Positions 1 to 64,000 of a stretch of DNA of 64,000 bases are shown piece after piece. The notes under the pieces are model-generated. The model had not been told where the DNA came from, ran no database searches, and saw only the letters and a list, made by a program, of their open reading frames with translations. The stretch spans positions 160,001 to 224,000 of the forward strand of contig CAWIBO010000003.1 of assembly GCA_963834385.1 (NCBI GenBank), in the 5' to 3' direction. Positions within the stretch are counted from its first letter, which is position 1, and each line of letters opens with the position of its first letter. A program made the position numbers and the translations under genes. Source of the stretch: an uncultured Verrucomicrobiae bacterium (GTDB taxonomy: Bacteria; Verrucomicrobiota; Verrucomicrobiia; Chthoniobacterales; UBA10450).

Positions 1-2886
<2,886 letters not shown>

Positions 2887-2907
2887 GCCTCTTTCCGCGA
2901 CCATTTC

Positions 2908-2950
2908 CGAAAGTCGAACCGGTTCCGGCCGGTTCGACTTTCGTGTTTTG
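2908..2950 (+). terminator. Intrinsic terminator after rpoC
   Basis: 15-bp perfect inverted repeat CGAAAGTCGAACCGG / CCGGTTCGACTTTCG followed by TGTTTTG. Confidence 0.7.
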
Positions 2951-2965
2951 GGAGTAAACTCCCTC

Positions 2966-3526
2966 ATGTCGATCGCAACCAAAACCGGCGACTCGGGCGA
3001 GACCTCCCTCATGTACGGCCGCCGGGTTTCCAAGGCCGACCCGCGGGTGGAGGCCTACGGCTCCGTGGACGAACTCAACGCCGCGCTGGGCGTGGTCCGC
3101 GTCATGGCCGGCGGCGACTCCTTCCTGCAGGACCAGGTCCATGCGGTGCAAAAGGAGTTGATCGTCGTCATGGGCGAACTGGCCACCGCGCCGGCGGATC
3201 TGGCCCGCTATACGGCCGACGGTTTCCATCTGACCACGGGGGAGATGGTGGAGGGTTTGACCAGGGCGGTGGAACACCTCGAACAGGAGAAGCTGGTCAA
3301 TTTCAAGGGCTGGGCCATCCCGGGCGACACGCCTGTGGGAGCGGCCCTGGACGTGGCCCGGACCACCTGCCGGCGGGCTGAGCGCCGGGTGGCCTTCCTG
3401 AGCGCAGGGGAGACCCCGGTGAACCCCGAAATTCTCCGTTTTCTGAACCGGCTTTCCGACCTGTGCTGGCTCCTGGAACGTTACGCCGCCCAGAGGCAAA
3501 ACAGCCCTGCCGGGAGCCAAATTTAG
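2966..3526 (+). CDS. ATP:cob(I)alamin adenosyltransferase, PduO type
   Basis: MSIATKTGDSGET, EAYGSVDELN, ARTTCRRAER and LNRLSD motifs; start taken at ATG 2966. Confidence 0.92.
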   Translation: MSIATKTGDSGETSLMYGRRVSKADPRVEAYGSVDELNAALGVVRVMAGGDSFLQDQVHAVQKELIVVMGELATAPADLARYTADGFHLTTGEMVEGLTRAVEHLEQEKLVNFKGWAIPGDTPVGAALDVARTTCRRAERRVAFLSAGETPVNPEILRFLNRLSDLCWLLERYAAQRQNSPAGSQI

Positions 3527-3611
3527 GCTCGATTTTCTGTTTGCCTAAGCAGGCTTCCTGTAGCACCTTCCACGTCCCGCCGCGCCCAGCGTCTGGAGCG
3601 GCTTTTTCTGT

Positions 3612-4343
3612 ATGGCGACTACGACTGAATTAATCCCTGAATTGCTCGAGGCAGGTGTCCATTTTGGCCACCAGACCAAGCGCTGGAATCCCAAGATGCG
3701 CCCGTTCATTTTCGAACAGCGCAACGCCATCTACATCATCAACCTCGATGAGACCGTCAAACAGCTGCAGCGAGCGACCGATTTTCTGCAGGAAGTGACC
3801 CGCAAAGGCGGCAAGATCCTTTTTGTCGGCTGCAAAAAGCAGGCCCAGGAAGCGGTCAAGGAAGCGGCCACCGCCTGTGGTCAGTTTTACGTAAACCAGC
3901 GCTGGCTGGGCGGCACGTTGACCAACCTCACCACCATTCGCAAGAGCATCGGACGCCTGAAGTACATCGAGGAGATCGAGCAATCGCCCGAGTACAAGAA
4001 GATGGGCAAGCAGGAGCTGGCCGCGCTGGGCCGCGAAGCCGCCAAGCTGCGCCGGAATCTGGACGGGATCATTGAGATGCACCAGCTTCCGGATGCCATG
4101 GTGATCATTGATACGACCCGCGAGCAAAACGCGGTCAATGAGGCGCGGCGCCTGAATATTCCCACGGTCGCGATCGTTGATACGAACGCCGATCCGGAGA
4201 TTGTCGATTACCCCATCGCCGGCAACGACGATGCCATCCGGGCCATTCGCGTGCTCCTGCAAAAGCTGGTGGACGCCATCGTTTCCTCGAGTGGCGAGGC
4301 GCGCATCCGCGAGCAGGTGGAGATGGCCGGCGTTTCCGCCTAG
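3612..4343 (+). CDS. rpsB: 30S ribosomal protein S2
   Basis: LLEAGVHFGHQTKRWNPKM, RWLGGTLTN and IAGNDDAIRAI motifs. Confidence 0.99.
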   Translation: MATTTELIPELLEAGVHFGHQTKRWNPKMRPFIFEQRNAIYIINLDETVKQLQRATDFLQEVTRKGGKILFVGCKKQAQEAVKEAATACGQFYVNQRWLGGTLTNLTTIRKSIGRLKYIEEIEQSPEYKKMGKQELAALGREAAKLRRNLDGIIEMHQLPDAMVIIDTTREQNAVNEARRLNIPTVAIVDTNADPEIVDYPIAGNDDAIRAIRVLLQKLVDAIVSSSGEARIREQVEMAGVSA

Positions 4344-4368
4344 GCCCCTCCTTTTCCGCCCCCTTTCC

Positions 4369-5010
4369 ATGAGCACAGGCACCACCAACGTTGATCCGCA
4401 GCTGGTCAAGCAACTCCGCGAAAAGACCAACGCGGGCATGATGGATTGCAAACGCGCCCTGAGCGAGACCAACGGCGACATCAACAAGGCCGAGGCGCTC
4501 CTTCGCACCAAGGGGATCGCCAGCGCGAGCAAGAAGTCCTCCCGGGCCACCCGCGAGGGCATTGTCGCCTCCTACATCCATCTCCAGGGCAAGGTGGGCG
4601 TTCTCCTGGAAGTGGGCTGTGAGACCGATTTCGTGGCCAAGAACGAAAATTTCCGCGAGTTCGTGAAGGATATCACCCTGCACATCGCCGCGGCCCATCC
4701 CCTTTACGTCAGTCGCGAGCAGGTGCCGGCCGAGATGGTTGAGGCCGAGCGCGCCATCTTCGTCGGCCAGGTCAAGGACAAGCCGGCGAACGTGGTGGAT
4801 AAAATCGTGGAAGGGAAACTGGAGAAGTTCTACAGCTCCATCTGCCTGCTGGAGCAGGCTTTCATCAAGAATCCCGATCACACCATCAAGGAGCTCGTCT
4901 CGAGCAAGATTTCCGAACTCGGCGAGAACATCGTCATCCGCCGGTTCACCCGCTATTCGGTCGGGGAAGCCCTTCCCGGCAGCGGGGACGAAGCCAACGC
5001 CGCGGCCTGA
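4369..5010 (+). CDS. tsf: Translation elongation factor Ts (short form)
   Basis: [19 protein letters not shown] and CETDFVAKN motifs; directly follows rpsB. Confidence 0.98.
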
Positions 5011-5150
5011 GGCCGGCGCCCTTTTTCCGATACGCGCAACCGTGCCGGTTGCTGCGTTTTTCTAGTGCAGCGCCTTTCCAAGGCGCTTCCCGGCGTGACC
5101 GTGCACTGACGCGCGGAGCCGGAGGAAAACAAGGATTAACGAGGGAGAAA

Positions 5151-5693
5151 ATGAAACTGGAATCGTTGCAGACACTGTTGGAAGAAGAACTTAAGGACCT
5201 TTACAGCGCGGAGAAGCAGCTGGTGAAGGCCCTGCCGAAGATGGCCAAAAAGGCCTCCTCGGAGGAGCTCCGGGCGGCCCTGGAAGAGCACCTCGAGGTG
5301 ACAAAAGGTCAGGTGGACCGGCTCGAAAAGGTCTTTAAAAGCCTGGGTAAGCCGGCCAAGAGCAAGACCTGCAAGGCCATGAAGGGTTTGATTGAAGAGG
5401 CGAGCGAAATCCTGGAAGAGGATGCCACCGACGAGGTCCTCGACGCCGGCATCATCGCCGCGGCGCAGAAGGTGGAGCATTACGAGATCGCCAGCTACGG
5501 CACCGTCCGGACCTGGGCCCGCCTCTGCGGCGAGGACAAGGCCGCCGACCTGCTCCAGGAAACCCTGGATGAGGAAGGCGAAGCCGACGAGAAGCTGACG
5601 TCGCTGGCGGAGAGCGTTGTCAACCCGGAGGCGCAGGCCAACGGCAAGGCGCCCTCGCGCGGCACCAAAAAGAAATCGTCGTCGCGCCGGTAG
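5151..5693 (+). CDS. Ferritin-like YciE/YciF (DUF892) stress protein
   Basis: [21 protein letters not shown] and [16 protein letters not shown] motifs. Confidence 0.93.
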
Positions 5694-5712
5694 GCTGGGC
5701 ACGGAAAAGCTT

Positions 5713-5755
5713 GAGCCATCGCGGTCCGACCGGCCGCGATGGCTCTTTTCTTTTT
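5713..5755 (+). terminator. Intrinsic terminator after yciF-like gene
   Basis: 12-bp stem GAGCCATCGCGG / CCGCGATGGCTC followed by TTTTCTTTTT. Confidence 0.8.
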
Positions 5756-5774
5756 CCCTCCTATACTCGGATCG

Positions 5775-7463
5775 ATGGGTTTGGCGGAATACAAGCGGAA
5801 GCGGAACTTCGGCGTCACGGCGGAGCCCAAGGGAGGCAAAGCACTGCCCAAAAAAGTGAAGGGCGCGTCCCGCTTCGTGATCCAGAAGCACGACGCCAGC
5901 CGGCTGCATTACGATTTTCGGCTCGAGATGGACGGCGTCCTCAAGTCGTGGGCGGTTCCGAAAGGGTTGCCCCTGGAGAAAGGGGAGAAACACCTCGCGG
6001 TGGAGGTGGAGGACCATCCGGTGGAGTACGCGACCTTTGAGGGAGTGATTCCGGAGGGCCAGTATGGCGGCGGCACCGTGATGCTGTGGGACGAGGGGAC
6101 CTACTCCGTCTTTGGCGAGAATCCCTTGCAGGCGCTCAAGAAAGGCCGGCTGCATCTGGTTCTGGACGGGAAAAAGGTGCGGGGAGAATGGGCCCTGATC
6201 CGCACCCGGATGGAGGCCGGCAAGCCGCAGTGGCTCCTCCTTAAGGCCACCGAGGATCACAAGCGCATCACCAAAAAGTCCGATGACCAGTCGGCCGTCA
6301 CCGGCCGTTCCATGAAAAAAATCGCGTCCGATCGTGACGCCGAATGGGAATCAAACCGCGCGGACGACCCGGCTTCGTCCCGGTTGAAAAGCCGGGTCCG
6401 GCGGGCTGTAAAAAAAAAGGAAAGCGCGCCCCGACGCCGTCCGGGAAAGGCAAAGAAAAACGGACCTGAGCTTCCGGCCGGCCTGCCGCGAAAGAACCCA
6501 GGTTTCATCTCACCCATGAAACCAAAGCTCGTCTCCGAGCCGCCCGCGGGGGAGGGCTGGGTCTACGAGCTGAAGTTCGACGGAATCCGCGCGCTGGCGG
6601 TGAAAAAGGGGAGGCAGGTGCAGCTTGTCTCGCGCAACGGCAACCAGTTGGCCGGTCGATTCCCGGAGGTCAGCTCGGCCTTTGCCCGTCTCGGGACGGA
6701 GGAATTCGTGGTTGATGGCGAAGTGGTGGCGCTCGATCCGAAGGGGAGAACCTCTTTTCAACTGCTGCAGTCGCGTGAGGCCGATGCCAGGCCGGCTCCG
6801 CTTTGCTATTACGCCTTTGACCTCCTGCAAGCGTCCGGGCATGACCTGACCGGGCTTCCCCTGCGGGAGCGCAAGGAGCTGCTCGAGGCGCTTCTTGGAA
6901 AGGACGATCCCATGCTGCGGTATTCGGGCGAGATCGGTGGATCGCCGGAAAAGCTGCTGCGCGAGATTCAGCGTCTCGGCCTGGAGGGGATCATCGGCAA
7001 GCGGCATGACTCGGTTTATGAAGCCGGGCGCCGCAGCGGGGCCTGGATCAAGTTGAAATGCCTGAACGAGCAGGAATTCGTCATTGGCGGGTTCACCCCC
7101 CCGGCCGGCTCGCGCAAGCACTTTGGCGCCGTCCTGGTCGGTTATTACGAGAAGAAGCGGCTGCTTTTCGCGGGCAAGGTCGGAACCGGGTTTGACGGGA
7201 GGATGCTGCGCGACCTGGCCCGCCGGTTTGAGGATTATGCGCAGGAGGAGTGCCCGTTTGCCGATCTGCCCTCAAAAGCGGGCGGGAAGTGGGTCCAGGG
7301 TATCACCCCGGCGGCCTTCCGGCGCTGCCACTGGCTCCGGCCGGAGCTGGTGTGCCAGGTGCGGTTCGCGGAATGGACGCGGGAGGGCAAGCTGCGCCAG
7401 CCGGTTTTTCACGGTTTACGGGAAGACAAGGCCCCCCGGGAAGTCGTGCGCGAAAAGGCCTGA
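5775..7463 (+). CDS. ligD: NHEJ DNA ligase LigD, phosphoesterase plus ligase domains (no polymerase domain)
   Basis: N-terminal FVIQKHDASRLHYDFRLE and SWAVPKG (PE domain). YELKFDGIR (adenylation Lys), VDGEVV, EGIIGK, WIKLK and C-terminal OB fold. Confidence 0.92.
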   Translation: MGLAEYKRKRNFGVTAEPKGGKALPKKVKGASRFVIQKHDASRLHYDFRLEMDGVLKSWAVPKGLPLEKGEKHLAVEVEDHPVEYATFEGVIPEGQYGGGTVMLWDEGTYSVFGENPLQALKKGRLHLVLDGKKVRGEWALIRTRMEAGKPQWLLLKATEDHKRITKKSDDQSAVTGRSMKKIASDRDAEWESNRADDPASSRLKSRVRRAVKKKESAPRRRPGKAKKNGPELPAGLPRKNPGFISPMKPKLVSEPPAGEGWVYELKFDGIRALAVKKGRQVQLVSRNGNQLAGRFPEVSSAFARLGTEEFVVDGEVVALDPKGRTSFQLLQSREADARPAPLCYYAFDLLQASGHDLTGLPLRERKELLEALLGKDDPMLRYSGEIGGSPEKLLREIQRLGLEGIIGKRHDSVYEAGRRSGAWIKLKCLNEQEFVIGGFTPPAGSRKHFGAVLVGYYEKKRLLFAGKVGTGFDGRMLRDLARRFEDYAQEECPFADLPSKAGGKWVQGITPAAFRRCHWLRPELVCQVRFAEWTREGKLRQPVFHGLREDKAPREVVREKA

Positions 7464-7540
7464 GCTCGCCCCTTGCCGAGGGCGAAGAAAGCTGCATACT
7501 TCCCACTCCTGCGCGCCCTGACATCCGGGGCGGTGGACCC

Positions 7541-7616
<76 letters not shown>

Positions 7617-7660
7617 TGCCGGCAGTTGACCGGGATGACGATGCGGCGCATGTCATGGCC

Positions 7661-8086
7661 ATGAAACGTAAAGCATCGGCAGAATGGAAAGGGGATCTCA
7701 AGACCGGCCAGGGGACGATCTCCACGGAAAGCACCGTCCTGAGCAGCACGCACTATTCGTTCAGCAAACGATTCGAGGAGGAAAAGGGGACCAACCCGGA
7801 AGAGTTGATCGCGGCGGCGCATGCCGGCTGTTTTTCCATGGCCCTTTCGGGGCAACTGGGCGCGGCCAATCTGAAGGCGGAAAGCATTCGCACGACCGCC
7901 TCGGTTTCGCTGGAGAAGGGGGACGGCGGCTTTGCCATCACCGCGATTCACCTGGAAGTCGCGGCGCGGGTGCCCGGGGCGGACGAGGCGGCCTTCGCGA
8001 AGGCGGCCCAGGCGGCGAAAGAGGGGTGTCCGGTCTCCAAAGTGTTGAACGCCAAGATCAGCATGGAAGCGAAGCTGGAAGGCTGA
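7661..8086 (+). CDS. osmC: OsmC family peroxiredoxin
   Basis: GTNPEELIAAAHAGCFSMALS and AKEGCPVSK with both catalytic Cys. Confidence 0.95.
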   Translation: MKRKASAEWKGDLKTGQGTISTESTVLSSTHYSFSKRFEEEKGTNPEELIAAAHAGCFSMALSGQLGAANLKAESIRTTASVSLEKGDGGFAITAIHLEVAARVPGADEAAFAKAAQAAKEGCPVSKVLNAKISMEAKLEG

Positions 8087-8134
8087 AGACCGGCCGGGGC
8101 GGAGGGGGCGCGGCGGATCCCTCTGTACGCAGAA

Positions 8135-8167
8135 GACCGCGTTGCGGGTTCGAGCCGCAACGCGGTC
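8135..8167. terminator. Hairpin between convergent osmC and peptide genes (possible bidirectional terminator)
   Basis: 13-bp perfect stem GACCGCGTTGCGG / CCGCAACGCGGTC; only a weak U tract. Confidence 0.5.
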
Positions 8168-8185
8168 AACGCTAAGGGAGACTGG

Positions 8186-8344
8186 CTACCAGAGGTTCTT
8201 GTTTTTTCCCCCGCCGCCTTTTCCGCCCCCGCCTCCCCCGCCACCGGAGGAGCTGTTGTTCTTGTTCTTATTTCCACCCTTCTTGCCGCCACCTTTGGCG
8301 TCTTTGCTGGGTTTCAGGTCGCGAACTTTAGGTTTAGTTGGCAT
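8186..8344 (-). CDS. Putative double-glycine precursor peptide A, 52 aa (not in ORF track)
   Basis: Manual translation: MPTKPKVRDLKPSKDAKGG-GKKGGNKNKNNSSSGGGGGGGGKGGGGKNKNLW*. A-rich 5' leader; paralogous to peptide B. Confidence 0.85.
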   Translation of the reverse strand: MPTKPKVRDLKPSKDAKGGGKKGGNKNKNNSSSGGGGGGGGKGGGGKNKNLW

Positions 8345-8416
8345 TTACTTGTTTTTTTTGTTTTTGGGTTCGTCGCGTTGGGGATTGGACCCTCTGCGAT
8401 GAAGGTTGGTCGGTCT

Positions 8417-8618
8417 TTAGTTGTTCTTGTTACCGAAGCCGCCGCCTTTTCCGCCGCCGCCGCCGCTCGCTGCCGCCGCCGACGTTATTTCCTTTGCTTC
8501 CCCCGCCGCCGAGGTTGTTGCTCTTGGATTTACCGCCGCCGCCGCCGCCTTTGGCGTCTTTCTGGGGCTCCAGGTCGCGGATTGTTGGTTCGGGTTTCGG
8601 GTCGTTTTGTTTGTCCAT
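8417..8618 (-). CDS. Putative double-glycine precursor peptide B (apparent 1-nt insertion near 8468)
   Basis: MDKQNDPKPEPTIRDLEPQKDAKGG-GGGGKSKSNNLGGGGSKGNNVGGGS; removing one base continues SGGGGGKGGGFGNKNN*, which matches the tail of peptide A. As written it ends ERRRRRKRRRLR* at 8430. Confidence 0.8.
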
Positions 8619-8624
8619 GGTGTG

Positions 8625-8807
8625 TTACTGGTTGTGTTGGTTTGTTGGTTTGTTATCTGAAGAGGCCCCGAAGATCTGCCTTCCGCCGCTGACATCCCCT
8701 TTTGGGAGAAGATCATCGAGCCGGATCAGCTTTTCTTTTCTGCGCTTGGGCTTCCGGGCTTCTGGCCCTTCTGCCGGCGCATTTTCTGTATCCTTCGAGT
8801 CGCTCAC
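8625..8807 (-). CDS. Putative double-glycine precursor peptide C (GTG 8807 preferred; ATG 8846 alternative)
   Basis: MSDSKDTENAPAEGPEARKPKRRKEKLIRLDDLLPKGDVSGG-RQIFGASSDNKPTNQHNQ*. LDDLLPKGDVSGG aligns with the leaders of A and B; its stop lies 6 nt before the start of B. Confidence 0.7.
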   Translation of the reverse strand: MSDSKDTENAPAEGPEARKPKRRKEKLIRLDDLLPKGDVSGGRQIFGASSDNKPTNQHNQ

Positions 8808-8822
8808 GTTGCCCAATACATT

Positions 8823-8838
8823 ATCAGTATCCGTGCCA
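8823..8838 (-). promoter_or_regulatory. Candidate sigma-54 (-24/-12) promoter for the peptide genes
   Basis: Minus strand reads TGGCACGGATACTGAT against consensus TGGCACGNNNNTTGCW: perfect -24 box, correct spacing, GA instead of GC at -12. Confidence 0.55.
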
Positions 8839-8887
8839 GACCCCATTTTCCGTCCTTAACGAACCTCGACAATAATGTATAAGACAC

Positions 8888-8906
8888 TGTAAACGAGAAG
8901 GTTACA
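8888..8906. promoter_or_regulatory. Candidate upstream activator sequence (TGTAA-N9-TTACA)
   Basis: Inverted repeat in an AT-rich intergenic region, 50-70 bp upstream of the -24 box. Confidence 0.35.
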
Positions 8907-8988
8907 AAGAGGCAAATGAGCGAAAATAGGTTGAAAGCGGTCTCGGCGAAACCCTTAAAAAGGCACTAAAACGATACATCCACTGGCC

Positions 8989-10029
8989 TTATTCTGACCC
9001 TTCGGTGGTCGAGTTCTGGGCCATTGCTCGCAAATGGCGGGCAAGGGTGGCACGCGAGATTCCCAGCATCCGGGCGGTCCGCCGTTGGTTGCCGTTCATG
9101 TGACTGTAGACCGCCCGGATATGGCGCTGCACCGCGCTGCTCAGGGACAGGTCGTGATTCTCCTCCGTGGGGCCAGGCGCAAGACCCGAAGCGGCTGCGG
9201 CCGGCGGATCTCCCGGGCCGGGGTTTGTCACGGCCGCGTGGGAAACGGCCAGGTCAGGCGGGAAAACGACGTGGTGGGGCATGATGACCGAGCCCTCGCA
9301 AAACAGAGTCATGGTGCGAACGGTGTGGCTGAGTTCGCGCAGGTTTCCCCGCCAGTCGTGCGCGAGCAGCTTGGCCATGGCCGTGGGGTGAATGGCGGTG
9401 ATTTCCTTGCCTTCGCTCGCCGCGGAATGTTTCAGCTCGCCGGCGATCAACGGGGGCAGCTCTTCCAGGCGTTCACGCAAGGGCGGGATGAGGAGGGTCA
9501 GGCCGTTCAGGCGATGGTAGAGATCCTCCCGAAACTTTCCCTGGCGAACGCGTTCCCGCAGCGAGCAGTTGGTGGCGCAGATGATGCGAACGTCGGAGGT
9601 CAGCATCCGTTCCGACCCAAGCCGCTCGAATTCCCCGTATTCGAGTGCCCGCAGGACCTTGACCTGGGCGAGCGCGCTCATGTCCGCGATTTCGTCGAGG
9701 AAGAGGGTGCCGCCGTCCGCCAGCTCGAACTTTCCCTTCACCGTCTGCTGCGCTCCGGTGAAGGCGCCCCGTTCATGACCAAAGAGCTGGGATTCGAGGA
9801 GAGAATCGGTCATGGCCGAGGCGTTAAAGGCGATGAACGGCTGTTTGGCCCGGGTGGAGGAGTTGTGAATGGCGTGGGCCAGGAGCGTCTTGCCGGTCCC
9901 GGTCTCCCCGAGGAGGACGACGGGAACGTCGGAGCGGGCGGCGAGGGCGGCGAGGCGCAGGCAGCGGGCCATGGCCTCATTCGTCGTGGCCAAATCCTCC
10001 ACGCGCAGGTCGGAGAGCGTCCGCTGCAT
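8989..10029 (-). CDS. Sigma-54 enhancer-binding protein (AAA+ and Fis HTH) lacking an N-terminal sensory domain
   Basis: Walker A GETGTGKT, intact GAFTGA, LFLDEI, FREDLYHRL, WRGNLREL and HTH GNQRRTARMLGISRATL. The AAA+ domain starts within ~10 aa of the Met. Confidence 0.93.
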   Translation of the reverse strand: MQRTLSDLRVEDLATTNEAMARCLRLAALAARSDVPVVLLGETGTGKTLLAHAIHNSSTRAKQPFIAFNASAMTDSLLESQLFGHERGAFTGAQQTVKGKFELADGGTLFLDEIADMSALAQVKVLRALEYGEFERLGSERMLTSDVRIICATNCSLRERVRQGKFREDLYHRLNGLTLLIPPLRERLEELPPLIAGELKHSAASEGKEITAIHPTAMAKLLAHDWRGNLRELSHTVRTMTLFCEGSVIMPHHVVFPPDLAVSHAAVTNPGPGDPPAAAASGLAPGPTEENHDLSLSSAVQRHIRAVYSHMNGNQRRTARMLGISRATLARHLRAMAQNSTTEGSE

Positions 10030-10036
10030 CAGCCGG

Positions 10037-11207
10037 CTAGTTTACCGCGAGGTTTTCCTTGAGTTCCTTGATCGGCTCGAAGAACGACTCGATCAGGGTT
10101 CTCTTGCCGGTAACGATGCGGGCTTCGCCGCGCATCCCGACGCGCAGGGCGAGCTTGGGCGGCCTTTTTTCCCAGTCCTGGATGGTGGCGACCCCGACGA
10201 AGCGGGGTCCTTCCTGCGAGTTGACGGCGGAGGGGCTGATCCAGTCGAGACGGGCGTTGACGGCGCCATAGCGCTGGTAGGGGAAGGCGTCGAAAAAGAG
10301 CTTGGTGCTGAGCCCGGCGGTGAGCTTGGAAAGCCCGGCCTCGGAGAGGAGGAGCCGGGCTTGCGGGGTGGCCTCGACCCGGGCGAGCTGGCAGAGTTCC
10401 TGGCCATTCTGGACCACGTTGCCGACGCTGCGCTGGGAAACGGAAATAACCACGGCATCGTAGGGGGCCTGCACGGTCAGGAGGCTGAGCTGGCTGTTCT
10501 CGAGGTCGCCCTGCAGGGCGGCGAGTTTGACCCGGAGTTTCCCGATCTCCGAGACGGCATCGCCGCGCTGGCGGGCATGATCGGTCTCCATTTTTTGCCG
10601 GTCCAGGATCACCTGCTGCAGGGTTCTCTGCGCCACGCTCTGGTCCTTCTCGGACTCAGCGAGGTCGAGGCCGAGCTGGAGCAGTTCCACCTGGGAAATG
10701 CCGCCGGTCTTGGAGAGTTTCTCCATGCGCTCGACGAGTTCGCGGCTGGTGGAGGCGTGTTTCTCGCGAAATTCGACCTCGCTTTTGGCCTGCTCGATCT
10801 CGGCCTCCTTGATCTTTCTGCTGGGCGGCGAAAGCGGCATCCGCGCGTTCCAGGTTTTCCTCCTGCGCTTTGAGATCGGCCTCGGTGGTCCTGAGATCGG
10901 TGTTCCAGCTCCTGATTTCGTCCGAGCGCAGAACAAACAATTCCTCTCCCTTCTTCACCGTCTGGCCCTCGCGCGCGGCGACCTTGGTGACGACGGCCTG
11001 GCGGGGCGACTGGATCGGATCGGCGCCATCCTGCGGGACGAGGACAAACGGGCAATCCACCGTCTCCGGCAGGCGCACGATGATGGTGGCGAGGACGGCG
11101 ACAATGAACATGGCGATGAGGAGGCGGGAAGCCGCCCGGATGATCCAGGGGGGTGGATCCTGCGGGAGCATTTCCGACTCGGACTCGAAGGAATTGGAGG
11201 ACGCCAT
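10037..11207 (-). CDS. HlyD-family membrane fusion protein (apparent 1-nt insertion near 10816)
   Basis: N-terminal TM segment, lipoyl half-motif REGQTVKKGEELF, coiled coil, then DAFPYQRYGAV and LRVGMRGEARIVTGKRTLIE. The two ORFs join by removing one T of TTT at 10815-10817. Confidence 0.9.
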
Positions 11208-11216
11208 GGGATATGC

Positions 11217-14200
11217 CTAGTGGAAACCGGACTGCTGGCTGGAGAGATAAAAGTAGAGACCGCGCTGTTCCATGAGCTGGTCGTGATTGCCGGCCTCGGC
11301 GATGCGGCCTTTTTCCAGGACCACGATGGTATCCGCATCGCGGATGGTGCTGAGGCGGTGGGCGATGGCGAGGGTGGTGCGGCCGGCCATGAGGCGCCCG
11401 AGGTTGTTCTGGATGGCGCGCTCCGACTCGGTATCCAGGGCGCTGGTGGCCTCGTCGAAAATGAGAATCGGCGGGTTGTTATAGATGGCGCGGGCGATGG
11501 CGATGCGCTGTTTCTGCCCGCCGGAAAGGGAAAGCCCCGATTCGCCGATCTTGGTTTCGTAGCCCATGGGGAGGCGCATGATGAAATCGTGGGCGGCGGC
11601 GGCGGAAGCGGCCGCGAGGACCCGGTCGAGATCCGGCTCCGCATCCCCGAAGGCGATGTTGCGGGCGATCGTCTCGTTAAACATGTGGTTCTCCTGGAGA
11701 ACCATGCCGACGTGCCGCCGGACGTCGCGGTAATTCAGGCTCTTCAGGTCGACGTTATCGAAAAGAATGGTCCCCTCGGTCGGCTCGAGCAGTCCGGCGA
11801 TGAGCTTGATCAGGGTGGTCTTGCCGCAGCCGCTGCGCCCGACGAAGGCGATCATCTTGCCGGGGGCGATGTCGAGATTGAGGTCGCTCAGGATGTTGGG
11901 CGCCTCGGGTCCGCCGTAGCGGAAGCTGACGTTGCGCAGCTCGATCCGGCCTTCAAGGCTGTGCACCGGGGTGAGGCGGGAACGGTCGCGACCCTGCTCC
12001 GGTTCCTGCTCGAAGATGTCGTTCAGGCGATTGAGAAGAACGGAGGAGAACTGGAGATTGTCCCAGACGCCGAGGGTGCGCAGGATGCCGCCGTAAGCCA
12101 TGGCGGTGAGGGAACTGAAAGCGACGAAGCCGCCGACGCTGATGGCGCCGGACATCACCTGGTTGGCCCCGACCCAGAGGAAGACAGCGGTGGAAACAAG
12201 CCCGATCGTGGTCAGGACACTGTCGTAGGACATGACGATAAAGCTGCTCCGGAAGATCTTTTTCGAGACGGCGAGGAACTCGTTCAGCATCAGGTCGCGA
12301 AAGACGCCCTCGGCCGCGGCGGCTTTGACCGCCTCGATGCCCTTGATGGCGTCGATCTGGTGCGAGCTGTATTTGCCCTGGCTTTCCTCGACATCGGCAA
12401 AGAGCGGCCGCAGGATTTTGACGGAAAAATACATCAGCCCGACGTAGAAGGGGGTGGTCGCGAGGAAGGCGAACATGAGGAATGGGCTGTAGACCATCAT
12501 CAGCCCCAGGGAACCGACCAACTGGATCAGGGCCAGGAGGGCGCCGATGCCCTCGCCCACGGCGAACTGGCGGACTTCGCGGGCCCCGTCGAGACGCCGC
12601 TGGATGTCGCCGGTGCGCCGGCTCGTGAAATACGTCATGGGCAGGGAGAGGAGCTGCCGGCTGAGGAAATCGAGAATGGCGGTATCGAGACGAACCGCGG
12701 TGAAGGAGAGAAGGTATTCCTGCGCGAGCGAGGCACCCTGGACGAAGATGATCGCGAGGGCCATGCCGAGGAGAATGGTGGAAAGAAGGTCGATATCCTT
12801 TTCCACGATGACCTTGTCGACCACCATCTGGGTGAAGATGGGAAAGAGGAGCTGGAGGACGCTGATGGCGACGGAAAGGATCAGGACCTGGATGAGGATG
12901 TGCTTGAACTTCGCGATGAAGGGAAGAACCCAGTTGATGGAAGGTTTGCTCTCCGGCGCCTGTTCAAAGGCGGGCGTGTAATCAAAAAGCGCGGCGTACC
13001 CCGACCAGTTCTCCTCGAACTCCTTGCGCGGGATCTTGCGCAGGCCAAGCGCCGGGTCGGCCACGCGGACAAAAGTGTCCTGCACGTCGTAAAGGACCAT
13101 CCAGTGGTTGCCTTCCCAGTGCACGATGGCCGGGAGCGGCATGAGCGAGAGATTGCGGATGGAAACCTTGAGGGCCCGGGCGGCGAGGCCCAGTTCGTTC
13201 GCAGCCCGGCAAAGCGCCTTCAGGCTGGTCCCGTCCGTGGCGGTGTGACAAAGCTGCCGGATCCGGGCGAGGCTGACCTTGCGTCCGAAATGGCGGCAAA
13301 TCATCCCGAGACTGGCGGCGCCGCAATCCATCTCGTCGATCTGCTGGATATGCTCAAAACGCTTGATCCGGCCGGTGCGTTTCTTGAAGAAACCCTCCTC
13401 GTCGGCAAAAGGATGCTTCGGATCCTCCACCGGCGGGGGCCGTTCGGCCGCGCCATCCAGGGCCGTCTTGTCGTGCGTCCGCGTTTCCGCCGGCAGGAGC
13501 TCGGTCGAAAAATCGAGCGGGACCCGCGCCTCCGTTTCGAGCTGGTACTGGGCCAGCCGTTCCTCGAGGAGCTTTTCAAACTCGGGGAAGTGCCGCTTCA
13601 GGTCCTGCACTGCCTCGGGCTCGAGGGCCAGCAGCCGGCAATCGGAGAATGCTTCCACGGAAGCGGCGCGGGAGGACCCGTTCAGGATCGAGAGTTCGCC
13701 GAAGAAATCGCCGTCGCGGTAAAAGGCGAGATTCTTCTGGGAACCATTGTTCTGGGCAAAGGCCCGGGCGCGCCCTTTCTCGAGGATATACATGGGGCCG
13801 GCCGGCGCTCCCTCCTCGATGATGAGGTTGCCCTTTTCGACCTGCACCGGCTCGAGCTTGGCGATGAGGCTGCGGAGCGCGCTCGCGGGCAGGCGCCCAA
13901 AATTGCTGAACTCGTAGAGGAAACCCTGCAAGGCGCGATGGCGGGCCGTCAGCTCAATATGCTGCTTCAGGTCGGGGATTCTCTCGGCCAGTTCAAAAAA
14001 GTCGGTCCGGGCCAGGCGAAGCGCCTCCACCCCGGTGCTGCAGCGAACGGTGGCGGCCCGGGTGCCGCCATCGGAAAGGGCGGCTTCGCCGAAAATATCG
14101 CCCGGACGCAGGGTGCCGAGCGCGATCTCCTCTCCATTGGGCTGCATCTTGATCGCGCGCGCCCGGCCGGAAATGATGACGTAGACGGCGTCGGCGGGAT

Positions 14201-14336
14201 CGCCCTGGCGGACAATGATCTCGCCGAAATCGAACTGTTCCTCGCGGAGGAGGGGACGAAGCTTGTCGAAATGTTCCTCCGGGAGGAGCCGGAAGAGGGA
14301 GGACCGCCTGAGTAAATCTTCGTCGCGCGTCTTCAT
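11217..14336 (-). CDS. Peptidase-containing ABC transporter: 2x cNMP-binding + C39 peptidase + TMD + NBD (1039 aa)
   Basis: FGEAALSDGGTRAATV and FGELSILNGSSRAASV (cNMP cassettes). QIDEMDCGAA, VHWEGNHW and VADP (C39 Cys-His-Asp). GRSGCGKT, LSGGQKQR and FDEATSALD. ATGA overlap with the upstream gene. Confidence 0.95.
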   Translation of the reverse strand: MKTRDEDLLRRSSLFRLLPEEHFDKLRPLLREEQFDFGEIIVRQGDPADAVYVIISGRARAIKMQPNGEEIALGTLRPGDIFGEAALSDGGTRAATVRCSTGVEALRLARTDFFELAERIPDLKQHIELTARHRALQGFLYEFSNFGRLPASALRSLIAKLEPVQVEKGNLIIEEGAPAGPMYILEKGRARAFAQNNGSQKNLAFYRDGDFFGELSILNGSSRAASVEAFSDCRLLALEPEAVQDLKRHFPEFEKLLEERLAQYQLETEARVPLDFSTELLPAETRTHDKTALDGAAERPPPVEDPKHPFADEEGFFKKRTGRIKRFEHIQQIDEMDCGAASLGMICRHFGRKVSLARIRQLCHTATDGTSLKALCRAANELGLAARALKVSIRNLSLMPLPAIVHWEGNHWMVLYDVQDTFVRVADPALGLRKIPRKEFEENWSGYAALFDYTPAFEQAPESKPSINWVLPFIAKFKHILIQVLILSVAISVLQLLFPIFTQMVVDKVIVEKDIDLLSTILLGMALAIIFVQGASLAQEYLLSFTAVRLDTAILDFLSRQLLSLPMTYFTSRRTGDIQRRLDGAREVRQFAVGEGIGALLALIQLVGSLGLMMVYSPFLMFAFLATTPFYVGLMYFSVKILRPLFADVEESQGKYSSHQIDAIKGIEAVKAAAAEGVFRDLMLNEFLAVSKKIFRSSFIVMSYDSVLTTIGLVSTAVFLWVGANQVMSGAISVGGFVAFSSLTAMAYGGILRTLGVWDNLQFSSVLLNRLNDIFEQEPEQGRDRSRLTPVHSLEGRIELRNVSFRYGGPEAPNILSDLNLDIAPGKMIAFVGRSGCGKTTLIKLIAGLLEPTEGTILFDNVDLKSLNYRDVRRHVGMVLQENHMFNETIARNIAFGDAEPDLDRVLAAASAAAAHDFIMRLPMGYETKIGESGLSLSGGQKQRIAIARAIYNNPPILIFDEATSALDTESERAIQNNLGRLMAGRTTLAIAHRLSTIRDADTIVVLEKGRIAEAGNHDQLMEQRGLYFYLSSQQSGFH

Positions 14337-15415
14337 TCTTCGATCATCTGGTAAAAGAGGCGCCACTGGATGTGGACGCCGCAAAGCTCGTCGAAGTGGC
14401 GCTGCAGGATGGCCTGCTGCACCCGGCCGCTGACCATCTCGTCCTCCAGGCTGGGTTCGATCTTGCTGGTGACCCGTCCGATCTCAAAAACGTCTCCCTG
14501 CTCGATCGGCCCGAGGACCGCACCGGGCGAAACGCTGAGATATTTTTGTTGCCAGTCCTCGTTCACGTTTTCGAGCACCACCTGCGACTGGCGATAGGGA
14601 TACCCTCCTTCGTCCGCCACTTCCTTCATGGTCATGCCGTCTTCGCGTACGCAAAGCAAGGCTTCATTCGCCGCATCAAGTGAATCAAACTGGATCACCT
14701 CGAGCTCGAAACGGGTCAGGGGCAGACGGAGGGAGGATAGTTCCTCGGCCCGCGCCTGCGGGTTCACGAGAGAGCCACTGCGGGCGCGGTAGGCGGCTTC
14801 CGCCTCCAGGGCGTGGTCCAGCCAGGCCTTTTCGCGATCGATCTGTCCCAGCCAGGCCTCGACCTCCTCCTCCCGGAGCCCGTGGCGCTCGAGAAATTCC
14901 TCCCGGGCCCGGGCAACCGCCGCCGGGTCCACCTCTTCTTCAGCCCGTCGCACGGCCACCCGCCAGCCCAGCTGCGTGGCGATCCGTTCGAGCTCGTCGG
15001 AGAAAAGAAGGTGGGCGGCAAAAAGTTCCTTCAGCTCTTTCCCGGCCCCGGGGTAGGCCTGGTCGGGGAGGTCGATTCTGACTGTCCGCGCCCAGTAACG
15101 GCGGCTGAAGAAGTCGCCGAAATCATTCATGTCGAGCCCGCGGGCGGAGAGCCATTTCTCCGTCTCCTCCGCCGTGATCAGGTCGTGCTGATAACGAAAG
15201 GCGTCCGCGGCTTCGTCGAGGGCGTCCCCCTCGATCTCCAGGTCATCCTGGTGGGCCTTTTTTTCCGCCTCCACTCCCCGCAGGAAGTCCGCCCAAATCG
15301 GGCCCAACTCTCCGCGGAAAAGGGCGCCATCAATCACATCGCGCAAGGTGTAAGTCTGGTTACCCGACTCAAATACCGTTACATCCTGCCGTGCCTTTTC
15401 CTCTGTCGCGGTCAT
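14333..15415 (-). CDS. Parvulin/PpiC-related foldase-like protein, translationally coupled to the transporter
   Basis: LDEAADAFRYQHDLITAEETEKWLSARGL and C-terminal SPGAVLGPIEQGDVFEIGRV...EPSLED resemble the PpiC-like proteins found beside cNMP-containing peptide transporters. Catalytic motifs look degenerate; no signal peptide. Confidence 0.65.
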   Translation of the reverse strand: MTATEEKARQDVTVFESGNQTYTLRDVIDGALFRGELGPIWADFLRGVEAEKKAHQDDLEIEGDALDEAADAFRYQHDLITAEETEKWLSARGLDMNDFGDFFSRRYWARTVRIDLPDQAYPGAGKELKELFAAHLLFSDELERIATQLGWRVAVRRAEEEVDPAAVARAREEFLERHGLREEEVEAWLGQIDREKAWLDHALEAEAAYRARSGSLVNPQARAEELSSLRLPLTRFELEVIQFDSLDAANEALLCVREDGMTMKEVADEGGYPYRQSQVVLENVNEDWQQKYLSVSPGAVLGPIEQGDVFEIGRVTSKIEPSLEDEMVSGRVQQAILQRHFDELCGVHIQWRLFYQMIEE

Positions 15416-15534
15416 GAACCGCTTGTTTTATGATAATTGGTCGGAAGAAGTCCAGAGAACCTTGCCGGTCGCCCGACGATCGTGGCTGCAGGCGCGCGCA
15501 GCGCCGATCGACTCTTCGGCAGGAAGCAGGATGA

Positions 15535-16062
15535 TCAGGCCGCGAGCAGCGGGGAAACCGGACGGGCGGATTCAACACCCCCGAACTTCGGATAAAGAAA
15601 GCGAGCCACCACGCTGGAGCGCTTGGCCAGGGCCGACGCCCGCCGCAATCCGGCCTCGGCGAGGAGGTGGAGAGCGCTTTCCATGAGCAGGGCGGCAAAG
15701 CCCCGGTTCCGATATTCCATCAGGATGCAGGGTCCGGGGGCGAGGTGATACTCCGACTCCGGGTCGAGGGAGAGCATGGTGGCGCCGATGATGCGCTGGC
15801 CATGCTTGAGCACGAGACCGGCATGCAAACCGCTCTCGGGGGCAAAGGCTCCCTCCAGCCATTGGTCGATCAACTCGCTCATTTCCTGAAGCTCCGGGTT
15901 CCACGACGAATCGAGGACGAAGGAGGTGGCAATGGCCCGGCGGATTTCCTGCTCGTCGCCTTCCTCTGCGGGCAGGACGCGATAATGTTCCGGCGCGCCG
16001 AGGCCGGGCGGCGGAAGCTGCGTCAAGTCCCACGAAAAACGTGTCCAGTTATCCCTTCTCAT
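15535..16062 (-). CDS. GNAT-family N-acetyltransferase-like protein
   Basis: ILMEYRNRGFAALL (acetyl-CoA motif A) and ARFLYPKFG (motif B-like); start uncertain. Confidence 0.7.
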   Translation of the reverse strand: MRRDNWTRFSWDLTQLPPPGLGAPEHYRVLPAEEGDEQEIRRAIATSFVLDSSWNPELQEMSELIDQWLEGAFAPESGLHAGLVLKHGQRIIGATMLSLDPESEYHLAPGPCILMEYRNRGFAALLMESALHLLAEAGLRRASALAKRSSVVARFLYPKFGGVESARPVSPLLAA

Positions 16063-16214
16063 AAGTCGGGGGCGCCCGGTCGAGAGACCGGAAACAACCC
16101 TTCCCGGAGGTGTTAACGCGGCAACCATGGTTGTGAGACGCACTTTCCTGCGTCACCCAAGTTAAAATCGTGGCGCCGCCCCTCCCCGGATGGGACAAAA
16201 CGGCGCGGTTGGCT

Positions 16215-16682
16215 TCAGATCGACTGGACGGCCTTCATCGTCTCGTGGAACGACTGGTAAAGTTCGCGGTATTGGGCGACGCCGCGGCGAAGGACCGGCT
16301 TGAAGTTGGCGAGGTCGGCCACGTTGACGATCTGGTCAACGCTTTGCACGAAGGCGCTCATGGCGTCGTTGGTGGCGAAGCGATGGCTGAGGAGGACGAC
16401 GAAGTGCTGGCGGCGCTGGGCGCCGGTCGTGCTCGTCATGTAGCGCAGGATTGGGTTGGCCTGGAGGGTGGATCCCTTGAAGGTCTCGTAGATCACGACC
16501 ACATCGTAATTGTAGGTCTTGAGTTTGAGGAGAACGTCCTCCTCGTAGAGGCCGAGGTGGACCTTGTAGGAGATGTCGATCAGCTGCGGCACGATCACCT
16601 TCTGATATTGCTGGTGATCGACGCAGACGAGGGCGGTGTTATCGCCGGCGTCGAAGAAGGAGGAATCGTTGGTCTGGATCAT
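16215..16682 (-). CDS. Hypothetical protein with degenerate receiver-like fold, co-operonic with pilT genes
   Basis: Alternating beta/alpha pattern (ALVCVD...YDVVVIYE...FVVLLS); high-GC3 codon usage; 6 nt downstream of the pilT paralog. Confidence 0.7.
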   Translation of the reverse strand: MIQTNDSSFFDAGDNTALVCVDHQQYQKVIVPQLIDISYKVHLGLYEEDVLLKLKTYNYDVVVIYETFKGSTLQANPILRYMTSTTGAQRRQHFVVLLSHRFATNDAMSAFVQSVDQIVNVADLANFKPVLRRGVAQYRELYQSFHETMKAVQSI

Positions 16683-16688
16683 GGCGGT

Positions 16689-17855
16689 TTAGCGGAAGGC
16701 GTTGGCGGGAAGGTCGAGGCGAAGTCCGGAATCGAGGTCGCTGTCGATGCCGCGCGCCTTCTGAATCAGGTCGAGCCCGCGGGCGATCCGGCCTTTGCGG
16801 CTGGCATAAAGCCGGGCCGTGTTTTCGTCGATGGCGCCGTTTTCGTAGGCATTGAGGATCGACTGGTCGAAGGTGAGCCAGCCGAAGGGGGTGCTGGCCT
16901 CGATGATTTCGTAGAAGTTGCGGTGTTCACCTTCGCCAAGAGCGATGGTTTCCTTGGTCCGCAGATTGTTGCCCATGATCTCGGCAAGGAGATGACGGCC
17001 GCCGCCGGCCCGGGGGACGAGGCGCTGGCTCACGATGTAGCGAAGGGTGTCGGAAAGGCGGAGGCGCAACTGCTGTTCTTCGCCGAGGGAGAAGAGGCCG
17101 AGGATGCGGTTGATCGACTGGCCGGCGTCGACCGTGTGCAGGGTGCTGAGGACGAGGTGACCGGTCTCGGCCGCCATGAGGGCGACCTCGACGGTGGCGC
17201 GGTCGCGCATTTCGCCTACGAGGATGACCTTGGGAGCCTGGCGCAGGGCGGCGCGCAGGCCGTTGGGATAGTTGTTAAAATCGTGGCCCAGCTCGCGCTG
17301 ATTAAAGGTGGCGCGGTGAGACCGGTGGATGAACTCGATCGGGTCCTCCAGGGTCACGATATGCACGGCCTGCTTTTCGTTGATCTCGTTCAGGAGAGCG
17401 GCCAGCGTCGTGGTCTTGCCGCTGCCGGTGGCGCCGGTGACCAGGATAAGGCCGGTCTTTTCGCGCGCGATCTCCTCGAAGATGGGCGGCAGTTCGAGGC
17501 CGCCCAGCGTCGGGATCTGGGCCTGCAGCTTGCGCATGACAATGGAGAACTGGCCCTGTTGCCGGAAGATATTGACGCGGAAACGCGCCTCCTCCCCCAG
17601 GGTGTAGCTGCAGTCGCAGGAGCCCCCAGTGAGATAATCGTAGAGAAGACGACGGTTGCCCTGCATCAAAGTCAGGGCGATCTGCTCGGTCTGGTGCGGC
17701 GTCAGGGCCTCAATCGGCGGATCGACGAAGACCGGCTTGAGTTCGCCGAAGTCCTCCACCTGGAGGGGACGGCCGACGGAAAAATTGAGGTCGGAAATGC
17801 CGTCATACGTCTGCAGCATGGCCGAAAGAATGCGGTCGAGGTCGGGAATTCGCAT
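16689..17855 (-). CDS. PilT/PilU-family type IV pilus retraction ATPase
   Basis: GATGSGKTTT, TLEDPIEF, ALRQAPKVILVGEMRD and AETGHLVLSTLHT motifs. Confidence 0.93.
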   Translation of the reverse strand: MRIPDLDRILSAMLQTYDGISDLNFSVGRPLQVEDFGELKPVFVDPPIEALTPHQTEQIALTLMQGNRRLLYDYLTGGSCDCSYTLGEEARFRVNIFRQQGQFSIVMRKLQAQIPTLGGLELPPIFEEIAREKTGLILVTGATGSGKTTTLAALLNEINEKQAVHIVTLEDPIEFIHRSHRATFNQRELGHDFNNYPNGLRAALRQAPKVILVGEMRDRATVEVALMAAETGHLVLSTLHTVDAGQSINRILGLFSLGEEQQLRLRLSDTLRYIVSQRLVPRAGGGRHLLAEIMGNNLRTKETIALGEGEHRNFYEIIEASTPFGWLTFDQSILNAYENGAIDENTARLYASRKGRIARGLDLIQKARGIDSDLDSGLRLDLPANAFR

Positions 17856-17866
17856 GGCGGGGCGAT

Positions 17867-18949
17867 TTATTCGTCGGTGAGGTCGGTCGGCGGGTTCTTG
17901 AGGAAGGGCCGGAATTTTTTCTTATCGAGGCACTTGTCGTAGGCTTCCTCGGGAGAGATGCGGGCCTCGCGGAGGTGCTCCATGATGGCGTCGTCGAGCG
18001 GCTGGTTGCCCTTTTTCTTGCCCACCTGGATCATGCCGGGGATCTGGTGGGTCTTGGCCTCGCGGATCAGGTTGGCAATGGCCATGTCGACCACGAGGAT
18101 CTCGAGGGCGGCAACGCGGCCGGGCCGGTCGATGCGCTTGAACAGGTTCTGGGCGATGACGCCCTTGAGCGACTCGGCCAGGGTGGTGCGGATCTGGTTT
18201 TGCTGGCTGGTCGGGAAGACATCAACCACGCGGTCGACCGCCTTGGAGGCGCTGGAGGTGTGGAGCGTGCCGAAAACAAGGTGGCCGGTGGCGGCGGCGG
18301 TGAGCGCGAGCTCAATGGTCTCGAGGTCGCGCATTTCGCCGACGAGCAGGATATCGGGATCTTCGCGCAGGGCGCCGCGGAGGGCGGCGGCGAAGGAGCG
18401 GGTATGGACGCCCACCTCGCGGTGCTGCACCAGGCAATTCTGGCTGCGGTGCACAAACTCGATCGGGTCCTCCACCGTGATGATGTGGTCGTGCCTTTGC
18501 AGGTTCGCGTAATCCATCATGGCCGCGAGCGTGGTCGACTTGCCGGAGCCGGTCGGGCCGGTGACCAGAATGAGACCTTTTTTCAGGAGCGGAAATTTTT
18601 TCAGGACCGGCGGCAGGTTCAACTGCTCGACCGTCAGGACCGTGGAAGGAATCAGGCGGAAGACCGCGGAGATGCCGTATTTCTGCTGGAAAAAGTTGGC
18701 GCGGTAGCGGGCGACGCCCGGCACTTCATAGCCGAAATCGACGTCGGAAGTTTCCTCGAAGAGTTTGATCTTACCCTCCGGGGCGATCTCATAGACCATG
18801 GCCTTGAGTTCGTCGTTGGCGAGCGCGGGGTAGTCGACCCGGATCAGCTCGCCATTGATGCGAAGCATCGGCGGGTTGTTCGTGGAAAGGTGAAGGTCCG
18901 AGGCCTTTTGCTCGGACATAAGTTTGAAGAAAGCGTCAATGCGAGCCAT
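17867..18949 (-). CDS. pilT: Type IV pilus twitching motility ATPase PilT
   Basis: GPTGSGKSTT, TVEDPIEF, ALREDPDILLVGEMRD, TGHLVFGTLHT and the AIANLIRE (AIRNLIRE-like) motif. Confidence 0.95.
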   Translation of the reverse strand: MARIDAFFKLMSEQKASDLHLSTNNPPMLRINGELIRVDYPALANDELKAMVYEIAPEGKIKLFEETSDVDFGYEVPGVARYRANFFQQKYGISAVFRLIPSTVLTVEQLNLPPVLKKFPLLKKGLILVTGPTGSGKSTTLAAMMDYANLQRHDHIITVEDPIEFVHRSQNCLVQHREVGVHTRSFAAALRGALREDPDILLVGEMRDLETIELALTAAATGHLVFGTLHTSSASKAVDRVVDVFPTSQQNQIRTTLAESLKGVIAQNLFKRIDRPGRVAALEILVVDMAIANLIREAKTHQIPGMIQVGKKKGNQPLDDAIMEHLREARISPEEAYDKCLDKKKFRPFLKNPPTDLTDE

Positions 18950-19014
18950 GGGCGTGGTCCCATGGTGAAGCTAAATCGGTGCCATCGGGCGGGCTTTCCA
19001 CGACCCGCCCGGAC

Positions 19015-19824
19015 TTACCCGGGCCCGCCAGGGCCGGCGTCAAGGGTCGAGCGCACCTGCTCGAGCAATTTCTCGCGACTGTAAGGCTTGGGAATAAAAC
19101 CCCGCAGGCCCTTGGCGAGCATGTTTCCCAGCTTGCCCTGTTCCGCGAAACCGCTGCTCAGGACCACGTTGACCTGGGGATTGAGCGTGCGCAGTTCATC
19201 GAAGACCGCATCCCCATCCATGACCGGGAGAAAGAAATCGAGGATGACCAGCCCGATATGGCGGCTGATCTGCTGGTAAATGCGCAGGGCCTCGAAACCG
19301 TCCTTGGCCAGGATGACGCGGTAGCCTTCTTCGGCCAGCATCTCGGCAGCCAGCTCGGAGATTTCGGGCTCGTCGTCCACCAGCAAGATGAGCTCCCGGC
19401 GGCCTTTGGCGTTGCGCACGGAAATCTCCGGAGGGATCTCCGCGGAAATCGGGAAGGGGACGGTGGCACCCGGCGAATCCGACGGGCGCGGAGGCCGCGA
19501 CGCCTGTTTTGGCGCGGGCGAAGATGGCGAAGGCTGCTCTCTGGATGAGGAAGGCGAAGGGACCACCTTGAAGGGAATGGTGGACCGGACGGGCGCCGGC
19601 CCGGGTTTGCTGGTGCTGCCCGTGAGAATGCGGGAGGTGACACGGTCAAAAAGCGCCTGCGCGGTCTTGGTGGCCATCTCGACATGCTCGCTCAGCGTCT
19701 CGAGATATTTGCCCTCTCCCTTTTGCTGCCGTGCCAGGTCGGCATAGCGGGAGACCTGCTGCAACTGGGAGTTGAGCTCGGTCGAAGTGGTGGCAATCCA
19801 CTTCAGGTCATCGTGATCTAACAT
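19015..19824 (-). CDS. Response regulator: degenerate HisKA-like helix, Pro/Ser linker, C-terminal receiver
   Basis: ILLVDDEP, LVILDFFLPVMDG, VLSSG and FIPKPY receiver motifs. Confidence 0.88.
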   Translation of the reverse strand: MLDHDDLKWIATTSTELNSQLQQVSRYADLARQQKGEGKYLETLSEHVEMATKTAQALFDRVTSRILTGSTSKPGPAPVRSTIPFKVVPSPSSSREQPSPSSPAPKQASRPPRPSDSPGATVPFPISAEIPPEISVRNAKGRRELILLVDDEPEISELAAEMLAEEGYRVILAKDGFEALRIYQQISRHIGLVILDFFLPVMDGDAVFDELRTLNPQVNVVLSSGFAEQGKLGNMLAKGLRGFIPKPYSREKLLEQVRSTLDAGPGGPG

Positions 19825-19960
19825 GAATCCTTCATTCCTCTCGCGCTATGTCCGAATCATTGCGCTCGCTGACATAAGCCCAGCAGACACAGCCTAAAAC
19901 CGAGCCGAGGGCGAGGGCAAATAACGCAATGCTTAACATAGATCAGAGGAAGAAAAAATC

Positions 19961-19976
19961 AGCACGCTTTGTGCCC
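19961..19976 (-). promoter_or_regulatory. Candidate sigma-54 promoter for the regulator-pilT operon
   Basis: Minus strand GGGCACAAAGCGTGCT (GG-N10-GC) in an AT-rich intergenic region. Confidence 0.35.
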
Positions 19977-20012
19977 TTTTGAAAATGTGGCGTCAACCGC
20001 ATTCTGCCCGGG

Positions 20013-20465
20013 TCACAAGAATGTCACACCAAAAAAATCGCGAAAGACCTTTTGGTAGACCGGTCGCTTCATCGGGGGCAGCCACTCCAGGCGGAAATCG
20101 GCGGGCTGAATCCAGCGGAGTTGGCGAAACTCGGGGGCGGCGGTGGCGGCGGTAATGACGGCGTCTGCGTCGCGGCAGAGTTCGACCAGAAAATATTCCT
20201 GTTCCTGTCCGTTATGGCCTTTCTTGGTAAAGCCTGGCGGGAAGAGGTATCGGTAGGGGCCTTTGCGCGCGGTGACCCGATAATACTCCGCGGGAAGACC
20301 AATCTCCTCGAGCAGCTCGCGGCGCAGGGCCGCTTCCGGGTCTTCCCCCGGTTCGATGCCACCCTGCGGAAACTGCCAGGCGCCTTCCCTGTTGGCCCGT
20401 TCGCCGAGAAGAATCCGGCCCGCGCGATTCTGCACAATCCCGGCCACGCAGGGACGATAGGTCAT
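20013..20465 (-). CDS. NUDIX hydrolase, RppH-like
   Basis: YRPCVAG and WQFPQGGIEPGEDPEAALRRELLEEIG (Nudix box), GQEQEYF. Confidence 0.88.
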   Translation of the reverse strand: MTYRPCVAGIVQNRAGRILLGERANREGAWQFPQGGIEPGEDPEAALRRELLEEIGLPAEYYRVTARKGPYRYLFPPGFTKKGHNGQEQEYFLVELCRDADAVITAATAAPEFRQLRWIQPADFRLEWLPPMKRPVYQKVFRDFFGVTFL

Positions 20466-20541
20466 GCCGGAAGATGGCACGCCCCGGGGTTTCGCTCGAA
20501 CGGGCGCTCGCGCGGAGCCACGAAAGGGAGTATCTCGCCCG

Positions 20542-21027
20542 ATGCCGATCAGCTTCCGAAACGCGTTTTATGCGGGCGCGTTGCTCGCCCTTGTGGTGGG
20601 GCTTTGGCTGGCCCGCCTTTGGCAACCGGAACGCCAGGTGCGTCTGCACACGGAGCATCTCCTGGCGGCGGCGAACGGGCGGGATTGGCAGGAGATCGAG
20701 GAATTTGTCGCGATGGATTACCGCGATCAATGGGGGCACGACCGGGAGGAGGCGTTGCGCCGCCTGCGCCTGGTCCTGCAATATGCCCGCGGCGCGCGCC
20801 TCCAGTCCGGGCTTCCCTCGGTCGAAATCACCGGACGCCAGGGCCTCTGGCTGGGGACGATCAAGGTGGAAGGGGAGGGCGAAGGGGCGGCCCTGCTGGC
20901 GGAGCGGATCAATCCGCTGGAGGTGCCGTTCCAGCTCGACTGGCAGCGCTTCTCGCGCAAGCCCTGGGACTGGCGGCTGGTGGCGGTGCGCAACCGCGCC
21001 CTGGAAATCCCCTCTGCCGGGTTCTGA
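20542..21027 (+). CDS. Hypothetical membrane-anchored protein (possible NTF2-like fold)
   Basis: N-terminal TM segment followed by DYRDQWG; plausible codon usage. Confidence 0.65.
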   Translation: MPISFRNAFYAGALLALVVGLWLARLWQPERQVRLHTEHLLAAANGRDWQEIEEFVAMDYRDQWGHDREEALRRLRLVLQYARGARLQSGLPSVEITGRQGLWLGTIKVEGEGEGAALLAERINPLEVPFQLDWQRFSRKPWDWRLVAVRNRALEIPSAGF

Positions 21028-21030
21028 TCC

Positions 21031-22212
21031 TTATTTGCCGAGAGCGGCGCGAAGTTCGGCCTTGGCCGCGACGACCTCACGTTCCGGCTCGTGGCAAAGA
21101 AGAAGGCCGCGCAGTTTGTCGCCGACAAAATATTTCGCGATGAACTTTTTCTTCGCGTGGGTGCCCTTCATTTCGATCCGGGTGGGAGCGATGGAGAAAT
21201 CGCCCACGAAATCGAAGCGGAGATCGAAAATCTGGGTCCAAAAATAGGGGATCTGCTCGTAGCGCATCCGTTTTTTGCCCGTGATATTGGCCCCGGCCAC
21301 CAGGCCCTGGGCGCGGGCGTTTTCCCAGTGCGTCTGGCGGCGCATCCCCCCCATGAGGCGGTCGGGATAAAAGGCGAGGTCGCCGATGGCAAAAATTCCC
21401 TTTTCCTCCGTCTCGAGGGAATCACCCACGGGCGAACCATGCGGCCCGGAGAGAGGGGTATTGCGGACGAGATCAAGATTCGGTTCGGCGCCGCAGGCGA
21501 CCACGGCCAGACCGGCGGGCACGCGGTTGCCGCTCTTCGTCTGGATGTTGCGCAGGACGGTTTTCCCCTCGAAACCGTTCAGGCTCTCGCCCATGAGCAG
21601 GGTGACGCCGTGCTTCTCGAAATAGCTGGTGATCCAGGCGCCGGTCTCCGGATCGACGTAGCGATTCAGGAGATAGGAATTCCGGTGCATCATGCTGACC
21701 TTGATTTTGAGGGCGCGCAGGTGCGAGGCGGTCTCGCAGGCGAGAAGGCCGCCGCCCACGACCATGACCGTTTTTTCGTTGCCGGCCATTTCCCGGAGGG
21801 CGTTGGCATCGCGGATGGTGCGAAGATAAATGACGTTGCCAAGGCCGACGCCGGCGACCGGGGGGCGGACGGGGCGGCTGCCCATGGCGAGGCAGGCTTT
21901 CTTGAACTCGATGGTCTCGCCGTTGCCGAGCACGGCGAGGCGACGGTCGATGTTGAACTGGGTGACGACGCAACCGGCGCGAAACTCGATTTTATGGCTG
22001 TCGTACCAACGGGGATCATGCTCGGCCAGGCGGGCCACCTGGGGCCGCTTGTCGTGCAGGTAATGCTTCGAGAGCAACCAGCGTTTGTAAGGATGGAACG
22101 TCTCGGCGCCGACCAGGGTGACCGAGCCGCGTTTGTCGTATTTGCGAATGGCTTCGCAGACGCTCGCGCCGCCAATTCCGGCCCCGATAATAAGGTAATC
22201 CCGCTGAATCAT
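21031..22212 (-). CDS. FAD-dependent NAD(P)H oxidoreductase (ferredoxin reductase-like)
   Basis: YLIIGAGIGG, PYKRWLLSK, VVGGG, IFAIGD and IPYFWT motifs. Confidence 0.88.
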   Translation of the reverse strand: MIQRDYLIIGAGIGGASVCEAIRKYDKRGSVTLVGAETFHPYKRWLLSKHYLHDKRPQVARLAEHDPRWYDSHKIEFRAGCVVTQFNIDRRLAVLGNGETIEFKKACLAMGSRPVRPPVAGVGLGNVIYLRTIRDANALREMAGNEKTVMVVGGGLLACETASHLRALKIKVSMMHRNSYLLNRYVDPETGAWITSYFEKHGVTLLMGESLNGFEGKTVLRNIQTKSGNRVPAGLAVVACGAEPNLDLVRNTPLSGPHGSPVGDSLETEEKGIFAIGDLAFYPDRLMGGMRRQTHWENARAQGLVAGANITGKKRMRYEQIPYFWTQIFDLRFDFVGDFSIAPTRIEMKGTHAKKKFIAKYFVGDKLRGLLLCHEPEREVVAAKAELRAALGK

Positions 22213-22297
22213 CTGAAGATTGCCGGACGATAGAGAAGCGGTGCGCGCACTGGCGAGGCAAAAATGAGAGGGGGCGTGAAGAGCGGGCCGGGGCGGC

Positions 22298-23629
22298 TCA
22301 GGCGAGGACGGCCCGGCAGATGATAACGGAGGCGACAATGCCCGCCCCGTCGGCCAGCAACCCGGTCGGAATGGCATGGCGCGTCTGGGTCACGCCAACC
22401 GAGCCGAAATAGACTGCGACGACGTAAAAGGTGGTCTCGGTACTGCCGAAGATGGTGGCGGCCATGAGGGTGACGATGTTCTCGGGGCCGAGGCGCTGGA
22501 TCAGCTCGGTAAACAGGGCCAGGGAAGCCCCGCCGCTGAGAGGGCGCATGAGGGCGAGCGGAAGGAGATCGGGCGGGAACTGGAGCGGCGCCAGCACCGG
22601 GGTCAGCCCGCGGGTGAGGAGATCGATGCCGCCCGCGCCTTTAAACATGTTGATCGCCACCAGCATGGTCACGAGGAACGGGATGATCTTAAGGATGACG
22701 CTGAAGCCTTCCTTGGCGCCCTCGACAAACTCGTCGTAAACGCTGATGCCGCGGGTCATGGCGAAGAGCGGGAAAAAGCTGAGGAGAAAGGGGATGGCCA
22801 GGAGCGAGAGAGCGTTGACGCCGCGGACGAAGCCGGTTTCGTCAGGCGCGGTGGCAAGACCGAACCAGGCGGGGAAGGTGCCCCGGAGAAAGAGGGCCAC
22901 GAAGAAGAGAACCAGGAGCCAGAGGGCGGCCCGGCCCCACCAGGGCGGAGCCGTCTCGACGACCGTCGCCTCGGGGACCTCGAGAGCCTCGTGTTCGGCC
23001 CAGGTTTCGGTCGCGCGGCTGAGGGCGCTCCGGTCCGGGGCGCGCACGGCGAAGACGGGCCAGCGTTCCAGGAGTTTTACCACCACGATGGCCACGATGG
23101 TGGAACAAAGCGTGGCCAGGAGGGCGGTCCCGACGATGGCGGTGGGCCGGGCCGACCCGGCGGAGGCGAGGAGGGCAATGGCGGTGGCGGGGATCAACTG
23201 GATGGAGCTGGTGTTAATCGCGAGGAAGGTGACCATGGCGTTGGTGGCGACGCCGGGGACCTTGTTCAACCGCTGAAGATCGCGCATGGCCCGCAGCCCG
23301 AGCGGAGTCGCGGCGTTGCCCAGGCCGAGCATGTTGGCCGCCATGTTCATCAGCATCGAGCCCATGGCCGGATGGTCAGGCGGCACATCGGGAAAAAGGC
23401 GGCGCAGCACCGGGCGCAGGCCGCGCGCCATTTTCTGGACGAGGCCGGCCCGCTCGGCCAGGCGCATGACGCCGAGCCAGAGGGCCATGATCCCAATCAA
23501 GCCGAGGGAAATGGTGGCGGCGGTTTTGGCCCCGTCAAAAGCGCCTTCGGTGACTTCCTTGAGCCGGTCGGTGGCGCCGCCGAGGACAACCGCGAGAAGG
23601 ATGAGCGAGAACCAGATATAATTCAGCAC
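22298..23629 (-). CDS. SpmA/SpmB fusion (nucleoside-recognition gate domain) membrane protein
   Basis: MLNYIW, ANMLGLGNAATPLG, FVEGAKEG, RPLSG and GSTETTFYV motifs. Confidence 0.9.
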   Translation of the reverse strand: MLNYIWFSLILLAVVLGGATDRLKEVTEGAFDGAKTAATISLGLIGIMALWLGVMRLAERAGLVQKMARGLRPVLRRLFPDVPPDHPAMGSMLMNMAANMLGLGNAATPLGLRAMRDLQRLNKVPGVATNAMVTFLAINTSSIQLIPATAIALLASAGSARPTAIVGTALLATLCSTIVAIVVVKLLERWPVFAVRAPDRSALSRATETWAEHEALEVPEATVVETAPPWWGRAALWLLVLFFVALFLRGTFPAWFGLATAPDETGFVRGVNALSLLAIPFLLSFFPLFAMTRGISVYDEFVEGAKEGFSVILKIIPFLVTMLVAINMFKGAGGIDLLTRGLTPVLAPLQFPPDLLPLALMRPLSGGASLALFTELIQRLGPENIVTLMAATIFGSTETTFYVVAVYFGSVGVTQTRHAIPTGLLADGAGIVASVIICRAVLA

Positions 23630-23700
23630 CGGCCCACTCTTAAACGCGATGGCCCCGCCACGGGAAGCGGGATTTTTTCAGTCGCGACACCTGGTCCGGC

Positions 23701-24771
23701 TCAGCGCCGGGCTTTAACCGGGCGCGCGGCGAGGCGTCCCTGACCGAGCGCCTGGCGCGACTGGGCGAGACGCTGCGCGGCCTTGGGATAGGAGGGCATC
23801 AGGCGCAGCGCTTTTTCAAAGGCGGCCACCGCCTCGCGATGGCGTTGCTGGTGCTGGTAGGCGCAGCCGAGATGGTACCACACCGGTGCGTAGCTGGCGT
23901 TGAGATCGGCGCCCCGTTTCAAATGCATCAGGCCGGCTTTCGTCTGGCCGACCGCGGAAAGGCAAAAGCCCAGTTGCGACTGCACGAGAAAATCGCGCGG
24001 GTTCAGTCGCGCCGCGCGTTGCAACGGGCGAATCGCCTCGGGAATGCGGTTAAGGTTGATGTAGGCATATCCGACGGTGGCCAGGATGTCGGCGGCGTCC
24101 GGGGAGACATCAGCCGCGCGGGAGAGGGCGTTCAGGGAGGCCTGGGCCCGTCCCTGTTCCTTTTCCGCCCGGGCCAGGAGGAGCCAGGACACCGCGTAGG
24201 ACGGGGCCACCTCGGTGCCACGGCGCGCGTGCTGCACGGCGTCGGCGCGTCGGCCGAGACGATGGCTGGCGTCGCTCAGGAGCCAGTGCGATTCCGGCCA
24301 CGCTGGCTGCAATTTGGCGGCCCGCTTCAAAGGGGGAATGGCAGCGGCAAAGCGACCAAGGGAACCTTCCGCCACGCCGAGGCCGAAGTGCGCGTGGGCC
24401 ATTCCCGGGTCGAGCGCCACGGCCCGTTCCAGGCTGCTTTTCGCATCCTGCAACTGGCCGAAGAGCAGGCTCAACATCCCGCGAAAACTGTGCGCTCCCG
24501 CGCTTTGCGGATGCCGCGCGGTCAAATCGCGGGCCAGCGTGAGGCCTCGTTTGATCTGCCCGGACTGAAGCGCGGCCACGGTCTTGTTGACCAGCGGGTC
24601 GCGCAGGGCCGCGTCGTCCCGGCGCTGCAGGCCCTTCTCCACGCGCGGCTTCACCAGTTTCTCGGGCGGCGGCAGCTTTTTCAAAAGCCGGTCGATGGCC
24701 GGGTCGGCGGCATCGGCGCCGGCACCGGCCAGAAAAGCAAAGGCGAAGATCGCCAGGAAGCGATGCCGCAT
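23701..24771 (-). CDS. Exported tetratricopeptide repeat protein
   Basis: Signal peptide followed by several 34-aa TPR units (e.g. AHFGLG...LKRAAKLQP, VWYHLG...FEKALRLMP). Confidence 0.85.
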   Translation of the reverse strand: MRHRFLAIFAFAFLAGAGADAADPAIDRLLKKLPPPEKLVKPRVEKGLQRRDDAALRDPLVNKTVAALQSGQIKRGLTLARDLTARHPQSAGAHSFRGMLSLLFGQLQDAKSSLERAVALDPGMAHAHFGLGVAEGSLGRFAAAIPPLKRAAKLQPAWPESHWLLSDASHRLGRRADAVQHARRGTEVAPSYAVSWLLLARAEKEQGRAQASLNALSRAADVSPDAADILATVGYAYINLNRIPEAIRPLQRAARLNPRDFLVQSQLGFCLSAVGQTKAGLMHLKRGADLNASYAPVWYHLGCAYQHQQRHREAVAAFEKALRLMPSYPKAAQRLAQSRQALGQGRLAARPVKARR

Positions 24772-24859
24772 GCCGCGCTTGGTAACGCCCCGGCGCGATT
24801 CTGACAAGAAGATTTTAAAGTGATTGCGTGCCGCGGTTCCGCTTTGCTAGAGCAGAACG

Positions 24860-25732
24860 GTGCGTTGGTTGCGCTTCCAGATCGCGCTCTGGTTTTTCCC
24901 GGCCGTTTTTTGTCTCGGATGGGCGGTCCCGGCGGAAGCGGGCCGCACCTGCGTGTGGAAAGTGACCGGCGAAAATGGCCGGACTCTCTTTCTCGGCGGC
25001 TCAATCCACATGCTGCGGAAGACGGATTATCCGCTGCCGGCCGCCTTCAACCAGGCTTTCGAAGCTTCCTCACGCCTTGCCTTTGAGGTCGATTCCAAAG
25101 CCTACCATCGGTCCGGTTCGGACCTCGGAAAAGCGGGCGAATATCCGCGGCGGGACAATCTGAAGAATCACGTCGATCCGCGAACCTACGATTATCTGCG
25201 GCGCTTTTTCGCCCTGGTCCAGGTGCCCGAGGAGAAATTTTCCCGCTTCAAACCCTGGGCGCTGGCGCTCTTCCTGCAGACTCCGGGAAGCGATTTTTCC
25301 TCCGAGCTCGGGGTGGAGAGTTTCCTGGAACGCCGGGCCCGAAGGCATGGCAAGGCGATCGAGGGTCTCGAGTCGGCGCGGGAACATCTGGACGTGTTTG
25401 CGGGCCTGGGCGACCGGCCGAGCGAAGCGCTGCTCCTGCTTACGTTCATCCCGGCGGAGAATCCGGGGCGGCAGGGCGACAATGTCCTGAAGGCGTGGCG
25501 CCGCGGCGACGCAGAGGCCATCTGGCGTTCCACCCGCAGCAGTTTTCGCGACTATCCCGCGCTGGGCGATCGTCTGCTGGAGGAGCGGAACCGGCGCTGG
25601 ATGCCGCATCTCGATCGTTATCTGCGCTCCGGCCAGACCTATTTCGTGGTGGTGGGCGCGGCCCACCTCGGGGGGCCGGGCGGCCTGCTCCAGCTTTTGC
25701 GCCAGCGCGGTTGCCGAATCGAACAGTTGTAA
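24860..25732 (+). CDS. TraB/GumN family protein
   Basis: Signal peptide, LFLGGSIH, GLES, RNRRW and FVVVGAAHLGG motifs. Confidence 0.9.
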   Translation: MRWLRFQIALWFFPAVFCLGWAVPAEAGRTCVWKVTGENGRTLFLGGSIHMLRKTDYPLPAAFNQAFEASSRLAFEVDSKAYHRSGSDLGKAGEYPRRDNLKNHVDPRTYDYLRRFFALVQVPEEKFSRFKPWALALFLQTPGSDFSSELGVESFLERRARRHGKAIEGLESAREHLDVFAGLGDRPSEALLLLTFIPAENPGRQGDNVLKAWRRGDAEAIWRSTRSSFRDYPALGDRLLEERNRRWMPHLDRYLRSGQTYFVVVGAAHLGGPGGLLQLLRQRGCRIEQL

Positions 25733-25759
25733 GCGGCGTTTTCCCGCCCAGGGCCGGGG

Positions 25760-27421
25760 CTAACCGGCGCGGAGGAGCGTGGCCGCGTGTTTGATGGCCG
25801 ACTCCGTTTTGCCCCCGAGCATCCGGGCGACCTCCTCCTGCCGCGCCTTGCCGGTCACTTCGTGCAACTGGGAAAAGGTGCGTCCCTGCGACACCTCCTT
25901 GGTCACGACAAAGTGTGAGGAGGCCATGGCCGCGACCTGGGGGAGATGGGTGATGCAAAGAACCTGATGCGCCCCGGCCAGAGTCCGCATCTTTTCGCCC
26001 ACCGCGTTGGCGATTTCGCCACCGACGTTGGCGTCGATCTCGTCGAAAACGAGGAGCGGAATCGCATCCTGTTCGGCCAGAGCCGATTTCACCGCGAGCA
26101 TGAGCCGCGAAATTTCGCCGCTCGAGGCGATGGCGCGGAGCGGCTTGGGCGGCTCGCCCGGGTTTGGGGAAAACATCAGTTCGACGGCCTCAAGGCCGGT
26201 GGCGCGCGGCTCCGCGGCGGTTAGCCGCGTTTCGAATTCCGATTGGCGGAACCCGAGGTCGCGCAGGTGTTGCCGGATGGTTGAAGCCAGCTTGGGAGCG
26301 GCCTTGCCCCGGGACCGGGAGAGCGCCTTGGCGTCCCGGTCGAACCCGGTTTCGGCCGCCTCGATTTCACGGGCGAGCCGTTCCAGCTCGGCGTCGCGCC
26401 CTTCCAGACGCTGCAGGCGCGCCTGCGCCGTTTCGCCCGCGGCGATGACTTCCGCGAGGGTGCCGCCGTATTTGCGTTTCAGGGTTTCGAGCAGGCTGAC
26501 CCGCTGCTCGAGCGCGGCCAGTTGCTCGGGATCGAGGTCGAGGCGTTCGGCATACTGGCCGAGCGCACGCGCGATTTCCGAAAGCTCGACCACGCTGGCC
26601 GCATGCGCCGCCGCCCAGGACTCCGCCGCCGGGTCGATCTTTTCCAAATCGCGCAATTGCTTCTGCGTCTCGGCCAGTTGCGAGAGGATGGAGTCATCCG
26701 CCTCGGCCAAACGGTTGGCGAGGCCGCCGGCCAGTTCAATGAGGCGTTTGCTGTTGCTGGCCAGGCGATAGCGGGAGTTGATTTCCTCTTCCTCATCCGC
26801 GGAGAGATGCGCGGCCGCGATCTCGGCGGCCTGGTGCCGCAACAACTCGACCTCCTGTTCCCGCGCCGCTTCCGAGGTGCTGAGGGCGGTGTGCTCGTCC
26901 CGGAGGGTTTGCCACCGGCGAAAGCTCCGGCGGGTCTGCTCGAGCAAATCCCCGGCACGGGCAAAGCCATCGAGCAACGCCAGTTGCCGCTCGGGCGAAA
27001 GCAACGACTGGTGATCGTGCGGGCCGTGCAGGTCGACCAGTTCGTCACCCAGATTTTTCAGGACAGCCAGGGTGGTCGGGGAACCGTTGATGAATTGCCG
27101 GTTGGCGCCGGTCGCGGTCAGGCTGCGCTTGAGGATGAGCTGGCCGTCGCCGGGTTCGATGCCGGCCTCGGCCAGGGTGGTCTCCAACCGGGCGAGGTCG
27201 CCCCCTTCGAAGACCGCCTCGACCACACACTGGTCGGCGCCGGTGCGGATGAGTGATTTATCCGCGCGCTCGCCGAGGACAAGATGAAGGGCGCCGATGA
27301 TGATTGACTTGCCGGCGCCGGTCTCGCCGGTGATGGCGGTGAAGCCGGCGCCGGGCTGCCAGGAGAGATCCTCGACGAGGGCGAGGTTCTTGATTCGCAG
27401 CAGGGTAAGGACCGCAGGCAT
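25760..27421 (-). CDS. recN: DNA repair protein RecN
   Basis: TGETGAGKS, ASSGEISRLML, FDEIDANVGG, CITHLPQVA and EVARMLGG motifs. Confidence 0.97.
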   Translation of the reverse strand: MPAVLTLLRIKNLALVEDLSWQPGAGFTAITGETGAGKSIIIGALHLVLGERADKSLIRTGADQCVVEAVFEGGDLARLETTLAEAGIEPGDGQLILKRSLTATGANRQFINGSPTTLAVLKNLGDELVDLHGPHDHQSLLSPERQLALLDGFARAGDLLEQTRRSFRRWQTLRDEHTALSTSEAAREQEVELLRHQAAEIAAAHLSADEEEEINSRYRLASNSKRLIELAGGLANRLAEADDSILSQLAETQKQLRDLEKIDPAAESWAAAHAASVVELSEIARALGQYAERLDLDPEQLAALEQRVSLLETLKRKYGGTLAEVIAAGETAQARLQRLEGRDAELERLAREIEAAETGFDRDAKALSRSRGKAAPKLASTIRQHLRDLGFRQSEFETRLTAAEPRATGLEAVELMFSPNPGEPPKPLRAIASSGEISRLMLAVKSALAEQDAIPLLVFDEIDANVGGEIANAVGEKMRTLAGAHQVLCITHLPQVAAMASSHFVVTKEVSQGRTFSQLHEVTGKARQEEVARMLGGKTESAIKHAATLLRAG

Positions 27422-27483
27422 GTCGACGAATTGCAGGTTGAGGGTTGAGCGAAAAGAGGGGACGGCGGAAACTGCCGCTCCTT

Positions 27484-28296
27484 TTGAACGCTTCGGACCC
27501 TCCACTCTCAACAAAAAACTCTCAACTGTCCGTCGTTTTCCTCGGGACCGGCACTTCGCAGGGCGTGCCCATGATCGGGTGCGACTGCGCGGTTTGCCGT
27601 TCGCCCGATCCGCGGGACAAGCGGACGCGTTCCTCGATTTATGTGCGGACGCCGGAATGCGCGCTGGTGGTGGACACCGGGACCGACTTCCGGACACAGG
27701 TCCTGCGCGAAAACATCCGGCATCTCGACGCGGTCCTGTTCACCCATTCGCACACCGACCACATCATGGGCTTTGACGATCTTCGCCGTTTCGGCGCGGC
27801 GCGGGGCGGCACCATGCCGGTCTATGCGGCGCCGGAGACGATGCGCGACCTCGAGCGGGTCTTCGAGTTTGCCTTCAAGGCGACGAATCCCTTTCCGGGC
27901 TATCTGCAACCGGAGCCGCATTTGGTCGAGGGGCCATTCCGGCTGGGCGAAACCGTGATTACGCCGCTGCCGGTGCCGCATGGGCAGTTCACCGTGAACG
28001 GCTATCTCTTCGCGCGGGGCGAACGCCGGCTGGTGGCCTACCTGAGCGACTGCAGCGAGGTCCCGGCGGAGATTGTCCGGCAGATCGAAGGAGTGGAAAC
28101 GCTGATCATCGATGCCCTGCGCCACAAGCCTCATCCGACCCACCTGAGCGTTGACCAGGCCCTGGCCGTGGCCGCGCGGGTCCGGCCGGGGCGCGCCTAT
28201 TTCACCCACATTGCGCACGAGCTGCCGCACCGTGCCGGGGAAACTCTTCCACCGGGAGCGCACCTCGCGTATGACGGCCTTCAGTTGCATCATTAG
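27484..28296 (+). CDS. Metallo-beta-lactamase-fold hydrolase, PhnP/YycJ-like (start uncertain)
   Basis: FLGTGTSQGVPMIGCDCAVC, THSHTDH and FTHIAH motifs. Confidence 0.9.
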   Translation: MNASDPPLSTKNSQLSVVFLGTGTSQGVPMIGCDCAVCRSPDPRDKRTRSSIYVRTPECALVVDTGTDFRTQVLRENIRHLDAVLFTHSHTDHIMGFDDLRRFGAARGGTMPVYAAPETMRDLERVFEFAFKATNPFPGYLQPEPHLVEGPFRLGETVITPLPVPHGQFTVNGYLFARGERRLVAYLSDCSEVPAEIVRQIEGVETLIIDALRHKPHPTHLSVDQALAVAARVRPGRAYFTHIAHELPHRAGETLPPGAHLAYDGLQLHH

Positions 28297-28297
28297 G

Positions 28298-29868
28298 ATG
28301 ATGAACCGCTGTCTCGCCCTTTTTCTCGTCGTGCTCGCCGGGCAGACCATGCCGGCGAAAGCGGAGGATCCGGCCACCGCCGCGACGATCGTCATCTATA
28401 ACGCGAACTTCGCCGGTTCGCGTGAACTGGCCCATTTCTATGCGGAGAAGCGCTCCATTCCGAAGGCCCACGTGATCGGCCTGGAGTGCCCGGTCGGGGA
28501 GGAAATCAGCCGGGAGCAATACGACGACACCATCGCGGAACCGCTGCGGGAAATATTTTTGGAGCGCGGCTGGTGGCTCCTGCGCGACGAGGAAGAGCCG
28601 GACCGGGGCGTTCTGACCACGCGCATCCGGTTCGTGGCCTTGATCCGCGGCATGCCCATGAAGATCCGGGGGCGGCCAACTACGCCGACGATCAGCCGGG
28701 GCCGGGGCCGATCGGCGACCGCTCCGAGGCCTCGGTCGATTCGGAGCTGAGCGCTCTGGGACGTTTCACGGGGCAGATCTCCGGCGCCCTGAACAATCCC
28801 TATTTCCAGAGCAACCTGCGGGCGCGTGACCTGCCGGATCCCGCGCTCCTTTTCGTCTGCCGCCTGGACGCGGCGGACGATGGGACGGTGCGGCGAATGA
28901 TCACCGAGAGCCTGGCGGCGGAAAAGGGCGGGCTTTGGGGGCGGGCCTACGTGGATGGCGCGCGCAACACCTCGCCGGGTCTCAAGGTCGGGGACGACTG
29001 GCTGCGCGAAGTGGTGCTGGCGTTGCGCCGAAAGGGCATCCCGGTGGTCTTTGACGATGCGCCGGGCATTTTCCCGGCCGGTTTCCCGGTGACCGATTGT
29101 TCCCTTTACTACGGCTGGTACACGCCCGGGGTGGCCGGGCCATTCGCGGACGAGGAGTTTCGGTTCGTGCCCGGGGCGGTGGCGGTGCACATCCATTCCT
29201 TCAGTGCGCAGACCCTGCGGGATGCGAAGACGGGCTGGGTCGCTCCGTTGCTGGCGCGCGGGGCCGCGGCCTCGCTGGGCAATGTTTACGAACCGTATCT
29301 GCAGCTGACCTCGGAGTTGCACATCCTGAATGACCGGCTGCTGCAGGGATTTACGCTCGCGGAGAGCGCCTACATGTCGATGCGCGCCCTTTCCTGGATG
29401 AACGTGGTGGTGGGCGACCCGCTCTACCGCCCGTTTGCGACCTGGACCGAGATCGACCCGGCGCCCGGCCCGCGCCCCGCCGCCGCGTGGAAGGCCTGCC
29501 ATGCCTTTGCCATGAAGAACTCGGGCCTGCCGCCGGAGGGTTATCGCAAACTGGCTCGCCTGACGGCGTCGCGCACGGGGAACGGGCCGATGCTGGAGGA
29601 CCTCGGGAGCCGGGCGGCGGAGGCTGGAGAATACCTCGAGGCGGTCAGCTTTTTCCAGCAGGCCCGCTCGGTCTACGAGGCGCGCGATGACATTGTCCGC
29701 GTCGTCCTCCTGGAAGCGGACGCCTGGGTGAAGGCCAACAAACCCGGGCGTGCCCTTGCGCTTGTTCGGAGCGTTGTGCGCATTGTCTCGAGTTCGCCCG
29801 CGGCGCCACTCCTGCGCAAACTGGAACAGGAACTGGCCCCGCCCGCGGGGGCGACGCCGCCGCGCTGA
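28298..29868 (+). CDS. TIGR03790-like exported protein (apparent 1-nt deletion in G run near 28670)
   Basis: Signal peptide, IVIYNAN...SRELAHFYA, ASVDSEL, NPYF, YYGWY, HIHSFSA, GNVYEPYL and VGDPLYRPF. The two ORFs join at the G run. Confidence 0.75.
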
Positions 29869-29881
29869 GGCCGGGCCGGGA

Positions 29882-30661
29882 TCAGCGGATGATTCCGCGC
29901 TGCGAGTTCTCGATGAAGGCGACGATCTGGTTGATGGCCTCGCTCGCCGGCAACTGGCTCCGGATCGCTTCCACCGCCTGCCGGGTATTGAACTCGGAGC
30001 GGTAGATCAGCTTGAAAGCCTGCTTGATCGCCTTCACCTCGTCTGCGGGATACCCATGGCGCTCGAGACCGACGAGGTTGACCCCGCGCACTTCCGCCGG
30101 GTTGCCGTCGGCAATCATGAATGGCGGGACATCCTGCACGATTTTGGAACAGCCGCCGGTGATGGCGAAGCGGCCGATCCGGCAGAACTGATGCACGGCG
30201 GTGAGCCCGCCCATGACGGCATGATCGCCCACCTCGACGTGTCCCGCGAGGGTGCCGTTGTTCGAGAAGATGACCGCGTCGCCCACGGTGCAGTCATGCC
30301 CGATGTGGCTGTAGGCCAGGAAATTTCCTCCGCTGCCGATTCGGGTCCGGCTTTCCGCGCCGGTGCTGCGATTGACGGTGACGAATTCGCGGAAGGTGTT
30401 GTCGTTTCCAATCTCGAGATAGGTCGGTTCGCCCCGGTATTTCAGATCCTGCGTCTGCTGCCCGATGGAGCAGTAGGCGTAGAACTTGTTGCCGGCGCCG
30501 GCCGTCATCGGCCCGGCCAGGGTGACGTGATGCTGCAGCCAGCAACCGGGGCCGAGCACGACCCCGGGACCGACGATGCAGTAGGGGCCCACGGTTGTCC
30601 CGGCGCCGAGTTCGGCCCCGGCGTCGATGATGGCGGTGGGATGGATCTCGGCTCCACTCAT
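29882..30661 (-). CDS. lpxA: UDP-N-acetylglucosamine O-acyltransferase
   Basis: IHPTAII, QDLKY, HIGHDC, LAGHV, VHQFCRIG and hexapeptide repeats. Confidence 0.97.
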   Translation of the reverse strand: MSGAEIHPTAIIDAGAELGAGTTVGPYCIVGPGVVLGPGCWLQHHVTLAGPMTAGAGNKFYAYCSIGQQTQDLKYRGEPTYLEIGNDNTFREFVTVNRSTGAESRTRIGSGGNFLAYSHIGHDCTVGDAVIFSNNGTLAGHVEVGDHAVMGGLTAVHQFCRIGRFAITGGCSKIVQDVPPFMIADGNPAEVRGVNLVGLERHGYPADEVKAIKQAFKLIYRSEFNTRQAVEAIRSQLPASEAINQIVAFIENSQRGIIR

Positions 30662-30695
30662 CGGCGCCTGAAAAATGGAGGCGGCAGCCTGTGCT

Positions 30696-32012
30696 TCATT
30701 TGTCGAGGAAGGTGAACATCAGCTCGCCTTCCGAGACCACGACATCGTTGACGATGCAGCGGCACTTTGCCTTGGCCAGGCGGTTGCTGCGGGCCTTGGT
30801 CAGTTCCGCTTCGATGAAAAGAGTGTCGCCCGGGAAGACCGGCTTGCGGAACTTCACCGCGTCCGCGCTCATGAAATAACCGATGCGGCTGGCGCTTTTG
30901 CTCAGGCGCATCATGAGGACGCTGGCGACCTGGGCCATGGCTTCCACCTGGAGGACGCCGGGCATGACCGGGTGACCGGGGAAATGGCCCTGGAAAAAAG
31001 GCTCGTTGATGGTGACCGATTTCAGCCCGGTGATCTTGGTTTCGCCCTCGAAACCAAGGATGCGGTCCACGAGCAGAAACGGGTAGCGGTGGGGCAGGAC
31101 GTTCATGATCTCGCGGATGTCGAGGCCGCGATCGCCGGGCGGGAAGGTGCGCGGCATGGCCAGGGCAGCCACTTTCTCCTGCTCGCGGGCAATGGCACGG
31201 GCCAGTTCCGCATTGGCGCCATGACCGGGACGCACCGCAATGACGTGCCCCCGCAGGCGCTGCCCGATGAGGGCGAGGTCGCCGATGATGTCGAGAATCT
31301 TGTGCCGGACGAACTCGTCGGGAAAACGCAGCGGTTCCTTGCTCAGGACGGCATCACCGCGCACGACAATGGCGTTCTCGAGGCTGCCCCCCTTGATCAG
31401 GTTTTTCTCCATGAGCGGCTCGACATCCTCGTAATAGACAAAGGTGCGGGCGGGCGCGATCTCGCGCTCGAAGATGGCCGGGGTGACCTCGGTCGAGAAG
31501 AACTGGGTGAACCGCCCGTTGGGCCCGGCCTGCGTGCAGCTGATGCGGAACTTGTCGTCCGGGAGCAGGACAAGAACGGAGCCGGACTTGGTCTCGATGT
31601 GCAACGGTTCCCGGGCGTGAAAGAAGCGCCGGGGCGCCTCCTGGGGAGCGAGCCCGGCTTTTTTCACGAGATCGACGAAGAGCAGCGCGCTGCCGTCGCC
31701 GATGGGCGGTTCGTTGGCGTCCATCTCCACGATGGCGTTGTCGACGCCCATGGCGGAAAGGGCGGAAAGAACATGCTCGACCGTGTGCACCCGCATGGAG
31801 CCCTCGCCGATGGTGGTGGCGCGCTCGACCGTCTTCAGGTTCCCGATCCGGGCGTCAATGGTGGGTTCGTCCTGCAGGTCGCGGCGCCGGAATTTGATGC
31901 CGTGATCCGCGGGGGCCGGGTGCAGTTTCAGCGTCACCTTCTCGCCGGTGTGCAGAGAGGTGCCGCTGAGCCCGGCGGCTTTGGCGACGGTATGCTGGAG
32001 TTCGGAAGACAT
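30696..32012 (-). CDS. lpxC: Bifunctional LpxC / FabZ
   Basis: TVEHVLSA and HKILDIIGD (LpxC) fused to LPHRYPFLLVD and FFQGHFPGHPVMPGVLQVEAMAQ (FabZ). Confidence 0.96.
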   Translation of the reverse strand: MSSELQHTVAKAAGLSGTSLHTGEKVTLKLHPAPADHGIKFRRRDLQDEPTIDARIGNLKTVERATTIGEGSMRVHTVEHVLSALSAMGVDNAIVEMDANEPPIGDGSALLFVDLVKKAGLAPQEAPRRFFHAREPLHIETKSGSVLVLLPDDKFRISCTQAGPNGRFTQFFSTEVTPAIFEREIAPARTFVYYEDVEPLMEKNLIKGGSLENAIVVRGDAVLSKEPLRFPDEFVRHKILDIIGDLALIGQRLRGHVIAVRPGHGANAELARAIAREQEKVAALAMPRTFPPGDRGLDIREIMNVLPHRYPFLLVDRILGFEGETKITGLKSVTINEPFFQGHFPGHPVMPGVLQVEAMAQVASVLMMRLSKSASRIGYFMSADAVKFRKPVFPGDTLFIEAELTKARSNRLAKAKCRCIVNDVVVSEGELMFTFLDK

Positions 32013-32117
32013 TTGTGCCGGTAACTAACAAAGAATGCCGGATGTGACTAGGAGCTGTTTTCAGGCGGCGACATCGCCACTCTTCCTTTCCGGCAGGGTT
32101 TCCGGTAGGGAAAAGCC

Positions 32118-34221
32118 ATGCATGGGACGTGGACGGGAGTTATCGCAAGGACGGTCGGAGGGCTGATCCTGGCCGCGGCCACGGTGTCGGCCCTGCCGCC
32201 ACCGGTGCAGCGCGGGGAGGTCAGCGTGGAACTGGAGCTGGTGGCGCGGGGATTGGTTTCCCCGCTGGAGGCGGTGGCGGCGCCCGGCGATACGAGCCGT
32301 CTTTATATTGTCGAGCAGCCGGGCCGGGTGAGGGTGGTGGAAAACGGGCTCCTGCAAACGACTCCTTTCCTGGATGTCAGCCTCCGGATCAAGACGGGAG
32401 ACGAATACGGCCTCCTGGGGTTCGCATTTCATCCCGATTACGCCGATTCGACCCGCCCGGGCTACGGCACGGTCTATACCTACACCACCGAGCCGGTCAG
32501 CGGCATGCCCGATTTCACCGTGCCGATGGAGGGAGCCTTTTCCCACGAAGGCGTCCTCGCGGAATGGAAGGTCTCCGCGTCGGGCACCATTGACCCGGCC
32601 ACGCGGCGCGAGGTGCTGCGCTTCTCGCATCCCCAGCAAAATCACTCGGGAGGCACCATCGCCTTCCGGCCGTCGGACGGTTACCTCTACATGGCGATCG
32701 GCGACGGCGGCCTCGGCAGTTTCGACCAGGGGCCGGGCCATACTCCCGGGATCGGGAACGCTCAGGATACGAACAATCTCCTGGGAGACATTCTCCGGCT
32801 TGATCCGCTCGATCCGGCCACCACGCCGGGGAGCGCGGACGCAGTTTCCGGAAACGGCAAATACCGCATCCCGGCGGACAACCCCTTCGTGGGTCAGGAT
32901 GGGCTCGACGAGATTTTCGCGTTCGGCTTTCGCAATCCCTATCGGTTCAGCTTCGATCCCGCGACCGACCGGCTCATCGCGGGCGATGTGGGCCAGGCCA
33001 AGGTGGAGGAGGTGGACCTCGTCGTGCGCGGGGGGAATTACGGCTGGGTGCGCAAGGAAGGCAGCTACCTTTTTAACCGGGGGACGCTTTCCGAGGATAC
33101 CAATCCCGATCCGGCCCTGATCGATCCCGTCCTGGAGTATGGTCATGGCGACGGCGCGGCCGTGATTGGCGGATATATCTATCGCGGCTCCCGGATTCCT
33201 GCGCTCTCGCGGTCTCTACGTTTTCGGCGACTTCCTCCATTACAGCCAGGGCACCGGCCGGCTCTTTTACAGTGACATCACTTCCGGGATTGTGCGCGAA
33301 CTGCGGCTCGGCCACACGGCCCGAAAACTTGGACGCCGCATCAAGGGATTTGGGCGCGACCATGCCGGTGAACTCTACGTGTGCGCGGACGCGGCCGGGG
33401 TCGGCGGCGAAGTTCTGCGTCTCGTCCCGGTGCCACCGCGGCCGGTCCTGCTCAACCTCTCGACCCGGGCCCGGGTCGGGACGGGCGATAATGTGGTCAT
33501 CGGCGGCTTTATCGTCACCGGGAGTGCGCCGAAGACCCTGGTCCTGCGCGGGCTTGGCCCCTCCCTCCGCGACGGCCGGGGCGCCCTTGCCGGGTCGCTG
33601 GAGGATCCGGTCATTACTCTCTTCAACGCGAACGGGGTCGAACTCGCCTCCAACGACAACTGGGGCGATCACCCTCGCCGGGACGAGCTGGCCGGCCTGG
33701 GCTTTGCGCCGTCGCAGCCGGAGGAGGCCGCCCTGGTGGTGGAACTGCCGCCCGGGGCCTACACCGTCTGGTTGCGCGGAAGCGGTGACACCGTCGGCAT
33801 CGGGCTGGCCGAGATCTACGACGTGGACCAGGGGGCCCCGGCTGCGCCGGTGAATATTTCCACGCGCAGCCGTGTGCTGACAGGAGACAACGTCATGATT
33901 GCCGGTTTCATCATCGGGGGGACGGAGGAGCGCCGGGTGTTCGTGCGCGCGCTGGGACCGTCGCTGGGGGCGGCCGCTCTTGCCAACGTGCTGGACGACC
34001 CGCGCGTTGAGCTGGTGGACGAGATGGGGATTGTCCTCGCCAGCAACGACGACTGGAAAACCGACCAGGCCTCGATCGAGGCAACCGGCCTTGCGCCGGG
34101 GAACGACAAGGAAGCGGCGGTGGTGCGGACGCTTGCCCCGGGGGCCTACACCGCCATTGTTCGCGGTTCCGGCAACGACACCGGCGTCGCGCTGGTCGAG
34201 GCGTACGTGGTGGCCGAATAG
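32118..34221 (+). CDS. Exported glucose/sorbosone-dehydrogenase-like propeller with tandem C-terminal NLSTR domains (apparent 1-nt insertion near 33207)
   Basis: EYGLLGFAFHPDY, NHSGG, IGDGG, GFRNPYRFSFD and GGNYGW. Second ORF gives GLYVFGD then two ~133-aa repeats starting NLSTR and NISTR. Confidence 0.85.
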
Positions 34222-34784
34222 CCCGGGCTGCCTCCTGCGAGGTGGCACCAATCGACCGGCACCTCCTGCCGGCGCATGAAGCGATCCTGGTAGGAAAGCA
34301 TCTTCTCGGCGCAACCGCGTTCATGGACGAGTTTGGTCACCTTGACGTCGAAGCAGCAGTACTCGGCGATCTCCATGATGCGTCCTTCGCGCCACCATTT
34401 GATGGCGTCGAGCCCGGCGGCGATCTTCTGCACCCCGAGCGTGGCCGTGGCGACGCTGTCCAGCCCGACCCGGTGCCCGAGCCGCTGTTCGAGATCGAGC
34501 AAAAGATCAAAGGTGGGAAGTTCCGTGCAAAGGTCGAGGATGGTGTAGCCCATCAGGACCTGATAATCGAAATTCAGAACGTTGAACCCGACCACCAGAT
34601 CGGCCCGGCGGAGGCGTTCAATGAGATGGTGGACGCGGTTTTCGTCGAAGATTTCATAGCGTCCGGTGACGGAACTGAAAATCACCCCGATGGACATGCG
34701 CATGTCGCCCTTGCGCAGCCAGCCGCCGGCGTCATTGGCGGTCCGCTGGGTCTCGAGGTCGAAATAGAGAATTTCGCGCGGCAT
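34146..34784 (-). CDS. RNase H-like (YprB / DEDD-type) domain protein
   Basis: YFDLETQ, VGFNVLNFD and YCCFDV acidic exonuclease motifs. Confidence 0.85.
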   Translation of the reverse strand: MPREILYFDLETQRTANDAGGWLRKGDMRMSIGVIFSSVTGRYEIFDENRVHHLIERLRRADLVVGFNVLNFDYQVLMGYTILDLCTELPTFDLLLDLEQRLGHRVGLDSVATATLGVQKIAAGLDAIKWWREGRIMEIAEYCCFDVKVTKLVHERGCAEKMLSYQDRFMRRQEVPVDWCHLAGGSPGYSATTYASTSATPVSLPEPRTMAV

Positions 34785-34809
34785 CCCCCATGCAAGCGGA
34801 ACGAGGCCG

Positions 34810-35598
34810 CTACTTCAACGTAAAAGCGCCGGCATCAAACGGCATCATCCGGTTCAGCCCGGCCAGCCGCACTTGCGCCACCGCCTCCGTTTCGTCCTGG
34901 AAAACGTCGAGCGTGCTCCGCGCGGTTTTCCAAAGGACGATCCGCCGGATTTTCTCGTCCGCGCTGATCGTCCGGAGCGGGAGACCATCGGCTGTCTGCA
35001 GCCAGCTTTCCTCGTCATCGAAGGCGACCTCCAGCGCAAGGGTCCGGCGGGCGTCATTTTCCAGCGGGTTGGGCACGAGCTTCACGAACATGCGGTCGGG
35101 CGGCGGGCTGGCCCCGGCTGCGGGACTGCGGACAGGCACGCCGGCCTCGACGGAAAAGATTTCATGGCCCGAAGCCGGGTCGTCCTCGGCCGGGAGAGGG
35201 GAGGAATCCGGCGAGGCCTGCTGGAAAAAGTAGGCGATAAATTCCGGGGCAATGCGGTGGCTGACCATGATGCCGCGCGCATGGTATTTGCCGGGTGGCA
35301 TCTCGCTCCCTTCGTCGTTCCGGCCGTCCCAGAAGGTGACGAGGGCGTCATCCCCAATCTGGAAACGACTGATCTCGTCTTCCCGGTGCAGGACCCGGAC
35401 GAGCCGTCCCTCCCCGTCGTAGATGCCGAGGCTGATCGTTCCTTCCATGGGCGGCGGCAGGAAGCTGATTCGCACCGAGCGATCAGGTGCGGGGGCGGCT
35501 GCGGGCGAAACGGATGGAGCAGGCTCCGGCGTCGGCTCGGCGGTCGCGGCCCCGGCGGCGAGGAGAAGCGAGAGGAAAACGGCCGCGCGCGTCTTCAT
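34810..35598 (-). CDS. Exported protein with FlgD Ig-like domain
   Basis: Signal peptide; ISLGIYDGEGRLVRVL...WDGRNDEGSEMPPGKY pattern. Confidence 0.75.
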   Translation of the reverse strand: MKTRAAVFLSLLLAAGAATAEPTPEPAPSVSPAAAPAPDRSVRISFLPPPMEGTISLGIYDGEGRLVRVLHREDEISRFQIGDDALVTFWDGRNDEGSEMPPGKYHARGIMVSHRIAPEFIAYFFQQASPDSSPLPAEDDPASGHEIFSVEAGVPVRSPAAGASPPPDRMFVKLVPNPLENDARRTLALEVAFDDEESWLQTADGLPLRTISADEKIRRIVLWKTARSTLDVFQDETEAVAQVRLAGLNRMMPFDAGAFTLK

Positions 35599-37160
35599 GC
35601 GTAGTAGCGCCAGTTCACCTCGGGAAACAGGTTGTTGCGCTCCTCACACTCGCGCAGGTAGGCGTCGTCCACCTGGTGATCCATCAATTGCTGATAGAGC
35701 CGGTTAAAACGGATGATGTGGTCGGTGGTCCGTCGGACGGCATAGGGCCGGGCCGTGCCGGTTTTCATCAGGAAAGCCCAGTCGCTGGATTGCATGAGGA
35801 GAAGCTCGCGCACCATCTGCCGCAGGACGCGATGGGCCGCGGTGTCGGCATCGGCGGCGTGGGCGCGGGCCACCTCGATCATGCGGCGGGCGGAGGCGTG
35901 CAGGTGAGGATAAATCCAGGAGTTGTTGTGATCAATCCAGACGGCCAGGTGGCCTTTCTCGCCCCAGCTGGAGGCCGCCGGCGCGATGATCTGCTGCGTC
36001 GGATGCTCGTGCAGGTAACGGCTCGGCGTAGTCAGGGCAAAAGCCTGCTGGCGCGCGGCCAGGCGAATAAAGGTCTCGAGGAAATGCGGGCCTTCAAACC
36101 ACCAATGGCCGAAAAGCTCCGCATCGAACGGGGTCACCACGATGGGCGCAGCCTGGCCGAGACTCTCGAACTGGGCCCGGCGCGCCTCCAGGAAGTGCCC
36201 GGCATGTTCCTCGGCGCGCCGGCGGGCTTGTTCCGGATCGTAAAAGTCCTTCTTCTCCGCGGGGCCGGTGACGCGATGATATTTGAGGCCGGTGAAGCGA
36301 CGCGGCGCATCCTCCGGCTGGTGCGGCCAAAGGTAGGTGACCGGCCGCTCAAAGCCGATGTCGTGGTAGAATTCCCGGTAGTCCGGGTCGCCCGGATAAC
36401 CTTCATGAGCGCTCCAGACCTGGCGGCTGGAGGCCCGGTCGCGTCCAAAGACAGCCGGGCCCGCTCGCGTGTAGCAGGGCGCGTAGATGGCATGCCGCGG
36501 CCGGGGATTGCCGAAAAGAAGACCGTGCGCGTCCACGATAAACCAGCGCAGGTTGGCTTCGCGGAGATGCTGTTCCAGCCCGGGCGCGAAGGCGCATTCC
36601 GGGAGCCAGAAAGCCGCCGGGTCAGTCCCGAAGTGCTGCCGGAAAACGTCGCGCCCGATGAGAATCTGTGCCCGGGCCGCCCGGGGCGAATCCTGCAACA
36701 GGGGCAGCAGGCCATGGGTGGCGGCCGAGGCGATGATTTCGAGGGAACCGGCCTCGTGCAGGGAACGGAGCACCGCGAGGAGATCGGTCTGCCATTCCTC
36801 GACGAAGAGCCGACGGCATTCCCGGAAATGCCGCAGATAGAACCCGGCCAGACCGGCCAGGGCGGGATCATCCCGGTTGCGTTCCTCTTCACGGAGAGCC
36901 AGCTCGATGCTTCGGTCCAGGTGACGCACATAACGGTCACGCAGGAGCGGATCGGCCAGCATCGCGCAGAGCGAGGGCGTCACCGTCATGGTGAGGGCAA
37001 AGGGCACATTCTCGGCCGAGAGCCGCTGCATCATGGCGACGAGCGGAATGTAGCTCTCGCTGATGGCCTCGAAGAGCCAGTCTTCCTCGAGCGCTTCCTC
37101 CATCTCGGGGTGACGCACGAAGGGAAGGTGGGCGTGCAGGACGAGGGCGAGCGAGTTCAT
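35595..37160 (-). CDS. GH57 1,4-alpha-glucan branching enzyme (DUF1957)
   Basis: LHAHLPFVRHP, WLFEAISESYIP, FWLPEC, DAELFGHWWFEG and QSSDWAF motifs. Confidence 0.95.
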   Translation of the reverse strand: MNSLALVLHAHLPFVRHPEMEEALEEDWLFEAISESYIPLVAMMQRLSAENVPFALTMTVTPSLCAMLADPLLRDRYVRHLDRSIELALREEERNRDDPALAGLAGFYLRHFRECRRLFVEEWQTDLLAVLRSLHEAGSLEIIASAATHGLLPLLQDSPRAARAQILIGRDVFRQHFGTDPAAFWLPECAFAPGLEQHLREANLRWFIVDAHGLLFGNPRPRHAIYAPCYTRAGPAVFGRDRASSRQVWSAHEGYPGDPDYREFYHDIGFERPVTYLWPHQPEDAPRRFTGLKYHRVTGPAEKKDFYDPEQARRRAEEHAGHFLEARRAQFESLGQAAPIVVTPFDAELFGHWWFEGPHFLETFIRLAARQQAFALTTPSRYLHEHPTQQIIAPAASSWGEKGHLAVWIDHNNSWIYPHLHASARRMIEVARAHAADADTAAHRVLRQMVRELLLMQSSDWAFLMKTGTARPYAVRRTTDHIIRFNRLYQQLMDHQVDDAYLRECEERNNLFPEVNWRYYA

Positions 37161-37244
37161 CGCGGGAGCAATAACCGAAAAGAGGACCGGAACGGATTCA
37201 AGCCGGCAGGAAGAACAGGGTGGGCGGCGCGGGCCGCGTCGGCG

Positions 37245-38408
37245 CTAGAGCGTCCGGCAGAAATCCTGGAAGCGGTCCAGGCCCTTCTTGATGATGTCGA
37301 TGCTGGTGGCGTAACTAAGCCGCACCGTCCGGTCATCACCAAAAGCCGCGCCCGGGACGACGGCGACATTCGACTTGCTGAGCAGGCGATCGGCAAAGTT
37401 CTGCGAGGTAAGCCCAAGCTGGCTGATATTGACGAGGATGTAGAAGGCGCCCTGCGGTTTGACCGCGGTGATGTTCGGAATCTTCGAGAGCCGATCAAAC
37501 ATGTAATTGCGGCGCAGATCGAATTCTTCGCGCATGTCCTGGAGCGGCTGTTGGTCACCGCGCAGGGCGGCAATGGCGCCGCGCTGGGAAAAGGAGGAGG
37601 GGTTCGAGGTGCTGTGGCTCTGGATGGAATCGACCGCCTTCACGATGGCCTCGGGCGCCGCGAGGTAGCCAAGCCGCCACCCGGTCATGGCGTAGGCTTT
37701 GCTGAACCCGTTGATGGTGATGGTGAGGTCGTAGGCCTCCTTGGAGAGCGAGGCGATGCTGACGTGCTGGACGTCGTCATAGACCAGCTTCTCGTAGATC
37801 TCGTCGGAGAGGATGTAGATGTCCTCCTCGGCTGCCACCTCCACCATGGCCTCGAGTTCCTCGCGGGTGTAAACCGCGCCCGCCGGGTTGCTGGGGGAGT
37901 TGAGAATGAGCATCTTCGTCCGCGGCGTCATGGCGTTCTCGAAATCCTCCGCCCGCAGTTTCCACGAGTTCCGCTCGGTCGTGGGCACGATGACCGGCTC
38001 GGCCCCGGCGAGGCGGACCATGTCCGGGTAGCTGACCCAATAGGGTGCGGGGATGATGACTTCATCGCCCGGCTGGCAGGTGGCCAGGATGGCGTTGTAA
38101 CAGGCATGCTTGGCTCCGTTGCTCACCACCACCTGCGACGGACGATAATCCAGCCCGTTGTCGTTCTTGAGCTTTTCGGCGATGGCCTGGCGAAGCTCCG
38201 GCACCCCGGCGCTCGGGGTATACTTGGTGAACCCCGCCTGGAGCGCGTCGATCGCCGCCGCCTTGATATGGTCAGGCGTATCGAAGTCAGGCTCGCCCGC
38301 GCCAAACCCGCAGACGTCAATGCCCTCGGCTTTCATGGCCTTGGCCTTGCTGTCGATCTGCAGGGTCAGTGAGGAGGTAAGTTTCGCGGCGCGCTCTGAG
38401 ATTTCCAT
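37245..38408 (-). CDS. PLP-dependent class I/II aminotransferase (aspartate aminotransferase-like)
   Basis: GEPDFDTP, NSPSNPAG, SDEIY and SKAYAMTGWRLG motifs. Confidence 0.95.
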   Translation of the reverse strand: MEISERAAKLTSSLTLQIDSKAKAMKAEGIDVCGFGAGEPDFDTPDHIKAAAIDALQAGFTKYTPSAGVPELRQAIAEKLKNDNGLDYRPSQVVVSNGAKHACYNAILATCQPGDEVIIPAPYWVSYPDMVRLAGAEPVIVPTTERNSWKLRAEDFENAMTPRTKMLILNSPSNPAGAVYTREELEAMVEVAAEEDIYILSDEIYEKLVYDDVQHVSIASLSKEAYDLTITINGFSKAYAMTGWRLGYLAAPEAIVKAVDSIQSHSTSNPSSFSQRGAIAALRGDQQPLQDMREEFDLRRNYMFDRLSKIPNITAVKPQGAFYILVNISQLGLTSQNFADRLLSKSNVAVVPGAAFGDDRTVRLSYATSIDIIKKGLDRFQDFCRTL

Positions 38409-38448
38409 GATATTGCTCGACGGATTAAGGGTTTATGGGGAGCGCACA

Positions 38449-39528
38449 TTAGGAGCGCCCGTAGAAACTTTCAATGAGGGGTTTGAGGTTGTTCTGGTCG
38501 ACCTGCACAATGCCCATCTCGCGCCGCGCGTTTTCGGCTGAATCCGAGGCGTGGGCGGCGTTGACCATGATCGACTGGCCGAACTCCTTGCGGATGGAGC
38601 CCGGGGGCGCCTTGCTCGGATCGGTCGGCCCGAGAACTTCGCGGATTTTCCGGACGGCGTCTTCGCCCTGGTAGACAAGGGCGATGCATTTCTCCGAGCC
38701 CGGCTGGGAGCGTTCCTCCTCTTTCACCGCGCTCGGCCGGCCGCCTGACATGAACTGGACAATGTCCTCCCACGCGCCGCGCCCCTTTTCCGCGCCGAGC
38801 TTTTCCTCGAGCACGGGCAGGACCGGTCCGTAAAACTCCTGCGCCTGGGCCACGCTCATGCGATGCACCTTGAAACCGACAATGTAGAGCCCGGTCCGCG
38901 AGAAAACCTCGATGACGCCGCCGGGACGCAGGTTCGGAAACTTGAAGTTGTCCGGCTTGATCAGGACGAGGGTCTTCTCGACGCGGGCGCCTTCCGGGTA
39001 GGTCATGACCTGGTCGAGAATGCCGCCGTCCTTGTCCGAATATTCCGCCCAGAGTTTGAGATCATTTTCCACCGCCGGCGGCTCGAAGGCGGTCAGAACC
39101 GCGGGCTCAAAATATTTCACCCCGCCTTTTTCGTCGGTGACATAGTCGCCAAAGGTGTCGCGGACGGTTTCGCCGCTGGTGCGCTCGTGCACGATGTGGC
39201 CGACCACCTGGTGCATGCGCTCGATCGCGTTCTCGCCGCGAAAGACGAGCAGCATGACCCGGGCGCGCTGACCGGCGACGGTGCCGGTAAAATTTTTCAG
39301 GACGTACTCGCGGATGAGTTCCTGGGTGGCGCGATGGCGTTCGTGCTCCTTCTCCGTCACGATCCCCTCGGCGTAGCGGCGCACCAGCTCCTCGCTTGGG
39401 GCGAACATCCGGCCGGCCACCAGGTCGAGGCCGGTGCGCGAGATCAGGCGTGAAATGATGCCGCCCGTGCGCGATTTGCGCATCGAATAGGGCGTGACGA
39501 TGACGTAGGAAAGTTGTTCAGCGGGCAT
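38449..39528 (-). CDS. ndk: Two-domain nucleoside diphosphate kinase
   Basis: C-terminal domain EKTLVLIKPD...GPTDPSKAPPGSIRKEFG...NAAHASDS; N-terminal domain is a degenerate copy (YVIVTP...TVRDTFG). Confidence 0.85.
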   Translation of the reverse strand: MPAEQLSYVIVTPYSMRKSRTGGIISRLISRTGLDLVAGRMFAPSEELVRRYAEGIVTEKEHERHRATQELIREYVLKNFTGTVAGQRARVMLLVFRGENAIERMHQVVGHIVHERTSGETVRDTFGDYVTDEKGGVKYFEPAVLTAFEPPAVENDLKLWAEYSDKDGGILDQVMTYPEGARVEKTLVLIKPDNFKFPNLRPGGVIEVFSRTGLYIVGFKVHRMSVAQAQEFYGPVLPVLEEKLGAEKGRGAWEDIVQFMSGGRPSAVKEEERSQPGSEKCIALVYQGEDAVRKIREVLGPTDPSKAPPGSIRKEFGQSIMVNAAHASDSAENARREMGIVQVDQNNLKPLIESFYGRS

Positions 39529-39621
39529 GGTTTGTCCCCGCGGCTCTTGATCCAACCGCGTGAGGGCAGAGAAACCGGGCCGCTAAGGGTGCCGGAACGT
39601 AGCCGTCCGCCTTTCACTCCG

Positions 39622-40473
39622 TCAAATGCGTTTTTGCGCCGTGTGATGAACCAGCAGCGCAATCCATTTCCCGCGCCGGCGAACTGTCACGGGCCGCAGG
39701 CCGGCCCGGCGGAGCACGCGGACGAAAGCAGCCTCCTGCGCCCGCAGGAGCCCGGAAAAAATGGCCAGGCCGCCGGGTGCGAGATGGCGCACCAACCGGG
39801 GCAGGGCCGCCCGGAGCACTTCGCTGTAGAGGTTGGCCATGAGCACGTCGAAGCGGGCCGGCGATTCCCAGGTGGTCGCATCACCGGTGACGAAACGAAC
39901 ACCCTTGATCCCGTTCCGCCGGGCATTGCGCCGCGCGGTCTTGATGGCCACCGGGTCGTGGTCAAACCCAAGGACGCTGCCGGCGCCAAGGCATTTCGCG
40001 GCCAGCGCGAGGATTCCGCTGCCGCTCCCGGCATCGAGCAGAGTCCATCCCGCGGGGAAAGCGCGGGCGCTCTCCTCGAGCAAGCGAAGCGACATCGCGG
40101 TGGTGGCGTGGCGGCCGGTCCCGAAGGCTGCTTCCGCGGGAATATGGAGGGTGAAGGCCGACCCCGGGAACGGCGCAGAGGGATGCGGCACAACGGGAGC
40201 CTCACGATTCACCACCAGAAGGTAACGGCCGACCCGCAGGGGTTTTGCCGCGGGGGATTGCAGCCAGCGCAACGGCAGATCCGGCGGGAGATGCCGAAAA
40301 GTTCCGCCGAGCCGTCGTTTCAAGGCGCGCGCGGCGGCCAGGGTGGGCCGGCACATTTCCACCGTGAGCCGGGCGAACCCGGGCCGCTCGATCACCGCCG
40401 CACCGTTCGCGCTGAGGAACGGTTCCATTTTCTCAGCCCATGCCGGGGTAACGGCTTTGCGCCAGAGGTACAC
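39622..40473 (-). CDS. prmA: Ribosomal protein L11 methyltransferase (start uncertain)
   Basis: AFGTGRHATT, LLDAGSGSGILA, MANL and FSGLL motifs. Confidence 0.88.
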   Translation of the reverse strand: MYLWRKAVTPAWAEKMEPFLSANGAAVIERPGFARLTVEMCRPTLAAARALKRRLGGTFRHLPPDLPLRWLQSPAAKPLRVGRYLLVVNREAPVVPHPSAPFPGSAFTLHIPAEAAFGTGRHATTAMSLRLLEESARAFPAGWTLLDAGSGSGILALAAKCLGAGSVLGFDHDPVAIKTARRNARRNGIKGVRFVTGDATTWESPARFDVLMANLYSEVLRAALPRLVRHLAPGGLAIFSGLLRAQEAAFVRVLRRAGLRPVTVRRRGKWIALLVHHTAQKRI

Positions 40474-40486
40474 GCGGCAAAGTAGC

Positions 40487-40524
40487 AAAAAAAAACGGCA
40501 GCGAAGTCACGCTTCGCTGCCGTT
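40487..40524 (-). terminator. Intrinsic terminator after the repeat-protein gene
   Basis: 13-bp stem AACGGCAGCGAAG / CTTCGCTGCCGTT with a long U tract on the minus strand. Confidence 0.85.
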
Positions 40525-40562
40525 CTAATTAACCGTCTCCAGGGACGGTTCTGCCGCTGGGA

Positions 40563-41105
40563 TTAGTCTTCGTTATTTCCGGACTTCCGCTCGGCGTCGG
40601 CTTCCACGCTGGTGCCGTCCTCATCGGACTTCACCTTGGCGCCGGCACTGGTCTCGCCGTCAGCCGCGTTTTTCACGGTCTTGCGGGCGGACTTGGCGGC
40701 GTCCTTGGTGCGATCAGCCGCTTTTTCCGCGGTGTTTTCGGCACGGTCAGCGGTTTTTTCCGCGGTCTTTTCAACACGATCCGCGGTGCGTTTCGCTGTG
40801 GCTTCGGCGCGATCGCCAGTCTTTTCCACGCGATCGCCAACCTTGTTGGCCGTGGCTTCGGCCTTGTCACGCGTCTTGTCCGCGGCCTTGCGAACCTTGT
40901 CGTCGTCGACCTTGGCATTGACGCCGGCACTGACGTTTTGGCTGGAAGTGGCGTTCAAGTCAGCCGCCTGAGTGGTGGCATTGAGGTTCTGCGCGCCGGT
41001 GACCTGGGCGGCCCCGCCGGTGTTGAGCTGGGCGCCGGCCTGGCCGGGCAGAATGAGGCAACCTGCGGCTGCCAGCGTGAGGAATGATTTGATCCCGATC
41101 GTCAT
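40563..41105 (-). CDS. Exported hydrophilic protein with LEA-like 11-mer repeats
   Basis: Signal peptide; repeats such as ATANKVGDRVE, ATAKRTADRVE, KTAEKTADRAE. Confidence 0.8.
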   Translation of the reverse strand: MTIGIKSFLTLAAAGCLILPGQAGAQLNTGGAAQVTGAQNLNATTQAADLNATSSQNVSAGVNAKVDDDKVRKAADKTRDKAEATANKVGDRVEKTGDRAEATAKRTADRVEKTAEKTADRAENTAEKAADRTKDAAKSARKTVKNAADGETSAGAKVKSDEDGTSVEADAERKSGNNED

Positions 41106-41306
41106 ATAATTTTCTCCTTCTTCTGTCTCCTTCGCCCGGCAGCACGAACCATTGAAGTAACACGTTGAAGAACAACGATTTAACGGAACATCCCGCCGTC
41201 CTAAACGAAGGCGTTATGGCATCTTAGACGGGAACGCCGCAGCCTTGTTCAACGTGCCGCGGAAAATGCCGGGAAATTTCCCGCCGGCCCGGGGCCAAAA
41301 AAAGAG

Positions 41307-41381
<75 letters not shown>

Positions 41382-41497
41382 ATTGTTTGGGGAGGGGAAT
41401 AATGCCGACGCGTTTCCCGGGCGCAAGGTTTAATTGGATGGGAGGGCGCGCCACTTTTTTGAATCCAAAACCTCGGGTGGCCGCATCTCACGGTTAA

Positions 41498-42189
41498 ATG
41501 AAGACTATTCCCAACCTTGTTTGCCTTGGCCTGTTGTTCCTGGCCACCAGCCTTTTTGGCCAGTCCCCCACCGTCGCGCCGGACGCGGCCGCTTCCCCCG
41601 CAGCCACCGTGGCCGCTGATCCGGCGGCCACGGTTTCCCCGGCCGCGGTTGTCTCGCCGACGATCAGCCCCTCCTCTGCGGACCTGATGCAGCGCAAGAT
41701 TCACGAAAAGATTGAGCGCAAACTGAACCGCACGGTCGACGTCCGGGTGGACCGTCACCATGACGAGGACGACGGCCGGGATCGCGGTCATCGCGGCGGC
41801 GATTTTCCGGAGGAGATCCTGATCGTGCCCGTGGTGGGCTGGTGTTTCTTTCGCCGGTCCTGATCGTGGGCCTGGTGATGTTTTTCAGTTACTGGAAGAC
41901 CCGCACGCTGCATCGCACCGTCCGGGCCATGGTGGAAAAGGGGCAGGAAGTGCCGCCGGGGCTTCTGGCGCCCGTGGCCGCGCCGGAACGTCCGCGCTCG
42001 GACCTTCGCCGGGGCATCATTCTTGTCACCGTGGGAGCCGGCATCATGCTCTTCCTCGGGGCGGTGAACGACTGGGATGGCGGGGCCTGGGCGGTTGGAA
42101 TCATCCCATTCATGATTGGCGTCGGCTACCTCGTGGTGGCGCGGATGGAAGGCCTGAAAAAGGAGACAACACCCCCCTCTCTTCCGTAG
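41498..42189 (+). CDS. DUF6249-like membrane protein with exported N-terminus (apparent 1-nt deletion near 41840)
   Basis: Signal peptide and Ala/Pro linker; second frame LHRTVRAMVEKGQEVPP...SDLRRGIIL...GIIPFMIGVGYL. Confidence 0.7.
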
Positions 42190-42198
42190 CCTCAGGAC

Positions 42199-42735
42199 GT
42201 GTCGCCAAATGATGCCGATCTGGTCGCGCGGGTTCTGGTCGAGGATGATACGCACGCCTATTCCGAGCTGGTGCGCCGGCACCAGTCGGTCGTGCGCGGT
42301 CTTCTGCGCCAGCTTACGCGCCCCGATTTCTCACTGGCCGACGATCTCGCGCAGGAAACGTTTTTGCGCGCCTACCGCAGCCTGGCCAGTTTCCGGGGCG
42401 AAGCGAAGTTCACGACCTGGCTTTACCGGATTGCCTATAATGTCTTCAAGGCCGAGGCACGCCGGCGGCGCGAACTGGTCGGGTTGGACGAGTTTGAACA
42501 TGCGGCCGAGCCCGACCCGGCGGCGGCCAACCCCGCCTTGCGCCACGATCTCACCCATGCCCTTGGACAACTCCCGTTGCCCGAGCGCACCGCGGTGGTA
42601 CTCTGCTGCCAGAACGGCCTCACCCATGAGGAAGCCTCCCGGGTTCTCGAAATCCCGCTGGGCACGGTCAAGACGAACGTTTTGCGCGGACGCGAAAAAT
42701 TGAAGCATGCCCTGGCGGCCTGGGGCCCCAATTAA
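42199..42735 (+). CDS. ECF RNA polymerase sigma factor
   Basis: ADDLAQETFLRAY, FTTWLYRIAYN and IPLGTVKT motifs. Confidence 0.95.
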   Translation: MSPNDADLVARVLVEDDTHAYSELVRRHQSVVRGLLRQLTRPDFSLADDLAQETFLRAYRSLASFRGEAKFTTWLYRIAYNVFKAEARRRRELVGLDEFEHAAEPDPAAANPALRHDLTHALGQLPLPERTAVVLCCQNGLTHEEASRVLEIPLGTVKTNVLRGREKLKHALAAWGPN

Positions 42736-43077
42736 ATGACTGAGAGCGACGAAATCCTGGAGAAGCGGCTGCGCGAGGAAGCCTCCTATATTGACGACGA
42801 CGGATTTACCGCGCGCGTCATTTCCCGGCTGCCTGTGCGCCGGCGGCGCAATCCTTTTCGGGCCATTGTTCTGACGGTCGCAAGTCTCCTGGCCGCCGCG
42901 TTTGGTTACTTCCTGACGGAGGAAGGGCGGTTTGTCTGGGAAGCCGTGGCCTACCTGGAAATGGTGCCGGGCTGGATCCTGCTCGGCACCCTGCTGGTGG
43001 TCACCATCGTCATGGCCGCTTTTGCCCTCGCCGGTTCGGTGCAGCAAGAGCGGCGGCCGCAGACGCTTTTCCGCTAA
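42736..43077 (+). CDS. Putative membrane anti-sigma factor (DUF5056-like)
   Basis: IDDDGFTARVISRLP followed by two TM helices; abuts the ECF stop codon. Confidence 0.7.
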   Translation: MTESDEILEKRLREEASYIDDDGFTARVISRLPVRRRRNPFRAIVLTVASLLAAAFGYFLTEEGRFVWEAVAYLEMVPGWILLGTLLVVTIVMAAFALAGSVQQERRPQTLFR

Positions 43078-44006
43078 AGCTGCGCGCAGACGGCGCGCGC
43101 TTGTTCCGCGTCGCGCGCGATCTGGGCGGCCAGCTCGGGCAGACCGGCGAACTTCCGTTCTTCGCGCAGGTGTCGAAGAAACCGGACTTCCAGGTCCTGT
43201 CCGTAAATCTCGCGGTCGAGACCGAAGAGATGCAGCTCCAGGAGGCGCTCCGGCGAGCCGCCGGCCACGGTCGGACGAAAGCCGAGATTGGCCACGCCGG
43301 TGAAGCGTTCCTCCTGCAACCACGCTTCCACCGCGTAGACGCCGTTGGGCGGAAATTGTTCGCTGTGCGCGCTCAGGTTGGCGGTGGGAAACCCGAGCTG
43401 GTGCCCGAGGCCCGCGCCCCGCGTCACCGTCCCCAGAATGGTGTAGTCGCGCCCGAGCATGGCGCGGGCCCGTTCGAAATCGCCCTCCGCGACCGCCTGT
43501 CGGATGGCGGTGCTGCTGACCACGGTGCCGCCCTGGCGCACCGGCGGGATGCCGACGACCTTGAAATCGAGGCGCGCCCCGAGTTCCCGCAGGAGGTGGA
43601 TGTCGCCGCTGCGGTTGCGTCCAAAGGACCATTCGTGACCGACGCAGATTTCGCGCAACGGCCGCGCGTGCGCCGCCAGTTGTTCGACAAACTGGGAGGC
43701 GCTGGTGGCGGCGAAATCGCGGTCAAAAGTGATCACGAGCAGATGCGCCACGCCCAGCTCGCGGATGAACGCGATTTTGTGCTGGGTGGCGGTGAGGAGC
43801 CGGGGCGGCGCCTCCGGCCGCAGGACCTTTAACGGATGCGGATCAAAGGTGACGACCACAGGCGTGCCCCCTTCCCCGGCGGCGTGGGCGGCCGAGGTGG
43901 AGATGACGGCCTGGTGACCGAGATGGACGCCGTCAAAAACGCCAATAGCGGTGAAGATCGGCCCGCGCAGGTTCGCCAGTTCCGCGATCGAGCGCAGGAT
44001 TTCCAT
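43074..44006 (-). CDS. ribF: Bifunctional riboflavin kinase / FAD synthetase
   Basis: IGVFDGVHLGHQ, SSTAIR, LGFPTAN, GFRPTV and EERKF motifs. Confidence 0.97.
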   Translation of the reverse strand: MEILRSIAELANLRGPIFTAIGVFDGVHLGHQAVISTSAAHAAGEGGTPVVVTFDPHPLKVLRPEAPPRLLTATQHKIAFIRELGVAHLLVITFDRDFAATSASQFVEQLAAHARPLREICVGHEWSFGRNRSGDIHLLRELGARLDFKVVGIPPVRQGGTVVSSTAIRQAVAEGDFERARAMLGRDYTILGTVTRGAGLGHQLGFPTANLSAHSEQFPPNGVYAVEAWLQEERFTGVANLGFRPTVAGGSPERLLELHLFGLDREIYGQDLEVRFLRHLREERKFAGLPELAAQIARDAEQARAVCAQL

Positions 44007-44007
44007 C

Positions 44008-44733
44008 CTACGCCCCGCGGAGCCGGGAAACTTCCGGCAGGCTCAGGATGCGGCTGATAATGTCGACCGGCTCCGATTCTTCCAGCTCGGCCACCGTGAT
44101 GGCGCCTTCCACGCTGAAGCGCCCGGACTTGGTCCGGCGCAATTCCTGGAGGTGGGCGCCGCAGCCGAGGTCCTGGCCGATGTCGTGGGCATAGGTCCGG
44201 ACGTAAAAGCCCTTGCTGCAGGACACGGAGAAATCGATTTCCGGCAGGGCCATCCGTTCGAGAGTGTAACGCGTAGACATGCACCAGGCGCGGCTCGCGC
44301 TCCACCACCTTGCCCTGCCGCGCCAGCTTGTAGAGCGGCACGCCGTCCTTCTTGATCGCCGAGACCATCGGCGGCATCTGGTAAAAATCGCCCCGGTAAC
44401 GCTCGAACACCGCGCGCATCTCTTCTTCCTTCAACTCCGGCACCGGCTTCTCCTCCACGGTCTGGCCGTCCGCGATCCTGGGTGTCCGTGCTCTTCCCGA
44501 GCCGAAGGGTGCCGACGTATTCCTTGTCCTCGCTCATGAGGAGGTCCTGGATTTTGGTTCCGCGGCCGATGGTGATCGATAAGCAGGCCGGTCGCGATCG
44601 GGTCGAGGGTGCCGCAATGGCCGACTTTTTTCGTCTGGAGACGGCGCCGGATCAGCGCGACCACATCGTGGGAGGTCATCCCCGGGGCCTTGTCGACCAG
44701 GAGAACACCATCAAGGGTGGCGCTGAGGGACAT
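44008..44733 (-). CDS. truB: tRNA pseudouridine(55) synthase (three apparent 1-nt insertions near 44577, 44474, 44272)
   Basis: DKAPGMTSHD, GHCGTLDPIATG, KEYVG, QMPPMVSAIK, CSKGFYVRT and LRRTKSG spread over four ORF fragments. Confidence 0.93.
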
Positions 44734-44735
44734 GA

Positions 44736-45749
44736 TCAGGTTCGGCCGGCGGCCATCTCCGGTTTGGTTTGCCGGGGGCCGTTGATCGCCCCGGCAATGG
44801 CAGCAAGCACCCGTTCCTCCACTTCCGCAAGCGTGCCGGCTACGCGCGCCCCGGCGGCCAGCTTGTGGCCGCCCCCGCCGAATTGCTGGCAGATGGCGCA
44901 AACATCAGCCCTGTCCTCCTTCGAGCGCATGCTGACGCGGACCTTGCCCGCGGGCAATTCCTCGAAGAAGACCGCCACGATCACGCCTTCGATGGCGCGG
45001 AGATGGTCGATCAGCCCTTCGTTGTCCTCGGGCTTCGCGCCCAGGCTCGCGGCCACTTCCTGGCTCAGGCTGAAACTGGCGATGCGTCCTTCCGCCTCGA
45101 AACGGAGCCGGGCGAGCAGTTCGCGCAGCAGCTCGATCCGCCGGCGCGGATGATTTTCATAAAGCTGGCGGCTCAGGCGCCCGACATCGACGCCGGCCTG
45201 GATCAGCTCGGCGGCGATGGCAAAGGTCCGGGCCGTGGTGTTTGGATACTGGAAGGAACCGGTGTCGGTGGAAATGGCGGCAAAGAGGTTTTCCGCCATG
45301 GCGGCATCCAGGGGCAGCTTTTCGCTTTTCATCAGCTCAAACAGAATCTCCCCGGTGGCCGGCGCAATCGGGTCGATGTAAACCAGGTCGCCGTAGCGCG
45401 GGTTGCTGGGATGATGATCGATGTTGATCCAGGTGCCGGCCTGTTTCACCGCCGCCAGGGTGGTGCCGAGCCGGTTTTGCACCGCGGTATCCAGCGCAAT
45501 CGCCACCTCGAACTCCTCCGGCTGGGCCGGCGGCTGCCGGACCAGTTCGCTGCCCGGCAGGAAGGCATATTTCTCCAGCATGCCGTCCTCGTTCCAGATC
45601 GCGACCTCCTTGCCAAGGGCCCGCAGGGAAAGGCCGAGCGCCAACTGGCTGCCGAGGGCGTCGCCATCGGGGCGCACATGGCTGAGCACGACAAAGCGCT
45701 GATGCTCCCGCAGGACCCGGCCGATCTCGGCAAAGGAGGAATTGATCAT
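44736..45749 (-). CDS. DHH/DHHA1 phosphoesterase (NrnA-like)
   Basis: HVRPDGDALGS, NIDHH, TDTGSF and GGGGHKLAAG motifs. Confidence 0.94.
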   Translation of the reverse strand: MINSSFAEIGRVLREHQRFVVLSHVRPDGDALGSQLALGLSLRALGKEVAIWNEDGMLEKYAFLPGSELVRQPPAQPEEFEVAIALDTAVQNRLGTTLAAVKQAGTWINIDHHPSNPRYGDLVYIDPIAPATGEILFELMKSEKLPLDAAMAENLFAAISTDTGSFQYPNTTARTFAIAAELIQAGVDVGRLSRQLYENHPRRRIELLRELLARLRFEAEGRIASFSLSQEVAASLGAKPEDNEGLIDHLRAIEGVIVAVFFEELPAGKVRVSMRSKEDRADVCAICQQFGGGGHKLAAGARVAGTLAEVEERVLAAIAGAINGPRQTKPEMAAGRT

Positions 45750-46096
45750 TTCTCCTCGTCCTTCGGGGGCTCGATCTCCTGCAGGATCTCGATGACGCGC
45801 GTGCCGCGCTCGACCGAGTTGTCGAGATGGAAAACGAGGTGGGGCGTATACTTGAGGACAACGCGCCGGGCCAGTTCCGCCTGAAGCAGGGCGCGGTTTG
45901 CCTCCAGCTTGGCCATGACCCCGGCGGCGCCTTTGCCGCCGAGCACGCTGACGTAGGCATGGGCCGATTTCAGGTCCGGTGTGACATCGACCTGGTTCAG
46001 GGTGACCAGCGCGTCCTCGAACTTCATCTCGCGGGTCATGAGCAGGCTCAGCTCGCGCTTGAGCAGTTCATTTACGCGGAGAAGTCGATGTTTCAT
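45746..46096 (-). CDS. rbfA: Ribosome-binding factor A
   Basis: RVNELLKREL, VTPDLKSA and LKYTPHLVFHLD; position after infB. Confidence 0.95.
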   Translation of the reverse strand: MKHRLLRVNELLKRELSLLMTREMKFEDALVTLNQVDVTPDLKSAHAYVSVLGGKGAAGVMAKLEANRALLQAELARRVVLKYTPHLVFHLDNSVERGTRVIEILQEIEPPKDEEK

Positions 46097-46152
46097 GAGG
46101 GTGGCGCAAGCTTCCAGCCGGCCGGGTGTCGCTCGCGGGCCGGGAGCCTGCG

Positions 46153-48483
46153 CTACAATTTCTGCGCCACCTGCTCGAGCTGGTAGCACTCGATGATGTC
46201 GCCGACCTGATATTCCGAATAATCGCCCAGTTTGATGCCGCACTCGAGCCCTGAACGAACTTCCTTCACGTCGTCCTGGAAGCGGCGCAGGGTGGCCAGG
46301 CCGCCGTCGTAGACCGGCTGGCGCCGGCGCAGGACGCGGGCGCGGGCCGTGCGCGAGATGCGACCGTCGGAAACAAGGCAGCCGGCCACGATCCCGCGGC
46401 TGAGCTGGAAAACCTGCTTCACCTCGGCGTGCCCGATCACCGTTTCGCGGTGCTCCGGGTCGAGCATCTCCGCCATCGAATCCTTAATCTGGTCGATCAA
46501 CTCGTAAATGATGGAGTAAAGCTTGATCTGGACGCCTTCACGCTTGGCCGCGCTCACGGCCATGTTCTCAACCTTGATGTTGAAGCCGATGACCACGGCA
46601 TCCGAGGCGCTGGCCAGCAGGATGTCGGACTCCGAGACCGGCCCGACAGCCGAGTGCACGATCTCAAGATCGATCTTCTTGCTTTCGATCTGTTCCAGCG
46701 AACCGACGAGCGCCTCGAGAGAACCCTGGGCGTCGCACTTCAGGACGATGCGGAGGACTTTCTTGCCGTCCGCGGCCTCGAGCAGGGTCTCCAGCGTCGC
46801 CCGTTGCGGGGTGGAAAGTTTGTCGGCCCGTTTCGCGGCCAGGCGTTCCTCGCTCAGGGTCTTGGCTTCGCGCTCCGTGTTCATCACCAGAAACTCGTCG
46901 CCTGCCAGCGGCACACCCATGAAACCGAGGACCTTTACCGGTGTTCCCGGGCCGGCCGACTTCACCGGCTTGCCCTGGTCGTCGATCAGGGACTTCACCT
47001 TGCCGCCGTAATCGCCGCAAATGAAGGGGTCACCGATCTTGAGCGTGCCCATCTGCACGATCACGGTCGCGGTCGGGCCGCGCCCGGCTTCCACCTGCGC
47101 CTCGATCACGGTGCCGCGGGGCTTGGCCGTCGGGGAGGCCTTTAATTCCATGACCTCGGCCTGAAGCGTCATCATTTCGAGCAATTTATCGATGCCGGTC
47201 CCCTTGGTGGCGGAAACTTCGCAGACAATGGTTTCGCCGCCCCAGTCTTCCGGGGAAAGTTCGCGTTCCTGGAGCTGTTTCTTGACCTTGTCGATGTTGG
47301 CCGAGGGAAGATCGATCTTGTTGATCGCGACCATGATCTTGACGTGTTTGGCCGCCTTGGCATGGCTGATGGCCTCGATGGTCTGCGGCATGAGGCCGTC
47401 ATCCGCGGCCACGACCAGGACGACGATATCCGTGACGTTGGCGCCGCGGGCCCGCATGGCGGTGAAAGCGGCATGGCCGGGGGTGTCGATAAAGGTGATG
47501 CGCTCGCTCTTGTGCTCGACGCTGTAGGCGCCGATGTGCTGGGTGATGCCGCCTGCTTCCCCGGCAGCCACCTTTGTTTTCCGGACCGCGTCCATGAGCG
47601 ACGTCTTCCCGTGGTCAACGTGCCCCATGAAGGTGATGATGGGCGGGCGGGATTTGAGTTCCTCCTCCTTCTCGATCACCGGCGGGGGCGGGGCTTCCAC
47701 CACCTCGACCACCTTGTGCACGCCGCCGTCTTTTTTGCGGCGTTCCACTTCAAAGACAAAGCCGTGGCTCTCGCAGATCTTCGCCGCGACATCGGGCTCG
47801 ATGGTCTGGTTCTGGTTTGCGAAAACGTTCAGCTCCATCAACTGCTTGATCACCTGGAAGGGCTTCAGCCCCATCTCGGTCGCCAGTTCCTTGACGATGA
47901 TCGGCGGCTTGATGTGGATGATCTTGCTCGGGTCCACTTCTTCGGCCGGGGCGTCGCCCTCGGCGGGCGCGGGCCCGGACTCGACCGGGGCGGGTGCGGG
48001 AGCAGGGGCCGGTGCCGGCGTCGGTTTGGCGGGCGGCGGCGGAGCCGGCTTCTGCGCGGCGGGAATGATGCGGGAAATCGGGGGAAGCATCGTGCGCTTC
48101 ACGGTCGTGCTGTCGGCCGGCGGCCGCTCCTTCGGTTTCTTTTCATCAATAAGGGAAAGACTTTCCACCTGGGGCCGCGGTGCCTTCGGCGGAGCGGCCG
48201 GGGTCGGGGCGGTTTTGGAGGCGGGCGGGGTGGCCGGGCGCGCCGGAGCGGGAGCCGGCGCGGGCCGGCTCGGGGCTGTCACTGGTTTGGCGGCCGGTTT
48301 CGATTCCGCTGCCTTGGGGGGGGCGGCGGGCCGGGCGGGCGCGGCCGCTTTTTTGGCCTTCGCCGGAGCCTTGCTTTTCGACCTAGCGGAGGAAGCGGAC
48401 TTGGAACCGGATGCCTTGACCTTCTTCCCGCCAGACGACGCCGTCTTGCGCGCTGCGGTTTTGGTCTTGGTTTTGGTGGGCAT
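46153..48483 (-). CDS. infB: Translation initiation factor IF-2
   Basis: [30 protein letters not shown] and NKID; Lys/Ala/Pro-rich N-terminus. Confidence 0.99.
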
Positions 48484-48531
48484 GTTGTTCCTTGGTGCTC
48501 ATGGCCGCGAGCTGGTTAGCGGGAGGCCATT

Positions 48532-49782
48532 TTAAACTGCGGGTGCTTCCTTGGGCACTGCATCGTGTATTTGCTGCGCCGTCGCCTCGTCCACCCCTAA
48601 AATTTCGACCAGGTCGCTGGCGTCGGCGTCGCGCAGGCCTTCCAGGTTGATAAAGCCGGCTTTGACCAGGAGGAGCGACTGTTCCTCGTTGATCGGAAGC
48701 GCGGCGGCCAGGTTCTGTGCGGCCTGGGCCACCTTCTGTTCCACCGCGGTGGTGGCGGAGACGTCCTTCTCGATGTTGATCTCCCAGCCGGTCAGGCGCG
48801 AGGTCAGGCGGGCGTTCTGCCCTTTCTTCCCGATGGCGAGCGAAAGCTGGTCTTCGTCGACCGAGATCTGCACGGTCTTCTTTTCCGTGTCGAAGACGAG
48901 GTTCTTCACCTTGGCCGGTTTCAGGGCCTCGAGCACAAAATCCTTCGGGTCGGAGCTCCAGCGAATGATGTCCACCTTTTCGTTGTTGAGTTCGCGGACG
49001 ATGTTTTTCACGCGCGAACCGCGCATGCCGACGCAGGCGCCGACCGGGTCCACCTTCTCGTTCGAGCTCGCGACCGCGATCTTGGTCCGGTAACCGGCCT
49101 CGCGGGCGATCCCGCGGATCTCCACGGTGCCGTCGGCGATCTCGCTCACTTCCAGTTCGAAAAGGCGGCGCACGAAATTCGGGTGGCTCCGTGAGACGAT
49201 GATCTCCGGGCCGCGAATGCCGTTCTCGACCGCGACGACGTAGGCGCGGAGCCGGTCGCCGATGTTGTAATCCTCCACCACCACGCGTTCGCGCTGCGGC
49301 ATGATGGCCTCGAACTTGCCCAGGTCCAGGATCACGTCCGACCGGTCGAAGCGGCGCACGGTCCCGCTCACGATCTCGCCCGCGCGGTCCTTGAACTCCT
49401 CGTAAATCATCTCCTTCTCGACCTGCCGGATGCGCTGCATCATGGCCTGCTTGGCGGTCTGCGCGGCGATGCGCCCGAAGTTCTTTGGCGTCACCTCCAC
49501 CTCGACCGCCTCGCCCACGGCGGCGTCGGCCTTGATCCGGCGCGCTTTCGAGAGGGAAATCTCGTCCTGCGGGTTGGTCACGTCCTCGACCACGAGCAGG
49601 TTGGCCAGGGCCCGGATTTCGCCCGTCTTCGGGTTGATATCGATATGGAGGTCGCGCGAGGCGCTGACGCTCTTTTTCGAGGCTGAGAGAAGGGCGTTCG
49701 AGACCGCCTCGATCAGGATCTCGCGTTTGATTCCGCGCTCCCGCTCGAGGTAATCCAGCATGGCGATAAACTCAGCGTTCAT
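48532..49782 (-). CDS. nusA: Transcription termination/antitermination factor NusA
   Basis: FGRIAAQTAKQ, DPVGACVGMRGSRV and AIGKKGQNARL motifs. Confidence 0.99.
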   Translation of the reverse strand: MNAEFIAMLDYLERERGIKREILIEAVSNALLSASKKSVSASRDLHIDINPKTGEIRALANLLVVEDVTNPQDEISLSKARRIKADAAVGEAVEVEVTPKNFGRIAAQTAKQAMMQRIRQVEKEMIYEEFKDRAGEIVSGTVRRFDRSDVILDLGKFEAIMPQRERVVVEDYNIGDRLRAYVVAVENGIRGPEIIVSRSHPNFVRRLFELEVSEIADGTVEIRGIAREAGYRTKIAVASSNEKVDPVGACVGMRGSRVKNIVRELNNEKVDIIRWSSDPKDFVLEALKPAKVKNLVFDTEKKTVQISVDEDQLSLAIGKKGQNARLTSRLTGWEINIEKDVSATTAVEQKVAQAAQNLAAALPINEEQSLLLVKAGFINLEGLRDADASDLVEILGVDEATAQQIHDAVPKEAPAV

Positions 49783-49802
49783 AAAAAATTTCGCCCGCCG
49801 AC

Positions 49803-49831
49803 AAAAAAGAGTGGGACACCGGCTCCCACTC
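49803..49831 (-). promoter_or_regulatory. Terminator-like leader hairpin upstream of nusA (rimP-leader-like attenuator)
   Basis: Minus strand GAGTGGGA-GCCGGTG-TCCCACTC-TTTTTT, 20 nt before the nusA ATG, with no same-strand gene upstream. Confidence 0.7.
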
Positions 49832-49945
49832 CAATCCACCGCGGACTAGACCCGGAAGGTAATTTTTGCCGGTCTTCCCGTCAAGGGGGAGTGCGGGTGG
49901 CCCACTTTGCACTTTCCAAGCGGCGAGCCGGGCGGAGAGTGCGGC

Positions 49946-51350
49946 ATGCCGTGGCGGCTGCTCCTTGTCCTCGCAACCTGGTCGGCCATCTTTTTGCCGG
50001 CGCTCGGCTCCCTCGAAATCAAGGGGGAGGAGGGGCGCCGCATCCTCCCGGCCGTGCAAATGCTCGAGACCGGCGACTTCCTGGTCCCGCGGGTGGGGAG
50101 CGAGCCGTATCTGCGCAAACCGCCCCTGATCAACTGGCTCATCGCCGGTTCTTTCGAGCTTTTCGGCGTCCGCAACGAATGGACCGCCCGGCTGCCCTCG
50201 GCGCTCGGCCTGCTGGCGGTTGCGGTCGGGTTCCTGGTTCTCGGCCGGCGGGCCCTTGGACAATGGGGCAGCCTGGCCGGCGCCCTCATGTGGCTGACCT
50301 GCTTCGGCATGGTGGAAAAAGGCCGCCTGGCCGAGATCGAGGCGCTTTACGTCTCTCTTTCCGGGCTGGCGTTTCTTTGCTGGCTCTTCTTCTGGTGGGA
50401 AGGGCGTTCCCGCTGGTGGATCTGGCTGGCCCCGGCGATTTTTCTGGGGCTTGGGCTCCTGACCAAGGGGCCTCTGCATTTGCTCTTCTTTTACAGCCTG
50501 GTCGCGGCGGTCCTTTGGCGCAGTGGTGAACTCTCCCGTCTTTGGAGCCTGCCTCACCTCGTGGCCCTCCTCGTGATGCTTGGGATTTTTGCCGCCTGGG
50601 CCGTTCCCTGTCTCCTGGTGCTGGAGAGCGGAGAAGTGGCGGCGATTTGGACGCGCCAGGCGACCGGGCGAATCAGTGCGAAGAACACCGACTGGGCGAA
50701 ATGGGCCCTCAACATTCCCAAGGGCATCCTTTATCTGCTGCCGTGGGCGGTCCTCCTGCCGGCCGTGCGATGGATGCGCGTGGGAGACGAAAAAGGCCTC
50801 AACTTTCTCCGCGGCCTTGTCCCGGGTCTCGGTCTCCCGTTTCTCCTGGTCTGCCTTCTTCCGGGCGGGTTGCCGCGCTACACCATGCCTCTGTTGGTGC
50901 CGGCCGTTTTCGGGATCGCGCTCGCCTTGCACGAAAACGCGCTGGTTTATCCGCGCCGCGCTTTTCGCGCCGTCTTCGTGACTGTCGCCATCATGGCGGT
51001 CGGGATGATTCTTTATGCGGGGCTGGTCGTGCCGCGGCTGCAGGCGCGGGCCAAGATCCGGCCGTGGGCGGCGCGCATGGAGGCGGTCATTCCGCCCGGC
51101 GCGCGCCTGGTCGCGGTCGACCCGGACTATCAGCCCTATCTTTTCTACCTTTCGAGGCCCATCACTTATGTGAGCAGCGTGCCGGAGCTGCCGGTCTCCG
51201 CGCGTTATGTCCTGGTGGAGCGACGGAACCAGGAGGCGCTGGAGAAGAGGTCTGCCGGAGCGATCGCCGCAGGTTTTGTTGCGGATCAAGGATTACCGGA
51301 CGCGGGAGGCGCTGGTGTATGAGCTGGCACGGGAAGAGAGCGGTCCTTGA
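49946..51350 (+). CDS. ArnT/PMT-like polytopic membrane glycosyltransferase (possible 1-nt insertion near 51251; ends at 51322 as written)
   Basis: EEGRR, PYLRKPPLINW, EWTARLPSAL and LTKGP motifs; many TM helices. Confidence 0.88.
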
Positions 51351-51372
51351 CAGGGGACCCGGGCCGGATTGC

Positions 51373-51384
51373 TTAGCATGCTAA
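51373..51384. promoter_or_regulatory. SlyA-box-like operator palindrome TTAGCATGCTAA
   Basis: Perfect 12-bp palindrome 7 nt before the MarR-family ATG; TTGACA at 51347-51352. Confidence 0.75.
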
Positions 51385-51391
51385 CTGTTCC

Positions 51392-51880
51392 ATGAACCAG
51401 CTTGACCCCGAAAAAATCGGCCTCCTCCTGAGCGAGACGGCGCGCGCCTGGCGCACCCGCCTCGACCAGCGCCTGCGCCCCCTTGGCCTGAGCCAGGGCA
51501 AGTGGACTGCGTTGGTCCACCTGGCCGTGGCCAATCGTCCCCTCACGCAACGGGACGTGGCCGAGCGCGTCGGCGTCGAGGAACCGACCATGGCCGGGGT
51601 TCTTCGGCGGCTGGAAAATGATGGCTGGGTCCGGCGACAGCCCTGCCGGGAAGATCGGCGCTGCAAGACCGTCCATCTGGAACGGCGTTCGAAGAAGGTC
51701 CTCGAATCCATTTTGGCCACCGCCCGCCACCTGCGTCATGAACTCTTGACCGAGATTTCCCGCGCGGAACTGCAAACCTGCATGAGCGTGCTCGACCGGA
51801 TCCGGGCCAAGGCCGACGCCCTTTCGGCAAATGGGACGAGTCATTTGAACGGCCACAGGCGAATAAAGGGCGGCAAATGA
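51392..51880 (+). CDS. MarR-family regulator, SlyA-like
   Basis: ARAWRTRLDQRLRPLGLSQ, TQRDVAERVGVEEPT and EDRRCK motifs. Confidence 0.93.
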   Translation: MNQLDPEKIGLLLSETARAWRTRLDQRLRPLGLSQGKWTALVHLAVANRPLTQRDVAERVGVEEPTMAGVLRRLENDGWVRRQPCREDRRCKTVHLERRSKKVLESILATARHLRHELLTEISRAELQTCMSVLDRIRAKADALSANGTSHLNGHRRIKGGK

Positions 51881-53046
51881 TTCCTTCCTCCGCCATCACC
51901 GATGAACGGAAGCCGCCTGTGCGCATGGCGGCGGTGACGCGTTTGCGCCTGAATCGCCGGCAGCTTGTCATCGCCGGGAGCGCCATTCTGCTTTTGCTTT
52001 TCCTGGTCCTCCGCTTTGGCGGCGGCGGGGAAAAGAAGCGCTCGGCGCCGGGGCCGCGCCCGGTGGTGGTGGCGAAGGTGATCACGCAGGATGTGCCGCT
52101 TTACCTTGATGAAATCGGGACCACCAGTGCGTTCGAAACCGTGCAGGTGCAGGCGCAGGTGACCGGGCAGATCATTGCGCGCGAATTCAAGGATGGCGCC
52201 GAGGTGAAGAAAGGCGACCTCCTTTTTCGGATCGACCCGCGCCCCTACCAGGCGGCCCTGGCGGCAGCGGAAGCCGATCTCGCTCTCAACCAATCCAGCC
52301 TGAAGCGGCAGGAGGAATTGCAGGCCAAGAATGTGACCGCGGCGCAGGAACTCGACACCGCGAGGGCCAACGCCCGGCGATCCGAGGCGGCGGTCGCGGC
52401 GGCCCGGATCAACCTGGAGTTTTCCGATATCCGGTCGCCCATCGACGGCCGCGCCGGCCTGCGCAACGTCGATGTGGGGAACGTCGTCGGGCCGGGAACC
52501 CCACCGCTTGTCACCATCCAGGGGCTGGACCCGATCTACACCGATTTTTCCATTCCCGAGCCCGACCTGCCGCTGGTACGGAAATACATGGGCAACCCGG
52601 AGATGAAGGTGCTGACCGACGCCGAGGATGATGATGTGCCGCCCCGCAGCGGCGAGCTTTACTTTCTCGACAGCGCCGTCCAGCCCGGGGTGGGAACGGT
52701 CAAGGCGCGCGCGGTCACGCCGAACGCGGACCGCGCTCTCTGGCCTGCGCAGTTTGTCCGCGCCCGTCTGGTCCTTGATGTTTTGAAGGATGCGAAGCTG
52801 GTCCCGAACGGCGCGGTCCAGATCGGCCAGAACGGTCCCTACGTTTTTGTGGTCAAGCCCGACAACACGCTCGAGTTGCGCAATGTGAAGCCCGGGCAGG
52901 CGCAGGGAGAGTTCACCGTGGTGACCGAGGGTGTGCAACCCGGCGAAACCGTCGTGGTGGCCGGTCATCTCCAGCTCGCGCCCGGCGGCAAGGTGGTGCC
53001 GAAACCGATGGAAAAGAGCGGCGACCCGGCGCGGGTCAAAGGCTGA
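51877..53046 (+). CDS. RND efflux periplasmic adaptor (MdtA-like)
   Basis: TM anchor, VKKGDLLFRIDPRPYQA, IRSPIDGRAG and LWPAQFV motifs. Confidence 0.93.
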   Translation: MIPSSAITDERKPPVRMAAVTRLRLNRRQLVIAGSAILLLLFLVLRFGGGGEKKRSAPGPRPVVVAKVITQDVPLYLDEIGTTSAFETVQVQAQVTGQIIAREFKDGAEVKKGDLLFRIDPRPYQAALAAAEADLALNQSSLKRQEELQAKNVTAAQELDTARANARRSEAAVAAARINLEFSDIRSPIDGRAGLRNVDVGNVVGPGTPPLVTIQGLDPIYTDFSIPEPDLPLVRKYMGNPEMKVLTDAEDDDVPPRSGELYFLDSAVQPGVGTVKARAVTPNADRALWPAQFVRARLVLDVLKDAKLVPNGAVQIGQNGPYVFVVKPDNTLELRNVKPGQAQGEFTVVTEGVQPGETVVVAGHLQLAPGGKVVPKPMEKSGDPARVKG

Positions 53047-53177
53047 GAGCACGCCCGTGACGCAGGACGACCAGACAGTCCCGGGGAGCGGCGGCGGGCC
53101 GGCAGCCGGGCGGCGCCAAGACCAAACTGGTCCAATTTTCGGCCGGCCTTTCCAAGCCGTTCATCGAGCGGCCGGTC

Positions 53178-56100
53178 ATGACCATGCTCCTGACCGTCTC
53201 GGTGGTGGTCTTTGGCATCCTCGCCTTCAATCGGCTGGCGGTGAACGATCTTCCCGCGGTCGATTATCCCGTCATCCAGGTGAGCGTTTCCTATCCGGGC
53301 GCGAACCCGGAAACGATGGCGAACACGGTGGCGACCCCCCTGGAAAAGCAGTTCACCCAGATCCCGGGGATCACCCTCAGCACCAGCACGAGCACGCAGG
53401 GGAACACCAACATCACCCTGCAGTTCGATCTCGATAAAAGCGTCGATGCCGCCGCCACCGACGTGCAGGCGGCCATCCAGCGCGCTTCCGGACAGCTTCC
53501 GCCCGATCTCCCCAGCCCGCCGCGCTTCGAGAAATCGAACCCGAACGATCAGCCGGTCTTTTTCATTGCCCTGACCAGCGACACCCTGACCGACGGCGAC
53601 CTTTACAAATATGCCACCTCGCAGGTGCAGCAGCGGATCAACATCCTGCCCGGTGTTTCGCAGGTGCAGATCTACGGGGTGAAAAGCGCCATCCGGATCA
53701 AGGCCAATCCGGGCGCGCTCGCCACGCGCAACATGACCTTTGACGAGCTGGCCGCCGCCATCCGCTCCGGCACTTCCTACGCCGGGGTGGGGCAGTTCGA
53801 TGGCCAGACCAAGTCGTTCGTTCTGCGTCCCAACGCCCAGATCGCGGACGCCGAGGGCTATCGCAACCTCATCATCGGGCGCGGCCCCGACAATTCCCCG
53901 ATTTACCTGCGCGACGTCGCCACCGTGAGCGACAGCGTGCAGGACGAGCGTCTTTCCCGGCACTTCTATGCGCGCGGATTCAATCCGCCGGCCTCGACCA
54001 TCGTGCTCGCCGTCTCGCGTCAGGCGGGCGCGAACGCGGTGGACGTGGCCGAATCGATCCGCGAGCTCCTCCCGCAGCTCCGGCTCGAGCTGCCCGGCTC
54101 GATCAATCTCATCCCGACCTTTGATCGGGCTCAAACCATCGAGCGCTCGGTGCACGACGTCGAGGAAACGCTCATGATCGCGTTTGTCCTCGTGGTGCTG
54201 GTCATCTTTGTCTTCCTCGGGCGCGCGGCCGACACCGCCATCCCGGTGGTGGCGCTCCCGCTCTCGCTCCTCATCACCTTTGTCACCATGTGGGCCCTCG
54301 GGTTTTCGATCAACAACCTCACCCTCATGGCCATGACCCTCGCCATCGGGTTCCTGGTCGACGACGCCATTGTCTTCCTCGAGAACGTGGTCCGCCGCGC
54401 CGAGGCCGGGGAATCGATCTATCGCGCCACCCTGAACAGCGCGGGCGAGATCTCCTTCACCATTCTCTCGATGACGCTCTCGCTCGCGGCGGTCTTCATC
54501 CCGCTGGTTTTCATGCCCGGCCTGCTCGGCCGCATTTTCCGCGAGTTCGCCATCACCATCATCGTCGCCATCCTCGCCTCCGGCGTTGTCTCTCTCACCC
54601 TCACCCCGCTGATGTGCTCGCGCATGTTGCGGGCACGGGGGCCGGGGCATCCGAAATCGTGGATGCAGAATTTCACCGACCGTTTTTTCAAGCCGATCCT
54701 GGCCTCCTACGGGCGTTCGCTTGACTGGTTCCTTGACCGCGGCTGGCTGGCGGTGCCGGTCCTGGCCGGCTGCGCCCTGGGCGTAATCGTTTTGTTCAAG
54801 GCGCTCCCTTTCACCCTCCTGCCTACCGGCGACAGCGGCGTCATTCGCGGTTTCTTTATTGTCCCGGAAGGGGCCTCGCCGCAGCAACAGCGCGAATTGC
54901 AGGACAAGCTCGACCCGGTGCTGCAGGCCAACCCGGCGGTGGACAAATATTTCACCGTGGCCGGGCGCGGCGGCAGTTCCACCGGCATTTTCACCGTGAT
55001 TTTCCTGAAGCCGGGCGGGGAACGCCCGCCGATTGACGAGGTGGCCGGCCAGCTCCGGCGCGAGATCAGCCAGATCCCCGGCATTTTCCCGACGCTCAAC
55101 CCGCAGCCGGTCCTGCGCATCGACATCGGCGCCACCGGGAGCCAGTTCGGGCGTTACAGTTACACCCTCAGCGGGATCGAACCGGACGAGGTTTACGCCG
55201 CGGCCGACCGGCTGGCGGAACGGTTCCGCGAGTACGACGGCTTTGTCTCGCCGCCGCGCTCGAACCTGTTCCGGAACACCCCGAACATCGACATCGAGAT
55301 CGACCGGGACCGCGCCAGCGTTTACGGCGTTTCCACCACGCAGCTCCAGAGCCTGCTTCGCGCCGCTTATTCGCAAAACTACGTCTACCTGATCAAGCAG
55401 GCGGACGACCAGTATCAGGTCATCCTCGAGGTGGAGGACAAGGACCGCTCCAATCCGGAGGATCTGCGCCAGCTTTATGTGAAACCGGAGGGGCGCGACA
55501 ACCTCGTCCCGGTGCGGACGCTGACGAAGTTCAATACCCGGCTTGGTCTGCAGGCGGTCAACCACACGAACCAGTTCACCAGCGTGACCTTTGGGTTCGA
55601 CACCCGGCCGGACGTGGCCCTGGGCGATGTCACGGATTACATCAACAAGGTGGCGGCCGAGGTGGTCCCCCCGACGGTGAAAGGGGAATTGCAGGGTGAA
55701 GGCCTGGTCCTGCAGGAACTTTTCCAGGCGCTGCCGTTCCTCATCATCGGCGCGCTCTTCGTCATGTATGTGATCCTCGGCATTCTCTACGAGAGCTACG
55801 TTCACCCGGTCACGGTGCTTTCCACTCTTTTCCCCGCGGTCGTGGGCGGCCTGCTGACCCTCTGGCTTTTCAATTCCACGCTCTCGCTTTATTCCGTCAT
55901 CGGCCTGTTCCTCCTCATGGGCATCGTGAAAAAGAACGGCATCATGATCGTCGATTTCGCCCTGCACCGGCTCGATGAAGGCTACAACCGCCGCGACGCC
56001 ATCCACGAGGCGAGCATTGAACGGTTTCGCCCCATTCTCATGACGACCCTCGCGGCCCTGATGGGCGCGGTTCCGCTCGCGCTGGGTTACGGCGCCGACG

Positions 56101-56324
56101 GGGAATCGCGCCGCCCGCTGGGTCTGGTCATCGTCGGCGGCCTGGTCGTTTCGCAGTTGATCACGCTTTATGTCACCCCGGTGATTTATCTGGCCCTGGA
56201 ATGGTTCCAGGAGCGGGTCCTCGATCGGGTGCCGTTCCTGCGCAGCGGCCACACGCATCTCGACGGCAGCGTGCTCGGCGAAACGGAGCCCGGCGAGACC
56301 GCGGCGGTGCCGGCGCGCCCGTAG
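53178..56324 (+). CDS. RND efflux permease (MdtB/C-like); true start probably earlier (GTG 53057 if an indel is present)
   Basis: In-frame SKPFIERPVMT upstream of the ATG; IGFLVDDAIVFLEN, GIVKKNGIMIVDFA and RFRPILMTT motifs. Confidence 0.95.
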   Translation: MTMLLTVSVVVFGILAFNRLAVNDLPAVDYPVIQVSVSYPGANPETMANTVATPLEKQFTQIPGITLSTSTSTQGNTNITLQFDLDKSVDAAATDVQAAIQRASGQLPPDLPSPPRFEKSNPNDQPVFFIALTSDTLTDGDLYKYATSQVQQRINILPGVSQVQIYGVKSAIRIKANPGALATRNMTFDELAAAIRSGTSYAGVGQFDGQTKSFVLRPNAQIADAEGYRNLIIGRGPDNSPIYLRDVATVSDSVQDERLSRHFYARGFNPPASTIVLAVSRQAGANAVDVAESIRELLPQLRLELPGSINLIPTFDRAQTIERSVHDVEETLMIAFVLVVLVIFVFLGRAADTAIPVVALPLSLLITFVTMWALGFSINNLTLMAMTLAIGFLVDDAIVFLENVVRRAEAGESIYRATLNSAGEISFTILSMTLSLAAVFIPLVFMPGLLGRIFREFAITIIVAILASGVVSLTLTPLMCSRMLRARGPGHPKSWMQNFTDRFFKPILASYGRSLDWFLDRGWLAVPVLAGCALGVIVLFKALPFTLLPTGDSGVIRGFFIVPEGASPQQQRELQDKLDPVLQANPAVDKYFTVAGRGGSSTGIFTVIFLKPGGERPPIDEVAGQLRREISQIPGIFPTLNPQPVLRIDIGATGSQFGRYSYTLSGIEPDEVYAAADRLAERFREYDGFVSPPRSNLFRNTPNIDIEIDRDRASVYGVSTTQLQSLLRAAYSQNYVYLIKQADDQYQVILEVEDKDRSNPEDLRQLYVKPEGRDNLVPVRTLTKFNTRLGLQAVNHTNQFTSVTFGFDTRPDVALGDVTDYINKVAAEVVPPTVKGELQGEGLVLQELFQALPFLIIGALFVMYVILGILYESYVHPVTVLSTLFPAVVGGLLTLWLFNSTLSLYSVIGLFLLMGIVKKNGIMIVDFALHRLDEGYNRRDAIHEASIERFRPILMTTLAALMGAVPLALGYGADGESRRPLGLVIVGGLVVSQLITLYVTPVIYLALEWFQERVLDRVPFLRSGHTHLDGSVLGETEPGETAAVPARP

Positions 56325-56362
56325 AGTTTGCTTAAACGCTCCCGTGCGGCAGTATCGGGCCG

Positions 56363-57232
56363 ATGCAGCAGCATCGTCTTTTTCCCGCGGCCCTGTTGCT
56401 CCTGACCTCGCTTCTCTGGAGCCTGGGCGGGGTCCTGATCAAGGCGGTCGACTGGCATCCCATGGCCATCGCCGGGACGCGCAGCGCCATCGCGTTCGTG
56501 GTTGTGGTCGCCTGGATGGGCTGGCCGCGCGGCGGCTTTTCGCGCCTGCAAATGGCTGGTGCTGTCGCCTACGCCGGCACGGTCATTCTTTTTGTCCTGG
56601 CCACCCGGCTGACCACGGCGGCCAACGCCATTTTCCTCCAGTACACCGCGCCCATCTACGTGGCCCTGGCCGGTTCCTGGTTCCTTGGCGAACGCACCCG
56701 CAAAAGCGACTGGGCCGTGATCGGGGTCGCCCTCTGCGGCATTGCCATCTTCTTCTTTGATAACCTCACCGTGGCCGGTCTTTGGGGGAACGTGGCCGGC
56801 CTGGCCAGCGCGTTTGCCTTTGCCAGCCTGGTGCTCTGTCTGCGCAAGGACCGCGATGGTTCCCCCATTTCCTCCGTGATCCTCGGCAACGGGCTGACCG
56901 CGGTCATTTGCTTTCCGTTCGCCTTCATGGCCGGGGCGCCCCCGGCCGGAAGCTGGCTCCCGCTGTTGCTGCTCGGCACCCTGCAGCTCGGCCTCTCCTA
57001 CGTTCTCTACACCATCGCGATCAAACGCGTGACCGCGCTCGCCGCCATCCTGATCCCGTTGCTCGAACCAATCCTGAACCCGCTCTGGGTCATGCTGCTG
57101 CATGGCGAAGTGCCCGGGCCATGGGCCCTCGCCGGTGCCGCCCTTGTCATCGGCGCCGTGGTTGTGCGCGGACTGCTGATGCTGCGGCGTGCGACGCCCG
57201 CGCCTTCCCCCGGTCCGGCCGGGCGGGCTTGA
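56363..57232 (+). CDS. DMT/EamA family transporter
   Basis: About 10 TM helices; ANAIFLQYTAP and LLEPILNPLW motifs. Confidence 0.9.
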   Translation: MQQHRLFPAALLLLTSLLWSLGGVLIKAVDWHPMAIAGTRSAIAFVVVVAWMGWPRGGFSRLQMAGAVAYAGTVILFVLATRLTTAANAIFLQYTAPIYVALAGSWFLGERTRKSDWAVIGVALCGIAIFFFDNLTVAGLWGNVAGLASAFAFASLVLCLRKDRDGSPISSVILGNGLTAVICFPFAFMAGAPPAGSWLPLLLLGTLQLGLSYVLYTIAIKRVTALAAILIPLLEPILNPLWVMLLHGEVPGPWALAGAALVIGAVVVRGLLMLRRATPAPSPGPAGRA

Positions 57233-57245
57233 TGGCCATTGCCCG

Positions 57246-57776
57246 ATGCCTCTTTTCCTCCTCCTCCTTTTTCTGCCGTTCCTTTTTCTTTTGCTCCTGC
57301 CGCTCTCCCTTTTGCAACGTTATCGGGCCGGCGTTTCCCGCCAGAAAGGGCGGCGCTGGCTCGCTTCCCTCAACTTTTTCCTGCTCACACTCTCGGTCCT
57401 CATTTTTCTGGGCGGCGCGGCCGTGATGACCTTTTGGCTGCCGCGCGCGCCTTTGTTTGTCCTGGCCGGCCTCGGCCTGGGAGCGTGCCTTGGATTCATT
57501 GGCCTCGCCCTGACCCGCTGGGAAGAGACAGGGTCGGAGCTGTTCTTCACGCCGAACCGCTGGCTGGTGCTCGCCCTTACGGTGACCGTGGCGGCGCGTC
57601 TGGGCTACGGTCTTTGGCGGGGCTGGCAGGCCTGGGCTGAGGCGGAACCCGGCGGCTCGTGGCTGATGGCGGCGGGCGCCGGCTGGACGCTGGGTGCCGG
57701 CGCGCTGGTGCTGGGCTACTACTTTGCCTATTGGGCCGCGGTTCGGCGACGCTTGGCCGCCCGGCGCACCAAATAG
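57246..57776 (+). CDS. Membrane protein (DUF1453-like)
   Basis: PLSLLQRYRAG, LTRWE and FTPNRWLVL with ~5 TM helices. Confidence 0.7.
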   Translation: MPLFLLLLFLPFLFLLLLPLSLLQRYRAGVSRQKGRRWLASLNFFLLTLSVLIFLGGAAVMTFWLPRAPLFVLAGLGLGACLGFIGLALTRWEETGSELFFTPNRWLVLALTVTVAARLGYGLWRGWQAWAEAEPGGSWLMAAGAGWTLGAGALVLGYYFAYWAAVRRRLAARRTK

Positions 57777-57785
57777 AAGAGTGCC

Positions 57786-58346
57786 TTACGCTTTTTTGCG
57801 ACGGCGCAACAGCGAGAGGATTCCCGCCACCCCGCCCGCGCCCAGGAGCTGCCATGTGCCCGGCTCCGGGATCGGCACCGGGATCAGACCGACATTCTCG
57901 ATCTTGGTCCCGGCCTCAGGCCCGGTGCTCTTGGTGCCTTGCGCGGCGAAATTGCTGTTCTGGCTCACATCGGTGGAGGCGAGAACGGAGAACTCGCCCA
58001 ACTCGGACGGTCCGGGAATGGTGGCCACGCCCGTGTAAGTCCAGGTCAGGTTGGAAAGGATCGGGTCATCGAGCGGAATAACATTGGGCGGGGTTTGCCC
58101 GATCAGGCTCGAGGAGAACGTCCAGTTGGGCGGGCTCGAAACTTCCATGGGGGGCGTGCCGGCAAAATCGTAAATGGTGAAGAAATCGCCGGGGACAACC
58201 ATCTGGTCGAGGGTGACGTGGGCGGAATAGGTCCAGGCAAACTGACCGTCGGAGGGGGTGGCCGAGACAAAGGAGGGGATGATATCGGCCTGGACGGTGG
58301 CGAACGCACCGCAGAGAACGAGGGAAAGCAGGGTTTTGCGGATCAT
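57786..58346 (-). CDS. PEP-CTERM sorting-domain surface protein
   Basis: Signal peptide; C-terminus IPEPGTWQLLGAGGVAGILSLLRRRKKA. Confidence 0.92.
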   Translation of the reverse strand: MIRKTLLSLVLCGAFATVQADIIPSFVSATPSDGQFAWTYSAHVTLDQMVVPGDFFTIYDFAGTPPMEVSSPPNWTFSSSLIGQTPPNVIPLDDPILSNLTWTYTGVATIPGPSELGEFSVLASTDVSQNSNFAAQGTKSTGPEAGTKIENVGLIPVPIPEPGTWQLLGAGGVAGILSLLRRRKKA

Positions 58347-58554
58347 AAAAGGGTTAAGAATGAGAGAGGGGCTCCATTTCCATTCGGACGCGAGGGGAAG
58401 AGTGGACGTGGGGGGTAAGAAAAGACAAGCAATAATTTAAGGCAATTGTCATAACTTACGGAAAAAGACGGGAAAAGGAGGCTCCGGGCGCGGAAAGGAC
58501 GGTTCCCCCGGGGAAATCGGCCGGCGGAATGCCCATCGACAAGCCCTCCTCCCC

Positions 58555-58589
58555 AATCGAAAATCGCTAATCGCCATTCGAAAATCCGA
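58555..58589 (+). repeat. Degenerate 7-bp tandem repeat (AATCGNN x5) directly upstream of tRNA-Arg
   Basis: AATCGAA AATCGCT AATCGCC ATTCGAA AATCCGA. Confidence 0.7.
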
Positions 58590-58591
58590 AG

Positions 58592-58663
58592 GTCCCCGTA
58601 GTTCAACGGATAGAATAGAGGTTTCCTAAACCTTTGATGTGGGTTCGATTCCCGCCGGGGACG
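58592..58663 (+). tRNA. tRNA-Arg (CCT), CCA not encoded
   Basis: Acceptor GTCCCCG / CGGGGAC-G, anticodon loop TTCCTAA, T-loop GGTTCGATTCC. Confidence 0.93.
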
Positions 58664-58793
58664 CATTTTTACGAGCCAACTGTGATCGGAAACGGAATGA
58701 ACGTTCCGCGCGCAGGTTCGATTGATTCGGCTGCTCCCGCAGTCTCACCCCTTGCGGGGCTTCGTCCATGTCGCTCGGCTCCCGCCGGCTGAC

Positions 58794-58976
58794 GGAGCAT
58801 GGAGCATGGAGCATGGAGCGACGGAGGACATGGAGCACGGAGCACATGACACGCGAGCACGGAGCACGGAGCACGGCATCGGAGCAGGAGCACGGGAGCG
58901 GAGCACGCAGGGAGCACGGAGCACGGAGCACGGAGCACGGAGCACGGAGCACGGAGTTTGGGGTTTGGCGTTTGGG
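58794..58976 (+). repeat. 7-bp tandem array GGAGCA(C/T) (~20 units, irregular middle) followed by GTTTGG(G/C) x3
   Basis: Directly visible; cleanest run at 58911-58955. Confidence 0.9.
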
Positions 58977-59081
58977 CTTCGCTCCTGCGCACCCTCGGCG
59001 GGTGAAGCTCGCGAATAAGAATGACGTGGCCGTTCGACGGTTTGCATAGCGGGCTGGAACAGGGCAGGTAAGTCCGCGCCG

Positions 59082-59798
59082 ATGAAAGCCATTGTTCTGA
59101 CCTGCGATCCTTACCGGGCTTTCACGGACCACATGATCCTCCGTTACGAGGAGCTGTGGCCGGAGCATCCGTTCCGTTTTCGCATTGCCTGCCAGGAGCT
59201 TTGCGGCGAGGAAACGCCGCGGCGGGAGTATCGGCGCACACCACCGGGGATTCGTGACACCGTTCTCGCGCTGCTGGAGGATTTGCCCGACGACGAGTGG
59301 GTCTACTGGTGCGTGGACGACAAGTATCCGGTCCGGCTCATGACGGAAAAGATCCTGGAATTAAGGGACGATGCGCTGGCCTCGCCGGACATGGATGGGC
59401 TGATGTTCTGCCGGTGTCGGGTGACCCTGAACAACCCGAAACTGGCCCTGCTGCCGGGAGAACGCCGCAACCGGTCCGGCGATGTCTATCTCGAGCGGCG
59501 AAGCTGGTATCAGTTCTGGGTGCACCAGTTCCTCCGGGTGAAAGTGATCCGCTATCTCTACCGCAGTCTGCCCGATCTGCCGGGGGCCAAGCCGATGAAC
59601 CCGTTCGAGAACAACGTGGAAAAGCTGCCGGAACATCGTCTTTACGTGACCAGGGAAAATTTTGCCGTGTTCGGCGAAAGCACCAGCCGCGGCGCCATCA
59701 CGCAGAACTGTTACGAAAGCATCCGGGAAACGGGGATCGAGCTGCCGGAACGATTCCAGAAGCCGGATGGCCGGCATATCCTCCTCGGGAAACTCTAG
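59082..59798 (+). CDS. Hypothetical protein, possible GT-A glycosyltransferase
   Basis: MKAIVLTCDPY first strand and WVYWCVDDKY (DxD-like after a hydrophobic strand); converges on a sulfotransferase gene. Confidence 0.6.
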   Translation: MKAIVLTCDPYRAFTDHMILRYEELWPEHPFRFRIACQELCGEETPRREYRRTPPGIRDTVLALLEDLPDDEWVYWCVDDKYPVRLMTEKILELRDDALASPDMDGLMFCRCRVTLNNPKLALLPGERRNRSGDVYLERRSWYQFWVHQFLRVKVIRYLYRSLPDLPGAKPMNPFENNVEKLPEHRLYVTRENFAVFGESTSRGAITQNCYESIRETGIELPERFQKPDGRHILLGKL

Positions 59799-60409
59799 TC
59801 GAAGGTGTAACCGAAACGCTCGATCTCCGGCGCGAACCGTTTCTCGACCATCTGGCGCAGCCGGTCATCGTAGTAGGTCCGGTAATCCTCCCGCTTGGAG
59901 CGGTTGTAAACCGGCAGGGGCGGCGCCTCGATCTCGAGCCGCGCGCAAACCTCGCGGAAATCGTCCGCGATGTTCTCGAAGCGCATGACCCGGTCGACAT
60001 TCTCGAACGGATCGCGGTCGCTTTTGCTCAGGCGCAGATATTCCGCGGCCGAGGTCATTTTCTTCACGAATTTCTCGAACTCCTTCGCGTCCCAGCCCAT
60101 GGCGTCGCGGCCCTGCCCGGGAGTGAAATAGTAGGAGATCATCCGGTCCCACGGGTTGCGCACGCAGGTGAACTTGAACAGTTCCCGGAAACGTTCCTCG
60201 CCGAGCGCGTCCCGGTATTCCACCAGCGGCGAATGTTTGCGCGTGCCGAACTCCGGATGGCGCAGCCCGAACCGTTCCACCCCGTCCTGCGGCCGCCGGC
60301 GAGAGACCACCACCTCGTCCTCGGCGTAGTCCTTCAGGATGCTCTGGATCGAGTTGCCCGCCGTCTTCGGGATATGGACGAAGAGAAAGCCTTTTCGGAA
60401 CGAGATCAT
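59795..60409 (-). CDS. Sulfotransferase family 2 protein
   Basis: FLFVHIPKTAGNSI (5'-PSB), VRNPWDRMISYY (3'-PB) and RFENI motifs. Confidence 0.9.
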   Translation of the reverse strand: MISFRKGFLFVHIPKTAGNSIQSILKDYAEDEVVVSRRRPQDGVERFGLRHPEFGTRKHSPLVEYRDALGEERFRELFKFTCVRNPWDRMISYYFTPGQGRDAMGWDAKEFEKFVKKMTSAAEYLRLSKSDRDPFENVDRVMRFENIADDFREVCARLEIEAPPLPVYNRSKREDYRTYYDDRLRQMVEKRFAPEIERFGYTFD

Positions 60410-60503
60410 GCGCTTCCGATTCAGTAACAAGCCGGGGCCAATGGGCAACTGGAAACGGCGGCCCGCAGTCGCACCCGGCCTTCTCCCGTTGTAGAAGCAG
60501 GCC

Positions 60504-61601
60504 GTGTCCATCGCCGCCTACGCTCCGGGCCGGGTTGAGCTGCTCGGGAACCATACGGATTACAATCAGGGCCTTGTCCTGGCCGCTGCGATCGATCGCG
60601 GGGTCACGGTGACCGGGACCACGCGCCCGGACGATCGGATCGTCCTCCGGTCGGACGGGGCAGGTGAGCCGGTGGAAGTCGTGCCCGCCGATCTCTGCAA
60701 GGCGACCGGGCCGGCGCGCTGGGCCAATTACCCGCTCGGCGTGTTTCACGCCCTTGCGCAGCGGGGTTGTGCCCTGGGCGGGTTTGACGCCGTGATCACT
60801 TCCACGCTCCCGATCGGCGCCGGCCTGGCCAGCTCGGCCGCCCTCGAGGTGGCCACCGCTTTTTTTCTGCGCCGGCTTTTCCAGCTCGACCTTCCTCCGT
60901 TGGAGATCGCCCGCCTTTGCCGCGAAGCGGAGAACGATTTCGTCGGGGTTCCCTGCGGCCTGCTCGACCAGGTCACCTCGGTCTTTGGCCGGGCCGGCCA
61001 CGCCATTTGTCTCGACTGTCGCGACCACGAAATCCGCCCACTCCCGTTCCCGGACGGTCTTCTCCTGGTGGTCGCGGAATCAGGCACGAGTCACCAGCTC
61101 CTCGAGAGCCTTTACGGGGAACGGGCGCGGGAATGCGCCGCGGCGGCGGCCGCGCTCGGGGTCGGTTCCCTGCGGGAAATTGATGGGGCCGGCCTGGCCG
61201 CGGCGGGCCGGGAGCTCGACCCGGTTCTTCTGCGCCGGGCCCGGCACGTGGTGGAAGAGAACGAACGGGTGCGCGCGGCCGGGGATGCGCTCGCGCGTCA
61301 CGACGGCCAGGCCTTGGGCGCGCTCATGAACGCGTCGCACGAGAGTTCACGCAGCAATTTCGAGAACAGCAGCGCGGAGCTCGATGCGCTGGTCAGGAGG
61401 GCGCGCCTTCTTCCCGGCGTGCACGGGGCGCGGCTGACCGGCGGCGGGTTCGGCGGAAGCGTGGTTGCGCTGGTGGAAGCCGGGCGGAGCGATGAGGTGG
61501 CGGCGGAACTGAGCCGGGCCCAGTCGGCACACGTCGGGCGTGAGACGGATGCCTTTGTCTGTCGCCTGGCTGATGGCGCCGCGCTGGTCAACGCCCGTTA
61601 G
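60504..61601 (+). CDS. galK: Galactokinase
   Basis: APGRVELLGNHTDYNQG, PIGAGLASSAA, CGLLDQ and GARLTGGGFGG motifs. Confidence 0.93.
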   Translation: MSIAAYAPGRVELLGNHTDYNQGLVLAAAIDRGVTVTGTTRPDDRIVLRSDGAGEPVEVVPADLCKATGPARWANYPLGVFHALAQRGCALGGFDAVITSTLPIGAGLASSAALEVATAFFLRRLFQLDLPPLEIARLCREAENDFVGVPCGLLDQVTSVFGRAGHAICLDCRDHEIRPLPFPDGLLLVVAESGTSHQLLESLYGERARECAAAAAALGVGSLREIDGAGLAAAGRELDPVLLRRARHVVEENERVRAAGDALARHDGQALGALMNASHESSRSNFENSSAELDALVRRARLLPGVHGARLTGGGFGGSVVALVEAGRSDEVAAELSRAQSAHVGRETDAFVCRLADGAALVNAR

Positions 61602-61831
61602 GCGGTCTCGTTCTTGGCGGCGCCGCGGAAATTCAGCACCGCCAGCGCCACCTGCAGAACAATGAGGGCATAGGCGTGGGCGTAAACGCCCCAGACGATC
61701 CAGAGCACGTTGCTGAGCAGAAAAAGCCAGAAGCCGACGCCGCGTTTCTTCTTTTTCTGCGAGGCCACCATCCAGGCGGAGATGACCGTGACGATCATCG
61801 CGGGCCATTGCACATGATCGAGCCAGTTCAC
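61598..61831 (-). CDS. Small three-helix membrane protein
   Basis: QWPAM...GFWLFLLSNVLWIVWG...ALIVLQ; follows the RND gene on the same strand. Confidence 0.7.
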   Translation of the reverse strand: MNWLDHVQWPAMIVTVISAWMVASQKKKKRGVGFWLFLLSNVLWIVWGVYAHAYALIVLQVALAVLNFRGAAKNETA

Positions 61832-61890
61832 CCCGCTTAAACGCAGGGCGTCTCCACGGCAGATGTGCCGGCGTCCAGGAACGCGGAGGA

Positions 61891-64000
61891 TCAGGCCGGC
61901 TGCCAGAGCCCGCCCTCGCCCTCGTGGCGGCGACGCGCCAGCGCGGGTTCCTCCGCGTAACGAACTTCCTCCGCGGAATCCTCGGGCGTCGTGGCCTCGG
62001 CCGGCGGGCTGTCGTCATTTCTCGCCTGGTGCGTCTTCGCGATCAGGACGTACAGACTCGGCAGGATGAAAAGGGTCAGGAGCGTTCCGATGGCCATGCC
62101 GCCGACGAGGACAAGGCCGATCGAGTTGCGCGCCTCCGCCCCGGCGCCGGTCACGAGGATGAGCGGAAAATGGCCGGCGACGGTGGCAAACGTGGTCATG
62201 AGGACCGGGCGAAACCGGGTCCGCGCCGCTTCGGCGGCCGCCCGCACCTTGTCATAACCCTGGCGCTGCAATTCGTTGGCGAACTCGACGATGAGAATGC
62301 CGTTCTTCGCGATCAGACCGATGAGTGTCACCAGGCCGACCTGCGAATAGATGTTGAAGGAAGTGGTCCAGGCGTTGGTGAAAAACGGCATCGGCGCCGG
62401 GATCTTGAGAAAGATGAAGATCATGGCGCCGAACATGGCCAGGGGGACCGAGCCGCCGAGGATGATGAGCGGATCACGGAAGCTGTTGAACTGCGCGGCG
62501 AGGACCAGAAAAATCAGCGCGACCGCCAGAAGGAAAGCCTCGAGAAACTTGTCTCCTTCCTGCCGGAGCTGGCGGGAACTGCCGGTATAATCAATGGAAT
62601 AGCCGGCGGGCAGAATATTCGCGGCCTCGTTCTCAAGGAGCTTGAGCGCCTGGTCCACCGGACGGATGGCCTGGCCGCTGATCTTGACGGCGTTAAGCTG
62701 CTGCATGCGGTTGAGCGAGCGCGGCACCGTGCGCGTCCGCAGGGTGGCAATGCTGCTGAGCGGGATGAGCTTGTCCTCCGGCCCGGTCACATAAACGTCC
62801 GCCAGCTGATCGGCGTTGAGCCGGTCCACCCGCTGCACCTGCGGGATGACCTTGTAGCTGCGGCCCGACATGTTGAACCGGTTCACGAAGTTCCCGCCAA
62901 AGAGCGCGGAAAGATCGGCCCCGACCTCCTGCAGATCGAGCCCCATGGCCGCTACCTTGTCGTGATCGAGCACCACCTCGGTCTCCGGCTTGTCGATCTT
63001 GGTGTCGATCAACGGCGGAAAAGCGAACATCCCGCTCTCCATCGCCTTCTGTTGCAACTGGCGCGCGAACTCGAGGATCCGGTCCGGCTCGGCCGTGGAA
63101 AGAATGACAAACTCGACCGGGAAATCCGAACCGCCGGGGAGGGGATCGGGCATGATCGGGAACATCTGGATGCCGGGGATGCCTCCAAGTTTCTGCTGGA
63201 CCATCGGGAGGAGCTCGAAGGCCGATTTGTCGCGCTGATCCCACGGTTTCAGGACCATGCCGCCGAAGCCGAAGGTGGGGGAGGTGATCTGGAAGGAGTA
63301 ATTTGTCTCGGGGAAACTGTGGAAAACTTCCCCGGCCTGGTCGGCGTAGGCGATCGTCTGGTCGATTGTCGCCGTCGCCGGGGCCTGAATGATGCCGAAG
63401 ATGACGCCCTGGTCTTCCGTGGGCGCGAGTTCCACCGCGGCCACGAAATCCTTCGCGACAAACATCAGGATGGCGAGGGCGAAGACCGCTCCCCAGACCG
63501 TGTAAACCATGCCCCGATTGCGCAGCGTGACCTCGAGCCGTCGCATGTAGAAATCGCGCACCCGTTCAAAAATGCGGTTCACCCGCGCGCTGAATCCGCG
63601 GTCGGCCCCGCCCGGCTTGAGCAGTTTGGCCGACATGACGGGCGAAAGGGTGAGAGCGACCGCGCCGGAGATCAGGACCGCGCCGGCGAGGGTAAAGGCG
63701 AACTCGCGGAAAAGGGTGCCGGTGAGCCCGCCCTGGAAACCGATCGGGGTGTAAACCGCCGCGAGGGTGATGGTCATGGCGATGATCGGCTTGACCAGTT
63801 CGCGCGCCCCGAGGAAAGCCGCCTGCCGCGGGGTTAAACCTTCGCGGATATGCCGCTCCACGTTTTCCACCATGACGATGGCGTCATCGACCACGAGGCC
63901 GACGGAAAGCACAATGGCGAGAAGGGTGAGCAGGTTCAGGGTGAACCCGAAGATCTGCATGAGGAAGACCGCGCCGATGAGCGAGATCGGGATCGCGACA
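61891..64000 (-). CDS. RND efflux permease, 3' part (5' end outside window)
   Basis: VGLVVDDAIVMVEN, GLIAKNGILIVEFAN and RFRPVLMTT motifs. Confidence 0.95.
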   Translation of the reverse strand, partial: VAIPISLIGAVFLMQIFGFTLNLLTLLAIVLSVGLVVDDAIVMVENVERHIREGLTPRQAAFLGARELVKPIIAMTITLAAVYTPIGFQGGLTGTLFREFAFTLAGAVLISGAVALTLSPVMSAKLLKPGGADRGFSARVNRIFERVRDFYMRRLEVTLRNRGMVYTVWGAVFALAILMFVAKDFVAAVELAPTEDQGVIFGIIQAPATATIDQTIAYADQAGEVFHSFPETNYSFQITSPTFGFGGMVLKPWDQRDKSAFELLPMVQQKLGGIPGIQMFPIMPDPLPGGSDFPVEFVILSTAEPDRILEFARQLQQKAMESGMFAFPPLIDTKIDKPETEVVLDHDKVAAMGLDLQEVGADLSALFGGNFVNRFNMSGRSYKVIPQVQRVDRLNADQLADVYVTGPEDKLIPLSSIATLRTRTVPRSLNRMQQLNAVKISGQAIRPVDQALKLLENEAANILPAGYSIDYTGSSRQLRQEGDKFLEAFLLAVALIFLVLAAQFNSFRDPLIILGGSVPLAMFGAMIFIFLKIPAPMPFFTNAWTTSFNIYSQVGLVTLIGLIAKNGILIVEFANELQRQGYDKVRAAAEAARTRFRPVLMTTFATVAGHFPLILVTGAGAEARNSIGLVLVGGMAIGTLLTLFILPSLYVLIAKTHQARNDDSPPAEATTPEDSAEEVRYAEEPALARRRHEGEGGLWQPA

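Follow-up and report, generated by a model that had tools for sequence, protein, structure and literature searches.

In 2011 Wang et al. catalogued cyanobacterial gene clusters of which groups I, II and VI, in the part of the paper drawn on here, contain a long C39 transporter with an N-terminal CAP_ED domain, an HlyD protein, a rotamase/SurA protein and, nearby, precursors with a double-glycine (GG) leader (Wang et al., 2011; PMC3140520). HetC from Nostoc PCC 7120, a peptidase-containing ABC transporter (PCAT), carries a cNMP-type domain at its N-terminus; according to the sections of the report used here, it depends for its function on both the protease and the ATPase residues, the domain bound ppGpp in vitro, and there is no GG-leader gene near hetC (PMC10986499). 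Transporters of this kind, PCATs with cNMP domains, are widespread, and HetC, the sole member studied, has no known substrate. A third precedent is TIGR04500/MirC, described in the consulted portion of its report as a required partner in the rosaritide RiPP pathway, which also has a PCAT; there MirC partners the ATP-grasp ligase MirB (PMC13097080).

Here we describe a cassette on the minus strand of a 64,000-nucleotide stretch of DNA (the window; GCA_963834385.1 CAWIBO010000003.1:160001-224000, positions counted from its first letter) from an uncultured Verrucomicrobiae bacterium, whose genome comprises 5 contigs, the largest of 1.3 Mb, and is 89.6% complete. The genes follow one another in the order SurA/PrsA-like PpiC-like protein, 2xcNMP-C39 ABC transporter (the PCAT), HlyD and sensor-less sigma-54 activator (bEBP); 3' of the bEBP gene, related loci have a single conserved peptide A and then 0-5 B peptides. 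The cassette is conserved in abundant soil Verrucomicrobia and most likely serves to cut small glycine-rich peptides and export them. The original prediction for this DNA had seven co-oriented genes. The co-orientation is real, but a frameshift (10816-10845) breaks hlyD in two, and the second of the small ORFs may be frame-shifted too. Its spacings were borne out by ORF reading: the stop of the PpiC-like gene and the ATG of the transporter at 14336 overlap as ATGA, 9 nt separate the transporter end (11217) from the hlyD start (11207), and 7 nt separate the hlyD stop (10037) from the activator start (10029). There follow, as it had also stated, an AT-rich gap (GC down to about 0.50 across 8600-9049) and three small same-strand ORFs (8625-8846, 8430-8618 and 8186-8344), each with D-L-x-P-x-x-D-x-x-G-G. 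The cassette itself contains neither an immunity gene nor a modification enzyme nor a TolC; elsewhere the source genome has four TolC-like genes, and six matches to class-III cyclase domains were obtained.

The transporter (11217..14336, minus strand; 1039 amino acids) contains in Pfam two cNMP-binding stretches (PF00027), a C39 peptidase, an ABC transmembrane region (PF00664 at 483-746) and an ABC ATPase (PF00005 at 816-965). It had been called a C39 transporter with cNMP domains, and both assignments hold: the C39 region can be aligned with LahT150 and ComA, its Cys, His and Asp all in place, and the N-terminus, with two PKA-R-like domains, aligns to the regulatory domains of PKA and PKG. 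Of 70 sequences, 69-70 retain residues Q332, C338, H411 and D427 and both phosphate-binding FGE...R motifs of the cNMP domains; the four C39 residues, with Q332 as the oxyanion Gln, occur in 70/70. The protein scores below the curated subfamily models TIGR01193 (bacteriocin_ABC; 434.5 vs 523.85 bits), TIGR03796 (NHLM_micro_ABC1; 538.7 vs 853.3) and TIGR01846 (HlyB; 548 vs 725.55). Its C39 domain is the only one in the source genome.

The gene coupled to it (14333..15415, minus strand) encodes a protein of 360 amino acids without signal peptide which, from its fold and a weak match to TIGR04500 (PpiC_rel_mature), appears to be a cytoplasmic SurA/PrsA-like chaperone-plus-parvulin protein. The AF2 model (pLDDT 91.9, pTM 0.84) has as best Foldseek matches SurA (2pv3) and PrsA (5tvl/7l75/4wo7); the sequence match to SurA is weak, and Pfam yields no family and no rotamase match. 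With TIGR04500 the protein scores 33.3 bits, below the cut-off of 180. The weak match recurs in 79 of 79 family members and, at 22.7-51.5 bits, in all 15 distant representatives sampled, a weak but consistent signal; the protein is a distant relative of TIGR04500. At E <= 1e-30 and 50% identity the family forms 486 clusters, a large number, and it has no curated model; the gene occurs in 15 of 24 genera of the same family. It is translationally coupled to the PCAT gene and not to any enzyme gene. A predicted complex of the PpiC-like protein with peptide A gave a score of 0.19 (mark, 0.32), which argues neither for nor against an interaction.

The gene for the HlyD-family periplasmic adaptor spans 1171 nt (10037..11207, minus strand) and is read as two ORFs in different frames, 10656-11207 (183 amino acids) and 10037-10936 (299 amino acids), which cover positions 4-142 and 135-413, respectively, of the TIGR01843 profile. 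In relatives hlyD is one intact frame, and tblastn against them places the break at 10816-10845, where there are 28 nt here versus 27 in the relatives. Because the frame is broken, export across the outer membrane may fail in the source genome. The only sequencing runs matching the region were four soil DNA runs of one study (shares 0.06-0.18), and no RNA run was among them. None of the soil-run contigs bridges the frameshift; in the sole one that reaches the site, of 151 nt, the alignment stops at 10815, 7 letters before the contig end, which hints, from one low-depth contig, at a length difference there.

PspF and HrpR/S consist of an AAA+ sigma-54 domain and an HTH without N-terminal regulatory domain. 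The bEBP of the cassette (8989..10029, minus strand; 346 amino acids) has the same domain make-up, with Pfam Sigma54_activat at 15-179, AAA_lid_14, a C-terminal Fis-type HTH (HTH_8, 303-335) and a GAFTGA loop in the translation, but unlike PspF it remains below the PspF equivalog cut-off (241.7 vs 443.55 bits), as it does below every other in NCBIfam. The activator had been predicted to lack a sensor, and it does: Sigma54_activat begins at residue 15 of 346, and in relatives the gaps to HlyD are too small for more. No PspA- or HrpV-like gene was recognised; rpoN is present in the source genome (441.8 bits, above cut-off).

The three small ORFs had been taken for double-glycine precursors. They do look like double-glycine substrates, but they are of two kinds that the original prediction missed, one conserved (A) and two variable (B), and neither NCBIfam nor Pfam assigned any of the three to a family. 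Peptide A (8625..8807, minus strand), 60 amino acids from a GTG, has a Lys-rich N-terminus, a leader ending in KLIRLDDLLPKGDVSGG and a conserved core starting RQ(L)(L)FGA. Its start is most likely this GTG at 8807 and not the ATG at 8846, because relatives have an in-frame stop just 5' of the equivalent GTG. Across an alignment of 35 sequences I28, R29, L30, D32, L33, P35, V39, G41, G42 and G47 are invariant. The summed entropy of the leader is 8.0, 3.0 and 16.1 at codon positions 1, 2 and 3; the variation, mostly third-position, is thus of the coding type. In the ESM Atlas peptide A matched only unnamed Verrucomicrobiota clusters.

Peptide B1 (8430..8618, minus strand; 62 amino acids as read) has a leader ending in TIRDLEPQKDAKGG and a Gly/Lys/Asn-rich core. 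A frameshift near 8465-8480 is likely, because the Arg-rich tail is unlike that of any relative and the +1 frame gives a Gly-rich tail like that of the third small ORF, ending NKNN, with the end at 8417. Peptide B2 (8186..8344, minus strand; 52 amino acids) joins the leader MPTKPKVRDLKPSKDAKGG to a low-complexity core rich in Gly, Lys, Asn and Ser. B leaders share KVRDLKPxKDAKGG, and conservation ends exactly at the GG. The cores beyond are hypervariable, repeat-rich, dominated by Gly, Ser, Gln, Asn and His, hydrophilic, of low complexity and almost without hydrophobic residues: in 42 relatives all 42 are distinct, 30 have tandem repeats, none has Cys, and the composition is 0.1% Glu, 2.4% Asp+Glu and 2.2% Lys, without Arg runs. 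The A cores, unlike those of B, are conserved across genera. Both leaders are Lys-rich and continue as [IV]R..DLxPxK[DN][VA]xGG with Pro at -8; like canonical double-glycine leaders, which have GG (or GA/GS) at -2/-1 and a small hydrophobic residue at -4, they carry V (A peptides) or A (B peptides) at -4, and none of the 35 A sequences deviates from GG. In place of the Leu-12/Glu-8/Leu-7 pattern, both families show Pro (-8), Lys/Ser (-7) and Asp/Arg (-12). As judged by the B-leader conservation that ends at GG, the small ORFs behave as double-glycine substrates of the PCAT, which would cleave and export them.

Directly 5' of peptide A lies a sigma-54 -24-like motif, TGGCACGgataCTGaTAA (8821..8838, minus strand; found by regex), whose -12 position has A in place of the consensus C. 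The motif precedes peptide A in 37 of 41 loci, at 29-34 nt from the start (16 in one locus). All 37 sites have TGGCA as the -24 element and a correctly spaced TG at -12; the C position is filled by A, G or T and in none of them by C, so the promoter is not a canonical sigma-54 promoter. Genome-wide the motif matches three times versus 0-2 times in 5 simulations, and two of the three matches precede GG-peptide genes. One of these genes is an orphan B gene elsewhere in the source genome, whose product must use the PCAT of the cassette because that is the sole C39 peptidase encoded. Upstream of the PpiC-like gene the motif occurs in 2 of 76 loci. The proposal that the activator switches on the cargo genes thus stands as far as a conserved motif before the peptide operon and not the export operon is concerned; what does not fit is the site itself. 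A search with the canonical TGGCAC-N5-TTGC at up to 2 mismatches gave 50 matches vs 65 expected and was hence uninformative on its own; at the locus it found only a 2-mismatch match. The motif lies very near the GTG, with a predicted 5' UTR of a few nucleotides, and in some relatives a Shine-Dalgarno-like AGGAGG stands between motif and start. When the upstream sequences of 39 loci were stacked, an AT-rich imperfect dyad, TGTAAC..GTTTACA (8888..8906, minus strand), was seen by eye within a conserved element 60-100 nt 5' of the -24 motif; it is a candidate site for the activator or a bending protein. At the other end, directly after B2, a hairpin with a perfect 13-bp stem and a 7-nt loop (8135..8167, minus strand; -32.2 kcal/mol, z -3.56, 0/200 shuffles as good) probably marks where the peptide transcript ends. 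Scans of 7900-9200 for sigma-70 and terminator consensus sequences gave no minus-strand match, and Rfam none in 8000-9100 at E <= 1.

The original prediction expected the parts to occur together in homologous loci, and gene order and peptide leaders indeed recur in dozens of them, more often than chance would produce. In Chthoniobacterales/Udaeobacter-type MAG loci with room for the gene in question, the ABC transporter is present in 64/64, HlyD in 55/59, the bEBP in 53/54, peptide A in 45-46/49 and B genes, by the B-leader HMM, in 40/49; in nearly every locus the promoter is followed first by the A gene. Gene order in 80 metagenome loci gave the same picture, and a metagenome scan with a narrow alignment returned mostly Chthoniobacterales-type loci again. 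One relative carries the label Acidobacteriota. The cassette is the self-contained module it was said to be, mobile as a unit and with flanking genes not common to relatives: GNAT, a 155-aa ORF, PilT and LigD had no tblastn match in 94 related loci, which places the flanks outside the system. The OsmC-region query also had none in these 94 loci, a result of little weight since its coordinates were mis-set.

Peptides and adaptor vary together. Among 61 loci with room, all 8 that lack HlyD have A and no B, and 47 of the 53 that have HlyD contain both A and B; four HlyD-bearing loci have neither A nor B nearby. On the tree 4 changes of HlyD state are needed, at least 3 of them on well-supported branches, and the presence or absence of B tracks HlyD in 3 of 3 independent pairs (p 0.25, three pairs being too few for significance to be reachable). 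The loci without HlyD stand for no fewer than three independent changes. In all 8 of them, where HlyD and B are gone, A is retained along with the PCAT, its partner protein and the bEBP. Three related loci (four rows) keep the bEBP without a nearby A.

We consider it fairly probable that the cassette is a two-operon system for the processing and export of double-glycine peptides. The export operon, outside the sigma-54-like motif, would supply the partner protein, the PCAT with its two cNMP domains, HlyD and the bEBP; the bEBP together with RpoN would fire the -24/-12-type promoter directly 5' of the A and B genes. The C39 domain would then cut the precursors after GG, the ABC part would carry the cores out of the cytoplasm, and the B cores would leave the cell via HlyD and an unlinked TolC-like channel. 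Binding of a nucleotide to the cNMP domains may gate the transporter, and the partner protein may hold or present the proline-containing leader. The fast-diverging, Cys-free and mildly cationic B peptides are probably secreted unmodified and may have an antagonistic or a surface- or metal-related role; that of A is probably separate, regulatory or envelope-directed, since the PCAT-bEBP pair keeps A even where HlyD and B are lost. Several observations sit uneasily with two-operon export. The canonical -12 C is absent and the motif crowds the GTG start; the leader lacks the Leu-12/Glu-8/Leu-7 of studied PCAT substrates, as given in the part of the source used (PMC6363468), and Pro at -8 would break a helix; the HetC domain, in the sections cited above, bound ppGpp and not a cyclic nucleotide (PMC10986499); four HlyD-bearing loci are without A or B; and the cassette lacks genes for immunity, modification and TolC and here has a broken hlyD.

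The last point raises the possibility, less likely than not, that in the source genome the system is decaying: both frameshifts would be real, B would no longer be secreted and the locus would be heading to the A-only form. Two frame breaks within 2.5 kb, both in the HlyD/B part that was co-lost in at least 3 lineages, point this way, as do a relative (L088) in which an internal deletion has left a remnant of HlyD and a B-like ORF is degraded, and another (L106) whose A has AG in place of GG. Against it, the genome, of 5 contigs of up to 1.3 Mb, could carry assembly indels, a further relative (L023) likewise shows a frame-broken A, and the soil contig whose alignment stops at 10815 is a single low-depth hint.

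One conserved and several hypervariable peptides with a common GG leader and a single PCAT recall the streptococcal Blp/Com systems, in which case A would be a quorum signal and B class-II-microcin-like toxins, both served by one PCAT. A conserved leader before a fast-diverging core is indeed typical of bacteriocin/RiPP cargo in the parts of the literature used (PMC3140520, PMC6363468). We nevertheless think this unlikely: neither a histidine kinase nor a response regulator is present, the bEBP is without a receiver domain that could take a signal, no conserved immunity gene lies beside the peptides, the flanks not being common to relatives, and the low-complexity, hydrophilic B cores are unlike membrane-active class II peptides. 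Pheromones, moreover, usually diverge into specificity groups, whereas A is highly conserved across genera.

By precedent, sensor-less activators need a protein regulator in trans; PspA holds PspF inactive and HrpV holds HrpS inactive. Peptide A could be such an anti-activator of the bEBP, its cleavage and export by the PCAT freeing the bEBP to turn on the peptide operon, with B as passengers. The absence of a sensor domain, the conservation of the A core but not of the B cores, the place of A behind the promoter and the retention of A, PCAT, partner and bEBP in all 8 loci without HlyD and B would fit such a relay. We hold it to be improbable, the conservation of A being explained equally by an exported signal or an envelope-acting small peptide, and the three loci (four rows) with a bEBP but no nearby A speaking against it. 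Its fullest form, an equally long shot, would have A, the cNMP-gated PCAT, the SurA-like partner and the bEBP turn a second-messenger signal into sigma-54 transcription via proteolysis and export of A, a logic similar to the export checkpoint of FlgM; B and HlyD would then, with the same small chance as the relay they belong to, be an optional output module, dropped at least three times.

A RiPP pathway with its tailoring enzymes elsewhere, the PpiC-like protein being the partner of an unlinked enzyme as MirC is of MirB, is very unlikely: the distant TIGR04500 homology in 79/79 members, the MirC precedent (PMC13097080, as far as used here) and the listing of TIGR04500 among families associated with graspetide loci in the cited part of PMC8939145 speak for it, but no conserved enzyme gene flanks the cassette, the partner gene is coupled to the PCAT and not to an enzyme gene, B cores without Cys and with 2.4% Asp+Glu and 2.2% Lys are poor graspetide, lanthipeptide or thiazole material, and the source genome, 89.6% complete, has no match to a MirB-type ATP-grasp (TIGR04187), for which reason the graspetide reading was rejected.

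Literature searches found no work on Udaeobacter together with C39, none joining 'peptidase-containing ABC transporter' and sigma-54 and, for bacteriocins, RiPPs or double-glycine peptides of Udaeobacter/Chthoniobacterales, only unrelated bacteriocin work. The cassette places a cNMP-PCAT beside a regulator of its own, a partner chaperone and candidate substrates in a lineage that ranks among the most abundant and the least cultured of the soil (Udaeobacter-type Chthoniobacterales), and since these parts adjoin, the cargo of long PCATs, nucleotide sensing and the role of a SurA-like partner become testable with cloned parts. Peptides A and B are two further families, so far unannotated, whose leader is at odds with the accepted recognition rule.

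Compared with known systems, the PCAT of the favoured two-operon system shares with PCAT1, ComA and LahT the C39 fold with Gln/Cys/His/Asp and the half-transporter ABC architecture; those three are without cNMP domains, and their leaders present Val-4/Leu-7/Leu-12 on a short helix (PMC6363468, in the part used), where the cassette's leaders carry Pro (-8) and Lys/Ser (-7). MirC, as described in the cited part of its report, is likewise a divergent cytoplasmic PpiC/SurA-like protein whose gene neighbours that of a PCAT in a peptide locus (PMC13097080); the PpiC-like protein differs from it in scoring 33 bits vs the cut-off of 180, in having no ATP-grasp partner found and in the coupling of its gene to the transporter. 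Class II microcin export of the CvaAB-TolC type, also found in a diderm, likewise pairs a PCAT and its GG-leader peptide with an adaptor of the HlyD family and a TolC that is not linked to them; the cassette departs from it in the lack of an immunity gene, the low-complexity, repeat-rich cores, the cNMP domains, the partner chaperone and the sigma-54-type control. Unlike in HetC, candidate substrates adjoin the transporter in most loci. The cyanobacterial groups I, II and VI have in common with the cassette the CAP_ED/cNMP-C39 transporter and a SurA-type protein, the rotamase/SurA feature being present in the cassette as a fold and a weak SurA match; their HlyD has as its counterpart an hlyD gene that is frame-broken in the window and intact in 55/59 related loci. 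The original claim of an undescribed combination was therefore too broad, such transporters with HlyD and rotamase/SurA beside GG precursors having already been catalogued in cyanobacteria, albeit in silico only; their precursors are NHLP, Nif11, HetP, DUF37 or 'other' (mean of 0.35 per cluster in group I), and the part of the paper used here mentions no sigma-54 activator (PMC3140520). The cassette differs from these clusters in its two cNMP domains, bEBP, dedicated promoter motif and A/B families, and its new elements are the bEBP as regulator, the promoter, leaders that carry Pro at -8 and the cargo of A and B peptides.

On the minus strand, the cassette begins with the gene of a PpiC-like partner protein (14333–15415, 360 aa as called), whose stop is overlapped as ATGA by the ATG at 14336 of the transporter gene (11217–14336, 1039 aa). 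hlyD (11207–10037) follows 9 nt past the transporter and the gene of a sensor-less sigma-54 activator (bEBP; 10029–8989, 346 aa) 7 nt past hlyD. After a spacer with a GC content of about 0.50, against about 0.63, come three small ORFs encoding double-glycine precursors, those of peptide A (8625–8846 as first read), B1 (8430–8618) and B2 (8186–8344), and on the same strand a perfect 13-bp hairpin (8135–8167; −32.2 kcal/mol, z −3.56). The order, the overlap, the two short gaps, the low-GC spacer and the three small ORFs are as in the original prediction, of which three details had to be corrected. hlyD, there taken as a single open frame, is split in this assembly into two (10656–11207 and 10037–10936); aligned with the HlyD of relatives, one frame matches as far as 10845 and the other from 10816 onwards, with 28 nt in the window versus 27. 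Peptide A most likely starts not at 8846 but at a GTG at 8807, and the Arg-rich tail read for B1 is not seen in relatives; read in the +1 frame, B1 would have a Gly-rich end resembling that of the third ORF. The break in hlyD and the putative frameshift in B1 may be genuine mutations or errors of the assembly.

Of 41 related genomes, 17 encode the PpiC-like protein, a tally that counts the organism's own genome and one unpublished genome (G007). Within the organism's family 15 of 24 genera have it, as do 1 of 16 genomes from the 15 other sampled families of the order and 5 of 301 genomes sampled from the phylum. By record titles and source names the relatives are metagenome-assembled genomes, mostly from soil, labelled Chthoniobacterales, Candidatus Udaeobacter, Spartobacteria or Verrucomicrobia. 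The gene adjoins the transporter gene in all 15 loci cut from related genomes, with ATGA at the junction in 13 of 14 and GTGA in one, and HlyD and activator come next in all 13 loci that reach far enough. In a species-representative set of 79 loci, whose genomes partly overlap with those of the 15, the transporter was present in 64/64, HlyD in 55/59 and the activator in 53/54 of the loci with room for them. The cassette is a real and strongly conserved system. A remote relative from another family of the phylum (locus L118; G282:C42, 3983–8384) keeps only the pair of PpiC-like protein and 2xcNMP transporter; an MraY-like gene follows this pair, and the signature motif of the transporter reads LSQAQ rather than LSGGQ.

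The genes flanking the cassette in the window (GNAT, PilT, LigD and others) had no counterpart in the related loci, and we therefore regard the cassette as a self-contained module. Directly upstream, on the same strand, lies a GNAT acetyltransferase gene (15535–16143, minus) that is not kept beside the cassette in relatives. Further flanking genes are, by the look of their translations, two putative tandem PilT-type ATPase genes (16689–17855 and 17867–18949, minus) and a putative LigD-type ligase gene (5739–7463, plus), and a tRNA-Phe gene (7541–7616, plus) was identified by ARAGORN; none of these is syntenic with the cassette elsewhere.

The transporter (PCAT) consists of two cNMP-binding stretches, a Peptidase_C39 domain (327–452), ABC_membrane and ABC_tran. 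Regulatory subunits of PKA and PKG align to residues 1–319, including both FGE...RAA phosphate-binding cassettes, and when the C39 part is aligned to LahT150 and ComA the catalytic Cys, His and Asp are in place. Q332, C338, H411, D427 and the second cNMP cassette are conserved in 70/70 transporters (window plus 69 loci), the first cassette in 69/70. The protein scores under the curated cut-offs of HlyB, NHLM_micro_ABC1 and bacteriocin_ABC, and its C39 domain is the only one in the organism's genome (2.9 Mb, 89.6% complete). The activator has an AAA+ domain starting at residue 15, a GAFTGA motif and a C-terminal Fis-type helix-turn-helix; it matched none of the equivalog families, PspF included.

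The partner protein had no match in Pfam and reached 33 bits with its distant relative TIGR04500, the cut-off of which is 180. With its AlphaFold model (pLDDT 91.9, pTM 0.84; 79-sequence alignment as input) Foldseek ranked the chaperones SurA and PrsA first, and at the sequence level the family profile also gives a weak match to SurA, in its C-terminal region. No signal peptide was recognized in its sequence. The family alignment contains no invariant or nearly invariant His in residues 230–325; given the active site of parvulins, this would favour a chaperone over an isomerase. The family is large and uncurated: it comprises 1926 clusters (50% identity) at E ≤ 1e-3, 1191 at 1e-10 and 486 at 1e-30. 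One cluster is labelled Acidobacteriota, and all 15 sampled representatives scored just 22.7–51.5 bits with TIGR04500.

Peptide A (about 60 aa) has a Lys-rich N-terminus, the leader KLIRLDDLIPKxxVxGG and a conserved core beginning [RH]Q(L)(L)FG[AV]TD. In 35 sequences I, R, L, D, L, P, V, G, G and a core G are invariant, and variation is heaped at third codon positions (entropy 8.0/3.0/16.1). In the B peptides, which have a short Lys-rich N-terminus and the leader KVRDLKPxKDAKGG, conservation ends at the GG. All 42 cores are distinct (median length 32 aa, median net charge +2), devoid of Cys and rich in Gly (23.7%), followed by Ala, Ser, Gln, Asn, Arg, Thr and His; 30 of the 42 contain tandem repeats of 3–10 residues. 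In 49 loci the sequence continues for 900 nt or more past the activator; 45 of these (46 with L081, where the ORF begins inside the end of the activator gene) have A and 40 have B, both being absent from L075, L078 and L104. L065 and L109 each have two tandem copies of the A and B pair behind a single cassette. A soil contig (DNA run X1) differs from the window by a TTG insertion at 8348, immediately before the start of B2, and by three substitutions; the peptide region thus varies at the strain level. Outside the window, on another contig (C1, at about 62570 in the stretch of about 62479–62790, plus), the same genome carries an orphan B-type precursor with the leader ...LKIRDLTPIKDAKGG and a Gly-, Ser- and Thr-rich core. 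It lies next to ComEC- and MsrA-like genes, and an exporter is not nearby.

Loss of HlyD goes together with loss of B. Among 61 loci, some near-identical, pooled from the species-representative set and a metagenome scan and having a complete transporter, an activator and downstream sequence of 1200 nt or more, eight lack HlyD (L081, L088, L093, L106, L154, L174, L180 and L197) and retain PpiC-like protein, PCAT and activator; all eight have A (in L106 with AG in place of GG) and none has B. The 53 HlyD-bearing loci have A and B (47), A only (2) or neither (4). L088 retains an N- plus C-terminal remnant of HlyD and a degraded B-like ORF. On a FastTree of the transporters the HlyD state requires four changes, at least three on well-supported branches, and B follows HlyD in 3/3 independent pairs, too few to reach significance (sign test, p 0.25). 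The pattern indicates that B goes with HlyD, and A with PCAT, partner protein and activator.

Upstream of the peptide A start, 37 of 41 loci have the motif cTTGGCAYGaATrCTGdTAA (window 8838–8821) at a distance of 29–34 nt (16 in one locus); by eye, three of the other four have near-matches. It contains a sigma-54 −24 element with correct spacing to a TG, and none of the 37 sites has the consensus C of the −12 element, the base there being A, G or T. The regular expression matched three times in the genome, against 0–2 matches per simulation (five simulations, order 1). Two of its matches precede peptide A and, as CGGCACGcaagGTGTTAA about 90 nt upstream, the orphan B gene; the PpiC-like gene is preceded by the motif in only 2 of 76 loci. 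rpoN is present, and other sigma-54-like sites of the genome, at C1:57324 (−), C2:499196 (+) and C1:172859 (−), read TGGCAYG-N4-CTGCT(A/T)A and thus share the CTGnTAA shape; one has an ATG just 12 nt downstream. Short leaders and a CTGCTAA −12 region thus seem to be the rule in the organism. Two oddities are that the predicted transcription start would fall within a few nt upstream of the peptide A GTG and that some relatives have AGGAGG between motif and start. An AT-rich element 60–100 nt upstream of the −24 motif, conserved in many loci (window 8888–8906, minus; imperfect dyad TGTAAC-N-GTTTACA), is possibly an activator or IHF-type site.

From these parts we propose that the precursors are cut after GG by the C39 domain of the PCAT while the partner protein would hold the leader, and that B may be exported via HlyD and one of the four TolC-like proteins encoded in the genome unlinked to the cassette. 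The transporter would be gated by a nucleotide (six cyclase-domain matches are found in the genome), and the promoter motif would be activated by the cassette's own bEBP.

How does the cassette compare with known systems? In the literature searched, as far as its accessible text goes, neither a sensor-less bEBP nor a dedicated −24-type promoter with non-consensus −12 was reported for such systems, nor were a Pro(−8) leader, a conserved-A/variable-B cargo or an HlyD/B co-loss found. Leaders of ComA and LahT substrates use a short helix that bears Leu-12, Glu-8, Leu-7 and Val-4 (PMC6363468), whereas the cassette leaders have an invariant Pro at −8 and Lys or Ser at −7, only −4 being in agreement. 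The core of the cassette is of a known kind. Among 145 catalogued clusters of cyanobacteria (PMC3140520; Wang et al. 2011), those of groups I, II and VI combine a long C39 transporter containing CAP_ED with HlyD, a rotamase/SurA protein and adjoining GG precursors. HetC is a transporter of this CAP_ED-C39 kind, for which a requirement for protease and ATPase was proven and which bound ppGpp, its substrate not being known (PMC10986499). TIGR04500 is among the families associated with graspetide loci (PMC8939145), and its member MirC, encoded in a cluster with a PCAT, is the obligatory partner of an ATP-grasp ligase (PMC13097080).

Follow-up and report, generated by a model that had tools for sequence, protein, structure and literature searches.

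The classical double-glycine leader reads LSxxELxxIxGG, with hydrophobic residues at positions -4, -7 and -12 (and -15), an acidic-Leu pair at -8/-7 and a sequence compatible with a helix. Haft et al. are said to have described, in 2010, leader families of the NHLP and Nif11 type together with dedicated peptidase-containing exporters. For microcins, the published signal pattern given in the main text of PMC12219008 is R-x-[IL]-x9-G-[GAS]. HetC of Nostoc PCC 7120 is an exporter in which a cNMP-binding domain precedes the C39 and ABC domains; it is reported to need its peptidase and ATPase residues in order to function and to bind ppGpp in vitro through the cNMP domain, and what it exports is acknowledged to be an open question, with no double-glycine peptide gene in the neighbourhood of hetC (PMC10986499). 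In the rosaritide (mir) cluster, MirC is a cytoplasmic, PpiC-related SurA-like protein of the TIGR04500 type, MirD is a peptidase-containing transporter and the precursor has a predicted transporter cut site; the parts of that report cited here give MirC as an experimentally required partner in the peptide pathway and its C-domain as unlike the PPIase domain of Cj1289 (PMC13097080).

In the 64,000-nucleotide window (the whole stretch of DNA that was analysed), three small ORFs, which we call peptides A, B and C, lie beside a four-gene cassette encoding a SurA/PrsA-like protein, an ABC exporter with cNMP and C39 domains, an HlyD adaptor and a sigma-54 activator. The three peptides are probably ribosomally made precursors that carry a divergent double-glycine leader and are exported by this adjacent type-I-like secretion cassette. 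The locus resembles the class II bacteriocin, pheromone and microcin systems (ComA, LagD, CvaB, PCAT1, LahT) in its short N-terminal extension, which closes with GG and has a small hydrophobic residue at -4, and in an adjoining C39-ABC exporter with catalytic Cys and His, an HlyD-type adaptor and several precursors per exporter. Unlike in the classical leaders, the hydrophobic residues here fall at -15, -13, -10 and -4, proline is invariant at -8, position -7 is polar and the acidic-Leu pair lies three residues farther from GG; the cores, in contrast to those of class II bacteriocins and microcins, are hydrophilic and repetitive, and no curated leader model matched. The microcin signal pattern fails here because just seven residues separate the L and the G.

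The transporter shares the cNMP-binding, C39 and ABC architecture of HetC, but it has two cNMP domains where HetC has one, its candidate substrates are encoded next to it, and a dedicated sigma-54 activator and a SurA-like protein are present in addition. The mir cluster, as far as the cited account goes, is alike in that a SurA-like protein, a peptidase-containing transporter and a precursor are encoded together, but the present locus has no ATP-grasp ligase, its SurA-like protein reaches 33 bits on TIGR04500 against a cut-off of 180, and that protein, unlike MirC, appears from its model to keep a parvulin-like domain. NHLP/Nif11 systems share lineage-specific multi-copy precursors, a long leader ending in GG, hypervariable cores and one dedicated exporter; the leader described here is unrelated to theirs in sequence (no NCBIfam match), the transporter falls below the TIGR03796 cut-off, and lanthipeptide or cyclodehydratase genes are absent.

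The peptide genes and their leader

Peptide A (8186..8344, minus strand), recognised from the ORF list, the motif scan and alignment A1, is a type-1 precursor of 52 aa in which a lysine-rich N-terminus is followed by VRDLKPSKDAKGG, a Gly/Lys/Asn-rich core and a terminal NLW; it is row 1 of the 51-member family alignment A1. Peptide B (8417..8618 including an alternative frame, minus strand, by three-frame translation) is also of type 1 and carries IRDLEPQKDAKGG. Its called ORF (8430-8618) encodes 62 aa with the Arg-rich C-terminus ERRRRRKRRRLR, whereas the other frame ends in SGGGGGKGGGFGNKNN at a stop at 8417 and gives a tail resembling that of A. Because the alternative frame yields an A-like tail, a frameshift in B, through mutation or an assembly indel, is likely, and the ERRRRRKRRRLR tail is probably an artefact. 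Programmed frameshifting was also considered and rejected, the frameshift being found in no relative and the HlyD gene of the same locus being broken too. With both HlyD (near 10815) and peptide B frameshifted, the system may be decaying in this genome, or the assembly may contain indels.

Peptide C (8625..8807, minus strand), taken from the ORF list and from relatives, is a type-2 precursor of 60 aa containing LDDLLPKGDVSGG and reading KRRKEKLIRLDDLLPKGDVSGG and then RQIFGASS. Its start is most likely the GTG at 8807 and not the ATG at 8846, since a conserved promoter-like element (8838-8821) separates these two codons and the relatives keep the GTG and the protein from there on. In most relatives the type-2 gene is the first of the peptide operon. 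GG occupies residues 18-19 in A and 26-27 in B; the leader has a median length of 25 aa in 264 type-1 relatives and measures about 42 aa in C.

The original prediction, that three small ORFs share a leader of the form h-x-D-L-x-P-x-x-D-[AV]-x-G-G, was borne out: the three minus-strand ORFs are real, and the hydrophobic -13, D-11, L-10, P-8, D-5, the -4 residue and GG were correctly placed in all of them. The six-frame search that it proposed returned four strict matches in the 2.9-Mb genome, all in short ORFs, namely A, B, C and one on contig C1 near 62608; a relaxed motif returned the same four and no more, and the DNA pattern read backwards as a control gave 0 matches in this genome. A logo of 262 relatives shows A at -4, K/S/R/N/T/A at -7, an invariant P at -8, L at -10, D at -11, R at -12, V at -13 and I/V at -15. 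The proline at -8 and the lack of leucine at -7, on which a distinct leader family had been proposed, are a property of the relatives as well. The set of invariant positions stands for A, B and C but has to be narrowed for the family, in which D-5 is variable and is N in many C-type members. Peptides extracted from relatives have M..KK.K.IKVRDLKPxKDAKGG in common.

An N-terminal extension of about 15-30 aa with GG directly before the core is present, as in classical leaders, in which GA or GS can take the place of GG; the -4/-7/-12 hydrophobic pattern and the acidic-Leu pair at -8/-7 are absent. Pfam and NCBIfam leader or bacteriocin models gave no relevant match for A, B or C at E<=10, and at the same threshold curated models matched 0 of the 51 aligned family members. 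The proposal of a distinct family is well supported by conservation far outside this genome, the failure of every curated model and the differing hydrophobic spacing; the leader may also be recognised in a distinct mode. A complex prediction for the C39 domain (A2) with leader residues 1-32 (A1), made without controls, returned a score of 0.12 against a mark of 0.32. In type 2, conservation continues at an intermediate level past GG (RQLLFG...), and because of this the GG may belong to an extended recognition element and not serve as a cut site alone. Searches with the classical double-glycine consensus are blind to the family, so peptide-mining pipelines need a new leader model.

Distribution of the family and its linkage to the transporter

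The family forms 2,935 clusters at 90% identity (E<=1e-3) and 794 clusters at 50%, and has no Pfam or NCBIfam model. Among the matches listed, all of the 90%-identity clusters are without a Pfam domain and nearly all are 'hypothetical' or unnamed; one database copy has been automatically named 'ribosome assembly protein YihI'. Matches in the ESM Atlas are 'hypothetical protein' clusters of Verrucomicrobiota only, and the family is almost confined to metagenome-assembled genomes of Chthoniobacterales and Ca. Udaeobacter, uncultured organisms that are among the most abundant soil bacteria. A large and wholly unannotated family of precursors, of at least 794 clusters at 50% identity, would in this way join the known exported bacterial peptides.

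The DNA pattern is present in 17 of 41 related genomes and is genuine in 16; the match in the remaining one (G014) was discarded as a chance occurrence inside an unrelated frame. The 41 genomes together hold 36 pattern matches, against 2 for the backwards control. Public genomes contain at least 122 stretches matching DL.P.KD[AV]KGG, of which 114, among the matches listed, are labelled Verrucomicrobiota. In a sample of 301 genomes of the phylum, genuine-looking K-rich matches are found only in the taxonomic family of the window genome, where the motif occurs in this genome and in both of the other sampled members (2/2); the rest of the sample gives about 31 mostly single matches without the family lysines, compared with about 17 in the backwards control.

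Variation at the codon level is concentrated in the third position, with entropies at positions 1/2/3 of 0.58/0.42/1.37 for type 1 and 0.72/0.57/1.33 for 67 distinct type-2 sequences, figures which include positions free of the constraint of the retrieval pattern, type-2 V-4 and GG among them. Judged from codons, this third-position wobble shows that the ORFs are translated. The literature searched on double-glycine, C39 and cNMP peptides, microcins, Udaeobacter, Verrucomicrobiota and TIGR04500 holds no description of the family. When the motif strings KDAKGG, KDVKGG and RDLKP were searched for in the literature, RDLKP alone appeared among the matches listed, and those papers that we recognised we take to concern protein kinases. 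The main text of PMC12219008, on microcins, without its supplementary lists, has 0 occurrences of 'Verrucomicrob'.

A strong C39 match (E ~1e-37, open frames of 1004-1140 aa) was found in 17 of the same 41 genomes. The transporter is present in 16/16 genomes with genuine peptides, and among the 25 genomes without them it occurs in G013 alone (84% complete). In 13 of the 16 the peptides lie 4.3-5.2 kb downstream of the transporter on the same strand, and in all of the relatives' loci that were retrieved (13/13) the four cassette genes and nothing else are syntenic. Among the matches listed, 57 public loci have at least 6 kb of upstream sequence; the transporter is found in 36 and the activator in 35 of them, and in 21 the transporter is not nearby. 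In two relatives the cassette is present without an adjacent peptide. Around orphan and type-3 peptide genes no gene family recurs except TPR-domain proteins, which are uninformative. Conservation of the motif in relatives and a link to C39 transporters were among the points on which the original prediction could have failed and did not; the motif is tied to one type of C39 transporter, and the peptides show the linkage to, and co-occurrence with, a catalytically intact C39-ABC exporter that are expected of its substrate class.

The cassette, its candidate promoter and the proposed export route

The transporter (11217..14336, minus strand) unites C39, ABC transmembrane and ATPase domains in one chain (PF03412 7e-37, PF00664 5e-39, PF00005 9e-37) together with two PF00027 domains. 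Its C39 domain is the only one in the genome, lies 4.3 kb upstream of the peptides on the same strand and keeps the catalytic residues Q, Cys (DCGAAS), His (GNHW) and Asp (ADPA). When this domain alone was searched against the PDB the best alignments were with LahT, ComA and PCAT1; the full-length protein gave generic ABC matches only. Among named NCBIfam peptidase exporters the transporter scores best with the NHLP-type TIGR03796, reaching 539 bits where the cut-off is 853. The cNMP domains bear FGE..L...R-A-A-[TS]-V motifs like those of phosphate-binding cassettes, which presumably resemble the motif of PKA.

The ATG of the transporter gene overlaps the stop codon of the upstream gene (ATGA). 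This gene encodes the SurA/PrsA-like protein (14333..15415, minus strand), a cytoplasmic protein with a C-terminal parvulin-type domain according to NCBIfam, AlphaFold2 and Foldseek. Its AlphaFold2 model has a pLDDT of 92.6, and with this model Foldseek matched PrsA, SurA, PEB4/Cj1289 and parvulin domains. It scores 33.3 bits against TIGR04500 ('putative peptide maturation system protein') and 49.7 bits in one relative, short of the cut-off of 180, and is a distant relative of that family. The HlyD-family membrane fusion protein (10037..11207, minus strand) is represented here by two overlapping ORFs, with a frameshift near 10815 (in tblastn, frame -2 gives way to frame -3 at 10815/10816 or the reverse); in relatives it is one ORF of about 393 aa. 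TolC-type genes are present elsewhere in the genome. The last cassette gene encodes a sigma-54 enhancer-binding protein (8989..10029, minus strand; Pfam PF00158 4e-64 and PF02954, and NCBIfam), which consists of AAA+ and HTH_8 domains only and has no receiver or sensor domain.

This activator lies directly upstream of the peptide operon, and rpoN is present in the genome (DNA-binding domain 5e-60, contig C2). The sigma-54 consensus is TGGCACG-N4-TTGCW, with GG at -24, GC at -12 and a fixed spacing. Before C we find a candidate sigma-54-type promoter (8821..8838, minus strand), TGGCACGGATACTGATAA, with a conserved placement in the relatives' loci; its -24 element matches the consensus, and its -12 element reads TGAT, not TTGC. 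The relatives likewise conserve TGGCA[CT]G at -24 and the spacing, and have [CG]TG[GAT]T at -12, so that T-G is retained and C is lost. The motif stands upstream of 10 of 16 type-2 genes and 29 of 107 type-1 genes, with 0 in reverse-complement controls, and upstream of 0 of 23 type-3 relatives. It was derived from the data, by lining up the relatives' intergenic regions. Its stricter form has exactly two matches in the genome, one in front of C and one in front of the fourth, unlinked peptide, and this second match is the independent support for it. The textbook TGGCAC-N5-TTGC, when used for scoring, was not enriched relative to the reverse-complement control.

At the other end of the operon, directly 3' of the stop of A, is a GC-rich hairpin of 13 bp (8135..8167, minus strand), with a fold energy of -41.1 kcal/mol (z = -4.0; 0 of 200 shuffles equally stable). 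From its predicted fold it is likely to be a terminator common to the peptide operon and a convergent OsmC-like gene. A simple promoter and terminator scan of the minus strand yielded nothing useful; it missed the hairpin because there is no long run of T.

We infer the following route of expression and export. The lone sigma-54 activator would turn on the -24/-12 promoter before C, and the transcript would run through C, B and A and end at the hairpin past A. Each precursor would present a basic conserved leader ending in D-L-x-P-x-x-[DN]-[AV]-x-G-G, after which the C39 cysteine-peptidase domain of the transporter would cleave. The core would then leave by way of the transporter and the HlyD adaptor and cross the outer membrane in a TolC-type channel whose gene lies elsewhere in the genome. 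The two cNMP-binding domains could gate processing or export in response to a second messenger, and the SurA/PrsA-like protein, whose translation is coupled to that of the transporter, could hold or present the proline-containing part of the leader. The released cores are probably unmodified, because the conserved genes of the locus include no modifying enzyme. A SurA-like partner that accompanies an exporter without a modifying enzyme suggests a role in chaperoning or presentation, possibly a general one, and with candidate substrates now paired to a cNMP-domain peptidase exporter, gating of processing by a ligand becomes testable with defined parts.

Alternative explanations and the role of the cores

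The distant relationship of the first cassette gene to TIGR04500 raises the alternative that the peptides are RiPP precursors whose cores are modified, for example by an enzyme working with a SurA-like TIGR04500-type partner as in graspetides, the transporter only finishing the process. TIGR04500 proteins accompany ATP-grasp peptide loci (PMC8939145), MirC is required for rosaritide maturation (PMC13097080), and the best named match of our transporter is of the NHLP type. None of the four syntenic genes, however, is a modifying enzyme, a search of this 89.6%-complete genome gave no graspetide ATP-grasp (TIGR04187), and only TPR proteins recur beside orphan or type-3 peptide loci. The cores are also poor in the usual cross-linking residues, with 2.5% Asp/Glu and Cys in 14 of 264, and their hypervariability poorly suits a fixed pattern of enzyme recognition; we therefore consider modification of this kind quite improbable. 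Equally improbable in our judgement is that the peptides are small basic proteins that remain in the cytoplasm, as regulators of the activator or as nucleic-acid or ribosome binders, with a structural GG and a link to the transporter that reflects co-regulation. The conserved N-terminus, which is 36% lysine, does resemble a nucleic-acid-binding tail, one copy bears the YihI name, the activator has no sensory domain and so needs a partner for its control, type 2 is conserved past GG as well, and many copies lie away from the cassette. Against this stand the occurrence of the transporter in every one of the 16 peptide genomes and its absence from 24 of the 25 genomes without peptides, the catalytically intact state of the genome's only C39 domain, for which no other candidate substrate was seen, and a leader conserved up to GG before a hypervariable C-terminal part, which is the layout of a leader and core precursor.

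A leader that is near-invariant across hundreds of clusters, in front of low-complexity and unconstrained cores, might instead mean that the functional product is the N-terminal 25-mer up to and including Gly-Gly, freed by the papain-like C39 domain as a mini tag or signal, and that the core is a disposable tail. We know of no precedent for such a product among peptidase-containing transporters, a conserved leader with variable cores is the rule for multi-substrate exporters, and type-2 cores are semi-conserved, so that we regard this explanation as highly improbable. The odd composition of the peptide region (GC 0.48-0.59 against 0.63-0.68 in the flanks, with a strong AT skew) and the broken frame of B could be expected of chance open frames in a GC-rich intergenic region that holds no genes. 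This is effectively refuted by third-position wobble with conservation of amino acids, by the thousands of homologous ORFs and by their fixed placement relative to the conserved cassette and the promoter. We regard precursor peptides exported by the adjacent cassette as the probable reading.

Type-1 cores, with a median of 29 aa, are both polar and mildly cationic and are rich in Gly/Ser/Gln/Asn/Thr/Arg/His; they are hypervariable and of low complexity, often contain tandem repeats, and have a hydrophobic fraction of 15%. The class II bacteriocins that have been characterised are generally of a more amphipathic or hydrophobic nature. The low hydrophobicity and low complexity of the cores count against a bacteriocin-like exported peptide. 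Class II microcins, which are small antibacterial proteins released from the cell, come with a cognate immunity gene; no candidate immunity gene is conserved at the relatives' loci. We would tentatively suggest microcin-like antagonism as a possible role of the cores; signalling is a more doubtful suggestion, and some other extracellular role seems somewhat less probable again. The type-2 peptides would be the better candidates for signalling, because their core is semi-conserved.

The SurA/PrsA-like protein is a second candidate reader of the proline-containing part of the leader, beside the C39 domain. It is conceivable, though rather unlikely, that these peptides are the first natural substrates of second-messenger-gated (cNMP, HetC-type) exporters and that their leader has two parts, a strand-like I-K-V-R-D-L-x-P read by the SurA/PrsA-like partner and x-K-D-A-K-G-G read by C39. 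Reading by the partner would then amount to an RRE-like hand-off without a modifying enzyme. Under this reading one of the soil's most abundant lineages would release hyper-diversified polar repeat peptides upon a nutritional signal. In a Gemmatimonadaceae locus that has the same cassette, the encoded peptide carries IKDLPAKK and a more classical LSxxxxxxVKGG, with a longer spacer between the two, an arrangement that would fit separable leader elements.

Three tandem ORFs and their leader family

The three consecutive small ORFs that the original prediction had described as sharing one leader are present on the minus strand in the ORF list, and the motif positions it named are correct in each. 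Peptide A (8186–8344, minus) has 52 aa, with MPTKPKVRDLKPSKDAKGG followed by a Gly/Lys/Asn-rich tail, and peptide B (8430–8618, minus) has 62 aa as called and contains PTIRDLEPQKDAKGG. Peptide C (minus), which contains KLIRLDDLLPKGDVSGG, is probably best read as 60 aa from the GTG at 8807, since a conserved promoter-like element separates this codon from the ATG at 8846. The Arg-rich end of B (ERRRRRKRRRLR) is an out-of-frame reading of GGC repeats; because its alternative frame ends in SGGGGGKGGGFGNKNN and a stop codon, closely resembling the tail of A, B appears to carry a frameshift. A six-frame scan of the 2.9-Mb assembly, a check that had been proposed with the prediction, found the strict motif four times, always in short ORFs: A, B, C and one near 62608 on another contig, C1. 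A relaxed motif (D/E/N, L/I/M, D/N, A/V/I and G[GAS] permitted) gave the same four matches and no others, and so few matches under either form exclude chance as the source of the motif.

When back-translated into a DNA pattern, the motif gave 36 matches, spread over 17 of 41 related genomes, versus 2 in a backwards-read control; the match in one of the 17 (G014) lies in an unrelated frame and was rejected as chance. Common to the ORFs extracted from the relatives are an N-terminus rich in lysine and the element (I/V)K(V)RDLKPxKDAKGG, beyond which the cores are unrelated; the anticipated conservation in related genomes was found in the 16 of the 41 with genuine peptides. Across a set of one genome per prokaryotic species, a stricter pattern occurred in at least 122 stretches. 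Among the 122 matches listed, 114 were labelled Verrucomicrobiota (Chthoniobacterales, Ca. Udaeobacter, 'Spartobacteria' and one Verrucomicrobiales), and the other eight were on MAG contigs, some of them very short, labelled Acidobacteriota, Gemmatimonadota, 'delta proteobacterium', Nitrospirota, Alphaproteobacteria or Scandinavium. When 301 genomes from across the phylum were sampled, family-like K-rich matches came only from the window's own family, namely the window genome and both other sampled members. A profile built from 51 aligned members retrieved 2,935 clusters at 90% identity (E≤1e-3) and, against every representative protein, 794 clusters at 50% identity. No Pfam domain was found in the 120 clusters listed of the 2,935, and their names are nearly all absent or 'hypothetical protein'.

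Peptide subtypes and their cores

Of 163 distinct peptides, 108 were sorted into type 1, 20 into type 2 and 23 into type 3. Type 1, to which A, B and the C1 copy belong, carries a leader some 25 aa long and, after GG, a core with a median length of 29 aa. Its cores contain 13% Gly, 11% Ser, 10% Gln, 9% Asn, 8.5% Thr, 8% Arg and 6% His, with Asp and Glu together just 2.5% and Cys in 14 of 264. Cores have a median net charge of +2 and a hydrophobic fraction of 15%, and 55 of 353 hold at least three tandem copies of a 3–12-aa unit (7 after shuffling), five-residue periods being common. Type 2, represented by C, has a longer leader and is semi-conserved past GG (RQLLFGxTD...); in relatives' loci its gene most often comes first behind the activator. 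The Asp at -5, counted back from GG, had been called invariant; it is so in A, B and C, but not family-wide, as many type-2 members have Asn. The coding sequences vary mainly at third codon positions, with mean entropies by position of 0.58/0.42/1.37 for type 1 (105 sequences) and 0.72/0.57/1.33 for type 2 (67 sequences), also at residues left free by the retrieval pattern, so the ORFs are under selection as protein.

The 23 type-3 peptides (NINVVRSAWRR...IIRDLKPVKDVKGGGG..., running into GGGGVxGxSKP) come from loci of relatives (L054, L064, L076, L086, L088, L109–L112 and others) and are absent from the window's genome. They have the family's DL.P..DVKGG element behind a different conserved N-terminus, and no conserved neighbouring gene was found at those loci. 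On an Acidobacteriota MAG contig (L100), a 56-aa ORF (6988–7155, minus) has the element twice in tandem (LKDLKPKSTAVKGG ... NKDLPPKKDVKGG), with no cassette within 7 kb.

In appearance the cores differ from typical pore-forming bacteriocins, and there is no evident immunity gene. Their role may be in antagonism, in signalling (especially for the semi-conserved type-2 core) or in something else outside the cell.

The exporter cassette and its linkage to the peptides

Upstream of the peptides lie four minus-strand genes, encoding a 360-aa SurA-like protein (15415–14333; no Pfam match, weak TIGR04500 match), an ABC exporter that combines a C39 peptidase domain with two cNMP-binding domains (14336–11217), an HlyD-family adaptor (11207–10037) and a sigma-54 activator with AAA+ and HTH domains only (10029–8989). 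No other C39 domain occurs in the genome; this one retains the Gln/Cys/His/Asp set, and its best alignments are with LahT, ComA and PCAT1. Both cNMP domains contain FGE..L...RAA[TS]V, which we take to be a likeness to the PKA phosphate-binding cassette. The SurA-like gene and the exporter gene share an ATGA, in which the stop codon of the former overlaps the start codon of the latter. An AlphaFold2 model of the 360-aa protein (30-sequence alignment, pLDDT 92.6) matches the PrsA, SurA and PEB4/Cj1289 chaperones, its C-terminal part matching parvulin domains; inspection by eye revealed no obvious signal peptide, so the protein is probably cytoplasmic. In relatives HlyD is one ORF of about 393 aa; here a single frameshift near 10815 leaves two overlapping ORFs, both halves aligning at about 64% identity to a single, unbroken gene of a relative. 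The frameshifts of B and HlyD may mean that this copy is decaying (recently), or may be assembly indel errors.

Transporters were retrieved independently of the motif, by C39 match, in the same 41 genomes. A strong match was present in 17, including all 16 with genuine peptides, as the predicted link to C39 transporters would have it; the one genome with a transporter and no detected peptide was G013 (84% complete). In 13 of the 16 the distance from the C39 domain to the peptide genes, downstream on the same strand, is 4.3–5.2 kb; in the other three the peptide genes are located elsewhere. The counts of 16 and 13 rest partly on an unpublished genome (G007). At 13 fetched loci, only the four cassette genes are syntenic with the window, and since the flanks differ between relatives, the peptide-cassette unit may be mobile or often rearranged. 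Where public contigs extend 6 kb or more upstream of the motif (57 contigs), the transporter occurs in 36 and the activator in 35, approximate numbers as some of these loci overlap one another; the others hold 'orphan' copies, comparable to the fourth peptide of this genome. A Gemmatimonadaceae contig has the whole cassette, with a transporter 54% identical, and a type-2-like peptide.

The fourth peptide (MEQTTNTKKATDLKIRDLTPIKDAKGG...; C1, about 62479–62740, plus) is unlinked to the cassette and has duplicated sequence blocks downstream. At locus L056 (4478–6868, minus) a TPR protein with a fused adenylate/guanylate cyclase domain lies close to an orphan type-1 gene, and at L066 (7186–10023, minus) another such gene has directly upstream a TPR protein fused to a Ser/Thr kinase domain; the pattern is anecdotal, though cNMP domains are present on the exporter. 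On the Gemmatimonadaceae MAG contig L120 (about 6300–7700, minus), two small ORFs accompany the four-gene cassette, one type-2-like and the other with IKDLPAKK and, at a distance, LSREQEEKVKGG, a form intermediate between the family leader and the classical one.

Putative promoter and proposed secretion system

Aligning the relatives' activator-to-peptide spacers gave a conserved TTGGCA[CT]G-N3-N1-2-TG[GAT]T-AA, about 31–33 nt before the conserved type-2 GTG. The pattern lies upstream of 10 of 16 type-2 and 29 of 107 type-1 genes, in the latter mostly about 215 nt away, in front of an intervening type-2 gene; it precedes 0 of 23 type-3 genes and was not found in reverse-complement controls. 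The genome has exactly two occurrences of a stricter form, one preceding C at window position 8838 (minus) and the other at C1:62479, roughly 100 nt ahead of the fourth peptide. The genome has rpoN. Against the sigma-54 consensus, the -24 half and the spacing fit, while the -12 half keeps T-G and loses C. From the -24 half, the spacing and the adjacent activator, we read the element as a putative sigma-54 promoter defining a small regulon of peptide genes. Its geometry predicts a nearly leaderless C transcript.

In its anatomy the locus corresponds to a type-I secretion unit for peptides as in Gram-negative bacteria, in which precursors would most likely pass through the C39-ABC exporter and HlyD adaptor to an outer component from the TolC-type genes present elsewhere in the genome. 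Three features are additional: transcription that would go via sigma-54, cyclic-nucleotide-type sensor domains on the exporter and the apparently translationally coupled SurA-like protein. No modifying enzyme is conserved among the syntenic genes of the 13 loci and no graspetide ligase was found in the 89.6%-complete window genome, so the cores are expected to be unmodified.

Judged by its genes, the system would work like other double-glycine-leader/peptidase-transporter systems. The classical leader, with the consensus LSxxELxxIxGG, is a single amphipathic helix, which the family leader seems to fit poorly; in the relatives, hydrophobics at -15 and -13 alternate strand-like and Pro at -8 is invariant. 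The proposal of a distinct leader family holds as far as two defining tests go: the residue pattern is non-classical, and no curated leader or bacteriocin model matched A, B, C or any of the 51 aligned members at E≤10. The NHLP/Nif11 leader families with their dedicated exporters are among the closest known systems. A two-part recognition is plausible, in which the peptidase would read K-D-A-K-G-G and the SurA-like protein the more upstream I-K-V-R-D-L-x-P; the Gemmatimonadaceae peptide hints that the parts are separable, because it spaces IKDLPAKK and LSxxxxxxVKGG further apart.

Ca. Udaeobacter is abundant in soil, and the peptides form a large family from a dominant but uncultured soil lineage, invisible to consensus-based mining. 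We found no description of this large double-glycine-like family with a non-classical leader in the literature searched, including the main text of PMC12219008. The cNMP-type domain of Nostoc HetC has been reported to bind ppGpp and to be needed in vivo (PMC10986499). A sensor-domain-bearing peptidase exporter is found here too, but with defined candidate substrates, whereas the substrate question is open for HetC. Another report presents MirC, a TIGR04500 member, as an obligatory partner protein in a peptide pathway with a peptidase-containing transporter, and describes its N-domain as bearing a weak likeness to a RiPP recognition element (PMC13097080).

After A lies a 13-bp hairpin (8135–8167, z = -4.0). 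Terminator hairpins are conserved after type-1 genes of relatives (L034, L035, L038, L039 and L041) in the form CCGCACTGTGG-TTCGATC-CCACAGTGCGG, whose loop resembles a tRNA T-loop (GGTTCGAxCC). A tRNA-Phe gene (7541–7616, plus) lies beside the peptide operon, beyond a convergent OsmC-like gene that ends at 8086, and GC drops from about 0.65 to 0.48–0.59 across 8100–9000. Upstream of the cassette are a GNAT acetyltransferase and two PilT/T2SSE-type ATPases (15535–18949, minus), non-syntenic in the 13 relatives' loci.
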